Virus record (IMG/VR): IMGVR_UViG_3300038312_000145
Span: 1 to 58,513 of that record
DNA: 58,513 bases
Origin: a virus
Taxonomy: Duplodnaviria > Caudoviricetes
Reading direction: 5' to 3' (one strand)
Every line of letters starts with the position of its first letter. Within the stretch, counting starts at the first letter, position 1. Shown in pieces: positions 1 through 58,513 of this stretch. The notes under the pieces were generated by a model. That model was not told the origin of the DNA, did not search any database, and saw only the letters and a list, made by a program, of their open reading frames with translations. Position numbers and translations under genes: made by a program.

Positions 1-97
1 TAGAGAGGTTGGAATAACCTTGATAGCTTGGGTAAACTTGCTACAGTAGTAGTATTGACCAAGAAGCCATCCACTTCTATAAGTGGTGGTAGTTCAC
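1..97 (+). mobile_element. Right end of a second copy of the IS200/IS605 TnpB element (omega-RNA scaffold region)
   Basis: 1..103 is identical to 57235..57337. It contains the subterminal hairpin CCA-T-CCACTT-CTAT-AAGTGG-TGG and ends in TCAC. Confidence 0.9.
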
Positions 98-141
98 ATA
101 AAGATTTAATAGAAATAAAAATATATGATAGTTATGCAGAA

Positions 142-169
142 TAGAGCTGTAAAAGGCTCTTTTTATTTT
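142..169 (+). terminator. Intrinsic terminator
   Basis: AGAGCT-GTAAA-AGGCTCT-like stem plus T-tract; near-identical copy at 786..812. Confidence 0.6.
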
Positions 170-176
170 ATAGGTT

Positions 177-788
177 GTGTCTTACCACCAAAGGAGAACA
201 ATTATGTATAAAGGAAATGAAGAAAAAAGCTTTTACCGTGACGTTGCAGGAGAAATGAGTGAGATTAATATCTTGATTAAACAAGGAAAGGTAAGAGAAG
301 CATACAAATATTTTAATCAGGTATTAGACTTTTTCAGAAATGACTTTGATAAAAGCAAGTTAACTAATGAAAACATTATGGATTTTTCACATCAATATGA
401 GAATTTAATTAAATTAATAGATGCAGATTTATCTATTTTAACATCAAGGTATCATAATCCTAACGAAGACATAATTTTAAACAATTTGGATTACTACAAT
501 GAATTGTTACATATAGGATTTACGACACATCGCTATATCAGATTTGGATGTATAGGTAATATAGATGATTATTTACAAGTAAAAGCAAATGTTCCATCTC
601 AAAATAACATACATTCTCATTATGAATATGAAGTAAATTGGCAAGATAAATATAGAAGCATATTTTACTGGAAAGGCTTCAATAAGAAACAGCTTGAAGA
701 AGCAAACATATTTTATGACAAATTGAAGAAAAGTTTCAATGATGTAAAGCTATATAAGATAGTAACTAAATATGAATTTATAAAGTAG
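177..788 (+). CDS. Hypothetical protein (moron)
   Basis: 203-aa ORF with no recognised motif, flanked by duplicated terminators. Start codon uncertain. Confidence 0.55.
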   Translation: MSYHQRRTIMYKGNEEKSFYRDVAGEMSEINILIKQGKVREAYKYFNQVLDFFRNDFDKSKLTNENIMDFSHQYENLIKLIDADLSILTSRYHNPNEDIILNNLDYYNELLHIGFTTHRYIRFGCIGNIDDYLQVKANVPSQNNIHSHYEYEVNWQDKYRSIFYWKGFNKKQLEEANIFYDKLKKSFNDVKLYKIVTKYEFIK

Positions 789-812
789 AGCTAAAAGGCT
801 CTTTTTTATTTT
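786..812 (+). terminator. Intrinsic terminator
   Basis: AGAGCT-AAAA-GGCTCT plus T-tract. Confidence 0.6.
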
Positions 813-833
813 GCCCGAAAGGAGGACATTAAT

Positions 834-2378
834 TTGAAAAAAAGACAGAAAAAGAAAATTCAAGATAAATTAAATAAAACAAATAAACAAGATAAGAGAC
901 ATATAAAACCTCCTGCAGGGTTAACAAAAGATGCTTTTAGTAATGCTATGGCTAGAATAGGGTATAATACTTCAAACTTATTAGAAGCTACAGAATACCC
1001 AATTACAAGGCTGACAAAAGATTATGCTTTAATGAATAGCTTATATAGGTCTAACTGGATAGTAAGAAAGATAATAGATGCTATTCCAGAGGATATGTGC
1101 AAGAACTGGATTAATATAATTACAGAACTAGAACCAGACCAACTAAGACAAATACAAAGGCTAGAGAGAATCACGAAACTTAAATCTAAAATATTACAAG
1201 GTTTAAAGTGGGGCAGGCTTTACGGTGGTGCAGGAGGATTAATAATAATAGATGGCCATGAGGATATATTAGACGAACCTTTAAATTATGATGATATAAT
1301 GCCGGATAGTTTTAAAGGCTTATTCATAACCGATAGATGGAGTGGAATAACTCCAGGCCAAGAACTAATAACAGATATAAACGACCCCGAATTCGGATTA
1401 CCACTAAATTATGAAATTACAACAGAAGATGGACAGGTATTAAGAGTAGATCATACGAGAATAGTTAGATTTATAGGACGTAAACTTCCATACTGGGAAG
1501 AACTCGCAGAAATGCACTGGGGTGAATCCGAGGTTGAATTAGTATTTGAAGAATTAAAGAAAAGAGATAATACAAGTTATAACATAGCTACATTAGTGTT
1601 TCTAGCTAACTTAAAGGTACTTAAAGTAGGAGACCTTAGAGAAATGCTAAGTGTAGGAAATGATAAGGCAGCTAAAAGAGTTTACAATACAATACAATCT
1701 CAAAATCAGTTATTAAGTAATATGGGTATGCTCTTATTAAATAAAGAAGATGATTTTCAGACATTCCAGTATTCCTTTAGTGGATTAAATGATATATATC
1801 AATCCTTCATGCTAGATGTAGCTGGAGCCTGTGAAATACCAGTGACAAGATTATTTGGAAGAAGTCCTGCGGGTATGGATGCAACTGGTGAAGGAGATAT
1901 GCAAAATTATTATGACACTGTAGAAGAAAAACAGGAAACTCATTTAACACCAGTGTTTGATAAACTATTGCCTATACTATGCATGAGTGAATTTGGAGCT
2001 ATACCAGATGATTTAGACTATAGATATAATCCTATTAGAACGCCTAACGAAAGTGAAGTAGCAGACCTAGTAGATAAGAAATCAACCTCAATAAACAACT
2101 TATATCAATCAGGATTAATAAACCAGAAAATAGCACTTAAAGAATTAAGACAAATGAGTGATAGTACAGGAATGTTCAGCAATATTTCAGATGATGATAT
2201 TGAAAATGCGGATGATTTTACAAGTGAGGGAGAATTGGAGGACTTAAAGAATTATGGTAGCGAAAACAGCCAAGGACCTGTGGAAGCCGAAGAGGAAAAT
2301 CGAAAAGCAATACCAGAGAACATTAAAACGGGCGATGAAGATACTCCAAGGAAATTTAAATGGTTTAAAAAGTCCTAG
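834..2378 (+). CDS. Phage portal protein (DUF1073 type)
   Basis: Motifs YRSNWIVRKIID, WGRLYGGA, IPVTRLFGRSPAG; first gene of the head module; GGAGG RBS. Confidence 0.85.
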   Translation: MKKRQKKKIQDKLNKTNKQDKRHIKPPAGLTKDAFSNAMARIGYNTSNLLEATEYPITRLTKDYALMNSLYRSNWIVRKIIDAIPEDMCKNWINIITELEPDQLRQIQRLERITKLKSKILQGLKWGRLYGGAGGLIIIDGHEDILDEPLNYDDIMPDSFKGLFITDRWSGITPGQELITDINDPEFGLPLNYEITTEDGQVLRVDHTRIVRFIGRKLPYWEELAEMHWGESEVELVFEELKKRDNTSYNIATLVFLANLKVLKVGDLREMLSVGNDKAAKRVYNTIQSQNQLLSNMGMLLLNKEDDFQTFQYSFSGLNDIYQSFMLDVAGACEIPVTRLFGRSPAGMDATGEGDMQNYYDTVEEKQETHLTPVFDKLLPILCMSEFGAIPDDLDYRYNPIRTPNESEVADLVDKKSTSINNLYQSGLINQKIALKELRQMSDSTGMFSNISDDDIENADDFTSEGELEDLKNYGSENSQGPVEAEEENRKAIPENIKTGDEDTPRKFKWFKKS

Positions 2379-3096
2379 AGAGATATTAAGAGAAATAAAA
2401 AAGTTCTCTAACAGTCCTGAATTTGGAAGATTTGCAGAAGCCGAAGCTATGAAGATGGTAACTCATGTATTTACAGATGCAGGACATACATGGAGAGAAG
2501 CAGCAGCAGAGAACGGAAAAGGCAGTGAGATATATAAAGCATTGAAGAAAGAATTACAAGGCAATATAGGCAGTGCTGTAAGTAATCAAGTACAACAAAA
2601 TGCTACTTTAATTAAGACTTTACCGCAGGATGTAGCTAAAGAAGTTACACAATATATAGCAGAGGAAACTTTCAAAGGTAGAAGACCAGAGGATTTAACA
2701 AATGAAATAAAAGATTTGTTTGGCCATAAGGCACAAGTAAGAGCTAATACTATTGCTAGAACAGAAACAGGGAAAGCTGTATCTGCATTAAATCAGGCAA
2801 GGTCAGAAGACTTGGGATTATTTTGGTTTATATGGGAGTCATCGGAGGATGCGAGGGTTCGACCTGCACATCGATTAATGGATGGGGTTTTAGTTAATTG
2901 GCATGACTTACCTTCTCCAGAAGAATTAAACCACGAGAAAAGAACATACGGCAAATATGCGCCGGGTGGAATATTTAATTGTAGATGTTTCAGCAGTAGT
3001 GTAGTTAATATGGATTTTATTAAATTCCCAAGACGTGTCTATTATGGCGGGAAGATTCAAGTAATGAATAAAAAAGAATTTTATGATATAATATAA
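2254..3096 (+). CDS. Minor head protein (MuF / SPP1 gp7 family)
   Basis: RANTIARTET, DARVRPAH and PGGIFNCRC motifs; overlaps the portal 3' end. Confidence 0.9.
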   Translation: MVAKTAKDLWKPKRKIEKQYQRTLKRAMKILQGNLNGLKSPREILREIKKFSNSPEFGRFAEAEAMKMVTHVFTDAGHTWREAAAENGKGSEIYKALKKELQGNIGSAVSNQVQQNATLIKTLPQDVAKEVTQYIAEETFKGRRPEDLTNEIKDLFGHKAQVRANTIARTETGKAVSALNQARSEDLGLFWFIWESSEDARVRPAHRLMDGVLVNWHDLPSPEELNHEKRTYGKYAPGGIFNCRCFSSSVVNMDFIKFPRRVYYGGKIQVMNKKEFYDII

Positions 3097-3099
3097 TCA

Positions 3100-3183
3100 G
3101 AGGATAGATAAGGACTAATTACCCTTATTGAAAGACATTTTCCCAAGTGTTTTCCTCATTTAACAACTAAATATTTGGGAAAA
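3100..3183 (+). ncRNA. Candidate structured cis-RNA upstream of HNH gene
   Basis: GAGGA/TCCTC closing stem; ATAAGG/CCTTAT and ACAT/GTGT hairpins; TTTTCCCAA (3138..3146) is complementary to TTGGGAAAA (3175..3183). Confidence 0.4.
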
Positions 3184-3210
3184 ATCAAAACCTAGGGAGG
3201 GTTTATTGTT

Positions 3211-3765
3211 ATGCAAGAAATTTGGAAAGACATTGAAGAGTATAAAGGGTTATATCAAGTTTCTAATTTAGGAAGAATTAGAAGTATAACAAGGAAAGTA
3301 AAAAATGGTCATGGTTATAGACTTATCCAAGGTAAAATTCTAACTGATAGAATTGATAAAGGTGGATATAAAATGATTGATTTAAGAAATGGAAAAATAA
3401 AAAAGACTCATAAAGTACATAGATTAGTGGCAGAAGCATTTATACCTAATCCCGAAAATAAACCAGAAGTCAATCATAAAAAGGAATTTGAAAAATGGAA
3501 TAATCGTGTGGATAACTTAGAATGGATGACCTCAAAAGAAAACATGAATTATGGGACCGCGATTGAAAGAACAAAAAAGAAACTTTCAAAGATTGTTTAT
3601 CAGTATAATAGAAATAATAATTTAATAAAAAAATGGGATTCGGCTAACGAATGCAGGAAAAGTGGTTTTAGTAGTCGACATGTTTCCGAATGTTGCAAGG
3701 GGATAGCAAAAACCCATAAAGGATATAAATGGTCATATGAACCAATTTTAAAGAAAGCACTATAA
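3211..3765 (+). CDS. NUMOD4-HNH-NUMOD1 homing endonuclease
   Basis: EIWKDI..Y.GLYQVSNLGR, HRLVAEAF, VNH...N...NLEW motifs. Confidence 0.9.
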   Translation: MQEIWKDIEEYKGLYQVSNLGRIRSITRKVKNGHGYRLIQGKILTDRIDKGGYKMIDLRNGKIKKTHKVHRLVAEAFIPNPENKPEVNHKKEFEKWNNRVDNLEWMTSKENMNYGTAIERTKKKLSKIVYQYNRNNNLIKKWDSANECRKSGFSSRHVSECCKGIAKTHKGYKWSYEPILKKAL

Positions 3766-3809
3766 AAGGTGCTTTTTATTATGCAAAAAATTATTAGTAA
3801 GGAGTAATT

Positions 3810-4061
3810 ATGAGTATAAACATAGGAGATAATAATACATTCTTAGGAAATGTAAATTTAAAAGGAGAAAGTATGGACAAGGATATAGAGAAATTAAAGA
3901 AAATGAGAGACATTCTTAAAAAAAGTGCTGATATACTAAATGAACTAATAGTTGTCAGTGAAAAAGATAGCCCTACAAAAGAAGATGAAGAAAAGAGAGA
4001 AGATTTAACTGGTAAGTTCTTAGTACAATTAATAAAAATACAAGCATTAGGTATGGAATAA
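3810..4061 (+). CDS. Hypothetical protein
   Basis: ORF with AAGGAG RBS in the accessory cluster. Confidence 0.55.
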   Translation: MSINIGDNNTFLGNVNLKGESMDKDIEKLKKMRDILKKSADILNELIVVSEKDSPTKEDEEKREDLTGKFLVQLIKIQALGME

Positions 4062-4070
4062 GGAGGGAAT

Positions 4071-4389
4071 ATGAAAGTAGTATTAAGTGAAGAAGAATAT
4101 AAGAGCTTAAAGACTAAAGCAGATGGCAATAGTAAAGCAATGGTAGACTCACTAAAGCATTATTTTGAAAATAAAAAACCACTATTTTGTTTCTACATTT
4201 CTCGAAGCTATTCAATTAAAAGATTTAAGAAATGCAGTTACACTAGAAGATTTGATGATACAGTTTTACACAACAAACGATGAAAAACTAATAATGCAAA
4301 GAGAAGAAATATTGAAAGAAATACAGGCAGAACCTTTTGAAGATATTATAAAGAGATTAAATAAAAAATGTTGCAGTGTAAATTTATAA
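4071..4389 (+). CDS. Hypothetical protein(s): two overlapping ORFs 4071..4283 and 4165..4389, possibly one frameshifted gene
   Basis: Only the first ORF has an RBS; the second ends just before the next gene. Confidence 0.4.
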
Positions 4390-4393
4390 GGGG

Positions 4394-4648
4394 ATGAAGA
4401 AAATGTCTGATTTAACCGTAGGGCATGGAAGATTTGACAATGATAATCTTATAAACATGAGACCAGAGCATACAAATCCTATAAAGGTAGATAAACAAGC
4501 AGATAAAAACTATAAAGATTTTAAAAGAATAGAGAATATAATCATTCAAGCTTCAGGGAAAGCAGGAATTACACTTGAACAGGCTATAAAGTTTATGGAT
4601 GCTTTTAAAGAAGAAGACGAGAGAACAATAACCAAGGCAGGTGATTAA
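4394..4648 (+). CDS. Hypothetical protein
   Basis: ORF in a tightly packed cluster. Confidence 0.5.
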   Translation: MKKMSDLTVGHGRFDNDNLINMRPEHTNPIKVDKQADKNYKDFKRIENIIIQASGKAGITLEQAIKFMDAFKEEDERTITKAGD

Positions 4649-4650
4649 TA

Positions 4651-4896
4651 ATGTCTAAATACTTATTAAATCTATTACCATACATAAAACTATACTTAAT
4701 AAGTGCTACAGCTATTAGTATTGTATTTATAATCTTAACAATTATATTTTTACATAATCGAAATAAAGCATATAAAGAACATAGAGAACAAATGAAGAAA
4801 CGTAAAGAAAAATTTATGAAAGAATGGAACAAACACTTCACTCAATTTGATATACCTGAGAGTGAAGAAATTCCAATGCCTAAAAAGACAGTTTGA
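4651..4896 (+). CDS. Small membrane protein
   Basis: One hydrophobic helix followed by a basic tail. Confidence 0.55.
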   Translation: MSKYLLNLLPYIKLYLISATAISIVFIILTIIFLHNRNKAYKEHREQMKKRKEKFMKEWNKHFTQFDIPESEEIPMPKKTV

Positions 4897-4928
4897 AAAA
4901 ATAATGTGATAAATTAGGAGTGATTAAG

Positions 4929-5081
4929 ATGCTAGCAGAAATAACAGGGCCACCAGCGGAGGTACTCGGGAATAACGGAGACACTATGCCAACAGAAAAT
5001 ATTCCAGAGGGCTCGGGATATATAAATGTGGACAATGGGAATACTTATGTTTGGCATATAGATAAATGGTATCCAGTATAA
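4929..5081 (+). CDS. Hypothetical 50-aa protein (not in ORF track)
   Basis: AGGAGTG RBS; MLAEITGPPAEVLG...WHIDKWYPV. Confidence 0.55.
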   Translation: MLAEITGPPAEVLGNNGDTMPTENIPEGSGYINVDNGNTYVWHIDKWYPV

Positions 5082-5093
5082 GGGGGTGATAAT

Positions 5094-5726
5094 TTGGATG
5101 TAACAATATGTGAAGTATGCAATGGAACAATATCTTTAGATAAAAGTATACCAATAAACTCTCTTAATAAGTCTTTAATAGAAGTGATTCGGAAAGAGCA
5201 CCCTAACATATTAGAAGAAGGAAGTATATGTTTAGAGTGCTTAAATCATTATAGAACGTGTCATTTAGCAGATGTATTAAAAGTAGAAAAAGGCAATCTT
5301 ACAGATATGGAAAAGAATATTGCAAAGAGTGTCCAGAAGAGAGAAATACTTTCTAAAAACATCAATGATGAGTTTGAAGAAAATTTATCATTTGGAGATA
5401 GGCTTGCAGATAAAGTCGCAGACATAGGCGGTAGTTGGGGATTTATTGGATTATTCGCACTTGTAATATTAGCATGGCTATTTATAAATACAGCACATTA
5501 CTTTTATCATTTTGACCCTGCGCCTTATGGAAAGCTAAATTTGATTTTATCATGTTTGGCGGCATTTCAATCTCCTATAATTATGATGTCACAAAATAGA
5601 AAGGCATCAAAAGACAGAATGTTAGCAGAACATCAATATAAACTTAATTTAAAGATGGAACTTGAAATGCGCAGGATGCATGAGAAACTAGATTTTGTAA
5701 TGAATAAGCTAAATAAAGTAGCTTAG
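5094..5726 (+). CDS. DUF1003-family membrane protein
   Basis: GDRLADKVA.IGGSWGFI, FDPAPY..LNL.LSCLAAFQSPIIMMSQNR motifs. Confidence 0.85.
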   Translation: MDVTICEVCNGTISLDKSIPINSLNKSLIEVIRKEHPNILEEGSICLECLNHYRTCHLADVLKVEKGNLTDMEKNIAKSVQKREILSKNINDEFEENLSFGDRLADKVADIGGSWGFIGLFALVILAWLFINTAHYFYHFDPAPYGKLNLILSCLAAFQSPIIMMSQNRKASKDRMLAEHQYKLNLKMELEMRRMHEKLDFVMNKLNKVA

Positions 5727-5741
5727 GAGGATGGAAGATAT

Positions 5742-6320
5742 ATGGAAAAACTAAAATTAGGCCGTCTATGTATAAATGATAATTGCATAGATAGTGACTG
5801 CAATTTAGAATTCAGACTAGAAAAAGGGAAAGAGTCTATAAAAACAGAAATTGAAATAGGATGTTATTGGCGTTCTTTATTTACTAATGAAGTGCTAAAA
5901 GACAAAGAGAAATGTAAAGAAATTTGCAAAGGAATATTAAAAACTATAATTCATTTTTGCCCTTTTGAAATTATGACTTATAAAAATGTTATTAAAGAAA
6001 ATACTATTGAATTTGTATTAGCTTGCTATGGTTTTAAATTAGTTGCTATTTTACATACAGATTATTTAGATTTTCGTAATAAACAAATGGCACATGATTT
6101 AATTTTAGATTTTTTGGAGGATAAAGAAGAAGTGGAAAGTAAAGAGGATATTGAAGATAAAAGGAAATTTCATGTTACACTAAGAAATGGTAAGGAATTA
6201 TTGACTATATCTAATATGAATTTGCATGAAATATATAAGATGATAGGTACTAAGGACTTAGTAGAAATAGGTGACATTATAATAAATAGTGGAGATATAT
6301 TATATATAAAACAAATATAG
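5742..6320 (+). CDS. Hypothetical protein
   Basis: ORF with GGAGG RBS. Confidence 0.55.
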
Positions 6321-6324
6321 GGAG

Positions 6325-6516
6325 GTGAGTAATATGCCGCTTAAGCCAGGAAGTTCAGAGAAAACAATAAGTAGTAATATAGGAGAATTGATAAGAGCAG
6401 GGCATAAACCTAACCAAGCCGCCGCGATAGCCTACAGTAAAGCAGGAAAGAGTAAGAGTAAAGATGGTGCTATGTCAGGGATGAATTCAATAGTAGATAA
6501 TACAAATGTATGGTAA
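6325..6516 (+). CDS. Conserved small phage head-module protein
   Basis: [24 protein letters not shown]...QAAAIAY motif, typical of DUF2213-type head modules. Confidence 0.6.
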
Positions 6517-6788
6517 AAGGAGAAAAAATGAGTTATATAATAACGCCATTGGCAGAAGATTTAATGGAAGATACCATAAATCAGATAGTCAATAATATAA
6601 AGCATTATATAGACATTGCTAAAGGGGAACAAGAGGCATCCATGGCATATATGTGTTTTACAAAGGACATATGCTTTCCTAATGAAATAATAGCCGAAAG
6701 AGTACAAGAAATTTATAGGCAGAAAGGATATTACATTAAATATATAGAAGAAGGCTCTTGGGCTATAAGATTTATTTTACAATGGTAA
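6510..6788 (+). CDS. Hypothetical protein
   Basis: ORF followed by a terminator-like hairpin. Confidence 0.5.
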
Positions 6789-6831
6789 GCCTTAAAGGGC
6801 TTTTTTATTTTGCATGGAAGGAGATGAATAC

Positions 6832-6990
6832 ATGAAATATTCTTATACAGCTGGTGATGTAACTGTTGCTTATGAAGCAGATACACCAGAAGAAATAAAG
6901 ACTCTGGTGGGTACACTCGAAGATATCAAACAACCGCCTATTATATTAAATCAAACTATTTATAATGGCAAGAAAGAAAATACTAAATAA
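6832..6990 (+). CDS. Hypothetical 52-aa protein (not in ORF track)
   Basis: AAGGAGA RBS; MKYSYTAGDVTVAYEADTPEEIK... Confidence 0.5.
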   Translation: MKYSYTAGDVTVAYEADTPEEIKTLVGTLEDIKQPPIILNQTIYNGKKENTK

Positions 6991-7001
6991 GGAGACAATA
7001 T

Positions 7002-7151
7002 ATGCAGGCAATAAGATGTAAGGAATGCAATAAGGCATTAGTAGAAGCAGAGGGGACTTGTACTATAAGAAAAAAATGTCCTCGATGTCATAAATATAAT
7101 GTAATAAAGATTGATGGTAATAAAATCATAAAACATAATATTGAAGATTAG
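7002..7151 (+). CDS. Mu Com-like zinc-finger regulator, 49 aa (not in ORF track)
   Basis: MQAIRCKECNKAL...IRKKCPRCHKYN: two CxxC pairs with Com-family spacing; AAGGAG RBS. Confidence 0.75.
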   Translation: MQAIRCKECNKALVEAEGTCTIRKKCPRCHKYNVIKIDGNKIIKHNIED

Positions 7152-7160
7152 CGGTTCTTT

Positions 7161-7212
7161 GCGACCCATTATTTTAGATTAATTCTAAGATGGTGGGTCG
7201 CTTTATTTTTTT
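7161..7212 (+). terminator. Strong hairpin plus T-tract in front of the capsid operon
   Basis: GCGACCCATTATTTTAGA / TCTAAGATGGTGGGTCGC followed by TTTATTTTTTT. Confidence 0.7.
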
Positions 7213-7237
7213 GCTCAAATTGAAAGGTGGTGAGAAA

Positions 7238-8671
7238 TTGAGAGCTTATTTTGGAAGCCCTATTTCACCTAATATTACTCAAACACCAGACGGATTCTAT
7301 ATATGTAAAAATGTTCCAATTGCCCGTACTGGATGGTATCAATATTTAAGACGTGAGGTAGGAGCAGAGGGAAATCCTGACGAGATGGTAGATGTTTATA
7401 GAAGCCCAGAGGAAGTCTTCAACTCTGCGGCAATAGCTTCATTTAATGGTAAACCAGTTACTAATGAACATCCACCAGATTGGGTTACACCAGGCAACGC
7501 AAAAATTTACATGAAAGGTTCAACCCAGAATATAAGACGTTCAGAAACAGAACCGGACTTATTATTAGCAGATTTAATAGTTTATGATGCAGATTTAATA
7601 AGACAAATTCAAGAAAACCAAAAAAGAGAAGTTTCTTGCGGATATGACTGTACTTACGTAGATAACGGAGACGGTACATATTCACAGAAAGATATATGCG
7701 GTAATCATGTAGCTGTCGTACAAGCAGGCAGAGCAGGAGACCGTGTAGCAATTAAAGATTCTGAAATAAAGAAGGGAGAAAAAAATATGCCAAGTAAAAT
7801 AAAATTACCAACTAAGAAACATTCAAGAGTAACTGACATTTTAGCTTCCATAGGATTAAAGCATTTTGCAACAGATGCAGACCCAGAGGAAATAATGGAC
7901 GCTGTAGATGCTATGGCAGAAGAAAAAGGGGCAGCAAAGGAAGAGGACAAAAAATCTAAAGATGAAGAAATAGAAAAGAAAGAAGAGTCTAAAGAGGAAA
8001 AAGACAAGAAATCCAAGGACGAAGAACCAGGAGTAACTCAGAAAGTAGGGGAAAAGCTTGATAGGCTTACAGATGCTATCTCTAAGATGTATGAACCAGA
8101 AGGAAAAGACGAAGAACTTCCAGCAACAGGGCTTGAGGCTAAGATAGATAGACTTACATCTGTTATAGAAGAGCTTGTTAAATCAGATAAGATGGTGCAT
8201 AAACAAATGAACCCAGAAGACGCAATAGATGAAGTTATCAAAGAAATAGAAACTCCAGAGGAACATGTAGAAGAGGATGAAGATATTCCGGACGAAGAAG
8301 AAGTAACAATTGCACCAGAAGACATTACAGACGAAGCACCTATCTCAAAGCCAGAGGAAAGGCCTAAGAACCCTTTAGGCAGTCATGATGATGCTATAGC
8401 TCTTTTAAAACAATTAAAGCCAGCAGTAGCAAAAATTCAAGGCAAAGAAAATAGAAAATTAATGAGTGACGCTCTTATGAACAGCGTAAAAACTCTTAAA
8501 GGTCTTCCAATTAAAAAGAGTAATAATTATTCTTCTATTATTAAAGGGCAGCAGAAAATAGCACAACAACATCAAAGCAAAGATGCAACACAGAAACAAA
8601 AAGAATTTGATGAGTTAGGCAAAAAGATAGCTGAACAATATAATCCACATTATAAGAAAGAAGGTAAATAA
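7238..8671 (+). CDS. DUF2213 prohead protease/scaffold
   Basis: VPIARTG, VYRSPEEVF, REVSCGY, NHVAVV.AGRAG motifs; acidic scaffold C-half. Probable TTG start at 7238 after AAAGGTGGTGA; internal RBS plus ATG at 7787. Confidence 0.85.
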   Translation: MRAYFGSPISPNITQTPDGFYICKNVPIARTGWYQYLRREVGAEGNPDEMVDVYRSPEEVFNSAAIASFNGKPVTNEHPPDWVTPGNAKIYMKGSTQNIRRSETEPDLLLADLIVYDADLIRQIQENQKREVSCGYDCTYVDNGDGTYSQKDICGNHVAVVQAGRAGDRVAIKDSEIKKGEKNMPSKIKLPTKKHSRVTDILASIGLKHFATDADPEEIMDAVDAMAEEKGAAKEEDKKSKDEEIEKKEESKEEKDKKSKDEEPGVTQKVGEKLDRLTDAISKMYEPEGKDEELPATGLEAKIDRLTSVIEELVKSDKMVHKQMNPEDAIDEVIKEIETPEEHVEEDEDIPDEEEVTIAPEDITDEAPISKPEERPKNPLGSHDDAIALLKQLKPAVAKIQGKENRKLMSDALMNSVKTLKGLPIKKSNNYSSIIKGQQKIAQQHQSKDATQKQKEFDELGKKIAEQYNPHYKKEGK

Positions 8672-8673
8672 TT

Positions 8674-9180
8674 ATGCCAGGTAGTTCAATAGGAAAGATA
8701 TTAAATTTAGGATATCCAGGAACAATATCAAGACAAGTTGATGCAATAATTACTAATAGACCAGTATCAGGTGATAGCGTAGCTTTTGGCGATCCAGTTA
8801 TTTTAAATACAGACAACACTTATAGTAAATTTGGTGCTAGTAATGTACCAGCAGATTTTGCAGGAATAGCAATTAGAGAAGTAAAACAATCCACAGATTA
8901 CTATCCAACTACAGGAAGCTATTCAGATGGAGACCCTTGTGATGTAATTTCAAGAGGTTCAGTTGCAGTTTTATGCAATGTAGGAACTCCAACTGCAGGC
9001 GGCAAAGTTTATTTGAGAATAGTAGCAAATGAAGCTATTCCAGCTGGAGTTGTTGGGGGATTTGAAGCAGCAGCAGACAGCACAAATACAATAGAACTTA
9101 CTAATTGCAAATTTACCACAGGGGATTTAGACACGAATAAAGTAGCAGAAATTTCAATTCTTACAAGGAATAGACCTTAA
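8674..9180 (+). CDS. Capsid decoration/cement protein
   Basis: Position between scaffold and MCP; VAFGDPV, DFAGIAIR, AGGKVY motifs. Confidence 0.7.
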   Translation: MPGSSIGKILNLGYPGTISRQVDAIITNRPVSGDSVAFGDPVILNTDNTYSKFGASNVPADFAGIAIREVKQSTDYYPTTGSYSDGDPCDVISRGSVAVLCNVGTPTAGGKVYLRIVANEAIPAGVVGGFEAAADSTNTIELTNCKFTTGDLDTNKVAEISILTRNRP

Positions 9181-9201
9181 TAGGAAGAAGGAGGATAAAA
9201 C

Positions 9202-10218
9202 ATGGATAATGTAGCACAATTTAATAATCAAACTTTCTCTGTAGGTTCAGCAGGAATAGGGAGGATGCCTACAAAGGATGCTATCGCAGGCTCAGGACTT
9301 GCTTTCCTAGAAGGTGAATTAGAAAAAAGGGATCCAAGACTTTTAGAACCACTAGTTAGTGTAACATGGATGAGAGATATAGTTGCAAAGACAGGCGGTG
9401 GATGGGTAGAATATTCATCTAATACGTTTGTTGATTATGCTGGTGCTGGTGGAAATGCTAGAGGAGTAATAAGAGGGCAAACTAATAACATACCAGTAAT
9501 TCAAGCAAATGTAACAAAAGATATTTTTAAAGTTTATGAATGGAGTAATATTCTTAAAGTACCTTTTGTAGATCAAGCTAAATTACAGAATATAGGTAGA
9601 AGCCTAGACGAAATGCTGGACAAAGGTATTAGACTTAATTATAACAAGTCTATAGACTATATAGTTTATACTGGATTACCAGATGAAAATGTATATGGGC
9701 TTTTAAATAATCCTAATGTAGCAGCTTCATTAGTTGATGCAGGTGCCAGCACTAAAACTACATGGAAGGATAAAACACCAGATGAAATACTTAACGATGT
9801 AAACCAAGTTATAAATGATACTTGGGTAACATCTGAATATGATTTATCTGGTATGGCTAATCATATATTGATACCACCAGAACAGTACACTTATATTGTT
9901 AGCACTAAAGTTTCTGCTGCTGGTAATATGTCAATCTTAGAATTCTTGTTACAAAATAATTTAGCAAGAAATCAAGGTAGAGATTTATCTATAATGCCTT
10001 CAAGATGGTGTATAGGTGCCGGAACAGGTGGAAAAGATAGAATGTTTGCATATGTTAATGATGAAGATAGAGTTAACTTTGATTTACCAGTTCCATTAAG
10101 CAGAATAATGACTAATCCAGATGTTACACAGTTGTCTTATTTGACGGCATACGCTGCACTCGTAGGACAGGTCAAATTTCTCTACTATCAGTGCTGTCGC
10201 TATAAGGACGGCATATAA
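9202..10218 (+). CDS. Major capsid protein (DUF2184 type)
   Basis: 338 aa; YGLLNNP, TWKDKTPDEIL, Y.DGI C-terminus. Confidence 0.85.
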   Translation: MDNVAQFNNQTFSVGSAGIGRMPTKDAIAGSGLAFLEGELEKRDPRLLEPLVSVTWMRDIVAKTGGGWVEYSSNTFVDYAGAGGNARGVIRGQTNNIPVIQANVTKDIFKVYEWSNILKVPFVDQAKLQNIGRSLDEMLDKGIRLNYNKSIDYIVYTGLPDENVYGLLNNPNVAASLVDAGASTKTTWKDKTPDEILNDVNQVINDTWVTSEYDLSGMANHILIPPEQYTYIVSTKVSAAGNMSILEFLLQNNLARNQGRDLSIMPSRWCIGAGTGGKDRMFAYVNDEDRVNFDLPVPLSRIMTNPDVTQLSYLTAYAALVGQVKFLYYQCCRYKDGI

Positions 10219-10233
10219 AATTAAAGGTTATTA

Positions 10234-10262
10234 TTGCGTATCATGCTTAGATGGAGTATAAT
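10234..10262 (+). promoter_or_regulatory. Sigma-A-type promoter for HNH gene
   Basis: TTGCGT-17-TATAAT. Confidence 0.55.
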
Positions 10263-11090
10263 ATTTATATAGATATTATACTAAGAAGGTGCGCAATAAT
10301 GAAAAGAGAAGATTTGACAGGAAGAAGATTTGGGAAACTTGTAGCTCAAAAATATGTAGGAAAAAGAAAGTGGTTGTGTAAATGCGATTGTGGAAATGAG
10401 ACGGTGGCATTGAATTATAACCTTAAATCCGGCTCAACAACTAGTTGCGGATGTGTTTTAGCTTCTAAAAAGAAAGAACTAACAGGGAAAAGGTTTGGAA
10501 GACTTGTAGCAATTAAGTTTATAAAATCCTCAAAAACAACTAGAGCAAAATGGTTATGCAAATGCGATTGTGGAAATATTTGTAAAGTACAAACATCAAT
10601 GTTAATTAATGGCACAACTGTAAGTTGTGGATGCTATAACAGTGAAATGACTGCAAATAGGAACAGAAGCCATGGCAAAACACATACTCCAGAATATGGC
10701 TCATGGAATAGTATGATTGAAAGATGCAACAATTCTAAATCAACATATTATAGATATTACGGTGGCAGAGGAATAAAGATATGTGAAAGATGGCTTGATT
10801 ACAATAATTTCTATGAAGATATGCATAGTACTTATAAGAAAGGCTTAACTATAGACAGAATAGATTCTAATGGAAATTATGAACCATCTAATTGCAGATG
10901 GGCTACTATGAGAGAACAAGTTCTTAATCGACGTTGCACTAGAAGATTTACTTATAAAGGAGAAACCCATATATTAAAAGAATGGTCAGAGATTACAGGC
11001 ATAAAGCAAAGTACACTTTATGCTAGAATAAATAGTTATGGATGGCCTTTTGAAAAGGCAATAACAACCAAAATAGGGAAGAAGGTTTAA
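10251..11090 (+). CDS. HNH-type homing endonuclease with tandem Zn-ribbon repeats
   Basis: Two DLTG.RFG.L...WLCKCDCGN...SCGC repeats; YGGRGIKIC and TIDRIDSNGNYEPSNCRWAT. The start is probably the later ATG (MKREDL). Confidence 0.85.
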   Translation: MEYNIYIDIILRRCAIMKREDLTGRRFGKLVAQKYVGKRKWLCKCDCGNETVALNYNLKSGSTTSCGCVLASKKKELTGKRFGRLVAIKFIKSSKTTRAKWLCKCDCGNICKVQTSMLINGTTVSCGCYNSEMTANRNRSHGKTHTPEYGSWNSMIERCNNSKSTYYRYYGGRGIKICERWLDYNNFYEDMHSTYKKGLTIDRIDSNGNYEPSNCRWATMREQVLNRRCTRRFTYKGETHILKEWSEITGIKQSTLYARINSYGWPFEKAITTKIGKKV

Positions 11091-11091
11091 T

Positions 11092-11409
11092 ATGATTACA
11101 GTATTTTCAAAGCAAGTATTTGAATTTAAAAGAGAAGATGAAAAATTCTTTACAAAATTAGATGAATTTGCACAGCTACCGGATTGGGTAACAGAAACAC
11201 CTACCTATAAAGCAGGACTCCAAGCTGGCTTAATAATAGAATCAACTACAAAAGTAACACCAGCAAAAATAATTAATTCACCTAAAGTTGAACAGCCCAA
11301 AGAATACCAGACTAAAGTTGGACAGCCAAAAGAAGAAAAAGACAATAAAACTGAACAGCCAAAAGAAGATGGAAAAGATAAAAAATCATCTACTAGTAAT
11401 AAAAAGTAG
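11092..11409 (+). CDS. Head-associated hypothetical protein
   Basis: Synteny after MCP; low-complexity basic tail. Confidence 0.55.
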   Translation: MITVFSKQVFEFKREDEKFFTKLDEFAQLPDWVTETPTYKAGLQAGLIIESTTKVTPAKIINSPKVEQPKEYQTKVGQPKEEKDNKTEQPKEDGKDKKSSTSNKK

Positions 11410-11419
11410 GTGATTTTTT

Positions 11420-11890
11420 ATGTCTACATTAATAGGAGATGCTTCCAATTTAAGCCTTGGAAGCAACCCTCCTTATATATTAAGTGATTTTTATACTATG
11501 TATCCTCAATTTAATAAAGACACAAATGGAAAACAAACTGTGCCAGAAGTAGTTATCCAGATGTATATAAATTTAGCCACAACTTGTATTAAGCAGGATA
11601 AGTGGTTTGAAGCGTGGGAGATAGCTATGGGATGGTTTATTGCTCATTTTTGCACTTTATATGCTCAAAGTATAGCAGACCCCGGAAGTACAGCGGCAAC
11701 AATATTACAAGCAGGGCAGACAAGAGGACTTGATACATCAATAAGTGCCGGAGGAGTTTCGGCTAGTACAGATTACAATATCATAGCCCAAGACTTAGAC
11801 GGATGGGCGAATTGGAAAAGCACTATTTACGGTACTCAATTAGCAAGTATGGCAAAACTTATTGGAATGGGTAATTCCTATATTTACTAA
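11420..11890 (+). CDS. Head-tail adaptor (DUF4054 type)
   Basis: F...YPQF, FIAHF, WKST.YG motifs. Confidence 0.75.
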   Translation: MSTLIGDASNLSLGSNPPYILSDFYTMYPQFNKDTNGKQTVPEVVIQMYINLATTCIKQDKWFEAWEIAMGWFIAHFCTLYAQSIADPGSTAATILQAGQTRGLDTSISAGGVSASTDYNIIAQDLDGWANWKSTIYGTQLASMAKLIGMGNSYIY

Positions 11891-12437
11891 ATATCAAATA
11901 TGTTTTAAGGATGGTTCTATGCAAGAAATTTGGAAAGATATTAAAGGATATGAAGGGCTATATCAAGTATCTAACTTAGGAAGAATTAAAAGCAACACCA
12001 GATACGGGACTAAGGGAGGCGTTTTGAAATTACGATTAGACAAAGATGGGTATTTTCAAACAGCATTATATAAAAATAATAAAGTTAAATATTACAGAAC
12101 GCATAGATTAGTAGCAGAAGCATTTATACCTAATCCTAACAATTATCCGATTATAAATCATAAGGATGAAAATCGTTCAAATAATTTAACTAATAATCTT
12201 GAGTGGTGCACTTATAAGTATAATAGTAATTATGGTAATGTAAATGTAAAAATAGCCAATTCCAAATATAAGCCAGTTTATCAATATAGTTTAGACGATA
12301 GGTTTATTCATTACTATTCATCACTTAAAGAAATGGAGAAAATTACAGGATTTGGGTATTCTAATATCTCCAGCTGTTGCAATGGGAGATTATTTAAATC
12401 ACATGGATACAAATGGAGCTATACACCGTTAATATAA
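11862..12437 (+). CDS. NUMOD4-HNH-NUMOD1 homing endonuclease
   Basis: [39 protein letters not shown]...NLEW. Probable start at 11919. Confidence 0.9.
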   Translation: MEWVIPIFTKYQICFKDGSMQEIWKDIKGYEGLYQVSNLGRIKSNTRYGTKGGVLKLRLDKDGYFQTALYKNNKVKYYRTHRLVAEAFIPNPNNYPIINHKDENRSNNLTNNLEWCTYKYNSNYGNVNVKIANSKYKPVYQYSLDDRFIHYYSSLKEMEKITGFGYSNISSCCNGRLFKSHGYKWSYTPLI

Positions 12438-12469
12438 TATTAAACTACGTTTATTAAGAAGGTGATTAT

Positions 12470-13063
12470 ATGTTTGATAAATTAATAGATGTCCAAGTTA
12501 CCAAAGATATTACAGAAGATTTAAAGAATTCTTTAAAAGAATTAAAAAATAAAATGGTTTGCATAGGAGTACCACAGGAAGATGATGCGGCTCGTAGCTC
12601 AAATCAAAAAGAACATATTACCAATGCACAGCTTTTATACATCCATACCAACGGTGTTAGAGACAACACTATGATTAAAGAAATGCAACATGATATTAAT
12701 TCTGGCAAGCCTTATTCGAGAGCATATGAATTTTACGTGCAAGAACATGGTTCGCCTTTATTTAAAGTACCGCCTAGACCAGTTTTAGCCCCAGCAATAG
12801 AAAATTCTAAGGATAAGATAGCAGAACAAATGAAGCAAGCTTTTCAATCTGTATTAGAAGGTGGAAATATAACCACTGAATTAGGCAAAGTAGGGATGTT
12901 AGGACAAAATATCTGTAGAGAATGGTTTACGGACCCAAGTAATAAATGGGCTGCTAATAGTCCTTTAACTATAAAGAAAAAAGGCAGTGATAAGCCCCTG
13001 ATAGATACAGGAGCACTAAGACGTTCTATAACATGGGTTTTAAGGGATGATTCAAATGATTAA
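12470..13063 (+). CDS. Neck/tail completion protein
   Basis: VPPRPVL and TIKKKGSDKPLIDTG.LRRSI motifs. Confidence 0.75.
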   Translation: MFDKLIDVQVTKDITEDLKNSLKELKNKMVCIGVPQEDDAARSSNQKEHITNAQLLYIHTNGVRDNTMIKEMQHDINSGKPYSRAYEFYVQEHGSPLFKVPPRPVLAPAIENSKDKIAEQMKQAFQSVLEGGNITTELGKVGMLGQNICREWFTDPSNKWAANSPLTIKKKGSDKPLIDTGALRRSITWVLRDDSND

Positions 13064-13478
13064 TTTAAGTAGAGTAATAACAGACCCACGAATAGCACAA
13101 CCCAAACCATTTACAGTATGGAGAAAATCTGGTTCATGGCAAGGTGGCAGATGGGTTCAAACTGAAGATTCAGTACCCACACAAGGAATTATTACCCCTG
13201 CCACAGCTAAAGATATTACACAGGTTCCTGAAGGAGATAGAACAGGCGGGGAATTAACAATATTATCATTATCACCTATCTATGTAACACATTCATCGAG
13301 TGAAAAAACAATATTATCATTATCACCTATCTATGTAACACATTCATCGAGTGAAAACTTTCAAGGAACTTCAGATGAAGTCGAGTGGAATGGTGAAAGA
13401 TATAGGGTGTTTAACGTGTTTCCTTGGAATGAATTTGGATTTTATCATGCAATTGGAATAAGGATGATAAGTAAATAG
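13047..13478 (+). CDS. Head-tail joining protein with a 17-aa internal duplication
   Basis: Synteny; D.VEWNGERYRV motif. Confidence 0.7.
   Translation: MIQMINLSRVITDPRIAQPKPFTVWRKSGSWQGGRWVQTEDSVPTQGIITPATAKDITQVPEGDRTGGELTILSLSPIYVTHSSSEKTILSLSPIYVTHSSSENFQGTSDEVEWNGERYRVFNVFPWNEFGFYHAIGIRMISK
13256..13357 (+). repeat. Perfect 51-bp tandem duplication
   Basis: 13256..13306 is identical to 13307..13357. Confidence 0.95.
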
Positions 13479-13484
13479 AATACA

Positions 13485-13646
13485 CTATTTTTTACCATAT
13501 TCATGCAAGACTAATTTTATTGCTTTATCCAATAATTTTGATATTGGAATCATAGTTTCTTTAGATAATTCCATTAATTTATTATAAAGTTCCGTGTCTA
13601 TTGCATTAGATATTCTAGTTCTATTTTTTAATCCATATTTATTCAT
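13485..13646 (-). CDS. Ribbon-helix-helix protein, 53 aa (not in ORF track)
   Basis: MNKYGLKNRTRISNAIDTELYNKLMELSKETMIPISKLLDKAIKLVLHEYGKK; GAGGTG RBS; homologous to 55879..56031. Confidence 0.8.
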   Translation of the reverse strand: MNKYGLKNRTRISNAIDTELYNKLMELSKETMIPISKLLDKAIKLVLHEYGKK

Positions 13647-13687
13647 AATATCACCTCGGAAATATTATAGCATTTTACATCATATAA

Positions 13688-13716
13688 TTGCAACTACCAT
13701 CAATTGATGGTATAAT
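13688..13716 (+). promoter_or_regulatory. Promoter with palindromic operator
   Basis: TTGCAA-17-TATAAT with extended -10; perfect 18-bp palindrome TACCATCAATTGATGGTA (13695..13712). Confidence 0.75.
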
Positions 13717-13735
13717 ATAGTTAAGGGGTGATTTT

Positions 13736-14260
13736 GTGCAAGAAATTTGGAAAGATATTAAAGGGTATGAAGGAATATACCAAATTAGTAATCTAGGAAG
13801 GGTTAAATCATTACCTAGATGGGTGCGAAATCGAAGTGGCAAATATATCACTAAAGAAAAAATCCTAGCACCTATAAAGACGCGCAAAGGATATTTAAAT
13901 GTACATCTTCAAAGCAAAGGATATTCAGTCCATAGATTAGTTGCTAAAGCTTTTATACCTAATCCTTTGAATTTGCCACAAGTAAATCACAAAGATGAAA
14001 ATAAAGAAAACAATTCAGTTAATAATCTTGAATGGTGCACTAATAAATATAATGCAAGTTATGGAACCAGACCTGAAAGAATATCTAAAAAATCTAGTAA
14101 AAAAGTAAATCAGTATTCTTTAGAAAATACATTTATAAAAGATTATTCTTCTGAAATAGAAGCAGCTAAAATAAATAATTGCGATGGTTCACACATTGCA
14201 GCTTGTTGTAGAGGTAAGAGGAAAACATGTAAGGGGTATATATGGAAATATGGTTATTAA
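13736..14260 (+). CDS. NUMOD4-HNH-NUMOD1 homing endonuclease
   Basis: Same motifs as 3211 and 11862. Confidence 0.9.
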
Positions 14261-14284
14261 TAAATTCTATTAGGAGGGAGACAT

Positions 14285-14833
14285 GTGGAAGATACTGTTT
14301 TAACGCTTCACCAAATAGAAGACATTTTTTTTAATGAGACATGTAAAATGCTAAATTTGGATCCTACCTTGCCAGAAAACCAGGGGAAAGTTAGATTAGT
14401 TTGGAATAGTGATGGTCAACCAGGATGGAGTGTAGATGAAGACATTGTATTTTTAAGGATAACACCACAGGATGATAAAATTGCAAGGCCACAAGACATT
14501 TTATATAATACAAATGCTTCTGACTATGCATTAAAAGAAGTAGGATATACTAGAGTACACAAAGTAGACTGGACATTATATGGCCCAAATTCATATGACA
14601 ATGCGGATTTAATAAGATATAAAGTTTTAAGCAAAGATTACTTAGAAGATTTTAGGAAAAGTAATCTTTTTTTAATTACAGATGTAACAATGCCTGTAAG
14701 ATTACCAGAACTGTTTAATGGCCAATGGTGGGAAAGAACAGACTTCTCAGCTTCTTATAATGAATTAGTAGTTAGAAGAAGCCAGTTACCTTACATTTTA
14801 GGTACAGATATAAGATTAATAACAAGCAGATAG
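14285..14833 (+). CDS. Neck/tail terminator protein
   Basis: Synteny directly before the sheath. Confidence 0.65.
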   Translation: MEDTVLTLHQIEDIFFNETCKMLNLDPTLPENQGKVRLVWNSDGQPGWSVDEDIVFLRITPQDDKIARPQDILYNTNASDYALKEVGYTRVHKVDWTLYGPNSYDNADLIRYKVLSKDYLEDFRKSNLFLITDVTMPVRLPELFNGQWWERTDFSASYNELVVRRSQLPYILGTDIRLITSR

Positions 14834-14882
14834 AGAGATTAAGTCTCTCTTTTTTTATTGGAAAAAGAAGGAGGTTAAATAT

Positions 14883-16370
14883 ATGACGACTTTACCTTTA
14901 AGCGATATAGTTGACGTTTCTGTAAATGTTGGTCCGGTTGCACAAGTTAGGACTAACTTTAACTTAGGACTTATAGTTGGACAATCAACTATTATTTCAG
15001 CAAGTGACAGGGTTAAAACTTATTCAAAGTTAGGGGATATGACAGCAGACGGATGGACAGGGAATGAACCAGAATATTTAGCAGCACAATTATATTTTTC
15101 TCAAACTCCTCAACCTGGACATATAGCAGTAGGAAGATGGGTTAATACTGGAGAAACACCAGAAACAGCAGTTGCAGCGGTTACAGCATGTAGAAATACT
15201 AATGCCGAATGGTATGCTTGTACGGTTTGCGGAGCTGCTAAGGCAGATATACAGGCAGTTAGTGCTTATATAGAAGCAGCAAGCCCAGCGTGTGTTTATT
15301 TTTATACAACACATGATGATGATGTAGCAAGTGGCACAAGTGGAAATATTATGGATTTATTGTCTAAAAATAAAGTCCACAGAACTTTAGGACAATTTTC
15401 TACTGACAGCACAAAAACAGTAGGATATGAAGTAGGCGGGGCAAGTGCGGCAACAGATATTCATAGTGGAACAGCGAATAAATTTAAAATAGCTGTAGAT
15501 GGAGACACAACTTCACATGAAATAGTTTTGACTTTAGCTAATTGTACAAGTGGAGATACTACAGCAGCAGAAATGCAAAAACAAATTCAAGCAATTTCAG
15601 ACACAAGATATTCCAGTGTAACTGTAATTTATTCAGTAGATCATTATGTTATTACTAGTGCTAATGCTGGAGAAGGCAGTCAAATAAGAATAACAGCAGG
15701 AGATACCAACGATATATCAGCAGGATTAAAAATAGGTGCTGCAAATGGTGCAACAGATATTGACGGTACATCAACATATAAAGAAGCAGCAGCAGCAATA
15801 ATGGGATATGCAATGGGAGCTAATACACAAACAGCTAATAGTGCTTATACATTAGATGCAAAAGCAGAAGTTGGAGTTGCAGCTGCAGATATAACCAGTA
15901 CAGAATTAACTAAAATAAAATTTTACAACGGAAATGTATATGTAAATCGTGGCAGTGTCTATAACTTGTTTGAGAATGGTACTATGCATGATGGCACATT
16001 TTTTGACGAAGTATTAAATTTAGATATGCTTTCAAATGATTTACAAGTAGCTGTCATAAATGCGTTTACAACAGAAAGTAAAATACCACAAACCGATGCT
16101 GGAATGGAAATGCTACAAAATGTTTTAACAGCACCACTAGAAAATGCAGTAAAAATAGGATTTATAGCACCCGGTGTATGGAACAGCCAATCGGTATTAA
16201 GTGTTAAAACGGGTGATGTTCTAACCACAGGCTATAAGATATTATTTGATTCTATAACAGACCAAACACAGGCAGATAGAGAAGCTAGAAAAGCACCTCC
16301 AGTTTATGTGCTTGCTAAATTATCTGGTGCTATTCAATATCTTAAAATTGGTTTGTATATAAATAGATAG
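14883..16370 (+). CDS. Tail sheath protein (DUF3383 type)
   Basis: DIVDVSV, EYLAAQLYFSQ.P.P, KIPQTDAG, DREARKAP motifs. Confidence 0.85.
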   Translation: MTTLPLSDIVDVSVNVGPVAQVRTNFNLGLIVGQSTIISASDRVKTYSKLGDMTADGWTGNEPEYLAAQLYFSQTPQPGHIAVGRWVNTGETPETAVAAVTACRNTNAEWYACTVCGAAKADIQAVSAYIEAASPACVYFYTTHDDDVASGTSGNIMDLLSKNKVHRTLGQFSTDSTKTVGYEVGGASAATDIHSGTANKFKIAVDGDTTSHEIVLTLANCTSGDTTAAEMQKQIQAISDTRYSSVTVIYSVDHYVITSANAGEGSQIRITAGDTNDISAGLKIGAANGATDIDGTSTYKEAAAAIMGYAMGANTQTANSAYTLDAKAEVGVAAADITSTELTKIKFYNGNVYVNRGSVYNLFENGTMHDGTFFDEVLNLDMLSNDLQVAVINAFTTESKIPQTDAGMEMLQNVLTAPLENAVKIGFIAPGVWNSQSVLSVKTGDVLTTGYKILFDSITDQTQADREARKAPPVYVLAKLSGAIQYLKIGLYINR

Positions 16371-16381
16371 GAGGGATAGGA

Positions 16382-16825
16382 ATGACTGCTAGTGTTACTA
16401 CTTATAGTTTTCAAGATGTAGTAGCTACATTTTCATGCCCCGGCGTAGGAGTTAAGAGTTCGGATGGCGCAGGGCTTGGAAGTATATCAATTGTTATGAC
16501 ACAGACTAAGACAGTTCAAGAAGCAGCAGCAGACGGTTCTATTATGGTTTCTAAAATTTTAGGCGAAAATGGAACTATAGCTTTACAAATTCAACAAACA
16601 AGCCAGCTACACAAATGGCTATTAGACAACTGGTATAACTATATAAATCAATCCAGCAATACTTCAGACTGGGCTGCTATGACTATTATAATAAAATCAA
16701 ACGCTTTAACAGACTCAACAACATGTATTGGAGTTTCACCACAAAAACTCCCAGATAGGCCTTACCAATCTCAAGGTCAACTAATTACATGGAACTTTTT
16801 GGCAGCTAAAATAACTCAGGAATAG
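16382..16825 (+). CDS. Tail tube protein
   Basis: TYSFQDV, AADGS.M.S motifs; follows the sheath. Confidence 0.75.
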   Translation: MTASVTTYSFQDVVATFSCPGVGVKSSDGAGLGSISIVMTQTKTVQEAAADGSIMVSKILGENGTIALQIQQTSQLHKWLLDNWYNYINQSSNTSDWAAMTIIIKSNALTDSTTCIGVSPQKLPDRPYQSQGQLITWNFLAAKITQE

Positions 16826-16835
16826 GAGAACACTT

Positions 16836-17354
16836 ATGGAACAAATAAATAAGAGAATAGATTATAAGGATATTACAATAGGAACCAGAAAATTTAGGCT
16901 TAATAAATTTGATGCCTTAACTGGTTCCTATATGCTTTTTAAATTAGTAGGAATATTAGCACCTATATTTAAGAACATAGATATTGAAGAAGCTAAAAAC
17001 ACATTAAAAGGTACTAATCAAGATGAAAGTAAAGATGTTAATAAAGAAGATATAAGTGTAAATAACATAGCTGAAATACTAACTGAAATAACTAAACTTC
17101 CTAAAGAGGATTTTGATTATATTCAAAAGAATTGCTTAATGGTAGTAAATGAAATATACCCAAATAATCCTCAACCTTCACCACCTGTTCTTAATGAGTT
17201 TGGAACATTTGGAATATTAGATTATGATATGCCACTAATACTAAATTTGACTATACAGTCATTAATATTTAATGTTAGTGGTTTTTTCGGCGAAAACCTC
17301 TCAGCTTTGAACCTAGAGGGGTTAGCTACTTCCCTGCAGAATTCGCTAACGTAA
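16836..17354 (+). CDS. Tail assembly chaperone (G-like)
   Basis: Between tube and tape measure; slippery T-TTT-TTC at 17282..17288. Confidence 0.75.
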   Translation: MEQINKRIDYKDITIGTRKFRLNKFDALTGSYMLFKLVGILAPIFKNIDIEEAKNTLKGTNQDESKDVNKEDISVNNIAEILTEITKLPKEDFDYIQKNCLMVVNEIYPNNPQPSPPVLNEFGTFGILDYDMPLILNLTIQSLIFNVSGFFGENLSALNLEGLATSLQNSLT

Positions 17355-17527
17355 ATACTTTTGTATATGCTCCGGTAATAGCTGGCATGTGGAAACAACA
17401 TGAGGTTTATGATGGAACTTATAACTTAAACGATCTTTTAGATGCTCATGAAATTTTAGCTGTAAAATCAGAAAATCAAGCACGTGCTGCAGAAGCAATA
17501 GAAAGAGAACAGAAAGGGGGAATTTAG
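17282..17527 (+). CDS. -1 frameshift extension of the tail chaperone (GT-like)
   Basis: The -1 frame opens at the slippery site (TAG at 17276..17278) and reads ...APVIAGMWKQHEVYDGTYNLNDLLDAHEIL... to 17527. Confidence 0.75.
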   Translation, partial: FFRRKPLSFEPRGVSYFPAEFANVNTFVYAPVIAGMWKQHEVYDGTYNLNDLLDAHEILAVKSENQARAAEAIEREQKGGI

Positions 17528-17532
17528 AAAAT

Positions 17533-19707
17533 ATGGATATGAATGTAATTAAAGAATATTTAATATCACTCGGTTTCAGAATTAATGAAGATTCTTTAAA
17601 TAACGCTAAGCAATCTATACAGGGCGTAGAAGGAATGGTTAAAAACTTTGCAGACTCAAATATGGATAATATGTCGTCTATACAAAGTTTTTTTAAATTA
17701 TTCAATTCTTCTATAAAAGATAATTTAGGAATAGTTTCTAAAATTGTACCAGAAGCAAAACTCCCCCTTTTACAAATAGTAAGTTTTGCAGAATTACTTT
17801 ATAAAGCAATAGGAAGAGTATCGAAAGGCTTTAGAAGCGTAAATTCAGATAAGCTAAAAGATGCTCAAAAGCAAGCTAAAAATGCTTCTAGTGGAATGAA
17901 TAATTTATCTAAAAAATCTATAGAAGCTCAAACACCTATTATACAACTTATTACTTTAATAAAAGAACTTAATAGTTCTATAAATAATCTTGCACAAAAT
18001 ATTAAATTAAATGTAGATTCAGATAGCGTAAAAAATGCTTCTAGTGTAGTAGAAGATTTAAATAAAAAGGGTAATGATACAGGTAAATCATTTAAACAAC
18101 TAAATAAAAATAAGGTAGATTCAAAAGGAATAAAAAATGCTTCAAATGCTATGGAAAATTTCTCAAAGAGAACTGCAGAAGCTAAAACACCTTTAATCCA
18201 GCTTATAGAACTTGTAAGAGAATTAAATATTGGCATAGATAGGCTTTTACTAAGTTTAGAAAAAATAAAAATTCCTAGCATACCTGTAAAAGTTCCTAAA
18301 ATGCCTAAAGTCAAAAAGCCAAAGGAAATACCTAATACTACTAAGCCTATTCCAAAAGAGCAGCCTATAGAATTGCCTACTAATTTACCAACTAAAGGCA
18401 TGGATAATATGGTTAGAAAAACTAACAATGCAACAACAGCATTGCAAGTTTTAAAAAATACTGGTGGAAAAGCTGTAGAAGATTTTTCCAAAGGTTCTAA
18501 AATAGCATTAGGACTTGTAGCAGGTGGATTCGCTGCTTTTGCGGTAGCTGCAGTGGGAGCTTGGAAAACAATTACTGGTTTAGCAAAACAAGACTTAGGA
18601 TTTCAAAAATTAGCAATGCAATTATGGACTACTACAGAAAACGCTAGAGAGGTTTCCATGGCACTAAAAACCATGAAAGTATCTATGCAGGATTTATGGT
18701 TAAGCCCAGAATTATTACAGCAGTTTAATCAATTAAGAAAAGATACAGCACAATTAAAACTTCCAGATGATGCAGAAGAAAGTTTAAAACGTGTTAGAAG
18801 TGTAACTTTTGAATTTCAAAGATTAAAACAAGCTGGAAGTCTAGCTTTCCAATGGATTGGATATTATATTGCTAAATATGCAGCCGGACCAATAGCAGGT
18901 ATACATCAAGATTTACAAGCCTTTACAAACTGGATACTGAAAAATATTCCAGAAGCAGCAAAAGTAATTGGAACTGTTTTAGGTACGATTCTTAGATTAG
19001 CAATAACTTTAATAAAAACTGTATACACATTGATAAAACCTATTGTAGAAATAATTCAATTTATTGCAGAAGAGTTAGGTAAACTCCCTAAACCATTGCA
19101 AGACATTTTAAAATTAATTGGATTGATAGGGGTTGCTTTAATGACCGGGCCATTAGGAGTTATATTTTTAATTCTCTTAGCATTAGATGATTTGTTTACC
19201 TACCTAAAAGGCGGGAAATCAGTTATAGGCGGTTTCTTTGGTGAATTCACTAAAGGTGCTAAAGCAATTAATGATTTAAAAGCCAAACTTAAAGCTATTA
19301 AAGATGCAGTTACAGAACCTTTTAAAGAACTTAAAAATGGATGGGATAGTTTTTGGGGAAGTATTGGACAATTTATAGATAATATAGAAAAGAAATTCAA
19401 GAAATTTGAAGATAATGTTAAGAATTCCCCTATAGGAAAGCTTGTGGGTGCAATAGATAAAGCGTTACCTAGTGCAAAAAGTAAAGTTGCAGGATTTGAA
19501 AACAACAGTAAAAAAGGAGCATCTAATATGTTCTCATATTTAATGCCACAAAATTATAACACAAAGAATAGTACAACCAATGCAACCCATAACAATAGTC
19601 AAAGTAACACATTCAATATTTATGGTAGCAATGCTAATGCTACAGCCACAGCAGTTACAAGCAAACTAGGAATTGCTAGTCGTAATTTAGGAGGTGTGGT
19701 TGACTAA
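17533..19707 (+). CDS. Tape measure protein
   Basis: IKEYLISLGF N-terminus; helical and hydrophobic; synteny. Confidence 0.85.
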   Translation: MDMNVIKEYLISLGFRINEDSLNNAKQSIQGVEGMVKNFADSNMDNMSSIQSFFKLFNSSIKDNLGIVSKIVPEAKLPLLQIVSFAELLYKAIGRVSKGFRSVNSDKLKDAQKQAKNASSGMNNLSKKSIEAQTPIIQLITLIKELNSSINNLAQNIKLNVDSDSVKNASSVVEDLNKKGNDTGKSFKQLNKNKVDSKGIKNASNAMENFSKRTAEAKTPLIQLIELVRELNIGIDRLLLSLEKIKIPSIPVKVPKMPKVKKPKEIPNTTKPIPKEQPIELPTNLPTKGMDNMVRKTNNATTALQVLKNTGGKAVEDFSKGSKIALGLVAGGFAAFAVAAVGAWKTITGLAKQDLGFQKLAMQLWTTTENAREVSMALKTMKVSMQDLWLSPELLQQFNQLRKDTAQLKLPDDAEESLKRVRSVTFEFQRLKQAGSLAFQWIGYYIAKYAAGPIAGIHQDLQAFTNWILKNIPEAAKVIGTVLGTILRLAITLIKTVYTLIKPIVEIIQFIAEELGKLPKPLQDILKLIGLIGVALMTGPLGVIFLILLALDDLFTYLKGGKSVIGGFFGEFTKGAKAINDLKAKLKAIKDAVTEPFKELKNGWDSFWGSIGQFIDNIEKKFKKFEDNVKNSPIGKLVGAIDKALPSAKSKVAGFENNSKKGASNMFSYLMPQNYNTKNSTTNATHNNSQSNTFNIYGSNANATATAVTSKLGIASRNLGGVVD

Positions 19708-20255
19708 TGGCAGAAATAAAAGCTACTACTTATATAGATATAAACCCAAGTAGAGCGGATGAAGGAGTATATAGGTTTGATGCTGTATTTAAAACAGAAC
19801 ATGATACTAATTTAACTATAACAGAATCCCCGGTACAGACAGGAGCAAGCATTTCAGATCACGCTTATATGGAACCAAAAGAGGTCACATTCGATGTTGG
19901 AATGTCGGATGTAATGACTAATGTTACTGGACAAGGATTTGACGCTAAAGACGGTAATACAAGGTCAATAACTGCTTATTTATTCCTAAGACAATTACAA
20001 GAGCAAAGAACACCTTGCCGACTTGTAACAAGGCTTGGGAATTATACAAATATGTTAGTAGAAACTATAACTACAAGTGATGATAACACTACGGCACTTG
20101 GGTTAAAAGCTACCGTAACTATGAAAGAAATATTAGTTGTAGCAGTAGAAACAGTTAAAATTTCAGCAAGACCACAAGCAAGCACAACTACAAATAATGG
20201 AGACCAAAAAGCACAACAGGCGGATTCAAGTATTTTATCAGGCTTTTTTAAATAG
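19707..20255 (+). CDS. Baseplate/tube initiator (Dit-like)
   Basis: ITESPVQTGASISDHAY motif. Confidence 0.75.
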   Translation: MAEIKATTYIDINPSRADEGVYRFDAVFKTEHDTNLTITESPVQTGASISDHAYMEPKEVTFDVGMSDVMTNVTGQGFDAKDGNTRSITAYLFLRQLQEQRTPCRLVTRLGNYTNMLVETITTSDDNTTALGLKATVTMKEILVVAVETVKISARPQASTTTNNGDQKAQQADSSILSGFFK

Positions 20256-20268
20256 ATGAGGTGATAAT

Positions 20269-20598
20269 ATGGCAACAGTAATAATTCCTTTAACAACAGA
20301 CCCTAATGATACTTTTTCGAGTACAATACCAGTCAACGGGGAAAACAAAACATTTTATTTTTTTCTTAGATTTAATGAAGAAGCTAATTATTGGGTTATG
20401 GACTTATCAGATGTTAATAAAAATCCCATAGTATCATCCATTCCTTTAATAACCGGAATAAACATCTTAGAACAATATGAGTATTTACATATAGGGAAAG
20501 CTTACATTGTTAAGACGGACGATAGTTTATTAGCAGATAAACCAGACATAAATAACCTTGGAGATACCTTTAAACTTGTATGGACCAACAATGATTAG
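20269..20598 (+). CDS. Baseplate protein
   Basis: W.MDL.D....PIV..IPLITG.NIL.QY motif; synteny. Confidence 0.65.
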   Translation: MATVIIPLTTDPNDTFSSTIPVNGENKTFYFFLRFNEEANYWVMDLSDVNKNPIVSSIPLITGINILEQYEYLHIGKAYIVKTDDSLLADKPDINNLGDTFKLVWTNND

Positions 20599-20610
20599 GG
20601 GTGATACTAA

Positions 20611-22572
20611 ATGAGCATAGAAGAAGATACTTGGAAATTTCTAAGAGGAAAAAATCTTCCTGAGAAAAGCACCGCAGCTGTCATGGGAAATATATATGCT
20701 GAAAGCAGTTTTGACCCTAGTGAAATTGAATCCGGCGGTGGTGGAGGATTTGGACTAATCCAATGGACAGGTGAAAGACGCAGCCAGCTTGAATCGTATG
20801 GAACTGATTTAACACATCAGTTTAATTTTTTATGGGCTGAATTAACTGGAGATACCGGAAGCACCGGAGCATCTTTTCAGTGGACGGATAGAAGTGGATA
20901 CTTAACACATGATAATTTTATGTCTGGCAATGGAAGTATAAATGATTTAACTGCAGCAATGTGTTTTTGCTTTGAAAGACCAGGAGTACCACGTTTAAGT
21001 GTAAGACAAGAATATGCACAAAAATATTATAATCAATTTACAGGAACCGCAGGTACACCAAGTGCAGATTCCCAACAATCTGTTTCAATACCATCTACCA
21101 ATTATGAAGTGGTTGCAAATAGTCAAAAACAAGGGCAAATACTATATGGTAGGCGGTATAGAATAACTGTAAGTGATGATAAAGGAAATGGCTTCGATGT
21201 ATCTCAACTTAGATGCACGTTTTCAATTGTAAAGACTATACTTATGGAGCCTAACACTTCAGAGATAATAATATACAATTTAAATGCTCAAACAGAAAAT
21301 AACATTGAATTATATGGTACAAGAGTTACAGTCGAAGCAGGATACGAAGGTAGTCAATATGGGACAATATTTGATGGAGATATATTACAAACTATAAGAG
21401 ATAAAGAAGACTCTGCTACATATAGATTAACAATAATAGCACTAGACAGTGATAGAGCTGTAAACTTTGATATAGCTAATTATTCACTATTACGAGGGCA
21501 AACAGCTAGAAGTATAGTAAATCATATTGTAAATAAAGCTCAATATCCTGTTAGTTTAGGAAGTATATCAGAGTCTTTAAATAATTCTCCTAAACTCACA
21601 AGAGGAAAAGTTTTCTTTGGAAAATCAAGTGATTATTTAAACCAAATTGCGGAAAGTAATGGTTGTAAATATTACACAGAAGATGGAAAAGCAAATCTTA
21701 TAAAGTTAAGTGAAATGCCTAAAAATGAAATATTTGATTTAAGCCCCTCTAGTGGTTTAATAGGTACTCCAGAGCAAAGTGATTATGGAGTAAATGGACA
21801 ATGTTTATTGAACCCACAGATAAAGGTAAATTCACTTATTCATATAGACAATAGTTTAATAAGAGCACAGAAAATAAGCATAACAGGAAATAGTACAGTA
21901 CCAACCATGGGAGGTAGCAGTACAAATTCAACTAGGCAAAAGATTATAGATAAAGCAAAAGAAATAGTTCAAAAACATCAAGAGGGTAAAGCTATTTACG
22001 TTCTAGGAGGTAGAGGAACAAATTCACAAGGACAAGAAATGTATGATTGCTCTATATTTGCAGAAACTTGTTATGCAGCAGCAGGAATAACAATGCCAGC
22101 ACCTAGCGGAAATCAATATTCCAAATGTGCAAATGGAGGACTTATTTCAAGCGATATGAGCAGATTAAAAAATGAAGGAAAACCAGGAGATTTATTATTT
22201 CAAGGTTCTGGAGGGTCAGAACATGTTGAAATATACGATGGTAATGGTGGAAACTATGCAGCACATACAGCAAATAGACCTATACCAGAACAAATACGGC
22301 ATGATAATAATATAACATCACCTTATATGACTTCTTGGGGCAGACCTAAGGAATTAATGGATGCTGATAATGGCAATCCGCCTAGTGCTAGTGGAACAAG
22401 CACTACAGGTTCAGATACTACACAAACACCTGTATATCGTTCACTGGATAAGGATGGAATTTATAGAGTTCTAAAAATTACCATATCAGGAGACACGAGG
22501 GGTGACGAGTGGTATACGGATTTTTCGACTGTGACACAGGCGGGTGGCGTAATACCTATAACTGCAATTTAG
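20611..22572 (+). CDS. Baseplate hub with N-terminal phage lysozyme-like and inserted NlpC/P60 domains
   Basis: AAVMGNIYAES.F.P..GL.QWT..R and FERP (lysozyme-like); YDCS...PGDLLF...HVEIY (NlpC/P60); hub motifs IF.GDI and GDTRG.EWY. Confidence 0.8.
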   Translation: MSIEEDTWKFLRGKNLPEKSTAAVMGNIYAESSFDPSEIESGGGGGFGLIQWTGERRSQLESYGTDLTHQFNFLWAELTGDTGSTGASFQWTDRSGYLTHDNFMSGNGSINDLTAAMCFCFERPGVPRLSVRQEYAQKYYNQFTGTAGTPSADSQQSVSIPSTNYEVVANSQKQGQILYGRRYRITVSDDKGNGFDVSQLRCTFSIVKTILMEPNTSEIIIYNLNAQTENNIELYGTRVTVEAGYEGSQYGTIFDGDILQTIRDKEDSATYRLTIIALDSDRAVNFDIANYSLLRGQTARSIVNHIVNKAQYPVSLGSISESLNNSPKLTRGKVFFGKSSDYLNQIAESNGCKYYTEDGKANLIKLSEMPKNEIFDLSPSSGLIGTPEQSDYGVNGQCLLNPQIKVNSLIHIDNSLIRAQKISITGNSTVPTMGGSSTNSTRQKIIDKAKEIVQKHQEGKAIYVLGGRGTNSQGQEMYDCSIFAETCYAAAGITMPAPSGNQYSKCANGGLISSDMSRLKNEGKPGDLLFQGSGGSEHVEIYDGNGGNYAAHTANRPIPEQIRHDNNITSPYMTSWGRPKELMDADNGNPPSASGTSTTGSDTTQTPVYRSLDKDGIYRVLKITISGDTRGDEWYTDFSTVTQAGGVIPITAI

Positions 22573-22582
22573 AGGTGATAAT

Positions 22583-23146
22583 ATGAACAATCAATCAAAA
22601 GTAGATATATCACAACTTTTAAATAGACAAGATGATTTTTACAGGAAGTTTAGGAAAGGCACTATGACACAACTTAGGGTAGCCATGCCTGGTATTATTC
22701 AATCATTTAATTCTACAGAACAAACCGTAACTGTACAACCGGCAATAAAAGAAAATATAATAAAAGCAGATCAAACAAGAGAAACAGTTAATTTGCCTTT
22801 ATTATTAGATGTGCCTATAGTTTTACCAAGAGCAGGAAATTTTGTATTAACGATTCCCCCAAAACAAGGTGATGAATGTTTAATCGTTTTTAGCGATAGA
22901 TGTATAGACGCATGGTGGAGCAATGGTGGGGTACAACCTCAATTAGAGAAAAGATATCATGATTTATCAGATGCTTTTTGCATTTTAGGAATATACAGTC
23001 AGCCTAATAGAGTATCTAATTATTCTTTAGATGCTTCAGAATGGCGAACTTTAGATGGCAATACAAAAATATCTTTAAAGAAGGATGAAATAAATATAAT
23101 TTCTAAAAGTATAAAAATGAACGGGGTAGATGTAACCCCTAAATAA
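22583..23146 (+). CDS. Baseplate spike (Gp138/GpV-like)
   Basis: MPGIIQSF, GDECL.VF.DRCID.WW, HDLSDAF motifs. Confidence 0.8.
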   Translation: MNNQSKVDISQLLNRQDDFYRKFRKGTMTQLRVAMPGIIQSFNSTEQTVTVQPAIKENIIKADQTRETVNLPLLLDVPIVLPRAGNFVLTIPPKQGDECLIVFSDRCIDAWWSNGGVQPQLEKRYHDLSDAFCILGIYSQPNRVSNYSLDASEWRTLDGNTKISLKKDEINIISKSIKMNGVDVTPK

Positions 23147-23313
23147 TAAGGAGAGTGAAAATAAATGGATTTCAAAGTGCTAGATGAAGGTAAAATTGTA
23201 AAAGAGCTTGTGGATGTTTTAGTTAAAAACCAAGTGCCAATAAAAGCTTTGGATAATCTACTGGAAAAATTAAAAGATACGGTTGCTTTCCATACGATTA
23301 TCCAAAAATAATA

Positions 23314-23583
23314 TTATTTTTTAAAATCTTCTATGAACTTTAATCCCTCGTAAGATAGCCTAGGGTTATCTGCACTTAGCATAACGCTATTTTGATTGCA
23401 CCGTCTAGTTATTCCTAATATCAGATTTCTATTAATACATTCTTCTAATGCAGTATTAAAATCTTTATCTTTGCTTTTAAATTTTGATACTAAGTTATCA
23501 ACGTTAGAATCATTGTTGAGTGTATTTAATATATCATACATTAAGGACTTAAGTTCTTCTTTACTTTTAAACATATATAGCAC
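23314..23583 (-). CDS. Small winged-helix-like moron protein
   Basis: PRLSYEGLKFIE C-terminus; GGAGG RBS; convergent orientation. Confidence 0.5.
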   Translation of the reverse strand: MLYMFKSKEELKSLMYDILNTLNNDSNVDNLVSKFKSKDKDFNTALEECINRNLILGITRRCNQNSVMLSADNPRLSYEGLKFIEDFKK

Positions 23584-23660
23584 CTCCTTCTAAAAGATAA
23601 TTCTATTATTATTTTATTTTTCCTTCTTTTATAGTATTATCATATAGAGGGGGAATATAT

Positions 23661-25115
23661 ATGAAAAAGAAAATTATAGGTTTGATTTTTACTTTATGTT
23701 TTACTTTGCTATTTACATATGGAGTAAAAGCAGATGGATTGCAAGTTACTAGACTAGATGGTAATAGTGTTTCAACTATAGGTACTAGGGCAGTAGATAA
23801 AGGCTGGCAAAAATCCGATTACGCTGTTATAGTAAATGAAAATGATTCGCCAGATATGATAAGTGCTTCTATATTAGCTAGAAAATATAGTGCACCTGTT
23901 ATATTCAGCGATTCTGACATTTTGAATGGATATCAAATGTCTCAAATAACTAAATTAGGAGTTAAAAAAGTATTTTTAGTTGGTGGAACAGCGGTTTTAT
24001 CAGCAAACTTTGAATTTATATTTCAAACATCTGGTATAAGTTGTGAAAGAATTTGTGGAGCAGATAGATATCAAACTTCCATAGCGATAGCAAAGAGAAT
24101 AGGAACTCAAAATGGCGTTACTATTGTTGCAGGAGACGATTATATAGATGCTCTTTCAATGATACCTATAGCCGGGAAACTGCAAATGCCTATAATATTA
24201 TCTCGAAAAGACGTTTTAGATTCTGTACAAAAGAAATTTGTAGCAGAAAATGTTATTCCTAAAAGTTATGTAATAGGAAATGCAGATTTAATAAGCAATA
24301 ATGTAGTTTCTAAATTACCTAATGTACAAAGAATAGCAACTGGATTTGATGTTTATTCCAGAAATTTAAATATTATAAATACTTTTAAAAGTAGTTTAGA
24401 TTTTAGCAATATTTTTTTAGCTATAAATGATAATTCGGTAAGTGGTTTAGGCGGTTCAGTTTTTGCAGCTTTAAACGGAAACCCGATAATTTTAGCAGAT
24501 AATATTAGTGAAAAGCCATATATAGAAAGCTTATTAAGCGAAAATAAAACAACAAATATATATGCACTAGGAGATCAATATACAATAAAAGATGATTTTT
24601 TAAATGATATAGTGGGCGGAACAAATGCTTTAAATATTATAAAATCTAAGGTAAAACTTAGTGAGAACTTAAATTTAAAAATTGGATACGAGAAATATAA
24701 ATATGATGGAAGTAGCTATTATGTTGTTTCATTACATGAGAGAAGAAATGGACTAGATTTATGCGGTTTCTATCAATATGATTTTTTAGTAGACACAGAA
24801 ACAGGAGATACTTATAAACTTGACATAAATACTAAAGAAATAACTCCACTTGACGATATGCAAATAGGACTAAATACTAACGATAAACAAAAAGCCCTTG
24901 AAACTGTTGCAGACCATGTTACTGAAAAAGATGATAATACAGTAGTTGAATGTGATGGAATTGAAGATAAAGATAATATGAATTGTTATATTATACACGT
25001 TTATGATAATCTTTATGACCATATTTCTACTATAGATTTTTATTATGCCGAAATAGGCACAGGCAAAATTTATATACATGATGCCGATACAGATACAATT
25101 AAACCAATAAATTAA
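23661..25115 (+). CDS. Secreted cell-wall-binding repeat 2 (CWB2) protein
   Basis: Signal peptide (..GVKA); RI.GADRYQTS.AIA, D.LS......PIIL, KV.LVGG repeats; variable C-terminus. Confidence 0.85.
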   Translation: MKKKIIGLIFTLCFTLLFTYGVKADGLQVTRLDGNSVSTIGTRAVDKGWQKSDYAVIVNENDSPDMISASILARKYSAPVIFSDSDILNGYQMSQITKLGVKKVFLVGGTAVLSANFEFIFQTSGISCERICGADRYQTSIAIAKRIGTQNGVTIVAGDDYIDALSMIPIAGKLQMPIILSRKDVLDSVQKKFVAENVIPKSYVIGNADLISNNVVSKLPNVQRIATGFDVYSRNLNIINTFKSSLDFSNIFLAINDNSVSGLGGSVFAALNGNPIILADNISEKPYIESLLSENKTTNIYALGDQYTIKDDFLNDIVGGTNALNIIKSKVKLSENLNLKIGYEKYKYDGSSYYVVSLHERRNGLDLCGFYQYDFLVDTETGDTYKLDINTKEITPLDDMQIGLNTNDKQKALETVADHVTEKDDNTVVECDGIEDKDNMNCYIIHVYDNLYDHISTIDFYYAEIGTGKIYIHDADTDTIKPIN

Positions 25116-25190
25116 CGTTAAGATAGTAATATATGCTTCATTAGAAAGGTTAAAAATATGTAAAAAGAGCCACTTAATTGTAGCTCTTTT

Positions 25191-25778
25191 TTATTTAATA
25201 TTATTTTCTATTTTATAAATTTCATATTTAACAAGTTCTGATATCTTATTTATGATATCGCGAATTTGCTTATCTGTGAAATATTTTAATTCAGGGTCTT
25301 GCGGAATTTCAGTGCTTACATTTAATGGTGAATAATATTGTTCAGTATTTTCTAAATAATTTAATATAGCGTTTAATAAATAATTAGGCTTTTCTTCTAT
25401 TTTAAAAACAGCGTCACGCCAAGAAATAGCATTATCTTGTAATGAACGAACTGTATTTTTTATGGAATCAATATTATTTTCGTATCGTTGGAAAAGCATT
25501 GGCATGTCACCATTTTCTGTAATCATATTTTCATCTATTAAGTTTTTCATATTTTCAGATATATATTGTTTAATATCAGAACTTAAAAGAGTAGAAGCAG
25601 AAACTTTTAATACATTGCATATGTCAAGTAAAGTAGATACAGGTATATTGACCTTACCACTTTCATATTTTCTTATTAATATTTCAGATTTATAAATTTT
25701 TTCGCCAAGTTCTTTTTGGGTTAGTTTAGCCATGTTCCTATATTTTTTTATATTTTGTGAGAGCACAGAGTATTCCAA
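25191..25778 (-). CDS. XRE-family repressor (second switch)
   Basis: NIKKYR....LTQKELG..I......I.KYESG HTH. Confidence 0.85.
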   Translation of the reverse strand: MEYSVLSQNIKKYRNMAKLTQKELGEKIYKSEILIRKYESGKVNIPVSTLLDICNVLKVSASTLLSSDIKQYISENMKNLIDENMITENGDMPMLFQRYENNIDSIKNTVRSLQDNAISWRDAVFKIEEKPNYLLNAILNYLENTEQYYSPLNVSTEIPQDPELKYFTDKQIRDIINKISELVKYEIYKIENNIK

Positions 25779-25807
25779 TTAAATCACCTCGATAATAATA
25801 TACCACT

Positions 25808-25899
25808 ATAGATAAAAAATATCTATTAGAAATATAAAAATTATATTGACATAGATAAAAATTTATCCTATAATAAACTTGTAAGATAAATTTTTATCT
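25808..25899 (+). promoter_or_regulatory. Consensus promoter with three GATA-N5/6-TATC operators
   Basis: TTGACA (25846)-17-TATAAT (25869); palindromes at 25808..25826, 25854..25867 and 25884..25899. Confidence 0.8.
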
Positions 25900-25914
25900 A
25901 TAGGAGGTGAGAAT

Positions 25915-26115
25915 ATGGAAGTCAAAATAGCGAGAATAAAAAAAGGCTTAACTCAAGAGCAATTAAGAAAACAGGTAAAAATTTCTCCAAATAAAATGAC
26001 ACAAATAGAAAGAGGAAATTATTCAAATGTTACTTTTGACCAGATGAAAAAAATTGCTAAAATTCTTGGAGAGGATGCGAGGAAACTATTTTTCAATGAA
26101 GAAGTGGAAAATTAA
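25915..26115 (+). CDS. Cro-like HTH protein
   Basis: 66-aa XRE HTH divergent from the repressor. Confidence 0.85.
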   Translation: MEVKIARIKKGLTQEQLRKQVKISPNKMTQIERGNYSNVTFDQMKKIAKILGEDARKLFFNEEVEN

Positions 26116-26245
26116 TAACCCATTGCTATAAGTTTGACAGCTTAGCAATGGGTTAACTCAAAATAGTACCCTACATTCATTATTATATACTATTTTGAGT
26201 TATTTTAAAACAAATTTAAAATAATAAAATTAAAGGAGATACAGT

Positions 26246-27088
26246 ATGAATAATGAAATGGCAATTTTACAAAAAACATTTAAAAAAGAAGGACTAGGTC
26301 AAATAAGAATTGCTAGGCTAAATGATAAGTTAATGTTTAATCTATATGACAGTTGCTTTCATTTGGGATATACTAGGCAAGCTAAGAATAAGTTGTATTT
26401 AAGAAAAGATAAAATTACAAATATATGTAAAAGCATTGATATTAAAGGGTTGTCACTTGGTGACAACTTTGAAGAAATTAATTTTAATACTGATTTTGAA
26501 AATACATGGATAAGTGAACAAAACTTTTATGATTTATGTTTAGAAAGCCATGCTAAAAACGCAAGACCTTTTAGAAGATGGGTAACTGGAGAAGTACTTC
26601 CTAGTATAAGAAAGACGGGAAAATATGAAACAGATAACGTAATAAGTTTTGATTATAAGCTTGAAAAGTTAAAATTAGAGCAACAAGGACTTAAACTTGT
26701 AGTAGATTTATTAAAACCTAGCAAGGCATCTACAGTAAAGATATTAAGAAATTTTAATGAATCTCAAGGATTAAGCACAGCATATTTTCCTGTATATGTA
26801 GATGAAAAAGCTGGCACATCTGCTACAAGCCTTCTAAGAAAATTTGACATATCTATGAGCACTATTAAATTCAACAAATTAATGCTTGAACATGGATTTT
26901 TAGAAGAAAACGAAAGAAAATCAACAAAAGGAACTAAGAAGTATTGGACTTTAACTGAAAAAGGATTAAAATATGGCAAAAACTTAGTAAATGATAAAGG
27001 CTCAGAAAAAGAGACACAACCACTCTATTATGAAAACACCTTCATGGAGCTTATAAATTTTTTAGGCTGTTCGGAAGGAGTGATGTGA
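26246..27088 (+). CDS. Bro-N / antirepressor protein
   Basis: ARPFRRWVTGEVLPSIRKTGKY; C-terminal FNK.M...G...W.LTEKG.KYG. Confidence 0.8.
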   Translation: MNNEMAILQKTFKKEGLGQIRIARLNDKLMFNLYDSCFHLGYTRQAKNKLYLRKDKITNICKSIDIKGLSLGDNFEEINFNTDFENTWISEQNFYDLCLESHAKNARPFRRWVTGEVLPSIRKTGKYETDNVISFDYKLEKLKLEQQGLKLVVDLLKPSKASTVKILRNFNESQGLSTAYFPVYVDEKAGTSATSLLRKFDISMSTIKFNKLMLEHGFLEENERKSTKGTKKYWTLTEKGLKYGKNLVNDKGSEKETQPLYYENTFMELINFLGCSEGVM

Positions 27089-27312
27089 GAAAGCAATGTA
27101 ATATACCTGAGTGGAATAAAAACGGAAGTTTAGTATTTGCTTCAAGGACAGTAGATAGACCAATATTTAACGCTAATGAGTTAAGCACTGAAGAACTTAA
27201 TATGATAACCGTAGAATTAGTTAAAAATATGATTAAACAGCAAAAACAAATAGTTTGAAATTTAAGAGATGCGAAAGCGTCTCTTTTTTATTGCTCAAAA
27301 GGAAGTGATTCG

Positions 27313-27675
27313 ATGCGCTACCGCATGCTTGATGTTAATGGAGATTATTCTTTCGGACGTGGCCAACAGAATATAACTTATGGCGTATATGCCGTGGCAC
27401 AAGCCATAAAGACAAATTTAATGTTATTTCAAAATGAGTGGTGGGAAGATTTGGAAAATGGACTGCCAATATTCCAACAAATTATAGGAAATACAGGAAC
27501 AATGGAACATATAGATTTAGTCGATTCTCTTATAAAAAAAAGAATTACAGATACAGAGAATGTAACAAGTATAAGTGATTATACAAGTGAGTTTAATAGA
27601 GAAGCTAGGAGCTATTCTTTCCAATGCAATGTACAAACACCTTTTGGAAATATAGTAGTAGCAAAGACTTTCTAG
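27313..27675 (+). CDS. Baseplate wedge protein (gp25/gp46-like)
   Basis: MRYR.LD.NGDY.FG, EWWED...G.P motifs. Confidence 0.75.
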   Translation: MRYRMLDVNGDYSFGRGQQNITYGVYAVAQAIKTNLMLFQNEWWEDLENGLPIFQQIIGNTGTMEHIDLVDSLIKKRITDTENVTSISDYTSEFNREARSYSFQCNVQTPFGNIVVAKTF

Positions 27676-27692
27676 GAAAGGAGGACTAAAAT

Positions 27693-28895
27693 ATGTACTT
27701 TGAGCCCTTTGTCAATTCAACTGGATTAAACATTCCTACTTATTTAGACATAAGAGACCAGCTTATACAAGAATGTAAAAACATATTTGGACAGGACTTG
27801 TATCTGGGAGAAGACACACAGGACTATCAATGGATAGCTGTAAATGCAGAAAAAATATATGATGCTTATCTATTAGCACAGAAAGTCTATAACAATCGTG
27901 GCCCCGGAACTGCAATAGGTGGAGGACTTGATGGAATAGTAAAAGTAAATGGAATAAAAAGAAAAAAAGCAGAATACAGTACTTGCCATGCAAATGTAAC
28001 AGGATACGCAGGTTCTATAATTACAAATGGAGTAGTTTTAGATAAAGGAAATATACAATGGAATTTACCCGTTTCTATTATAATCCCCGATTCTGGAGTA
28101 GCAGAAAATCTATTATTAACTTGTTCAATCCCCGGACCAATTCAAGCAGACCCCGGGGACATTATACAGATATATAATCCTCAGTATGGCTGGACTGGCG
28201 TAACAAATACAGACATGGCAGAACTAGGGTCATATGTTGAAACAGACGCAGAATTAAGGGCAAGACAGCAAACTAGTGTAGCTTTACCTTCATTAACTGA
28301 ATTAGATGGAATAAAAGGTGCTATAGCTCAAATAGAAAGAGTTACAAGATACCAAGTATATGAGAATGATACAAACCAAGTTGATGCAAGAGGATTGCCA
28401 CCTCACAGTATTACGGCAGTAGTTGAAGGAGGAAATAGTCAAACCATAGCAAATACAATTTATTTAAAGAAGACCCCAGGATGTTACACAAATGGAACTA
28501 CAGAGATACAAATAACTGATTCAAGCGGTAATTTAATGTGGGATGCTTTTAATGAACCAGTTATAAGAAGATTTTATAGGCCTACTTATGTAGACATAGA
28601 CGTAACTATAAACATTAAGGCTTTAAATGCTTATACAACGGAGAACACAGCAGATATAAAAACAAATGTAGCTGAATACTTAAATAGTCTTCAAATAGGA
28701 ACTAATTTACCTTTGTCTTCAATTTGGGGAGCTGCTTTATCTTCAATGTCGGATTTAAAAAATCCGGCTTTTTCTATTGTCTCTTTAACTGCGGCAAGAC
28801 ATGGTGAGCCTCAATCCTCGGATGATACTATAAGCATTTTATTCTATGAAGTAGCACGTGGCAAGATAGATAGCATAACTGTAAATCCAGTTTAG
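27693..28895 (+). CDS. Baseplate J-like protein
   Basis: A.G..LD, ETDAELR.R, PPHSI.AVVEGG motifs. Confidence 0.9.
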   Translation: MYFEPFVNSTGLNIPTYLDIRDQLIQECKNIFGQDLYLGEDTQDYQWIAVNAEKIYDAYLLAQKVYNNRGPGTAIGGGLDGIVKVNGIKRKKAEYSTCHANVTGYAGSIITNGVVLDKGNIQWNLPVSIIIPDSGVAENLLLTCSIPGPIQADPGDIIQIYNPQYGWTGVTNTDMAELGSYVETDAELRARQQTSVALPSLTELDGIKGAIAQIERVTRYQVYENDTNQVDARGLPPHSITAVVEGGNSQTIANTIYLKKTPGCYTNGTTEIQITDSSGNLMWDAFNEPVIRRFYRPTYVDIDVTINIKALNAYTTENTADIKTNVAEYLNSLQIGTNLPLSSIWGAALSSMSDLKNPAFSIVSLTAARHGEPQSSDDTISILFYEVARGKIDSITVNPV

Positions 28896-28906
28896 AAGGT
28901 GACTAA

Positions 28907-29545
28907 ATGGCTATAGAAAAGTATTTAGATAGAGTAACAAGTGAACATAGAGACAAGCCAAAATTTATACAATGGCTAACATCAACTTTAACTAAAACAG
29001 ATGGTATTTATAATTGCTTATCTGTGATGGATGATGCTTTTGACTTAGATAAGGCAGTAGGAAAACAGCAAGATGTTTTAGGCGAGTTAATTGGAGTTAG
29101 TAGAACATTAAATTTTCAACCTACACCAGATATATCACCTTTACTTAATGATGATACCTATAGACTTATTCAAAAAGCTAAGATAGGTAAAAACAATTGG
29201 TTAGGAACAGAACCAGAGATACAAACTATTTGGCAGGGTATGTTTTCAGACTTAAGACTAGATTTAATTGATAATCAAGATATGAGTATGACCGCAGTAA
29301 TTTACGGTGTATTAGATGAATTAAGAGAACTCTTGATAGCTAATGGGTATATAGTTCCCAAGCCGTCAGGGGTTCGTTTAAATTTCATTGGGAAATCACC
29401 AGTAGACTTCAAAGTTTATTCTTCTATGGTTGTATGTCAAAACATTACTAGCGTAGTTTCAATGGAAAATCCTAAATATCCAATCAGTCAAAAAACTTAT
29501 TCTTCTATGATCGTATGCCAAGATATTACAAACGTAATCTCATAA
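28907..29545 (+). CDS. Baseplate wedge (DUF2612 type)
   Basis: FDLDKAVG.Q.D.LG..IG.SR, D.QDM, PKPSGV motifs. Confidence 0.8.
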   Translation: MAIEKYLDRVTSEHRDKPKFIQWLTSTLTKTDGIYNCLSVMDDAFDLDKAVGKQQDVLGELIGVSRTLNFQPTPDISPLLNDDTYRLIQKAKIGKNNWLGTEPEIQTIWQGMFSDLRLDLIDNQDMSMTAVIYGVLDELRELLIANGYIVPKPSGVRLNFIGKSPVDFKVYSSMVVCQNITSVVSMENPKYPISQKTYSSMIVCQDITNVIS

Positions 29546-29559
29546 GGGAGGAAAAATAA

Positions 29560-31944
29560 ATGGCAGTTTTTAATAATATGGTAATAACAACAAAAGGTGA
29601 AGCACTTTACAACAAAGTTCAAGCAGGAAAACCACTTAATTTTACAAAAATGAAAATAGGTTCTGGACAATTAGCCACCGGAGACGACCCAACAACTTTT
29701 ACAGCTTTAAAACAATATGCTTTTGATGTTTCTATAAGTTCCATAACTCCCAATACAGTACTTAAAGTAGCTGTAATTTCAGGTACAATAAATAACAATA
29801 ATATAACAGAAGGAAAGTATATTTGTGAGTTAGGACTATTTGCTAATGACCCAGACGAGGGCGAAATATTATACGGATATGCTACAGCAGGAACAGAAGG
29901 AGATTGGATAGCCCCAAGTAGTAAGGGAGCTTTCGCATGGAATTATCAAATTAATGCCGCAGTAGGAAATGCTCAGGACGTTACGGCAACAGTTTCAAGC
30001 ACAACTTTTGATTATGCGGTTGCATCAACGTCAACAACTTTTGCAATTATATCTGGAAATAATCAAAAAGAAATAAATGATAGCATAGATACTACTATTG
30101 GATTAATTAAAAACACTGTAAACTTTGAAGTTGGAAGTTTTACAGCTACAGCGGATAATACGACAAGTTTCCAAATATCAAGCCCATATAATCCTGATAC
30201 TGACCATGTAGAATTATTCTATAAAGGCAATGATAGGATGGAATTAGGAGACAACTATACTTTAAACGGTACACAAGTTTCATTAGTGGGGTGGTCATTA
30301 CTTACAGGTGAAAAAATTACTTATAACATATGGAAATTTGTAAATCATGTTCCTATTATGGCAGATGGTTCAAACTTACAAAATGGAAGTGTTGCAGAAC
30401 GTTCATTAACACAAGACATACAAGACAAAATAGAGAGTGTCCCAGAATCTACAGGATATGGAGTTATATCTGGACTAGGAGTTACAGTACAATCAACACC
30501 TAATATGAGCGTTTTAGTTAATAGTGGCCGTGCTCATATGCCAGTAAGCAGTAAAAGAGTCAATTTAACATCAAGTACAACTATTCCAATTACAGCTTCA
30601 GACGCATTAAAACCTAGAACTGATATAGTTTATATAAATGCTAGTGGTGTACCAAGTTATTTAGCAAGTGGGTTAGGAACTGCGGCAGTAGCAGGCACTA
30701 GGAACTATACGATAAATACTAATGCAAAGGTGGCAGTAGCAGGAAGTAATACTTATACTATAAGTACAAATTTTGCTTCTGGAGATACGGTGGTTTTTGA
30801 TGGAGTAACCTTTACTGCGGTAGCAAGTGGGGCTACAGGTGCACAGTTTAACGTCGGTGCAGATTATATGATAAGCGCTACAAATTTAGCAAGCACTTTA
30901 AATACTAATTCTACAATTAATGATAATTTTACAGCTACAGCAAATTCAAATATAGTTACAATTGCAGAAAGGACAGCAGGCAATGGCGATACACCAGGAA
31001 CTATGACAACTACTGGCACAGGAGTAATTACTGCTGGCACTGCTACTACAAGTACACCAGCAGATACAGTTACAATAAACGGAGTAACCTTTACTGCGGT
31101 GGCATCTAATGCTACAAGTAATCAATTTGATGTTGGTGGAGATACTACAGCCACAGCAACTAATTTAGTAAGTGCTTTAAATGCTAATAGTACAATTAGT
31201 GGTTTATATACTGCTAATTCATCTACAAATATAATTACTCTTATTGAAAAAGTTGCAGGGGGTGGGAATACTCCAACAGTTGCAACTACTACTGGTACTG
31301 TTTCTATAGTAAGTGGTACTGCTACAAATAGTACAGCACAAATATATCCTACAGCTCCAACTACACCAGATGGAGGAATGTTACTTTATGATATAAAAGT
31401 AGGAGCAGGAGCAACCGCAATTACAAATTTAGATTTAATTGATAAGAGAATATTTAAATTAAATAATAATCAACTTGCTTCGCAAATGGCAGATAATATA
31501 CAACAATTTGCTGATTTAAATGACTTAATAAATAATTTAAGCACAAATGATGTTGAAGCTAGAAGAGAAATATTAGATATAAAATTAAAACTTGATGAAA
31601 ATGATGTAATGTCTTTTTTAAGTAAAACAGGTATAGGATTTTATGATTTATTTAAAAATACGGAAAATATAGATACTACAAATTCTACAGTAAATATAGT
31701 TAATACAGATGCGGTATTTACGGGAGAACAGTTGTTAAAATTCTTAGAGCAACAATTTGATTCATTTAAGACTGTAGAATTAGCAGTTTATGATTCGGAA
31801 AGACAATCCATTAATGTAGATATGGCTGTAAATAATAGTAACACTATAGAGGCTACAGTCTTTTCAGACAGTATAACTGTTGGAGATAAATTTTATCTTA
31901 ATGGAGAAATTTATATAGTAAATAATGTGCAGTTAGAAGGCTAA
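29560..31944 (+). CDS. Tail fibre protein 1
   Basis: ITTKG, ELGLFA.DPD.GEILY collar domain; duplicated Thr/Ala-rich module (GVTFTAVAS..T..QF.VG). Confidence 0.85.
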   Translation: MAVFNNMVITTKGEALYNKVQAGKPLNFTKMKIGSGQLATGDDPTTFTALKQYAFDVSISSITPNTVLKVAVISGTINNNNITEGKYICELGLFANDPDEGEILYGYATAGTEGDWIAPSSKGAFAWNYQINAAVGNAQDVTATVSSTTFDYAVASTSTTFAIISGNNQKEINDSIDTTIGLIKNTVNFEVGSFTATADNTTSFQISSPYNPDTDHVELFYKGNDRMELGDNYTLNGTQVSLVGWSLLTGEKITYNIWKFVNHVPIMADGSNLQNGSVAERSLTQDIQDKIESVPESTGYGVISGLGVTVQSTPNMSVLVNSGRAHMPVSSKRVNLTSSTTIPITASDALKPRTDIVYINASGVPSYLASGLGTAAVAGTRNYTINTNAKVAVAGSNTYTISTNFASGDTVVFDGVTFTAVASGATGAQFNVGADYMISATNLASTLNTNSTINDNFTATANSNIVTIAERTAGNGDTPGTMTTTGTGVITAGTATTSTPADTVTINGVTFTAVASNATSNQFDVGGDTTATATNLVSALNANSTISGLYTANSSTNIITLIEKVAGGGNTPTVATTTGTVSIVSGTATNSTAQIYPTAPTTPDGGMLLYDIKVGAGATAITNLDLIDKRIFKLNNNQLASQMADNIQQFADLNDLINNLSTNDVEARREILDIKLKLDENDVMSFLSKTGIGFYDLFKNTENIDTTNSTVNIVNTDAVFTGEQLLKFLEQQFDSFKTVELAVYDSERQSINVDMAVNNSNTIEATVFSDSITVGDKFYLNGEIYIVNNVQLEG

Positions 31945-31947
31945 CAA

Positions 31948-32310
31948 ATGAATAGAAGGAAACAAGACAATGAACTTACTGCCTATAAAAAAGCAAAAGA
32001 ATTAATAAATTACACTTTTAGTATTACTGAAGGCAAGAAATTCCCTAAAAAGGTTAGATTTGTACTTGTTAATAGGATACAAAATTTAGTTTTAGATATT
32101 TATACAGATTTATTAAAAGTAAATGAATTATTACTTAAAGAACGTAAATCTATATTTATTAATATTTTAAGCAATATAAAAGTACTTTTGTTTTTAATAG
32201 AGATGTGTTTAAAAGAAAAATATATTAATTTTCACCAATGCGAGATATGGAGTAAGCATTGTTTAAACGTTAAATATCTTACTGCCGCATGGATGAAAAG
32301 TTGTAAATAA
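31948..32310 (+). CDS. avd: DGR accessory variability determinant (four-helix bundle)
   Basis: 120 aa, basic; L.AYKKA..L.......FPKK.RF.L..RI motif; lies directly before the TR. Confidence 0.85.
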   Translation: MNRRKQDNELTAYKKAKELINYTFSITEGKKFPKKVRFVLVNRIQNLVLDIYTDLLKVNELLLKERKSIFINILSNIKVLLFLIEMCLKEKYINFHQCEIWSKHCLNVKYLTAAWMKSCK

Positions 32311-32331
32311 TTTATAGGGTATGGGTTGCAA

Positions 32332-32429
32332 TCCGAACTCCTCCAACTCGAGCAATGTCCGCAATGTGAACACTGACGGTTCTCTGGACAACGACAATGC
32401 CAACAATGGTTACTTGGGAGTTCGCCCCG
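32332..32429 (+). ncRNA. DGR template repeat (TR)
   Basis: 98-bp non-coding repeat of 34310..34407 with 9 AAC/AAT codons; all 11 mismatches are at TR adenines. Confidence 0.95.
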
Positions 32430-32579
32430 ATTAGATGGATTTCTCCGACTTAGTAAACTTATGTTGAACACAGTAGACCATCATCCAAGGAACCCATATC
32501 CTTCCCAAAAAGGTAAATACATGATTATTGATGCAAAAGTTTCTAAGATACTGGAGCTATATACGATAAGGAGATTTTA

Positions 32580-33611
32580 ATGACATTTGATGAAGCCTTT
32601 ACATTTGAACATTTATACAAATCTTACTTAATTGCCAGAAAAGGTAAAAGAAATAAAAATTCTACGGCAAAATATGAAGTAAATGCCATTGAATTCACAA
32701 ATTACCTACTCTACCAATTTAAAAATAATAAATATAAAATTGGCAAATATAAAGAATTTTATGTGTATGAACCTAAAAAAAGATTAATAATGAGTTTACC
32801 ATTTAAAGACAGAGCTGTGCAACACTGTCTGTGTGATTATTATTTAGAACCATTGTTAGAGAAATCAATGATATATGATAATTATGCCAACAGAAAAAAT
32901 AAAGGAACTCATAAAGCACTAAATAGACTAGAAAATTATTTTCATAAATTTTACAGAAAACATAAGAGTGACGGATATGTGCTAAAATGTGACATTTCTA
33001 AATATTTTTATTCTGTCAACCATGACGTTCTTAAAAATATGATTAGCAGGTATATCAAAGATAGAAAAATATTAAATTTCACTTTCCAAATAATTGATAG
33101 CACAGAAAATCCAGGATTACCAATTGGTAATCAAACTTCGCAGTGGTTTGCAATATTTTACATGAGCTGTTTAGACCATTTTATAAAAGAAAAATTGCAC
33201 ATAAAATATTACGAAAGATATATGGATGATTTTTTACTTATTCATAATGACAAAGAATATTTAAAATACTGTAAATCAGAAATATCAAATTATGTTGAAA
33301 ATGAGTTAAAACTAAAGCTTAACAATAAAACACAAATATTTCCTTTAAAAAACGGAGTAGATTTTTTAGGATTTCATACTTATTTAACTGAAACTGGCAA
33401 GGTTATAAGAAAAGTAAGAAGAAATAGCAAAAAAGGGATGAACAATAAACTTAAGAAATTTAAAAAACTATGTATAAAAAGAAAAATATCCAAAGAACAG
33501 ATAGATAAATCTTATAATAGCTGGATTGGACACGTAAGTCATGGTAACAGCTATCATTTAATAAAAAATATGGATAAGAAATATAAAGAAATTTTTAAGG
33601 ATGGTGATTAA
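32580..33611 (+). CDS. DGR reverse transcriptase
   Basis: PFKDRAVQH, KCDISKYF, GLPIGNQTSQ (DGR-type), RYMDDF, GVDFLG; 343 aa with no maturase or endonuclease domain. Confidence 0.95.
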   Translation: MTFDEAFTFEHLYKSYLIARKGKRNKNSTAKYEVNAIEFTNYLLYQFKNNKYKIGKYKEFYVYEPKKRLIMSLPFKDRAVQHCLCDYYLEPLLEKSMIYDNYANRKNKGTHKALNRLENYFHKFYRKHKSDGYVLKCDISKYFYSVNHDVLKNMISRYIKDRKILNFTFQIIDSTENPGLPIGNQTSQWFAIFYMSCLDHFIKEKLHIKYYERYMDDFLLIHNDKEYLKYCKSEISNYVENELKLKLNNKTQIFPLKNGVDFLGFHTYLTETGKVIRKVRRNSKKGMNNKLKKFKKLCIKRKISKEQIDKSYNSWIGHVSHGNSYHLIKNMDKKYKEIFKDGD

Positions 33612-34706
33612 ATGACACAATCTATAGCAAATTTAGCAGTAGGCAGTAAAATAAAATTCGGGCAATATCAAGTAGAGACAGAAAGTAAGCAATCTATAAT
33701 ATGGAAAATAGCAGATAAAAATCATTCTGGGTATCCTACAAACTCTGTTACATTAATAACAGAAAAAATAATAGACTTACGTGGCTTTGACGGAAAAGAA
33801 TCGGGAAATGCAGATAGCGATAGAACTAGTTACGGTAGTAATAGATACAGAACTGCAAATTTAAGACAGTGGTTAAACTCTGGTGGATTGGCAAATACGT
33901 GGTTCACAGCACAAAACTTAACTGATGAAACAGCCAATACCAATAACCATGATGCACCGCCTGTTGATGCAAACATGAATACAACAACAGGCTATAACAC
34001 CAAAGATGGATTTTTAAATTTTTTCAATCAACAAGAACTGACAAGCATTTTAAACACATCATTAACTACCGCAAAAAATACAGTTACAGATGGAGGGTCA
34101 AGCGAATCCATAACAGATAAGACATTTTTACCCTCCGTTACAGAAGTTGGGCTTGGAAATGAAAATAATATAGCTGAAGGTAACAAACTAGCACTATTTT
34201 CAGACGCTACCAGCAGGCTTGCTTATTTAACCCAGCAAGCTTTTTCCAACACTAAAAGTAATAACAAGCCTTCCGCAATAGCCAATGCATGGTATTGGTG
34301 GCTTCGCTCTCCGAACTCCTCCGGCTCGAGCATTGTCCGCTATGTGCGCACTGACGGTTCTCTGGACTTCGGCAATGCCTACTATGGTTACTTGGGAGTT
34401 CGCCCCGCTTGTAATCTGTCATCTGATATCTTGGTATCTGATACTGTGGATTCAGATGGATGTTATACAATAGTTTGGACAAAGAAATATATTATAACAT
34501 TAGATAAACCAATAACTATAACCGTAACAGACGCTTTAATGAAATATAAATTTAATCCAAAAATAAATGGAAATAATGCAAATCTTACAGAAGTAGATAA
34601 TGAAAAGTTAATTTACAAAGTAGACAATGTGGAAGATAACAAAGTTGATTTAGAAATAGACGGTAAAGATGCTAAAATAGATAAAATTGCATATGTAGTA
34701 AGTTAG
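33612..34706 (+). CDS. DGR target protein (DUF6273 / C-type-lectin-fold type) with C-terminal extension
   Basis: LRQWLNS, DK.FLPS.TE, WWLRSP...GVRPA motifs; carries the VR. Confidence 0.9.
   Translation: MTQSIANLAVGSKIKFGQYQVETESKQSIIWKIADKNHSGYPTNSVTLITEKIIDLRGFDGKESGNADSDRTSYGSNRYRTANLRQWLNSGGLANTWFTAQNLTDETANTNNHDAPPVDANMNTTTGYNTKDGFLNFFNQQELTSILNTSLTTAKNTVTDGGSSESITDKTFLPSVTEVGLGNENNIAEGNKLALFSDATSRLAYLTQQAFSNTKSNNKPSAIANAWYWWLRSPNSSGSSIVRYVRTDGSLDFGNAYYGYLGVRPACNLSSDILVSDTVDSDGCYTIVWTKKYIITLDKPITITVTDALMKYKFNPKINGNNANLTEVDNEKLIYKVDNVEDNKVDLEIDGKDAKIDKIAYVVS
34310..34407 (+). repeat. DGR variable repeat (VR)
   Basis: Aligns ungapped to the TR; ends in GC-rich GGGAGTTCGCCCCG (IMH-like). 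Confidence 0.95.
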
Positions 34707-34717
34707 GAGATGATTTC

Positions 34718-34903
34718 ATGGGAAAGTATGTAAATATAAATATAATAAATGAACAACTGGGTAAACAAAATACAGCAAAAGCTATAGCAGATTTAAGCGT
34801 AGCAAATGCAAAAAAAGATGCATTAATACAGCAATTAGCAGGCACTGTATCTAATTTAAATATAAAAATAGCACAATTACAAGGAGGAAGTACAAATGTT
34901 TGA
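34718..34903 (+). CDS. Small coiled-coil tail-fibre chaperone (XkdW-like)
   Basis: Heptad pattern; precedes XkdX. Confidence 0.55.
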   Translation: MGKYVNINIINEQLGKQNTAKAIADLSVANAKKDALIQQLAGTVSNLNIKIAQLQGGSTNV

Positions 34904-35030
34904 TTTTTATAGAGTTTTTTATCAAATGGGATATTTAGAAAAGCAAGATGTACATGATGCAGCACAATGGGGAGTTATAACATTACAGGATTATAAAACC
35001 ATAACTGGTGAAGAATATGCTACACAATAG
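34896..35030 (+). CDS. XkdX-family protein, 44 aa (not in ORF track)
   Basis: FY.MG......V......G.IT...Y..ITGEEY motif; GGAGG RBS. Confidence 0.8.
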   Translation: MFDFYRVFYQMGYLEKQDVHDAAQWGVITLQDYKTITGEEYATQ

Positions 35031-35363
35031 AATATTTTTGCGTATATATTTATACTTATAAATATATATAAGTGTGTATTAATATGTATAAAAATGACAT
35101 ATGAAATTTAAAGATATATAATCATTCCTAAGGGGGTGGCTATATTGGGAGAGAAGGCGGTGCGTATAAATATCACACTTCCACCAGATGTACTGGCAGA
35201 ATTCAAAAAATATGGAGCTAAAAAAGGAATTATGATATCTCCTTTCGTAGCTGCTAGCGTGAAAAATATACTTAAGTTTGGATAAATGGGCGAATTTAAT
35301 AAAGAACCTTAAAGACTTTTTTAAAAAAGTTCTAGATCCTTGAATGAAATTATTAAGTTAGGG

Positions 35364-36626
35364 TTACAATTTTAGACAGGAAATATCAGAATCTTTTATT
35401 ATGCCTTGAGCAATGAGAAAACTTGTAGCTTGTTTTATGGCCTTTTCTTTTTGCTTATTCTGAATTTCCTGAGGCATATCAATTTTATATAAGTCACAAG
35501 GATTGAAATCTTCACCCCTAACAAACATATGGTATATAGCGGTAAGAATCATTCTTGCGATAGCGATAATGGCTCTTTTCTTACCTCTGCGTTTGTATAT
35601 ACGTTCGTATTTAACCTTGTAGTAAGGAGATTTGTTCGACTTCACGGATGCATGGGCAACTTGTACCAATGCAGGTTTGAGGTAAACACCAGCACGTGAT
35701 ATACGAACAGATTTTTTCTTACCGGCAGATTCATTATTGCTTGGCGTTAATCCAGCCCAGCAGCATAAACGCTTAGAGTTTGAAAATTGAGTCATATCAG
35801 TACCAATCTCGGAGATAATAGTGATTGCAGATTGCCTGTTGACTCCGGGAATGGTACATAAAAGTTTAATGTAATTTTCATAAGGTTCGACCATTTTGTT
35901 GAGTTTAGCATCAAGTTCAGAAATAGATTGGGTTATATACTCTAAATGTGAGCGAACCATTATCATACGTTCTTTTTGTTCCTGAGTCATCTGATATCCT
36001 TCTATGGATTCAATTACAGCACTTGCTTTTTTCTTCAAAGATCTTTGAAGAAGAGAAGTACAATACTGTGGATTGAAGGAATCAGAGGAAATTAAGTAGT
36101 CTGTGATGGAAGCGGCTGATTTGCCAAACATGTCAGAAACGACAGCATCAAGGGCTACATTGCAAACAGTAAAAGCATTTTGAAACCTATTCTTTTCGCT
36201 GCTTTTACAGGAAACAAGTTTAGAACGATAGCGAGTATACTCGCGAAGAATACGTATGGGCTTTTCTGGGATGTAACTTCCTGGGACTAATCCAAGGCGA
36301 AAGAGATCTCCAATCCATTTGGAATCTTTGGTATCATCCTTATTTCCTTTTATAGCTTTTACCCATTTGGGATTGGCAATAGTTAGATGGATGGCATCTT
36401 CTAAAAGATTATGAACAGGAACCCAATACTTTCCTGTAGATTCCATACACACATCAAAGCAGTTGTTATCAATAAGCCACTGCTTAAATTGAAGAATTGA
36501 ATTGTTAAAAGTTGAAAATCTCTTTTTTGAATAATGGGGAGTAATCCCCTGTGAAGTAATAATTGTGGCAACGAGAAAAGTCTTATGCACATCGACACCA
36601 CAACAGATAGGATGAACAACTTTCAT
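35364..36626 (-). CDS. IS110 transposase/recombinase
   Basis: GVDVHK, MESTG, KDDTKDS (DEDD RuvC-like), TIPGV, GLTP...ESAGK motifs. Confidence 0.95.
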   Translation of the reverse strand: MKVVHPICCGVDVHKTFLVATIITSQGITPHYSKKRFSTFNNSILQFKQWLIDNNCFDVCMESTGKYWVPVHNLLEDAIHLTIANPKWVKAIKGNKDDTKDSKWIGDLFRLGLVPGSYIPEKPIRILREYTRYRSKLVSCKSSEKNRFQNAFTVCNVALDAVVSDMFGKSAASITDYLISSDSFNPQYCTSLLQRSLKKKASAVIESIEGYQMTQEQKERMIMVRSHLEYITQSISELDAKLNKMVEPYENYIKLLCTIPGVNRQSAITIISEIGTDMTQFSNSKRLCCWAGLTPSNNESAGKKKSVRISRAGVYLKPALVQVAHASVKSNKSPYYKVKYERIYKRRGKKRAIIAIARMILTAIYHMFVRGEDFNPCDLYKIDMPQEIQNKQKEKAIKQATSFLIAQGIIKDSDISCLKL

Positions 36627-36921
36627 AGCACTGCCTCCTTTGACAAATTATAGAGGAGAATACATTGACTGAACCATCACACATTTAACAAAGAGCTAAA
36701 ACAATGATTAGCGTTCGGTTTAATATAACCACTTATTTGTGCTTGAAAGATGATTCTTACACTGGTTAAAATACTGTTTTAAACTGAGAAGTAATCTACG
36801 ACTCACCTCACCGTGCTTTGTAGTATATATTCTCTTCAGTTTAATTATTGACAATTGGTGGAAGCCGCACACCATTTTTTCATTACTATTTGTGTCGCAG
36901 CGGCAGCGGCGAGATGGAGGT
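36627..36921 (-). ncRNA. Candidate IS110 bridge-RNA region
   Basis: About 300-nt structured non-coding end upstream of the recombinase, with short matches to the donor junction and the target. Confidence 0.55.
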
Positions 36922-37042
36922 TAAAATGAAAGAATTCATCCAGGAGGAAAAGACTATTGAAAAATTAAAGAATGAAGGTAAGTTATAAGGCACTCGATTA
37001 AGGGTGCCTTTTAAATTTAAATTAAATGGAGGAATATAAAAA

Positions 37043-37192
37043 ATGAAATTAGCAATTGAAAATTTAGAAAAATGTTTTAATGCTGCAAGCCATAAGGATG
37101 CTAAATATGTAGGTGTAAAAATTCAAATGCAGGGATTCCCTAAACCTGAGATTATAATAAATGAAAATAAGAATTTAATGTACATGATGTAA
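37043..37192 (+). pseudogene. Truncated small phage protein
   Basis: Strong RBS; ..YVGVKIQM.GF.KPEIIIN.. ends abruptly where a different open frame begins. Confidence 0.45.
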
Positions 37193-37593
37193 TAATTAAT
37201 AATTATGGCTATGGTAAAGATATTATAAGCCTACATATAGAAGTACCACAGGGTGTACCAAGCACAGAGATTTATAAATCGGTCACTTCTATAGAACAAA
37301 AAATATCAGAAAAATATAAATCACTTGTTATAATTCAAGCTGACCTTACCAATGCAGACGACATGGAAACTGTTAAAATTAAAATGAAGGTATTAGATAT
37401 ATGCAATAGGTTTGATTATATACACAAGATACAAGATTTTAGAATAATCAAAAATACAATAATATTTGATGTAGTTTTAGAAGATGATTACGCAGATATT
37501 ACAAAAGGAAAAATTGAAAATGATTTAAATTCTTTAATTAAAGATTATAAAGTAAAAATAAATCAAATAAGCCGAGAAGGTACGTATATATAG
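37171..37593 (+). pseudogene. 5'-truncated cation diffusion facilitator (CDF) C-terminal domain
   Basis: Start-less frame VHDVIINNYGYGKDIISLHIEVP...IQDFR....IIFDVV, contiguous with ORF 37363..37593. Confidence 0.6.
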
Positions 37594-37604
37594 GAGGGAT
37601 ATTT

Positions 37605-38666
37605 ATGGGCAAGCCATATCCAAGTAGTGATATAGACCAATTACATTTAGATGTTAATACTTTAAATGGCACAGTATCTAATTTAAATACTGATGTAATT
37701 AATCTACAAAATAGTAAGTTAGATGATATTTTTTCAACTGCTTCTGATTCAAATAATGTGTACTCCATTGCTTTAAGTGGGGTAACTAGCTTATCAAGTA
37801 TAGAAAATAAACCTATAAGAGTTAGATTTAATGCTGCAAGCACAGGAAATGTACAAATAAAAGTAAACAGTTTAACTGCAGTTGACTTAGTAGATTATTT
37901 TGGAAACCATGTTACAAATGTAAGACAAGATTTAATTGCAAATATAGTATATTGTATACCTCAAAGTGGAAACCCAAATTTTCAATTGCTGGGTAAAGGG
38001 GGTGGTGGAAACGCAATAGCATCTGACTTACTATATTCTAAAACAGCTACTACAGACGCTGGACAAATAACAGGAACAATGCCTAATAATGGTTCTGTAG
38101 GTGGGACAATTACATCACAAGGTGGAAGTATTTATATACCTGCAGGTTATACAAGCGGTGGAGTTGTAACTGCTAGTTTAAGTGGTGGCGGTTCTGTAGG
38201 TGGTACTATTACTACACAAGGTGGAACTGTCACTATTCCTGCTGGCTATACAAGCGGCGGTACTGTAACAGCTGAATTTGCTAATTTAATTGCTAGTAAT
38301 GTTAAAAATGGTGTAGATATAGGCGGAATTATTGGTAACCTTACAATAGAAAGCCTTGGTGGTAAAAGGACAGCCCAAGGGACAGGCACTATAGATGCAT
38401 CTAGTGTAGCTACAATAGCAAATTTAGATTTTAGACCTTCTACTGTTATATTAGTAACAACAGGTACTTCAAGAATTTATATAGTGCTTTATTGCCCAAT
38501 ATGTGCAATGTATACAAGCAACTGGTATGAAGGAACAGGAGAACCAATAATGACTACCTCTGGAGCAGTTATAACACTTAATGATAATGGTTTTGTTCAT
38601 ACAGTCCAAACAACAGCTGGAGGAGCTATAACTAACACTGATTTTAAATACTTTGCAGTAGAATAG
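37605..38666 (+). CDS. Tail fibre / receptor-binding protein 2
   Basis: FQL.GKGGGG junction; duplicated GSVGGTIT.QGG...IPAGYTSGG; followed by a chaperone. Confidence 0.75.
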   Translation: MGKPYPSSDIDQLHLDVNTLNGTVSNLNTDVINLQNSKLDDIFSTASDSNNVYSIALSGVTSLSSIENKPIRVRFNAASTGNVQIKVNSLTAVDLVDYFGNHVTNVRQDLIANIVYCIPQSGNPNFQLLGKGGGGNAIASDLLYSKTATTDAGQITGTMPNNGSVGGTITSQGGSIYIPAGYTSGGVVTASLSGGGSVGGTITTQGGTVTIPAGYTSGGTVTAEFANLIASNVKNGVDIGGIIGNLTIESLGGKRTAQGTGTIDASSVATIANLDFRPSTVILVTTGTSRIYIVLYCPICAMYTSNWYEGTGEPIMTTSGAVITLNDNGFVHTVQTTAGGAITNTDFKYFAVE

Positions 38667-38676
38667 GAGGGATAAT

Positions 38677-39375
38677 ATGGAGATAGGAAGAAAGATATAT
38701 TATGAAAAATCAACAGGTAATGTTCTTGTTAATACAGGAGAACATCAGGGAGCTGTAAAAGAAACTACTATAGATCAAGATTTCCAATTATATAAAGCAC
38801 TTCAAGACAAGACTAAGGATAGTGTAGGAGTAATACAACTAAACTATGGACAATTATTAGATAAGTTTCAATCTTGTACAGGATATAGTATAGATATAAC
38901 TAAAAATCCTATAGATGCAAGTGCTATTGTTTTTAGTTTTACAACTCCAGAGGCAACTTTAGAAGAAGTTAAAAAAGCTAAAATTAGTGAATTAGAAAAT
39001 GATTGTACAAAAACAAAAGATGGTGGTTTTAAGTCAAGCTGTCTTGGGACCGAAAAAATTTTTGATAGTTCTTCAGAAAACAGAACATTAATAGTAGGAC
39101 TAGCGATGAAAGCTAGTTTAATAGCTAGTGGGGCTAAACTTACAGATAGCACTATCAATTGGAAAGCAAAAGACGATCCAGTATGTTATGCTTGGACACC
39201 ACAGCAAATGATTACGTTAGGTGTTGACTTAAGCACATTTATGACTAATACGATTAAGCGTAAAGAGGAATTACAACAGTATGTAAGCACCTTAACTACA
39301 GTATTAGACGTACAAAAAGTAACATGGGATACAGCAATACCAAGTACTACAGATTCAACTAAAGTAACTGCATAA
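38677..39375 (+). CDS. Tail fibre assembly chaperone (DUF4376-like C-domain)
   Basis: IGRKIYYEK.TGNV N-domain; LEEVKKAKISEL, WKA.D motifs. Confidence 0.65.
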   Translation: MEIGRKIYYEKSTGNVLVNTGEHQGAVKETTIDQDFQLYKALQDKTKDSVGVIQLNYGQLLDKFQSCTGYSIDITKNPIDASAIVFSFTTPEATLEEVKKAKISELENDCTKTKDGGFKSSCLGTEKIFDSSSENRTLIVGLAMKASLIASGAKLTDSTINWKAKDDPVCYAWTPQQMITLGVDLSTFMTNTIKRKEELQQYVSTLTTVLDVQKVTWDTAIPSTTDSTKVTA

Positions 39376-39388
39376 GAGGTGGCATAAA

Positions 39389-39832
39389 TTGAAAATATAC
39401 AAAGATTTAATTCTTATATTTATCATGGGTGCCCTTTACATGGTACTAGAAGGTTTATGGCGAGGCTGGACACATATAAGTATGCTAGTAGTTGGTGGCT
39501 TATCTGCTTTCCTAATAGGAAAGTTAAATGAACATCCTAAATTCTATGATAGAAAAATGTGGCAGGAATGTATAATTGGTACTTTTATAATTCTTGCTTT
39601 AGAATTTACAAGTGGCATGATTTTAAATGTATGGTTTGGCCTTGATATATGGGATTATTCTAATGAGCCTTTTAACTTATATGGACAGATATGTTTGCCT
39701 TATGCTGTACTGTGGTTTTTCCTAGTTCCATTTGCTATATATGTTGATGATTATTTAAGATATAAGTTATTTGAAGAAAAGAAGCCAGAAGGGCTATTAA
39801 AAAATTATAAAGATTTATTTACACTACAATAG
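39389..39832 (+). CDS. Membrane protein (putative ABC-permease-like family common in Firmicute phages)
   Basis: E.LWRG.TH.SM..VGG and IWDYS..PFNL.GQICL motifs. Confidence 0.7.
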   Translation: MKIYKDLILIFIMGALYMVLEGLWRGWTHISMLVVGGLSAFLIGKLNEHPKFYDRKMWQECIIGTFIILALEFTSGMILNVWFGLDIWDYSNEPFNLYGQICLPYAVLWFFLVPFAIYVDDYLRYKLFEEKKPEGLLKNYKDLFTLQ

Positions 39833-39837
39833 AAAGG

Positions 39838-40065
39838 ATGATAAATATGAGTTTAGAAAAAAAGGTATTGATATTCTTTGAAATAGCTATATTATCACTG
39901 CCATTTAACTTTTTAGTTGTTTATCCTATAATAAAACATTTTTCTTCAATTTATAATTTCTTAAATATATGTGGATTCACTATCTTGGCAGAATTAAGTA
40001 TTTATTTTATAGCATTATTTCTATCAGAATTAAAAACAGTAAAATGTAAAGACGGAGGAAAATAA
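39838..40065 (+). CDS. Small 2-TM membrane protein
   Basis: Two hydrophobic segments. Confidence 0.5.
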   Translation: MINMSLEKKVLIFFEIAILSLPFNFLVVYPIIKHFSSIYNFLNICGFTILAELSIYFIALFLSELKTVKCKDGGK

Positions 40066-40448
40066 TGGAAAAACATGTACTTAATTGGATAATCGCAGGC
40101 CTAGGAGTATTAGGGACATGGCTATTTGGGGGATGGGACTTGGCACTAAAAATTTTAGTAGCATTTATGGTAACGGATTATATTACGGGACTTTTTTATG
40201 CCTTTACAGTAAAAACAATAGATTCAAAAGTTGGATTTAAAGGAATTGCAAAGAAATCAGCAATACTGGCAATTTTAATAGTCGGGACACTCCTAGACAG
40301 ACTTATACAAGACAAAACTTTTTTCTTTAGAACCCTTGTTTGTTATTTTTACATATCAAATGAGGGCATTTCTATTTTAGAAAACTGTGGGAAGATGGGA
40401 TTAAAGGCTCCTAAAAAGTTAATGGACACTTTAGAACAACTAAAATAA
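40065..40448 (+). CDS. Holin (toxin-secretion/phage-lysis family)
   Basis: FGGWD, DYITG, S..GFKGI.KK, NEGISILEN motifs. Confidence 0.9.
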   Translation: MEKHVLNWIIAGLGVLGTWLFGGWDLALKILVAFMVTDYITGLFYAFTVKTIDSKVGFKGIAKKSAILAILIVGTLLDRLIQDKTFFFRTLVCYFYISNEGISILENCGKMGLKAPKKLMDTLEQLK

Positions 40449-40459
40449 GGAGGAATTTT

Positions 40460-41467
40460 ATGTTTAAAAAAATAATGCCGTTTTTTACTATAACACTGGT
40501 CTTCATGGCTTGTGTTTTTTTTATGCCTAAAAATGTACAAGCAAGCACAATTTATAAAGGAATTGATGTATACGAAAATTCAGATATTTCAGATTACCAA
40601 GCATTAAAAGATTCTGGCGTTAGTGTTGTAATTCAAAAAGCAAGTGAGGGAAATAATTATAATGATAAATTATTGAGTTACAGAGCTTCTATGTTACCTC
40701 AATATGGTTTTAAGGTGGGATATTATCATTATGCTACAAACAATGGGCAACCAATAACTCAAGCACAACACTTCTTAAATCAAGTGCAAGGACTTCATTT
40801 GGATACTGTACTTTGGCTTGATATAGAAAATCAACCAAATTGGAGTAAAGATGAAGCTATAGATTTTACTAATAAGTTTATAGGTTATGTTCAAAATAGA
40901 GGTTATAAAATAGGCATATACACTGGAATGTCCTTCTATTATGAATATTTAAGTGGAAATGTTGGCAGTGTTCCTTTATGGATTGCTAAATATTCATCTA
41001 CGCCACCAGCTCAATATCCTGATGTTGTTTCATGGCAAAACTCTGAAACAGGACAAGTACCTGGTGTTAGTGGTTATTGTGATACTGACTACTTTAATGA
41101 TTCTATTTTTACAGGGCAGGTGCCTATACAAGAGCTTACAACGCTTCAAAAACAGATACAAGCACTTCAGTATGACTTAAATTTAGACTATAATGCAAAG
41201 CTTGAGTGTGATGGAATAGCAGGGCAAAATACTCTAAATGCGTTAGAAGGTATAAAACCACTATTAGTAAAAGGATACAGAAGCCATGTTATAGAATGGG
41301 TTCAAGAAAAGTTAGTATCTTATGGATATTTAAAAGCTGATTCTTATACTCCTATGACATACGATGAAGCAACTTTTCAAGCCGTAACCAATATGCAAAA
41401 GAATTGGGGACGTGCTACAGATGGAGTTTTTGGACTAGATACGTGGAGTATTTTTTTGAATAACTAA
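40460..41467 (+). CDS. GH25 endolysin with signal peptide and PG-binding domains
   Basis: KGIDV, KASEG, GYYHY, LDIE motifs; C-terminal DG..G..T repeats. Confidence 0.9.
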   Translation: MFKKIMPFFTITLVFMACVFFMPKNVQASTIYKGIDVYENSDISDYQALKDSGVSVVIQKASEGNNYNDKLLSYRASMLPQYGFKVGYYHYATNNGQPITQAQHFLNQVQGLHLDTVLWLDIENQPNWSKDEAIDFTNKFIGYVQNRGYKIGIYTGMSFYYEYLSGNVGSVPLWIAKYSSTPPAQYPDVVSWQNSETGQVPGVSGYCDTDYFNDSIFTGQVPIQELTTLQKQIQALQYDLNLDYNAKLECDGIAGQNTLNALEGIKPLLVKGYRSHVIEWVQEKLVSYGYLKADSYTPMTYDEATFQAVTNMQKNWGRATDGVFGLDTWSIFLNN

Positions 41468-41498
41468 AATATATTATAATTAAATCGGAGGTAAATTT

Positions 41499-42152
41499 AT
41501 GAATAATACATTACTTATTGTTGTTGCTGTGGCTGTAGTCGCTATTTTAATTACTCTACTTATTGCTTATTTGCAAAAGAAAGGCGTAAATGTTAACACA
41601 GTATTAAAAGAGGCTGAAACAGGATTAGAAGAAGCTGAAGTTTGTACAAAAGCTATGATTCAATTAAGTACAGATAAATTAAAAACAGTTTTGGTCCCTA
41701 TAGAAAAGTTAGAAGAATTAGCCCTAATAGGAATAAACGATGTGGAAGACCATATTACAAATGGTGATTTTAAAGATGATGAAACTGGAGACCAGAAAAG
41801 AAATGCAGCAAAAAATTTTGTTTTTAGTGTTTTAAACCAAAATAATATTCAAATTACAGATGATGTAAAAACAATAGTAGATTCTTTGATTAGAAGTAAA
41901 TATTTTTCAAATAAGACTATACAGCAAATTAGTGATAAACTTGATAAATTACATGATAAAGAAATTGCAGATTTAAAGAAACAGAATGATACATTAAAGT
42001 CACAGCTAGATACTGTTATAAGTCAAAATACTTCTTTACAAGCAGATGTTAAAAACGCACAGAATAAACTTACTATAGCACAAAACGCTTTAAATTCTAC
42101 ATCACAATCAGTTAGTGCAAATAATGCAACAACTCAGCCAGTACAAGCTTAA
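41499..42152 (+). CDS. Membrane-anchored coiled-coil protein (holin-like)
   Basis: N-terminal TM helix, G.QKR..A motif, C-terminal coiled coil. Confidence 0.55.
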   Translation: MNNTLLIVVAVAVVAILITLLIAYLQKKGVNVNTVLKEAETGLEEAEVCTKAMIQLSTDKLKTVLVPIEKLEELALIGINDVEDHITNGDFKDDETGDQKRNAAKNFVFSVLNQNNIQITDDVKTIVDSLIRSKYFSNKTIQQISDKLDKLHDKEIADLKKQNDTLKSQLDTVISQNTSLQADVKNAQNKLTIAQNALNSTSQSVSANNATTQPVQA

Positions 42153-42158
42153 AATAAT

Positions 42159-42189
42159 AAAAGAGGGTGTATTTAAACACCCTCTTTTT
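42159..42189. terminator. Bidirectional terminator
   Basis: AAAAGAGGGTGT / ACACCCTCTTTT. Confidence 0.8.
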
Positions 42190-42201
42190 AATATCTTTTG
42201 C

Positions 42202-42420
42202 CGTCAAAAATTCGTCAAAAATAAATCTTATATATCTGTATAATTTAAAATTTAAAATATCTTAAAAAGCTTTTCAAAGTGGCTGTATCACTTATGATTA
42301 TCAACTTTTGCACATTTTAAAATTGATATTACTTATTTAAATTTCAAATTACACTTATGCTTAATATCCCTTGAATTTTCAACAATTGCAGACTCAACGT
42401 CAAAAATTCGTCAAAAATAA
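42202..42420. other. Putative intact attP
   Basis: 23-bp direct repeat CGTCAAAAATTCGTCAAAAATAA at 42202..42224 and 42398..42420 (paired arm-type sites) adjacent to the integrase 3' end. Confidence 0.75.
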
Positions 42421-42421
42421 G

Positions 42422-43501
42422 TTATAAAATTTGATTAATTATTTTAGAAGCATTGTCAAGCATATTATTAGTTACATGTGAATATGTTTTTATTGTTTGC
42501 TCTACATCATGCCCTAACAATTGAGCAACAGTTTTAAAATCTACTCCATTACTTATAAGCATAGTGGCATATGTATGTCTTAATTCATGTACAGATATAT
42601 TATAACCACATTCTTTATAAGTGAGAGACAACCTGGTTGCAATACCATCTACATTTTTTATTTTAAAAAGCCTATTATCAAAATTTATAGGATAACAATC
42701 TTTGTATTTTTTTATCTCCTTTTCCACAGTTTCAGGCATAGGGACAGTCCTATTAGAATTTTTGCTTTTTAGGCTGCCAAAGCCATAAAATTTATTTTCT
42801 ATTAGTTTCCACTGCTTTTCTATTTTTATAGTACATTCCTTGAAACTTATATCATCCCAAGTTAAACCAACTATTTCACCAATTCTTAAACCGCACTTTC
42901 CTGCTAGCAGAGATATGATATAGTATCTTTTATTTTCAATTTTACTTAATAAATCTTCTAATTGAATTTTCGTTAGTGCTGTTTTTTCTTCTTTTTCTTC
43001 TTTAGGAATATCTATATTTATAACTGGACTTGATAGAACGATTCTATATTTATCTTTAGCAGTATTAAAAAAGACTTTGATTTTGCTTAAATATAATTTT
43101 ATCGAAGAACTCTTAAGCCCTTCTTTTATCAGTTTATCTATAATATTTTGTATATCAAGTATCTGTATATCAGCCATTTTTACATAATTTAAGCTTGAAA
43201 ATTTATTAAACGCTCTTTCATACGTAGCAACAGTGTTGTAAGTATTATATAACTTTATATGCTCAATAAATATATCTTTAAATTGTTCAAATGTTATATC
43301 ATCATAATCATGATTTAAAGTGACTTGATTTTTGACGTTTTTTTTCAATTCATCTAACATTTTATCAGCCGCAGTCTTAGCAAGGGACTGCTTTTTAAAT
43401 CCTTGCTTACTTTTCTGCTTCCATTTTCCAGATATATCTTTATAACTTATAATTACCTGGATACCTTTGTCTTTCTTCCTATAAGTTATGTTATATTGCA
43501 T
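42422..43501 (-). CDS. int: Tyrosine integrase
   Basis: GLRIGE, HELRHTYAT, LGH, TYSH motifs; N-terminal arm-binding domain. Confidence 0.95.
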   Translation of the reverse strand: MQYNITYRKKDKGIQVIISYKDISGKWKQKSKQGFKKQSLAKTAADKMLDELKKNVKNQVTLNHDYDDITFEQFKDIFIEHIKLYNTYNTVATYERAFNKFSSLNYVKMADIQILDIQNIIDKLIKEGLKSSSIKLYLSKIKVFFNTAKDKYRIVLSSPVINIDIPKEEKEEKTALTKIQLEDLLSKIENKRYYIISLLAGKCGLRIGEIVGLTWDDISFKECTIKIEKQWKLIENKFYGFGSLKSKNSNRTVPMPETVEKEIKKYKDCYPINFDNRLFKIKNVDGIATRLSLTYKECGYNISVHELRHTYATMLISNGVDFKTVAQLLGHDVEQTIKTYSHVTNNMLDNASKIINQIL

Positions 43502-43504
43502 TAA

Positions 43505-43789
43505 CTATTCCTTCTTTTTATAAAAATTTTTATGCCTAAGTGAACAGCAATGTCTGCATTTAAAATCACAGCATTTTTTTACACCATAGCAATTTACAAA
43601 CAATGCTTTAGTGCATACATTTAAATGCGTTGCTATTTTAGCTAGTTTTAGTAAATCTATATGCTTAATACCTCTCTCCATATCATTTAATTGAGTCTTA
43701 GAAATTCCAGTTAACATGGCAAGTTCTCTAAGTGACATTCCTCTTTCTTTTCTATATTTCTTAATCAATAATTGCATATTATACCTCAA
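43505..43789 (-). CDS. XRE HTH protein with Cys-rich C-terminus
   Basis: HTH plus CYGVKKCCDFKCRHCC. Confidence 0.75.
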   Translation of the reverse strand: MRYNMQLLIKKYRKERGMSLRELAMLTGISKTQLNDMERGIKHIDLLKLAKIATHLNVCTKALFVNCYGVKKCCDFKCRHCCSLRHKNFYKKKE

Positions 43790-44088
43790 TTCGACATATT
43801 TTTTTATATTTATAATTTTACTTTAAAAATTAACTTTAAAATAGTGGTAAATGTTTACAAATATATATGCGTAAAAAATATAGTCGAACGAATTATTGAT
43901 TTGTCCGTAAATAGAGGACAGGAGTGGACTTATAATATAATTAAAAATAGGGGGTGTCGTAATGCTAAATGTGGAATCTAATATAATAAAGGACATTAAG
44001 TTTATAGAAAACGTTATAGAACTACAGAATTTAAAAGCTCCTAATTTAAATTTAATTATTCAATTTATATCACAAAAAAGAAACGAGA

Positions 44089-44505
44089 TTACTCATTCTT
44101 CTTTTTTGTGATGTTTTGAAGTTTTGATTGTAAAGTGATTGATTCTGTTACTAATTTTTGAACTTGTGGCGACATAGTTCCATCCTCATTAATTAAATCC
44201 ATTTCAATCAATTTCTTTACGATCAAGGCAGAAACAGGCCAATCCGTCTCTGGAGCATTATTGCATATTTCTCGTAGAGTTTCTTCTAATGAAAGTTCCT
44301 TATCATCTTCTTTATATAGTCTATCCATAGAAACGCCTAAAGCATTAGCTATTTTTCCTAGCATTTGAGACGAAGGATTTTTTCTTAAGCCTCTTTCTAA
44401 TTTAGATATATAGTCATTTGTTGACCCTATCATCTTTGATAATTGTATTTGAGTTATGCCTTTTTCCATACGTAATTTTCTAATATTCTTACTTATCAAG
44501 TCCAT
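44089..44505 (-). CDS. CI-like repressor
   Basis: XRE HTH (YISKLERG.RKNPS); divergent from the early genes. Confidence 0.85.
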   Translation of the reverse strand: MDLISKNIRKLRMEKGITQIQLSKMIGSTNDYISKLERGLRKNPSSQMLGKIANALGVSMDRLYKEDDKELSLEETLREICNNAPETDWPVSALIVKKLIEMDLINEDGTMSPQVQKLVTESITLQSKLQNITKKKNE

Positions 44506-44619
44506 TTATTTCACCTCAATTTTATGACTAATAGACATAAAATATATTACCACATTTTTTTTAAAATTAAAAGAGAATTAAAGAAATAAGGAGATATTAA
44601 GAGCATTATCTTTCTAAAT

Positions 44620-44672
44620 TAATACTCTAGTCCTAAATATAATTTTACTATTTAGGACTAGAGTATTATTAT
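44620..44672 (+). promoter_or_regulatory. 20-bp perfect inverted repeat overlapping the early promoter
   Basis: 44620..44639 / 44649..44668; TTTACT-17-TATTAT. Confidence 0.75.
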
Positions 44673-44726
44673 ATAAGTGTACTAAAGAGGAGGACAAAAC
44701 AAGATGATTGAAAGGAAGGATACGAG

Positions 44727-45161
44727 TTGATTAAAGTTATGAAACATAGCGATAACATCAAGACTGATTTATCACTTTACAGTAAAGTAAATTTTAATGG
44801 TATTAATTTAATAGCAGATTCTTTACAAATTAAAGATGGGTATCTTTCATTTACTAATGGATTAAATACAATAGCATACAAAGAAATCCCTGATAATTTG
44901 TATATAACAGTTTGCTTTCATTATGGAAATGTAGTAGTTCAATTTAAGAAAAGAGCTGAACTATTGCCAGAAGAATTAGAAGCTTTAAACCAAAAGTATA
45001 ATTTCAAATGGAAAAAATATATTCCTTGGGAATATAAATTTAAAGTTGATATTGTACCTAAGGTTATAGGATTAGTTAGTAAAAAAAATAAAACTCTTTT
45101 TAAGAGAATGGATAAAAGGCTAGAAGAAGGACATAGATGTAGAAACTATTCATGGGTTTAG
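44727..45161 (+). CDS. Hypothetical protein
   Basis: First ORF of the rightward early unit. Confidence 0.5.
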   Translation: MIKVMKHSDNIKTDLSLYSKVNFNGINLIADSLQIKDGYLSFTNGLNTIAYKEIPDNLYITVCFHYGNVVVQFKKRAELLPEELEALNQKYNFKWKKYIPWEYKFKVDIVPKVIGLVSKKNKTLFKRMDKRLEEGHRCRNYSWV

Positions 45162-45298
45162 AAGAAAGGACGGGATAAAACGATGAAGGATACAAGTTGA
45201 AGATAGAAACGCCAAAAATACTTAATGAGGAGGACATACATAGATGATTGCTATAAGAGATTTAAGAAGAGTAAAAACATGATAGGGGGATTGTTAAT

Positions 45299-45529
45299 GT
45301 GAAAATGTATGAAGCTAAACATAGATGTGGATGCAAATTAATCATCATAGATGATAACTATAAAGGCGGGAGTTACCCTTATTGCAAGAAATGCCATATT
45401 AATGTAAAACTTACTCCGGTAAATGTAAAAAATCCAGAATTTAAATTTAAAGAAGTGCCAGTGCTAGTGCCGATAACTAATAATTATTCTGAGTGCCAAT
45501 GCCAGAGCCAGTCAATTAATACAGGTTGA
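45299..45529 (+). CDS. Com-like zinc-finger protein
   Basis: HRCG.KL...YCKKC; the 3' end runs into a large hairpin. Confidence 0.5.
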   Translation: MKMYEAKHRCGCKLIIIDDNYKGGSYPYCKKCHINVKLTPVNVKNPEFKFKEVPVLVPITNNYSECQCQSQSINTG

Positions 45530-45558
45530 TACTGTATTAAATGGCTGGCTCTTTTGTT
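45504..45558 (+). terminator. Large hairpin plus T-tract
   Basis: AGAGCCAGTCA.TTAATACAG / CTGTATTAA.TGGCTGGCTCT. Confidence 0.7.
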
Positions 45559-45577
45559 GCAAGAGAGGAGTACCTAA

Positions 45578-46180
45578 ATGAATAATAAATTTATTCCTAC
45601 AGTGTGTGGAGTTGGATATTTGGGAGAAGGAGCTTATAAGTCTACCATTAAACATAAAAAAACTTCACAATATGAAACTTGGACAAAAATGTTAAAAAGA
45701 TGTTATACGGAAAATATGCTAAAAGTTTATCCAACATATAAAGATTGTAAAGTTTACTATGGGTGGCTTAACTTTCAAAATTTTGCTAAATGGTATGATG
45801 AAAACTATTACCAAATAGAGTGTGAAAGGATGGAACTTGATAAAGATATTTTAATCAAAGGCAATAAAATTTATTCACCTGAAGCTTGCATTTTTGTTAA
45901 CAGAGAAATAAATAGCTTGTTCGTAAGGCAAAAGAAGATAAGAGGCAATCTTCCAATAGGAGTACATTTTAACAAAATAAAGAATAAATATGTAGCCCAA
46001 TGTAGTTATAAAAGTAAGACATATTTTTTAGGAAATTTTAATAACCAAATTGAAGCATTTAAAAAATATAAAGAATTTAAAGAAAATTTAATTAAAGATA
46101 TTGCATATGCACTTAAAAAGCAAATCCCAAAAAGATTATTTGATGCTTTATTAAAATATAGAGTATCTATTGCTGATTGA
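45578..46180 (+). CDS. HNH-like endonuclease with AP2-like DNA-binding C-terminus
   Basis: W..ML.RCY, NFQNFAKW, LDKDIL..GNKIYSP..C.FV...IN, LPIGV motifs. Confidence 0.7.
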   Translation: MNNKFIPTVCGVGYLGEGAYKSTIKHKKTSQYETWTKMLKRCYTENMLKVYPTYKDCKVYYGWLNFQNFAKWYDENYYQIECERMELDKDILIKGNKIYSPEACIFVNREINSLFVRQKKIRGNLPIGVHFNKIKNKYVAQCSYKSKTYFLGNFNNQIEAFKKYKEFKENLIKDIAYALKKQIPKRLFDALLKYRVSIAD

Positions 46181-46209
46181 ATTAATTGACTTTTTATTAA
46201 TAAAAGGAA

Positions 46210-46419
46210 GTGAAGACATTGAGCTTAAAAGAACTATGCAAAAAGAAAGGATTTACTCTAACTGAAATAGCTCGGAAAACTAATACTACAGTAGATTATT
46301 TGTCAAAGTTAAACACAGGAAAAAGGAAAAATCCAACATGGCAATTTGTAAATAGAATTGCAACTATATTAGGGGTTTCGGAAAGTGAAGTTGGAAAATC
46401 AATTACAAAGGAGGATTAG
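46210..46419 (+). CDS. Cro-like HTH protein
   Basis: Recognition helix DYLSKLNTGKRKNP resembles that of the repressor (DYISKLERGLRKNP). Confidence 0.8.
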   Translation: MKTLSLKELCKKKGFTLTEIARKTNTTVDYLSKLNTGKRKNPTWQFVNRIATILGVSESEVGKSITKED

Positions 46420-46421
46420 CG

Positions 46422-47207
46422 ATGGAAAATCAATTGCAAGTTTTTAAAAGTCAACAGTTAATTCCTATTAAGGAAAATGAGGTTGGAGAAGTAATTGTAA
46501 GTGGAAGAGATTTACATGAGTTCTTAGAAATAAAAACTCCTTATAAAAAATGGTTTAATAGGATGATTGAATATGGGTTTATTGAAAATACTGACTTTGT
46601 TACAGTTGGACAAAAAAGTCCAATAGCAAATGGAGGCTATCAAGAAATTACAGACCATCTTATTAAACTTGATATGGCAAAAGAAATAGCAATGATACAG
46701 AGAAATGAAAAAGGCAAACAGGCTAGACAATATTTTATAGCAGTAGAAAAAGCTTGGAATAGTCCAGAAATGATTATGAAACGTGCTCTTGAAATTGCTA
46801 ATAAGCAAGTTGAAAAATTAAAATTAGAAAATACGGAAAAGTCAAAACAATTAATAGAGCAAAAGCCAAAAGTAATATTTGCAGATAGTGTTGAAGCTTC
46901 TACAACATCAATCCTTATAGGCGAACTTGCAAAGATACTTAAACAAAATGGAATTGACATGGGACAGAATAGATTGTTTATATGGCTCCGCAAAAACGGA
47001 TATTTAATCAATAGAAAAGGGACTGACTATAATATGCCAACACAAAAGGCTATGGACTTAGGACTTTTCAAAATTAAAGAAACATCAATAAATCATTCGG
47101 ATGGGCATATAAGTGTTTCTAAGACACCGAAAGTGACAGGAAAAGGCCAGATATATTTTATAAATAAATTCAAAGTGGATGGAAAGGAGAACTGTATAAA
47201 TGGATAA
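46422..47207 (+). CDS. AntA/AntB-ANT antirepressor
   Basis: VSGRDLHEFL, DMAKEIAM, KPKVIFAD, TPKVTGKGQ.YF motifs. Confidence 0.9.
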   Translation: MENQLQVFKSQQLIPIKENEVGEVIVSGRDLHEFLEIKTPYKKWFNRMIEYGFIENTDFVTVGQKSPIANGGYQEITDHLIKLDMAKEIAMIQRNEKGKQARQYFIAVEKAWNSPEMIMKRALEIANKQVEKLKLENTEKSKQLIEQKPKVIFADSVEASTTSILIGELAKILKQNGIDMGQNRLFIWLRKNGYLINRKGTDYNMPTQKAMDLGLFKIKETSINHSDGHISVSKTPKVTGKGQIYFINKFKVDGKENCING

Positions 47208-47459
47208 AAAATATAATATTCGCTGTGATTCAACAGAAGAAAGAACTAGTACTGCCATGATATTTGAAACTATGGGGTTTAGATTTGTGAAGGATGAAGC
47301 CTATCCATGGATATACGTTTATAAGCTCAATGATGACATTGAAACTTTTTTAGAGGAATTTGAGCCAGATGATATTATTGTTGAATTTAATAATCTTAAA
47401 GTTACTTGTATAGCTTGGATACATGAAAATGTTGAAATATTGATTTAGGAGGGACAAAG

Positions 47460-47771
47460 ATGGAAGACATTGTTTGCTTAACTAAAAATGATTTATGTAA
47501 AAGATGGCAACTTAGTCTACAAACCATAAACACATATATAGAAGACGGAATTATAACACCTATTAGATTACCTTCTGTAAGATTTCATCCAAAACACATT
47601 GCAGAACTGGAAAAAGTTAAATTAGAAAAGTTTTCTCCTTTAGAACGTAGAAGACTTGAAAAGGAACTTGAATATTGGAAAAAGAGAGCAGAAGATGCAG
47701 AAGCCATTGTCGCAAAAGTAAATATTGTCACTACAGAATCTATGTATAAAAAGCAAATGGAGGTTGTATAA
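47460..47771 (+). CDS. Excisionase-like HTH protein
   Basis: LTKNDL.KRW.....I.....G MerR/Xis-type pattern. Confidence 0.6.
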   Translation: MEDIVCLTKNDLCKRWQLSLQTINTYIEDGIITPIRLPSVRFHPKHIAELEKVKLEKFSPLERRRLEKELEYWKKRAEDAEAIVAKVNIVTTESMYKKQMEVV

Positions 47772-48443
47772 AATGAAAAAACATAAAGACTTACCAATTA
47801 AGTTAAAACGTATTTTCAAAGATATGGGTGTAAATTTTAATGACTATGAGCTGGTAAAAAGTAATTATGAAAATTTTACAGTGAGAGATTTAAGAACTGG
47901 CAACGTGTTGTTACCAATTAGATATTGAATAGATTGAAAATTCTGTAAATATAGCCATACATAAAATCAAAAGGAGGTTTTTATTATGGATACAACTTAT
48001 AGTTTTACAGTTACAAAAGAAGGAGAGGTTATATTTACAAAGGATGAAGAAAAAACAAGATATTCACATGAAAAACTCGTAGAAAATGTTATGTCAACTT
48101 TTGATTACCCATATGAAGATGCAGACTATTACGCTAGACACCTTGAAGATATTTGTTTACTTGAATATTACAAAGCTTATAGAAAGAACTAAAGCCCTTT
48201 AGGGGCTACATAGGAGGTGTTATTATGTCAGACCTTAGAGAAATATTAAAAATTCTAAGACACAATTTCTATTTATACTATAGAAGTTTTGGAATGTATG
48301 ACAAAAGTACACAATGTGCCTATGATGAATGGCACAAACAAGCATTAGAGATTTGGAAAGGGGACATGGAAGATGGAAAAAGAATATAAAAAGATTTATC
48401 TTATGTCTGAAGTAGAGAAAAAAGCACAGAACAAAGGTGAATT

Positions 48444-48938
48444 TTGGGTAGCACTTATAGGATTATTAGCTATTCTGGAGTTTATGTTTTAGGGGGTGCA
48501 AGCATGGATTATAGCTGGTATATAACTCCAGAAGAATATGAGAAAGCAGAAGCAAACGGAATTAGTAGGAGCGCATTAAACAGCAGAGTAAGACGTTTAG
48601 GATGGCCTAAAACCAAGGCAATTAATACACCATTAAGAATAAAATACCCACCAGAAATTATAGAACTTGTTAAGAAAAATCATATTTCATACAGAACTTT
48701 TCAAAGCAGAATACATGCTCTTGGATGGGACGTAATTAAAGCTGCTACAACTCCATTGCAATTAGTAAGTAAGCCTAGAACTAATGTATTTATGCCATAC
48801 AAATATAAAAAATATTTAAAGACTATGCGAGAAAATGGAATTTGTATTGGCACATTTCAAAGCAGAATTTACATTTTGAAATGGAGTCCAGAAAAAGCAG
48901 CCACAGTTCCACCTAGAAGAAGGAAGGTAGAAGCATGA
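48444..48938 (+). CDS. DNA-binding repeat protein
   Basis: Three NGI...TF.SRI..LGW...KA.T.P repeats. Confidence 0.6.
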   Translation: MGSTYRIISYSGVYVLGGASMDYSWYITPEEYEKAEANGISRSALNSRVRRLGWPKTKAINTPLRIKYPPEIIELVKKNHISYRTFQSRIHALGWDVIKAATTPLQLVSKPRTNVFMPYKYKKYLKTMRENGICIGTFQSRIYILKWSPEKAATVPPRRRKVEA

Positions 48939-49145
48939 CGCCTACAGGAGCAACAATACTTGGTATATGTAGCTTAATAATATCTATTGTATTAGCAGTT
49001 AAAGACTTGAAAAAAATGACCAAGGATAAATCTAATGGTTGGACATTTATAGGTATGATAGTAGTTATTGTTTATTTGGTAAATGTAATTTGAAAGATGA
49101 TTGTTAACAATATGAATATTTTACGTACGTCCAGGAGGTGGAAAT

Positions 49146-49724
49146 TTGAAATATAGATTAAGTTGGAAAGATAAAAATGGAGTAAAACAGTTTAAAGTAT
49201 TTGAAGCTAAAACGGAAAGAGCAGCTACAAATCAAACAAATAAATTATTAAGTGGAACTAAGTTTACAGATCCATTCTTGTGTCCAGATAGTGAAGTAAA
49301 AAAAATATGTAAAGGGGAGAAAAACATGGAAGGTAAATGGATGTATGAACTTGGTAATAGTGAGGTATGGCACGGTGAGTATTTTGATACGAGAGAACAG
49401 GCGATAGATGCTGGAAAGGAAGAATTAATTGCTTTAAATAAGCTAAGGAAAGAGAAAGAACATAAGGTTACTAAAAACTTTCAAGTTGGACAGGTTACTA
49501 AAGTTTCTCCAGCAGGAGTGGATGTTGATTACATTTTAGAAAATGTTGCAGAAAATACAACGGAAGGTATGGAAGCAGGAGAGGATTATTTATGTGATGT
49601 TACAAAAGAAGATAGTGATGAACTTGAACAAAAATTAAATGACGTATTGTTTGCTTGGATAAAAGAACATGGGTATGAACCGGATTTCTTTGAGATTGAA
49701 AATGAGGAAACAATAATATTATAG
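49146..49724 (+). CDS. Hypothetical early protein
   Basis: FDTREQAI..G motif; an internal RBS plus ATG suggests a second start. Confidence 0.5.
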   Translation: MKYRLSWKDKNGVKQFKVFEAKTERAATNQTNKLLSGTKFTDPFLCPDSEVKKICKGEKNMEGKWMYELGNSEVWHGEYFDTREQAIDAGKEELIALNKLRKEKEHKVTKNFQVGQVTKVSPAGVDVDYILENVAENTTEGMEAGEDYLCDVTKEDSDELEQKLNDVLFAWIKEHGYEPDFFEIENEETIIL

Positions 49725-49742
49725 GTCCACAATGGAATTTTT

Positions 49743-50537
49743 ATGCACCAAGGGGGTGAGAAATTGATAGAAATTAATAAAGTTCATAATATAGATTGCT
49801 TGGAAGGATCTAAAAATATAAAAGATAAAAGTATGGATATGATATTTTGTGATTTACCTTTTGGAGAAACTCATAATTCATGGGATATAATTATTCCTTT
49901 TGATAAACTTTGGCCAGTCATAAATAGAGTAAAAAGAGATAATGCTGCAGTATGTTTATTTGCTAAAGGAAGATTTCTAGGACAACTTATGTGCAGCAAT
50001 TTAGATAGCTATAGGTATAAAGTAGTATGCAGGAAGGCACAGCCTAAAGGATGGCAAAATGCTAATAGGATGCCATTAAAGGCACATGAAGATGTTTTAG
50101 TATTCTATGATAAGTTACCTTTATATAACCCACAGAAAACTACTGGCCACAAAAGAAAAACAGTAACAGTAGGAAAAGAGAATTCAGGGACAAATTACAA
50201 TTCAAATACAAGAGAATACCACTATGACAGTACAGAAAGGTATCCACTTGATGTATTAGAATTTTCGTGGGATACGTATCCTGTACATCCAACCCAAAAA
50301 CCTTTAGCTTTATGTGAGTGGTTTATTAAGACTTACACAAATGAAGGCATGACAATACTTGACCTTACAGTAGGATATGGAAGCATACCTTTAGCTGCAA
50401 TAAAGTTAAATAGGAATTTTATAGCTTTTGATAATGGTAAATGTGAAAAAGAAGGTAAGTATTTTGGAAAATCATGGGCTGATTTGGCTAATGAAAGAAT
50501 TGAAAAGGAGACTAGGCAATTAAAGCTAGTTTTATAA
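49743..50537 (+). CDS. N6-adenine/N4-cytosine DNA methyltransferase (beta class)
   Basis: DCLEG, CDLPFG (motif IV variant), HPTQKP, ILD...G.GS. Confidence 0.85.
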   Translation: MHQGGEKLIEINKVHNIDCLEGSKNIKDKSMDMIFCDLPFGETHNSWDIIIPFDKLWPVINRVKRDNAAVCLFAKGRFLGQLMCSNLDSYRYKVVCRKAQPKGWQNANRMPLKAHEDVLVFYDKLPLYNPQKTTGHKRKTVTVGKENSGTNYNSNTREYHYDSTERYPLDVLEFSWDTYPVHPTQKPLALCEWFIKTYTNEGMTILDLTVGYGSIPLAAIKLNRNFIAFDNGKCEKEGKYFGKSWADLANERIEKETRQLKLVL

Positions 50538-51648
50538 GTATTTAGTTACGTAATACAAATATATTCTGAAAGGGATGATTAAAAATGACAGGAAGTGAAT
50601 TACTTGAAAAGAAAAACGTAAGATTCTTATTTACTCAACATGGTTATAGTTATTACTCATGTGGGTGTAGGTTCTATAAAGTACAAAACATGGGCTTTGA
50701 CTTAAATAAAGTTATACCAGTGGATTTAAAGGAGTGTGTTTAAAATGATGCGATGTAACTTAGATTTAGATTGCCCTATAGGTCCGAAAGATAATTTATG
50801 TTGTATATACTGTAACAGGAGAAATGATTGCCCAGAAGCTTGTAAGGAAAGAAATAAAAGCTGTATGGACATAGATGGAGACGAGGTTTATTGCAAGAGA
50901 ACAGGAGAAACAGTAACACAGGATATTACTACTATAACAGAAAGACAAGCCAAAATTTTGTTAAGGTAGGTGTTTAAAATGTTAGTCTCTACTACTTACG
51001 ATCATTATGGAAGAATGAAATATAATCCACTTTATCATCCTAATAATGGGAAAATCTATACAACAGAAGAAAAAGAATATTTATTAAATTACTATGAAAG
51101 TATTGGACCGAAAGAAATGTCTTTTGCACTTGGACGTACTGAAAATAGTGTTACATCTAAATATATGGCATTAAAAAGAAAAGGCTATATACAACAAAGT
51201 TTTCAAATAGCTTAGAGGAGGAATTAAATTGAAATTACCAAATATTTTCAAACTATTATGTAAAAGAAAGCAAAAAAAATGTACCAAAACAATAGAAAAA
51301 TTAACTAAGGAACTTATAATTGCACTTGAAGAAAAAGGGATTGAGATTGACAACACTTGTGATCTTATAGATATTTGGATCCACAACAAAGAAGAAATAG
51401 AAATTACTCATTCAACTCTTTCTACATCAACACAAGATTGTGGGAAATTTAAGTTTTAAAAATTAAGGGGGATTAATTATGCCAGATTTTTGTTATGACT
51501 ATAGATATGAAAGACCATTAGCTAAAGCAGTTGATACATGCAATATATGTGGAGAAGATATCTACGAAGGTGAAAGTTACTATGATATAGAGAATATCAT
51601 TATTTGCAATAGCTGTATAGAAGAATTTAAAAAGGTAGCACAGGAGGA

Positions 51649-52149
51649 ATGATTATGGATAAGCTTTATGAAATTTCAGATAGATATAAAAATCTAGAGG
51701 AATTATTAGATAATCCAGAGCTAGAAAATATAAAAGAGGAAATTGGAAAATCTTTAGATTCAGTAAATGAGGAATTTGAGATTAAAGCTGAAAATGTAGC
51801 AAAAATAATTAAATCTAAAGAGGTTTATGTAAAAGGATTAGATGAAGAAATAAAAAGGCTTCAAGATAGAAAAAAGACAGAGGAAAACCAAATTGCTAAC
51901 TTAAAATTCTATTTATTCGAGCATATGAAGCTATTAAAGAAAGATAAGATTAAAGGCAATCTATTCACCCTTTCAATAAAGAAAGCACCTCCTAAGGTAG
52001 TTGTGGAAGATGAAAAAATGATACCAAAGCAATATTGGATACCGCAACCATCAAAATTATTAAAAAAGGATATGCTAGATGCTTTAAAAAATAATATAAA
52101 AATACCTGGTGCAAAATTAGAGCAAGGAACAACATTAGGAATTAGATAG
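51649..52149 (+). CDS. Siphovirus Gp157-family protein
   Basis: KLYEI, K.EN, EI.RL..RK, IPGA.L motifs. Confidence 0.85.
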   Translation: MIMDKLYEISDRYKNLEELLDNPELENIKEEIGKSLDSVNEEFEIKAENVAKIIKSKEVYVKGLDEEIKRLQDRKKTEENQIANLKFYLFEHMKLLKKDKIKGNLFTLSIKKAPPKVVVEDEKMIPKQYWIPQPSKLLKKDMLDALKNNIKIPGAKLEQGTTLGIR

Positions 52150-52162
52150 GGGGACTTTAACA

Positions 52163-52888
52163 TTGTCAGACAAACAAATAAGACTTTTAAAGGCAGATGA
52201 AATTGAGATAAGAGTACAGAGCCTAAAGAAAACTAATAATGGTGTAGGGTGTATATTACTTCTATATAAAAATGCTAGAGTTGATATGAATATCCTTGAT
52301 GAAGTATATGGAGTTACAGGATGGAAAAGGACACATGAGCTTATAAATGGCAATCTATTCTGCAATATAGATATTTGGGACGATGAAAAGAAACAGTGGA
52401 TTAGGAAACAAGATGTAGGAGTAGAAAGTTACACAGAAAAAGAAAAAGGTCAAGCTAGTGACAGTTTTAAAAGGGCAGGATTTAACGTAGGCATAGGCAG
52501 GGAACTCTATACATCACCTTTTATATGGGTTAGCCTACAGCAGGGTGAATTCTTTGATAGCAAAGGAAAAGTGAGTTTGAACCCAAGAGTACATTTTAAA
52601 GTTAAATCAATAGGATACAGCAAGAATAAAGAAATAGATAAATTAGAAATAGAAGACAACCACCACGTAGTTAGATATTCATTAGGAAGACCTTCTATAA
52701 GTGGAAATACTTCTATGCCAAATAATAATCAGAATAATAAGAAAACTGAACAAAATAATTCTCAAATTAAAACATTAACTTGTGAAAAATGTGGTGCTGA
52801 CATAGGCTTAAATGTTTATGATTACAGTTTTAAAAAATACAGCAAACATCTATGCATGAATTGCCAAAAGGGATTTAAAAATGCTTGA
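52163..52888 (+). CDS. Sak/Rad52-like single-strand annealing protein
   Basis: LYK.ARVDM.ILDE..G and EKGQASDSFKRA...GIGRELY motifs. Confidence 0.85.
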   Translation: MSDKQIRLLKADEIEIRVQSLKKTNNGVGCILLLYKNARVDMNILDEVYGVTGWKRTHELINGNLFCNIDIWDDEKKQWIRKQDVGVESYTEKEKGQASDSFKRAGFNVGIGRELYTSPFIWVSLQQGEFFDSKGKVSLNPRVHFKVKSIGYSKNKEIDKLEIEDNHHVVRYSLGRPSISGNTSMPNNNQNNKKTEQNNSQIKTLTCEKCGADIGLNVYDYSFKKYSKHLCMNCQKGFKNA

Positions 52889-53124
52889 TGATGAAAAGAA
52901 ACTTATGTTAGAGATATTTGGAAAGATAGTTACAGAGAAAGAGCTAGAAAAATATTTAGAGATGGAGGATGAAATGAGAAGACAGGATTATGAAACACGC
53001 AATGACATAATAAATTCTACTAGATGAAAAGTGACTGCTATAATAAGCAGCCACAAACCCTTAAAACATGCAAGTGCTCCGATACAGCACTTGCACATAG
53101 ATTATAACATGACGAGGTGAGGAA

Positions 53125-53907
53125 GTGGCTAAAAAGTATTATTGGTTAAAATTACAAAAAGATTTTTTCTCACAGCCTATAATAAAAAAATTAAGACGCA
53201 TAGCTGGGGGAGACACATATACAATAATTTATCTTAAAATGCAGTTAACAAGTTTAAGCAATAATGGAAAACTTTATTATGAAGGTATAGAAGATACTTT
53301 TGCAAAAGAATTGTCATTAACGCTTGATGAAGATGCAGACAACATAGGAATTACACTAACTTTTTTACAAAAATATGGATTACTTGAAGAAATAAAACCA
53401 GATGAATTTACATTACCAGAAACCATAGAGAACATAGGCAGTGAAACAACTGGAGCATCAAGAACTAGAAGATTTAGGCAAAGGCAAAAGGAGAAAAAAG
53501 CGTTACCATGTAACACAATTGTAACAAACAGTAACACAGAGAAGAGAAGAGAAGAGAAGAATAGAGAAGAGTTAGATAAAGAGACAGAGAATAAAGAAAG
53601 TGTGTCTCTTAAAACAACAGAAATATTAAATTTCATAGAAGAAAGAACCTGCACTAGTTTATCAGCACAATATCAAAACATAGCTGAAATGGTTGAATTA
53701 TATGAACTTGAAGATATTAAGAAAGCAATAGATAAGTCTCTTTCTAAAAACAAAAAAGGAACAAATATATTAAATTATGCTAATGGAATATTAAAAAACT
53801 GGGTTATAGAAGGGAAGGAGGAACAAAATGGAGGAAATAGCAGAAATGCTACAAAGGATATTGAAAAAAGCCCATATGACCTCAAAAAGCTTGACCAAGA
53901 AAAATGA
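53125..53907 (+). CDS. Replisome organiser / replication initiator
   Basis: YYWLKL..DFF....K.LR...GGD.Y.IIYLK; DnaD-like Y..GILKNW. Confidence 0.9.
   Translation: MAKKYYWLKLQKDFFSQPIIKKLRRIAGGDTYTIIYLKMQLTSLSNNGKLYYEGIEDTFAKELSLTLDEDADNIGITLTFLQKYGLLEEIKPDEFTLPETIENIGSETTGASRTRRFRQRQKEKKALPCNTIVTNSNTEKRREEKNREELDKETENKESVSLKTTEILNFIEERTCTSLSAQYQNIAEMVELYELEDIKKAIDKSLSKNKKGTNILNYANGILKNWVIEGKEEQNGGNSRNATKDIEKSPYDLKKLDQEK
53509..53572. repeat. Candidate origin iterons inside the initiator gene
   Basis: GTAACA x3 followed by an AGAGA purine tract. Confidence 0.45.
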
Positions 53908-54640
53908 TGTATGCCCTATATGTCAAGACACCACATGGGTAGAGACAGAAAATGGCTTTAAAAGATGTAAATGTTATAAAAAAAAGCTTTTAGAGAGATT
54001 GTGGAAAGGATTTGGAGTAGACCCAAACAAAGTCAAAAAACTAAATAGTTATGAAGCATATAATGACTTACCTGCAACCCAAGAAGCTAAAGAAAAGGCT
54101 ATAAATTATATTAAAAACTTTAAAGATATAAGGCTTACTGAAAATAATAGTTTTGGGTTATTTGGACAACCAGGAGCAGGAAAAAGTCATATAGTAATTG
54201 CCATAGGTGCAGCACTCTTAAATCAAAACATACAAGTTGTTTATATGTCATATTTGGAAGTATTAAGAGAACTTGAAGCAAATAGATTTGACAATGAATA
54301 TTACTTAAAAATTTCTGACAGATATAAAAGACCAAAAGTGTTAATCATAGATGATTTGTTTAAAGACAAAGTGAGGAACGGAGAACTTGCTAAAGACAAG
54401 TACGGTAATAGAGCAAGCTTAACAGAAAGTGATATAAAACATATAATGCCTATTCTTAATTGCAGGTATCAAAATAGCCTTCCAACGATATTTAGTACCG
54501 AATGCACACCAAGCTTATTAGTTGAGCTTGACGAGGCTCTGGAGGGTAGAATAATGGAATCCTGTCAAGATAACTACACTGTGTTTAAAGGCAAAGAATA
54601 CAATTACAGGATGCGAAAGTTTATGAAAAAGGAGGATTAA
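53828..54640 (+). CDS. DnaC/IstB-like helicase loader
   Basis: CPIC...C.C, Walker A GQPGAGKS, Walker B LIIDDL. Confidence 0.9.
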   Translation: MEEIAEMLQRILKKAHMTSKSLTKKNDVCPICQDTTWVETENGFKRCKCYKKKLLERLWKGFGVDPNKVKKLNSYEAYNDLPATQEAKEKAINYIKNFKDIRLTENNSFGLFGQPGAGKSHIVIAIGAALLNQNIQVVYMSYLEVLRELEANRFDNEYYLKISDRYKRPKVLIIDDLFKDKVRNGELAKDKYGNRASLTESDIKHIMPILNCRYQNSLPTIFSTECTPSLLVELDEALEGRIMESCQDNYTVFKGKEYNYRMRKFMKKED

Positions 54641-55510
54641 TCTATGATAAGTCAGGGAAAATTCAATGAAATAGAGTTAGAACATGGATGCGGTTATTGG
54701 AATATATGTACCGAACACGCATGCCCTTGTGCTATAACTACCGAAAATAAAGGTTTAAAGCAAAACATATGGGATGATTTCATAAAAGAAAATGAAGAAC
54801 TAGCAAAGGAATACAGTAACAATGATTTTGAATATGAACCAATAGAACGTTGCAAGAGGTGCGGTTCACTTGCAAAAGAAAGCGATTTATACGATGGGCT
54901 TTGCTTAGAATGTGAAGTTGAGCTTGAAGAAGAAATGGAGGAAGATTAATGAACTGGTCAGATATGTCTGGAAGTATAACAGAAGCTAGGCTAATAAGGC
55001 AGGGATTAGAAGCGAAAAACAAGATTAGAGACATAAGAAATAGCTTTATACTAGGCGAGAAAGTAAAGATAAGCAATAAGGATAAACGCAAAAGATTTTC
55101 AATTCGTGGAACAGTGATAGGTAAAACAGACTATGCAGTTATCATCCAAAGGACAAAGGAAAGCAAGAAATTATATCTTATTAGCTTTCAATACACACAG
55201 TTTCTCACGGAGGAATTAGTAATAAATTAATCAAAAGGGTGCAAATTTAGAAAGATATTTATAATTTGGTATAATTACATGTTTTGAAATTCAAACAAGC
55301 TTAAAAAGGCTCTATGTTGATTTAAAGATATATAAATAAAGTACAGAATATTCTGTAAAGTGAAAAATACTAAAGATAAGAAATGAATAATTTAAGTCAT
55401 AATAGATAAAACAATGAATTAAACATTTTTTATAATAAAATACACCAAAACCGTTGAAAGTACACGCAAAGGAAGAAAAACAGACTTAAAATTAAATTAG
55501 GTGAAAAAGA

Positions 55511-55702
55511 ATGGATAGATGTTTAGTATGCCACAGAAAATTGAAATCAGAAAAAAGCAAAGAGATAGGAATAGGACCTGTATGCCTTTCGAGAATAAAT
55601 AAAGTTGCAAAAAAACAGAAACAAAGGCATAAAGAGAAAATAGAACGGAAAAAGATAGCCAAGATAAAAGGACAAATTAGTATTTTCGATAAGGAGAAAT
55701 AA
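55511..55702 (+). CDS. Small Zn-finger protein (DUF6011-like)
   Basis: C.VC.R.L....S...GIGPVC motif. Confidence 0.7.
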   Translation: MDRCLVCHRKLKSEKSKEIGIGPVCLSRINKVAKKQKQRHKEKIERKKIAKIKGQISIFDKEK

Positions 55703-55878
55703 CAATGCAAATAAAAGTGGAAATTGATGATAAAGAATTGCAAGCAGAAATAACAAATATAATTGCGAAAAAAATTGCTGCATCTTGGAGCACGGAAAGA
55801 AATTTAACCTGCTCTTGTGCAAAATTCTCCCATCCTCTATAGGTGGGAGATGGATAGCACTTGCCGGTAGGCAACATA

Positions 55879-56031
55879 TTACTTATTATACTTTTTTAGT
55901 ATTAATTCAATTGCTTCATCAAGTAGCCTTGACTGCGGTATTCTAGTTTCTTTTGAAAGCTCTTTAAATTTTTTCAATAATTCAATATCAATTGAGTTAG
56001 TATAACGTTCTCTGCTTTTTAAGCTACTCAT
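55879..56031 (-). CDS. Ribbon-helix-helix protein, 50 aa (not in ORF track)
   Basis: MSSLKSRERYTNSIDIELLKKFKELSKETRIPQSRLLDEAIELILKKYNK; GAGGTG RBS. Confidence 0.8.
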   Translation of the reverse strand: MSSLKSRERYTNSIDIELLKKFKELSKETRIPQSRLLDEAIELILKKYNK

Positions 56032-56071
56032 AATATCACCTCAAAAACATTATACAATATACTTAATATTA

Positions 56072-56100
56072 TTGCAAGTTGCGTAACTTTATGGTATAAT
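56072..56100 (+). promoter_or_regulatory. tnpB promoter with operator
   Basis: TTGCAA-17-TATAAT; near-palindrome AAGTTGCGTAACTT (56076..56089). Confidence 0.7.
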
Positions 56101-56116
56101 AGTATTAGAAAGTGAG

Positions 56117-57217
56117 GTGAGAATATTTATGCTAAAAGCTTATAAATATAGGATTTATCCAAACAAAGAACAAAGAATTTATTTTGCTAAAACTTTCGGA
56201 TGCGTTAGGTTCGTTTATAATCAAATGCTAGCAGATAGAATCAAGTCTTATGAAGAAAATAAAGATTTAGAAGTTAAGACAATGAAATATCCAACGCCAG
56301 CACAATATAAAAAAGAATTTGAATGGTTAAAAGAAGTAGATAGTCTTGCGCTTGCAAATGCACAAATGAATTTGGATAAAGCCTATAAAAACTTTTTTAG
56401 AGATAAATCTGTAGGCTTTCCTAAATTTAAAAGTAAAAAGAATAATTATAAAAGCTATACTACAAATAACTTAAAAGGTACTATTCATATTGAAAATAGC
56501 CATATAAAATTACCTAAACTAAAATCTATGGTAAAAATAAAGCAACACAGAGAATTTGACGGATTGATTAAATCCTGCACTATATCACAAGTTCCTAGTG
56601 GCAAGTATTTTGTATCTGTTCTAGTCGATACAGAAATTAATCAATTACCTAAGGTAGATAAGAAAGTAGGCGTGGATGTAGGACTTAAAGAATTTGCAAT
56701 AACAAGTGATGGCGAGTTCTTTCATAATCCTAAGTGGCTTAGAAAGTCAGAAAAAAGACTTGCCAAACTTCAAAAGGATTTATCAAGAAAGCAAAAATGC
56801 AGTAAAAACAGAAATAAGGCTAGATTAAAAGTTGCTAAGTTACATGAGAAAATATCTAATCAGAGAAAAGATTTTCTTCACAAAGTAAGTACTCAATTAT
56901 TGCGTGAAAACCAAACAATAGTAATTGAGGATTTGAAAATTAGCAATATGCAACAAAATCATAAATTAGCAAAGGCAATATCAGAAGTATCGTGGTTTGA
57001 ATTTAGAACAATGCTAGAATATAAAGCTAGTTGGTATGGCAGAGAAATAATAATAGCACCAACTAATTATGCTAGTAGCCAATTATGTTCTAACTGTGGA
57101 AATAAATCAAGCCAGACAAAGGACTTAGGATGTAGAACTTATGTGTGTCCTGTTTGCGGAATGGTAATGGATAGAGATATAAACGCAGGTAAGAATTTAT
57201 TAAAACTAGCAATGTAA
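56117..57217 (+). CDS. tnpB: TnpB RNA-guided endonuclease
   Basis: KAYKYRIYP HTH; RuvC GVDVG / IEDL / DRDINA all intact; CxxC..CxxC. Probable start at 56129. Confidence 0.95.
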   Translation: MRIFMLKAYKYRIYPNKEQRIYFAKTFGCVRFVYNQMLADRIKSYEENKDLEVKTMKYPTPAQYKKEFEWLKEVDSLALANAQMNLDKAYKNFFRDKSVGFPKFKSKKNNYKSYTTNNLKGTIHIENSHIKLPKLKSMVKIKQHREFDGLIKSCTISQVPSGKYFVSVLVDTEINQLPKVDKKVGVDVGLKEFAITSDGEFFHNPKWLRKSEKRLAKLQKDLSRKQKCSKNRNKARLKVAKLHEKISNQRKDFLHKVSTQLLRENQTIVIEDLKISNMQQNHKLAKAISEVSWFEFRTMLEYKASWYGREIIIAPTNYASSQLCSNCGNKSSQTKDLGCRTYVCPVCGMVMDRDINAGKNLLKLAM

Positions 57218-57350
57218 ATATAAGATACATTGACTAGAGAGGTTGGAATAACCTTGATAGCTTGGGTAAACTTGCTACAGTAGTAGTATTGACCAAGAAG
57301 CCATCCACTTCTATAAGTGGTGGTAGTTCACATAAAGCCATTGAAGAACT
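57218..57350 (+). ncRNA. Predicted TnpB omega-RNA scaffold plus flank-derived guide
   Basis: Established TnpB architecture; the guide would begin at 57332 (ATAAAGCCATTGAAG). The 5' end is unknown. Confidence 0.6.
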
Positions 57351-57369
57351 AGAAAGTGAGGATAAATAA

Positions 57370-57864
57370 TTGAACATAGAAAAGATGTTAGCGGACCAGA
57401 AAAAGCTAGATGAGGAAATATTTAAAAACTCTGGAATTAAAGAATACCCTTTAGAAAATATTAAGCTTGCGTTATTAGTAGAACTAGGAGAACTCTGTAA
57501 TGAGGATAAGAGCTTTAAGTACTGGAAGAAGCACAAGGAAGTAAATAAAGAAAGACTTTTAGACGAGTTTGCAGACTGCTTGCACTTCTCATTAAGCTTA
57601 GAAAATCACTTAGGACAAATAAGAAGAGACAAATTAATTGACTTTGATAATTTTGTGAATCCGTTGATCGAAAACTCTAAAAAAATGGAAGACGATATAA
57701 GCGAAGATTTTATAAATACTTTTTGTGCGGTCTTAGAAGAACGTTCGATATTAATTGCAGTAATAGTCTTAGGAATATGCTTAGATATTCCACTAGATGA
57801 AATGGAAAGTTGTTATTATAAAAAGCACAAAGAGAACTATAAAAGACAGCAGGAAGGATACTAG
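57370..57864 (+). CDS. Dimeric dUTPase
   Basis: Q..LD, ALLVELGEL.NE..FKYW, LDEFAD.LHF.LS, K...N..RQ..GY motifs. Confidence 0.9.
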   Translation: MNIEKMLADQKKLDEEIFKNSGIKEYPLENIKLALLVELGELCNEDKSFKYWKKHKEVNKERLLDEFADCLHFSLSLENHLGQIRRDKLIDFDNFVNPLIENSKKMEDDISEDFINTFCAVLEERSILIAVIVLGICLDIPLDEMESCYYKKHKENYKRQQEGY

Positions 57865-57991
57865 ATAGAACAAATACACAGCTTATTTGAAACATAATAA
57901 GTAAAAGGTATAATTAGTCTACTAAAAATTGGATAGTTATAAATAAGCTGTATCTGTGTTTTAGAATACTAATAAAGTAGGAGGGTTAAAA

Positions 57992-58231
57992 ATGTTACGT
58001 AAAAAGATTTTTAAATTTTGGAAATGGAGAATTGAATTAAAACTAAATAGGATAGCTAATAAAGATAAGGTTGAATTTTTGGCTAATCAATTAATCAAAG
58101 AACTTGGAATAAAATGTGATCCAGAGTGTGAATGCATTAGAGTTTGGATACATCGCAAAAAAGATATGTGTGTAGAAAATACCACAGATGGAATAGAAGA
58201 CCGAATTGAGTGCAAATATACAGGAAAATAG
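57992..58231 (+). CDS. Hypothetical protein
   Basis: GGAGG RBS; loosely resembles 51229..51459 (LIKELGI..D..C..I.VWIH). Confidence 0.5.
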   Translation: MLRKKIFKFWKWRIELKLNRIANKDKVEFLANQLIKELGIKCDPECECIRVWIHRKKDMCVENTTDGIEDRIECKYTGK

Positions 58232-58513
58232 TGGAGGATTAAACATGAAAAATAAAATAAAAGGATTACCAAGTAAGTATGATTTTATGGAAATGGTTGA
58301 AAGCACATTTGAGACTTGCAATTCAGATGAAGAAATAGAACAGAAAGCAACTCATATGACTTTTATAGTAGAAAATCAAAAGGAACTAGCAAAGAGATAC
58401 TTAAAACTAGGAATTTTGGAAGAAAGGTGATTAAGATATATAGATATTATTCAACTGAAAGACCTGTAAGTATAGGAACATATCCTAAAGTAAAAGACAA
58501 CAAGCCTGTAAAT

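Follow-up and report, generated by a model that had tools for sequence, protein, structure and literature searches.

Diversity-generating retroelements (DGRs) have been described in several phages that bear on the locus analyzed here. In Bordetella phage BPP-1, the DGR is ordered mtd-avd-TR-brt, and its variable repeat (VR) lies at the extreme C terminus of the target. A subtype termed the tentaclin DGRs has been described in human gut phages such as nd12 and nd4. The published phage nd12 (locus L001) carries avd (3281-3652), a template repeat (TR; 3689-3790), a reverse transcriptase (RT) gene (3970-4983), and a target gene (5001 onward) with its VR at 5676-5777, and 14 of 14 TR/VR mismatches in this phage are at adenines. 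As far as covered in the parts of Baykov et al. 2023 (PMC10743442) drawn on here, tentaclins range from 313 to 649 aa and bear a consensus motif in a C-terminal "anchoring" Ig domain. In those of nd12 and nd4, the N terminus is a C-lectin head of the DUF6273 type, a beta-hairpin of which holds the VR, and both phages also have a second small DUF6273 target. DGRs with DUF6273 targets, in which the VR is at the C-terminal end of the DUF6273 domain, are likewise reported for the Faecalibacterium prophages FP_Mushu, FP_Brigit, Lelie, Roos, and Pioen, which are temperate phages of Clostridia (PMC11792537, in part).

We analyzed a DGR-like cassette within a 58,513-nt stretch of DNA (the window), a phage genome of about 58.5 kb with approximately 31% GC content. 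Considered as a whole, the cassette is best explained, in our view with little doubt, as an intact DGR that diversifies a lectin-like target and is carried by a temperate contractile-tailed phage in its tail-fibre/late region. Along the + strand, we identified an Avd-like gene (31948-32310; 120 aa), the TR (32330-32433, with a core at 32332-32429), a spacer of about 147 nt from the end of the TR to the start of the RT gene, the RT gene (32580-33611; 343 aa), and the target gene (33612-34706; 364 aa), in which the VR (34308-34411, with a core at 34310-34407) encodes residues 233-267. The RT stop codon TAA (33609-33611) abuts the target ATG at 33612 with no gap. A first-pass annotation had reported an intact Avd, a spacer of about 150 nt, an RT with IGNQTSQ and YMDD motifs, and abutting stop and start codons, all of which we reproduced, the first as an Avd-like open reading frame. 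This annotation also noted that the order avd-TR-RT-target differs from that of BPP-1, which is true in that the target gene here is downstream of the RT gene rather than upstream of avd, but overstated, since this order is the standard layout of the published subtype, as seen in nd12 and 33 further relatives. Thus, the gene layout is not new and no novel type of system emerges from the cassette; the DGR is complete and real, and its subtype is that of the tentaclin DGRs.

Comparisons with these phages showed how the cassette resembles and departs from its described counterparts. Relative to nd12, identity was 55% for the RT, 43% for Avd, and 47.5% for the target over residues 1-335, and the TRs of nd12, nd4, and the window are all rich in AAC and AAT codons. 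In contrast, the target here is 364 aa with one small beta domain, whereas the nd12 and nd4 targets are 569-579 aa with three Ig domains, and a BLASTP comparison of the last 95 aa of the target with the 119 C-terminal aa of its nd12 counterpart found no similarity (E 2.3). The window also contains a single target, compared to two target-like places found by our search of each of the nd4 and nd12 records, and the genome is larger than those of nd12 and nd4 (58.5 kb versus about 36-49 kb). The window phage and the Faecalibacterium prophages are alike as temperate phages of Clostridia, with only a distant sequence relation seen for Lelie (a tblastn match over 43% of the query at 34.6% identity), and the Faecalibacterium targets described in the consulted parts of PMC11792537 bear several Ig repeats or tail-fibre domains, unlike the target here. 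The habitat is represented by fermentation, soil, landfill, and biofilm metagenomes, and the origin of the window phage is fermentation-type anaerobic communities rather than the human gut of nd12 and nd4, which extends the tentaclin DGR subtype to such communities.

The TR and VR have the hallmark of adenine-specific transfer that is shared with BPP-1, as are an Avd-like gene and a C-lectin-fold target. TR 32332-32429 and VR 34310-34407 align without gaps over 98 nt with 11 mismatches, all of which are at TR adenines, and this restriction holds for 12 of 12 mismatches over 101 nt and 15 of 15 over 106 nt (32328-32433). The 98-nt TR contains 25 adenines, and none of its 73 non-A positions is mismatched. 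Under a null in which mismatches are placed randomly over repeat positions, the hypergeometric probability that all fall on adenines is 4.0e-8 for the 98-nt alignment and 1.2e-10 for the 106-nt alignment. These are the sole long repeats within 31000-36000 (the next longest is 31 nt), and BLAST analysis of the entire 58.5-kb record with the TR (E ≤ 10) detected only the TR and VR, indicating one TR and one VR. Target codons 234-266 include nine AAY codons, and no stop codon is reachable by adenine substitutions in codons 233-266. The first-pass annotation agrees with these results on the 98-bp alignment, the adenine-only mismatches, the adenine and AAY counts, and the lack of stop codons. Its claim that the alignment extends 4 nt on each side with adenine-only mismatches also stands as a count, but the two mismatches of the 3′ extension (32430 A>C and 32433 A>G) are the same in all three VR alleles compared as DNA, and A266 and C267 of the target are invariant across 15 protein rows. 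These two look like fixed TR/VR boundary differences rather than fresh adenine mutagenesis.

The 3′ end of the VR in BPP-1 has IMH function, and a hairpin or cruciform reportedly lies just downstream of it. The VR here terminates in a GC-rich, invariant, IMH-like sequence (GGGAGTTCGCCCCG; 34394-34407) that is the same in the TR and VR apart from a single A and is conserved in relatives, and by analogy to BPP-1 this end of the VR may function as an IMH. A weak hairpin is possible 3′ of the VR at 34420-34458 (z -1.48). Different from BPP-1, a conserved hairpin or cruciform after the VR was not found across 11 relatives, where the common structure is limited to a stem of 4 bp that lacks compensatory change.

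The target matched Pfam DUF6273 (PF19789) over residues 44-270 (E 2.6e-36) and phrog_10993 (E 1.6e-78), a family labeled "Hoc-like head decoration" in PHROGs, although the target covers just positions 1-262 of the 556-position profile. An AF2 model of the target (pLDDT 88) contains a DUF6273 C-lectin-like domain (about residues 1-272) followed by an all-beta C-terminal domain (about residues 272-364; domain model pLDDT 73.6), for which the best structural matches were beta-sandwich or Ig-like accessory domains at only Z ≤ 3.4. The VR forms a beta-hairpin in this model (241-245/251-255; pLDDT 92-97) that is predicted from secondary structure to be placed on the surface of the lectin domain, and the VR is internal to the protein, unlike that of BPP-1. 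The closest solved structure was the N-terminal DUF6273 domain of 9qa6_A (Z 26.5, rmsd 2.5 Å, 239 residues aligned, and 26% identity by VIA-align). The next matches, nearly all of which were C-type-lectin folds, had Z scores from 6.4 to 4.0 and included TvpA (2y3c; Z 5.5, 155 residues aligned) and, weakly, Mtd of BPP-1 (1yu0; Z 4.0). TvpA, a formylglycine-generating-enzyme-like DGR target of Treponema denticola, shares the C-type-lectin-like fold with the target here but differs in belonging to another sequence family, having a C-terminal VR, and being bacterial rather than phage encoded. The model and these matches support the lectin fold proposed in the first-pass annotation. The 9qa6 protein is the Thomasclavelia ramosa IgA peptidase, a secreted bacterial multidomain protease unlike a DGR target, and no ligand is given for its DUF6273 domain in the consulted parts of PMC12402451. 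With a size within the tentaclin range and a gene immediately downstream of that for the RT, the target is a minimal tentaclin composed of a lectin head and one small beta domain, which would make it a handy protein for structural and binding work.

The target is most likely a virion-displayed ligand-binding protein. We consider it slightly short of an even chance that the target binds receptors as a component of the tail (fibre or baseplate), with the DGR switching host tropism as it does through Mtd in BPP-1. The target gene is preceded by a tail-fibre gene (29560-31944; phrog_7037) and followed by an XkdX-family gene (34896-35030), and genes for a DUF4376 protein, a holin, and an endolysin also lie downstream. 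It is on the same strand as these genes, with no terminator-like site found on that strand. Furthermore, the homologue P0083 joins a BppU_N baseplate domain (PF10651) to DUF6273, a Faecalibacterium phage target described in the consulted parts of PMC11792537 pairs DUF6273 with an A511 gp105-like tail-fibre domain, and several viral structure matches have automatic tail or receptor-binding names. For the target protein itself, however, the one direct line of evidence is gene order, from which the terms "tail-associated" and "receptor-tropism switching" of the first-pass annotation were also drawn. The genome already includes a gene for a 794-aa tail fibre, the PHROGs label points to the head rather than the tail, and the tentaclin papers, as far as consulted, do not choose between bacterial receptors and other cells or carbohydrates as the ligand.

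We regard it as rather unlikely that the target is instead an accessory adhesin that does not bind a host receptor, whether as a Hoc-like decoration of the capsid or tail or as a product expressed from the prophage, with ligands that do not belong to the host, for example matrix polysaccharides or other cells. The layout, in which a short beta domain bears a lectin head, and the Hoc-like family label are consistent with such a role, as is the likening of the tentaclin family to T4 Hoc and adhesins (PMC10743442, in part). In addition, the consulted portion of a 2026 preprint describes a Faecalibacterium prophage tentaclin that is transcribed and translated and is found in the secretome in the absence of phage particles, and the DUF6273 domain also heads the secreted bacterial IgA peptidase. 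However, the target gene is in the tail-fibre module and not with head genes, and the Hoc label is probably due to Ig repeats, which are absent from this short target. Mucus or immune molecules are unlikely ligands of this target because of the fermentation, soil, landfill, and biofilm habitat.

Comparisons among relatives provided evidence that the VR has diversified. In the relative L005, the flanks are 99.9% identical to the window over 4181 nt and the TR is identical, yet 23 differences were detected in the 1686-nt segment containing the target gene, 18 of which are inside the 101-nt VR and only two elsewhere in the target gene. All 18 VR differences are at positions of TR adenines (binomial p 2.5e-18), so that our check for VR variation outside these sites in this pair revealed none. 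The target protein cluster at 90% identity has 14 members, and its alignment of 15 rows has 24 variable columns; 16 of these are within residues 235-261, and 15 of the 16 are in codons with a TR adenine. A TR/VR pair was detectable in 34 relatives, all of which are ordered TR, RT, and target; these pairs have 391 mismatches in total, 362 of them at TR adenines. Residues D247, Y252, D260, and S261 of other cluster members are unreachable from the window TR by adenine changes alone, and other TR alleles exist in run contigs. These findings support adenine-specific mutagenic retrohoming, as the first-pass annotation had claimed, and its suggestion of recent activity is also upheld, since VRs vary among relatives that share the same TR, with the differences confined to TR-A sites. 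Judged from these comparisons, the DGR has recently been active. With a constant TR, nine VR haplotypes among the 15 rows, and an RT-deleted sibling with a "frozen" VR, the locus represents a clean, well-controlled natural case of DGR activity.

We think it improbable that the cassette in the window genome is a recently frozen relic that looks intact but no longer diversifies. The VR haplotype of the window is found in 5 of the 15 rows, the other four of which differ elsewhere at up to four residues, so that diversification is either episodic or this haplotype is selected. Moreover, 278 RT codons are missing from the sibling phage L005 through deletion, and loss of function therefore does occur in this phage lineage. 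Countering these observations, all open reading frames of the window cassette are intact, the RT catalytic residues are conserved, and non-adenine positions of the TR and VR are free of mismatches. In run X2, which belongs to the same study as the likely source of the window, two alternative contigs of 127 nt with 0 and 10 differences span the VR, and their summed depth is 26.4, compared to about 63-70 on the flanks. These versions, seen at the level of contigs rather than reads, would fit a mixture of VR alleles within a single sample.

The RT matched Pfam RVT_1 (E 6.2e-19), and its best solved match was 8ub7_A (328 aa; E 2.6e-42 over residues 3-335), which we take to be bRT, the Bordetella DGR RT, since its residue numbers fit the published ones. 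This homology over the full length is a further likeness to BPP-1. The IGNQTSQ and YMDD motifs align with IGSLTSQ and YMDD of 8ub7, and positions aligned to bRT K29, F66, R74, I76, D138, I181, G182, Q187, D215, and D216 are conserved, the roles of which are taken from parts of a bioRxiv report (10.1101/2023.10.23.563531). The best group II intron RT in the PDB (E 3.4e-13) and the best PDB chain titled "Retron-type reverse transcriptase" (E 4.6e-11) were much weaker matches. By these scores, the RT does not side with group II intron or retron RTs, a grouping that the first-pass annotation had named as contrary to its view. By sequence, the RT is thus of the DGR type. A group II intron- or retron-type RT beside a chance or recombinational repeat has almost no probability and is effectively refuted, because even though an NCBIfam search with the RT returned group II, Drt3a, and retron models only, all far below their cut-offs and none a DGR RT model, the E value for the 8ub7 chain is some 29 orders of magnitude better than for any group II RT or any chain titled "Retron-type reverse transcriptase" in the PDB, TR/VR mismatches are exclusive to adenines, variation among relatives is limited to A sites, and the window contains no match at the gathering score to any Rfam family, including those of group II intron and retron RNAs.

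Analysis of the gene at 31948-32310 leans toward its assignment as Avd. Avd families were its best match in two libraries, each over the full model length, with 38.5 bits for Pfam bAvd PF22296 (E 1.7e-9; curated cut-off of 40) and 48.3 bits for NCBIfam DivGenRetAVD NF033474 (E 1e-12; curated cut-off of 80). Its position and size fit, and it is conserved in 33 of 34 relatives. Neither the single sequence nor a 12-sequence profile matched a solved Avd.

RNA structures flanking the TR were supported by compensatory changes. RNAalifold on 12 relatives indicated a 14-bp helix, nine pairs of which have compensatory changes, formed by an arm upstream of the TR (32315-32329) and an arm in the spacer (32489-32503), and of 29 distinct DGR RNAs, 23 have a perfect duplex of at least 12 bp at the corresponding site. 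Immediately after the TR on its 3′ side, a 5-bp helix (32434-32438/32478-32482), with its 3′ strand followed by a conserved ATC(C/A)AAG linker, was 100% paired in 12 sequences, and two of its five pairs have compensatory change. A short stem-loop (CC...GG) of variable length among relatives and a conserved adenosine-rich TAAA(T/C)ACA stretch follow at 32504-32521. A 3′ spacer stem-loop (32526-32568; helices 32526-32530/32564-32568, 32533-32534/32556-32557, and 32539-32540/32550-32551) has compensatory change in eight of nine pairs and may have a role in Avd or RT protein binding. Overall, 97.3% of cells were paired in the proposed structure, compared to 82.8% in shuffles, and 19 of 28 pairs had compensatory change, a value reached in 0 of 500 shuffles and with slid controls at no more than five pairs, with the structure having been derived from the same alignment used to score covariation. 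The whole TR-spacer RNA was not more stable than shuffles (z 0.28). The weight lies solely with the specific covarying helices, which provide a testable DGR RNA map for the subfamily.

These elements resemble RNA features of BPP-1, for which a TR:Sp duplex and a cPRT Stop composed of a duplex, a stem-loop, and A-minor adenosines are described in the consulted parts of the bioRxiv report (10.1101/2023.10.23.563531). The pairing of the TR-upstream segment with the spacer, after which come a stem-loop and adenosines, is comparable to the cPRT Stop, and the element at 32504-32521 may correspond to its stem-loop and A-minor adenosines. By the same analogy, the 5-bp helix is a candidate template:primer duplex like TR:Sp, although it is just outside the TR/VR homology rather than inside as in BPP-1, and the RNA elements may mediate cis-priming and termination. 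We propose that a transcript running from the end of avd through the TR and across the 147-nt spacer would fold such that the 14-bp duplex and 5-bp helix bracket a single-stranded template. The RT, acting with the Avd-like protein, would copy the TR to cDNA with misincorporation opposite adenines, and this cDNA would replace the VR of the gene immediately downstream. Up to 16 codons, including the nine AAY codons, could thereby be randomized on the surface beta-hairpin of the DUF6273 C-type-lectin-like domain, allowing about 6e14 possible peptide variants, none with a stop codon.

Unlikely, in our estimate, is a broader combined proposal, in which tentaclin DGRs would not be a gut or mucosal speciality; the lectin head, rather than serving for mucus or immune molecules, would be a general reprogrammable glycan adhesin on Clostridia phages, or released from their lysogens, and not the primary host-receptor binder; and the template would be the exact single-stranded stretch between two covarying helices, with a conserved adenosine immediately beyond the TR/VR homology as the priming site, in a variant geometry of BPP-1 cis-priming. 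Finally, strain variants of the TR itself were observed at 32387, 32393, and 32402 in contigs of runs X5 and X9.

The cassette comprises an Avd-like open reading frame (ORF; 31948-32310, 120 aa), the template repeat (TR), a spacer, a reverse transcriptase (RT) gene (32580-33611, 343 aa), and a target gene (33612-34706, 364 aa) that carries the variable repeat (VR) and whose ATG directly adjoins the RT stop codon, the same ORFs and junction as in the first-pass annotation. TR (32332-32429) and VR (34310-34407) aligned without gaps with 11 mismatches over 98 nt, and all 11 fell on TR adenines, of which this stretch contains 25; we thus reproduced the earlier count. An extension by 4 nt on each side with mismatches at adenines only had also been reported, and longer alignments indeed gave 12/12 mismatches at TR adenines over 101 nt and 15/15 over 106 nt (32328-32433). 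Under a null in which mismatches were placed at random over positions, the probability of all mismatches falling on adenines was 4.0e-8 (98 nt) to 1.2e-10 (106 nt). Likewise confirmed were nine AAY codons, located within TR codons 234-266, and the absence of any stop reachable by A substitution in codons 233-266; approximately 6.3e14 peptide variants are reachable through changes at TR adenines. The TR/VR pair is the sole long repeat within 31000-36000, and VR was the only further match to a TR query in the record (E ≤ 1​0). The window is an IMG/VR virus record in its entirety (58,513 nt; estimated completeness, 98%) and contains no further TR match, so the record has a single TR and a single VR. 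We consider a diversity-generating retroelement (DGR) mechanism highly probable, and established as far as sequence data permit.

[quoted passage not shown] A grouping with group II intron or retron RTs had been named in the first-pass annotation as evidence against a DGR; the PDB search instead favors 8ub7_A: no group II intron RT scored better than 3.4e-13, and among chains titled "Retron-type reverse transcriptase" the lowest E was 4.6e-11. In the alignment with 8ub7_A, IGNQTSQ fell on IGSLTSQ and YMDD on YMDD, and the bRT positions K29, F66, R74, I76, D138, I181, G182, Q187, D215, and D216, described in the accessible text of the preprint as catalytic or touching the template or incoming nucleotide, were all conserved. 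NCBIfam returned only group II, Drt3a, and retron models for the RT, all far below threshold. Pfam and NCBIfam each ranked Avd first for the 120-aa ORF (E 1.7e-9 and 1e-12, respectively); the two matches run end to end but score under the curated cutoffs. Searches of the PDB with the single sequence and with a 12-sequence orthologue profile found no solved Avd, and the sole row obtained was an unrelated designed protein (E 0.72), which we rejected. On these family matches, we call the ORF Avd-like.

We searched an AlphaFold2 model of the target (41 sequences; mean pLDDT, 88) against 48,161 PDB representatives with VIA-align. The top row was 9qa6_A (Z 26.5, rmsd 2.5 Å, 239 residues aligned, 26% identity), in which the matched region is the N-terminal DUF6273 domain of a Thomasclavelia ramosa IgA peptidase. 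The rows below it were almost all C-type-lectin-like domains, among them the Lcl C-terminal domain (8q4e, Z 6.4), a Bacteroides fimbrial protein (4eps, Z 6.2), the DGR target TvpA (2y3c, Z 5.5), and Mtd, the target of the BPP-1 DGR (1yu0, Z 4.0). These lower Z values are singly unremarkable, but the list obtained with the model is homogeneous, and the lectin fold proposed from the sequence alone is upheld at the level of the predicted structure. Foldseek against the PDB gave one significant row, again 9qa6; rows for formylglycine-generating enzyme and EgtB were discarded at E above 0.2. In BFVD, 28 viral models matched the target (E ≤ 1e-3), and many carry the name DUF6273. The VR-encoded segment is modeled as a hairpin (241-245/251-255) with pLDDT 92-97. 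Modeled alone, the last 95 residues were all-beta (pLDDT 73.6), and their best structural matches were beta-sandwich/Ig-like domains with Z of only 3.4 or less; BLASTP detected no similarity between these residues and the C terminus of the target of gut phage nd12.

Phage nd12 belongs to the tentaclin DGR subtype described in the accessible text of Baykov et al. 2023 (PMC10743442), whose targets have a DUF6273 lectin head and Ig domains. Our target matched DUF6273 in Pfam (E 2.6e-36) and positions 1-262 of the 556 in phrog_10993, labeled "Hoc-like head decoration" (E 1.6e-78), and 2338 of the scored candidates were related to it at E ≤ 1e-3. Among 55 related loci (52 from metagenomes, 2 viral, and nd12), 34 had an ungapped TR/VR pair, all in the order TR-RT-target and 33 with an upstream Avd-like gene. 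Pooled over these 34 loci, 362 of 391 TR/VR mismatches were at TR adenines; L057, which has a gapped pair with 14/14 mismatches at A, was kept out of this count. No TR/VR pair was found in 20 loci, which were short contigs or had no RT within 3.5 kb. The nd12 locus itself reads avd-TR-RT-target, with 14/14 mismatches at A. Since nd12 and the relatives share this order, the layout that the first-pass annotation flagged as unusual is real but is the norm for the published subtype. The window DGR is a fresh member of this known subtype. What it adds is a habitat outside the gut, a tentaclin of minimal size, a sibling whose RT is deleted and whose VR is frozen, and an RNA map backed by covariation. 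A megablast search with the cassette across 50,697 phage records found nothing.

Five loci (L015, L022, L029, L030, and L031) encode DUF6273 relatives of 43-48% identity, and by tblastn the 3.5 kb upstream of them contained neither RT nor Avd; these are DGR targets lying at a distance from their cassette or else family members that are not diversified. One target homologue, P0083 (541 aa; source name "Clostridium sp. WILCCON 0269"), carries a BppU_N baseplate domain (PF10651) together with DUF6273 and is one case of a lectin head joined to a known tail-baseplate module.

PHROG and Pfam scans gave a gene order in which a tail sheath gene (14883-16370) is followed by genes for a tape-measure-like protein and then a baseplate hub and wedge, and in which a tail fiber gene (29560-31944) directly precedes the DGR cassette. 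A 61-aa ORF separates the cassette from an XkdX-family gene (34896-35030), and an IS110-family insertion, a DUF4376 protein gene, a holin gene (40065-40448), a GH25 endolysin gene (40460-41467), and a minus-strand integrase gene (42422-43501) follow. This order makes the phage temperate with a contractile tail and places the cassette in the tail-fiber/late region. Tentatively, at slightly below even confidence, we read the target as a tail-borne receptor binder, from its place in the gene order and from tail-domain fusions seen in some of its relatives. An accessory adhesin or Hoc-like decoration, to which the phrog_10993 label and the accessible parts of the literature point, is the less probable alternative.

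Several other features of this region were observed. The 794-aa tail fiber gene contains an internal direct repeat (30802-30959/31081-31238; ~158 nt, ~71% identity), and its PHROG matches are confined to the N-terminal 184 aa. The baseplate/tail module is interrupted at 24001-27088 by an Ant-like anti-repressor gene (26246-27088) and a low-GC stretch (24001-26000; GC 0.269) with a minus-strand ORF at 25191-25778, and this interruption may be a moron insertion. The IS110-family insertion (~35256-36921; minus-strand transposase at 35364-36626 with PF01548 and PF02371) changes the 3' end of a 49-aa RHH/HicB-like ORF (35136-35285) and does not occur in the sibling contig L005, where the flanks are contiguous. 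The transposase was uninformative about the host, as its relatives of at most 87% identity are scattered over many Bacillota genera. A search of genome contigs with the target did not find a lysogen of the window phage and everything it returned was at most 54% identical and came from Oscillospiraceae, Anaerococcus, and Clostridiaceae. Runs containing the window sequence came from 11 studies and carry fermentation, soil, biofilm, and landfill metagenome labels. One of them, run X5, contains 81% of the sampled words and looks like data from one organism.

Natural variation in VR, taken here as evidence of DGR activity, was assessed in two close relatives located among viral contigs, L005/L006 and L004. 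In the 4181 nt upstream, L005/L006 differed from the window at 4 positions (99.9% identity), and its TR was identical. Over the next 1686 nt, L005 differed at 23 positions; 18 lay within the 101-nt VR, 18/18 of them at TR-A positions (binomial p = 2.5e-18), and only 2 other differences fell in the target gene. L004, with an RT 87% identical to that of the window, has its own TR allele, which its VR tracks at non-A sites (13/14 mismatches at A, one T>C). We also aligned the window protein with the 14 members of the target's 90%-identity protein cluster. Across these 15 rows, 24 of 364 columns were variable, 16 of them in aa 235-261, and 15 of those 16 sit in codons with a TR adenine. VR variation beyond TR adenines had been proposed as evidence against a DGR; both the L005 differences and the cluster columns point the other way. 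The 15 rows represent nine VR haplotypes. Counting against a simple picture, the window's haplotype occurs in 5/15 rows, on backgrounds differing at up to 4 other residues. D247, Y252, D260, and S261 of other cluster members are unreachable from the window TR by A changes alone, although other TR alleles carry additional adenines.

TR itself varies between strains: contigs of runs X5 and X9 carry 32387 G>A, 32393 G>A, and 32402 A>T, all of which recur in L004, and TR alleles therefore gain or lose mutable adenines. Run X2 shares its study with the probable source sample; in it, the VR (34284-34410) split into two alternative 127-nt contigs with 0 and 10 differences. At the level of contigs rather than of read frequencies, these fit a mixed VR population, and their summed depth of 26.4, versus ~63-70 on the flanks, suggests that one sample holds additional VR variants that were not assembled.

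The sibling L005 (same contig as L006) has lost most of its RT. L005:4001-4198 corresponds to window 32761-33578, and an in-frame 834-nt deletion, bounded by short direct repeats (AAATATAAAGAA...), takes out 278 of the 343 RT codons, including all catalytic motifs. Despite this deletion, VR is diversified at 18 of 26 A sites between flanks of 99.9% identity and alongside an identical TR. Because the catalytic motifs are deleted yet VR is heavily diversified, L005 is a "frozen" DGR. The deletion joint was not seen in contigs of four runs, and three other skips in the same runs had short sides of 30-39 nt.

A single-sequence fold of 32311-32600 suggested a long-range stem around TR. The whole TR-spacer RNA was not more stable than shuffles (z 0.28), so only covarying helices were retained. 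From 12 relatives with spacers of 145-189 nt, RNAalifold predicted that 32315-32329 pairs with 32489-32503 as a 14-bp duplex and 32434-32438 with 32478-32482 as a 5-bp helix, and that 32526-32568 forms a 3' stem-loop. Counted on the same alignment from which the structure was derived, 97.3% of cells were paired versus 82.8% in shuffles, 19 of 28 pairs had compensatory changes, none of 500 shuffles reached the observed covariation, and slid controls gave at most 5 pairs. Of 29 distinct DGR RNAs, 23, among them a group with a 269-nt spacer, had a perfect duplex of at least 12 bp at the same position; the duplex was followed 3' by a stem-loop of variable length and then a conserved TAAA(T/C)ACA. 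The accessible text of 10.1101/2023.10.23.563531 describes the BPP-1 "cPRT Stop" RNA element as an upstream:spacer duplex, a short stem-loop, and A-minor adenosines, and counts 207 DGRs with a predicted cPRT Stop duplex; the window-type DGR RNA matches all three parts. Rfam at gathering thresholds identified no family in the window, and a hairpin 3' of VR was weak in the window and unconserved among the relatives examined. TR/VR homology (32330-32433) occupies precisely the span between the 14-bp and 5-bp helices, and the L005 VR indicates that adenine mutagenesis extends to at least 32419. In this arrangement, cDNA synthesis would begin near 32433, with the conserved A at 32483 as a candidate priming nucleotide, and would end at the duplex.
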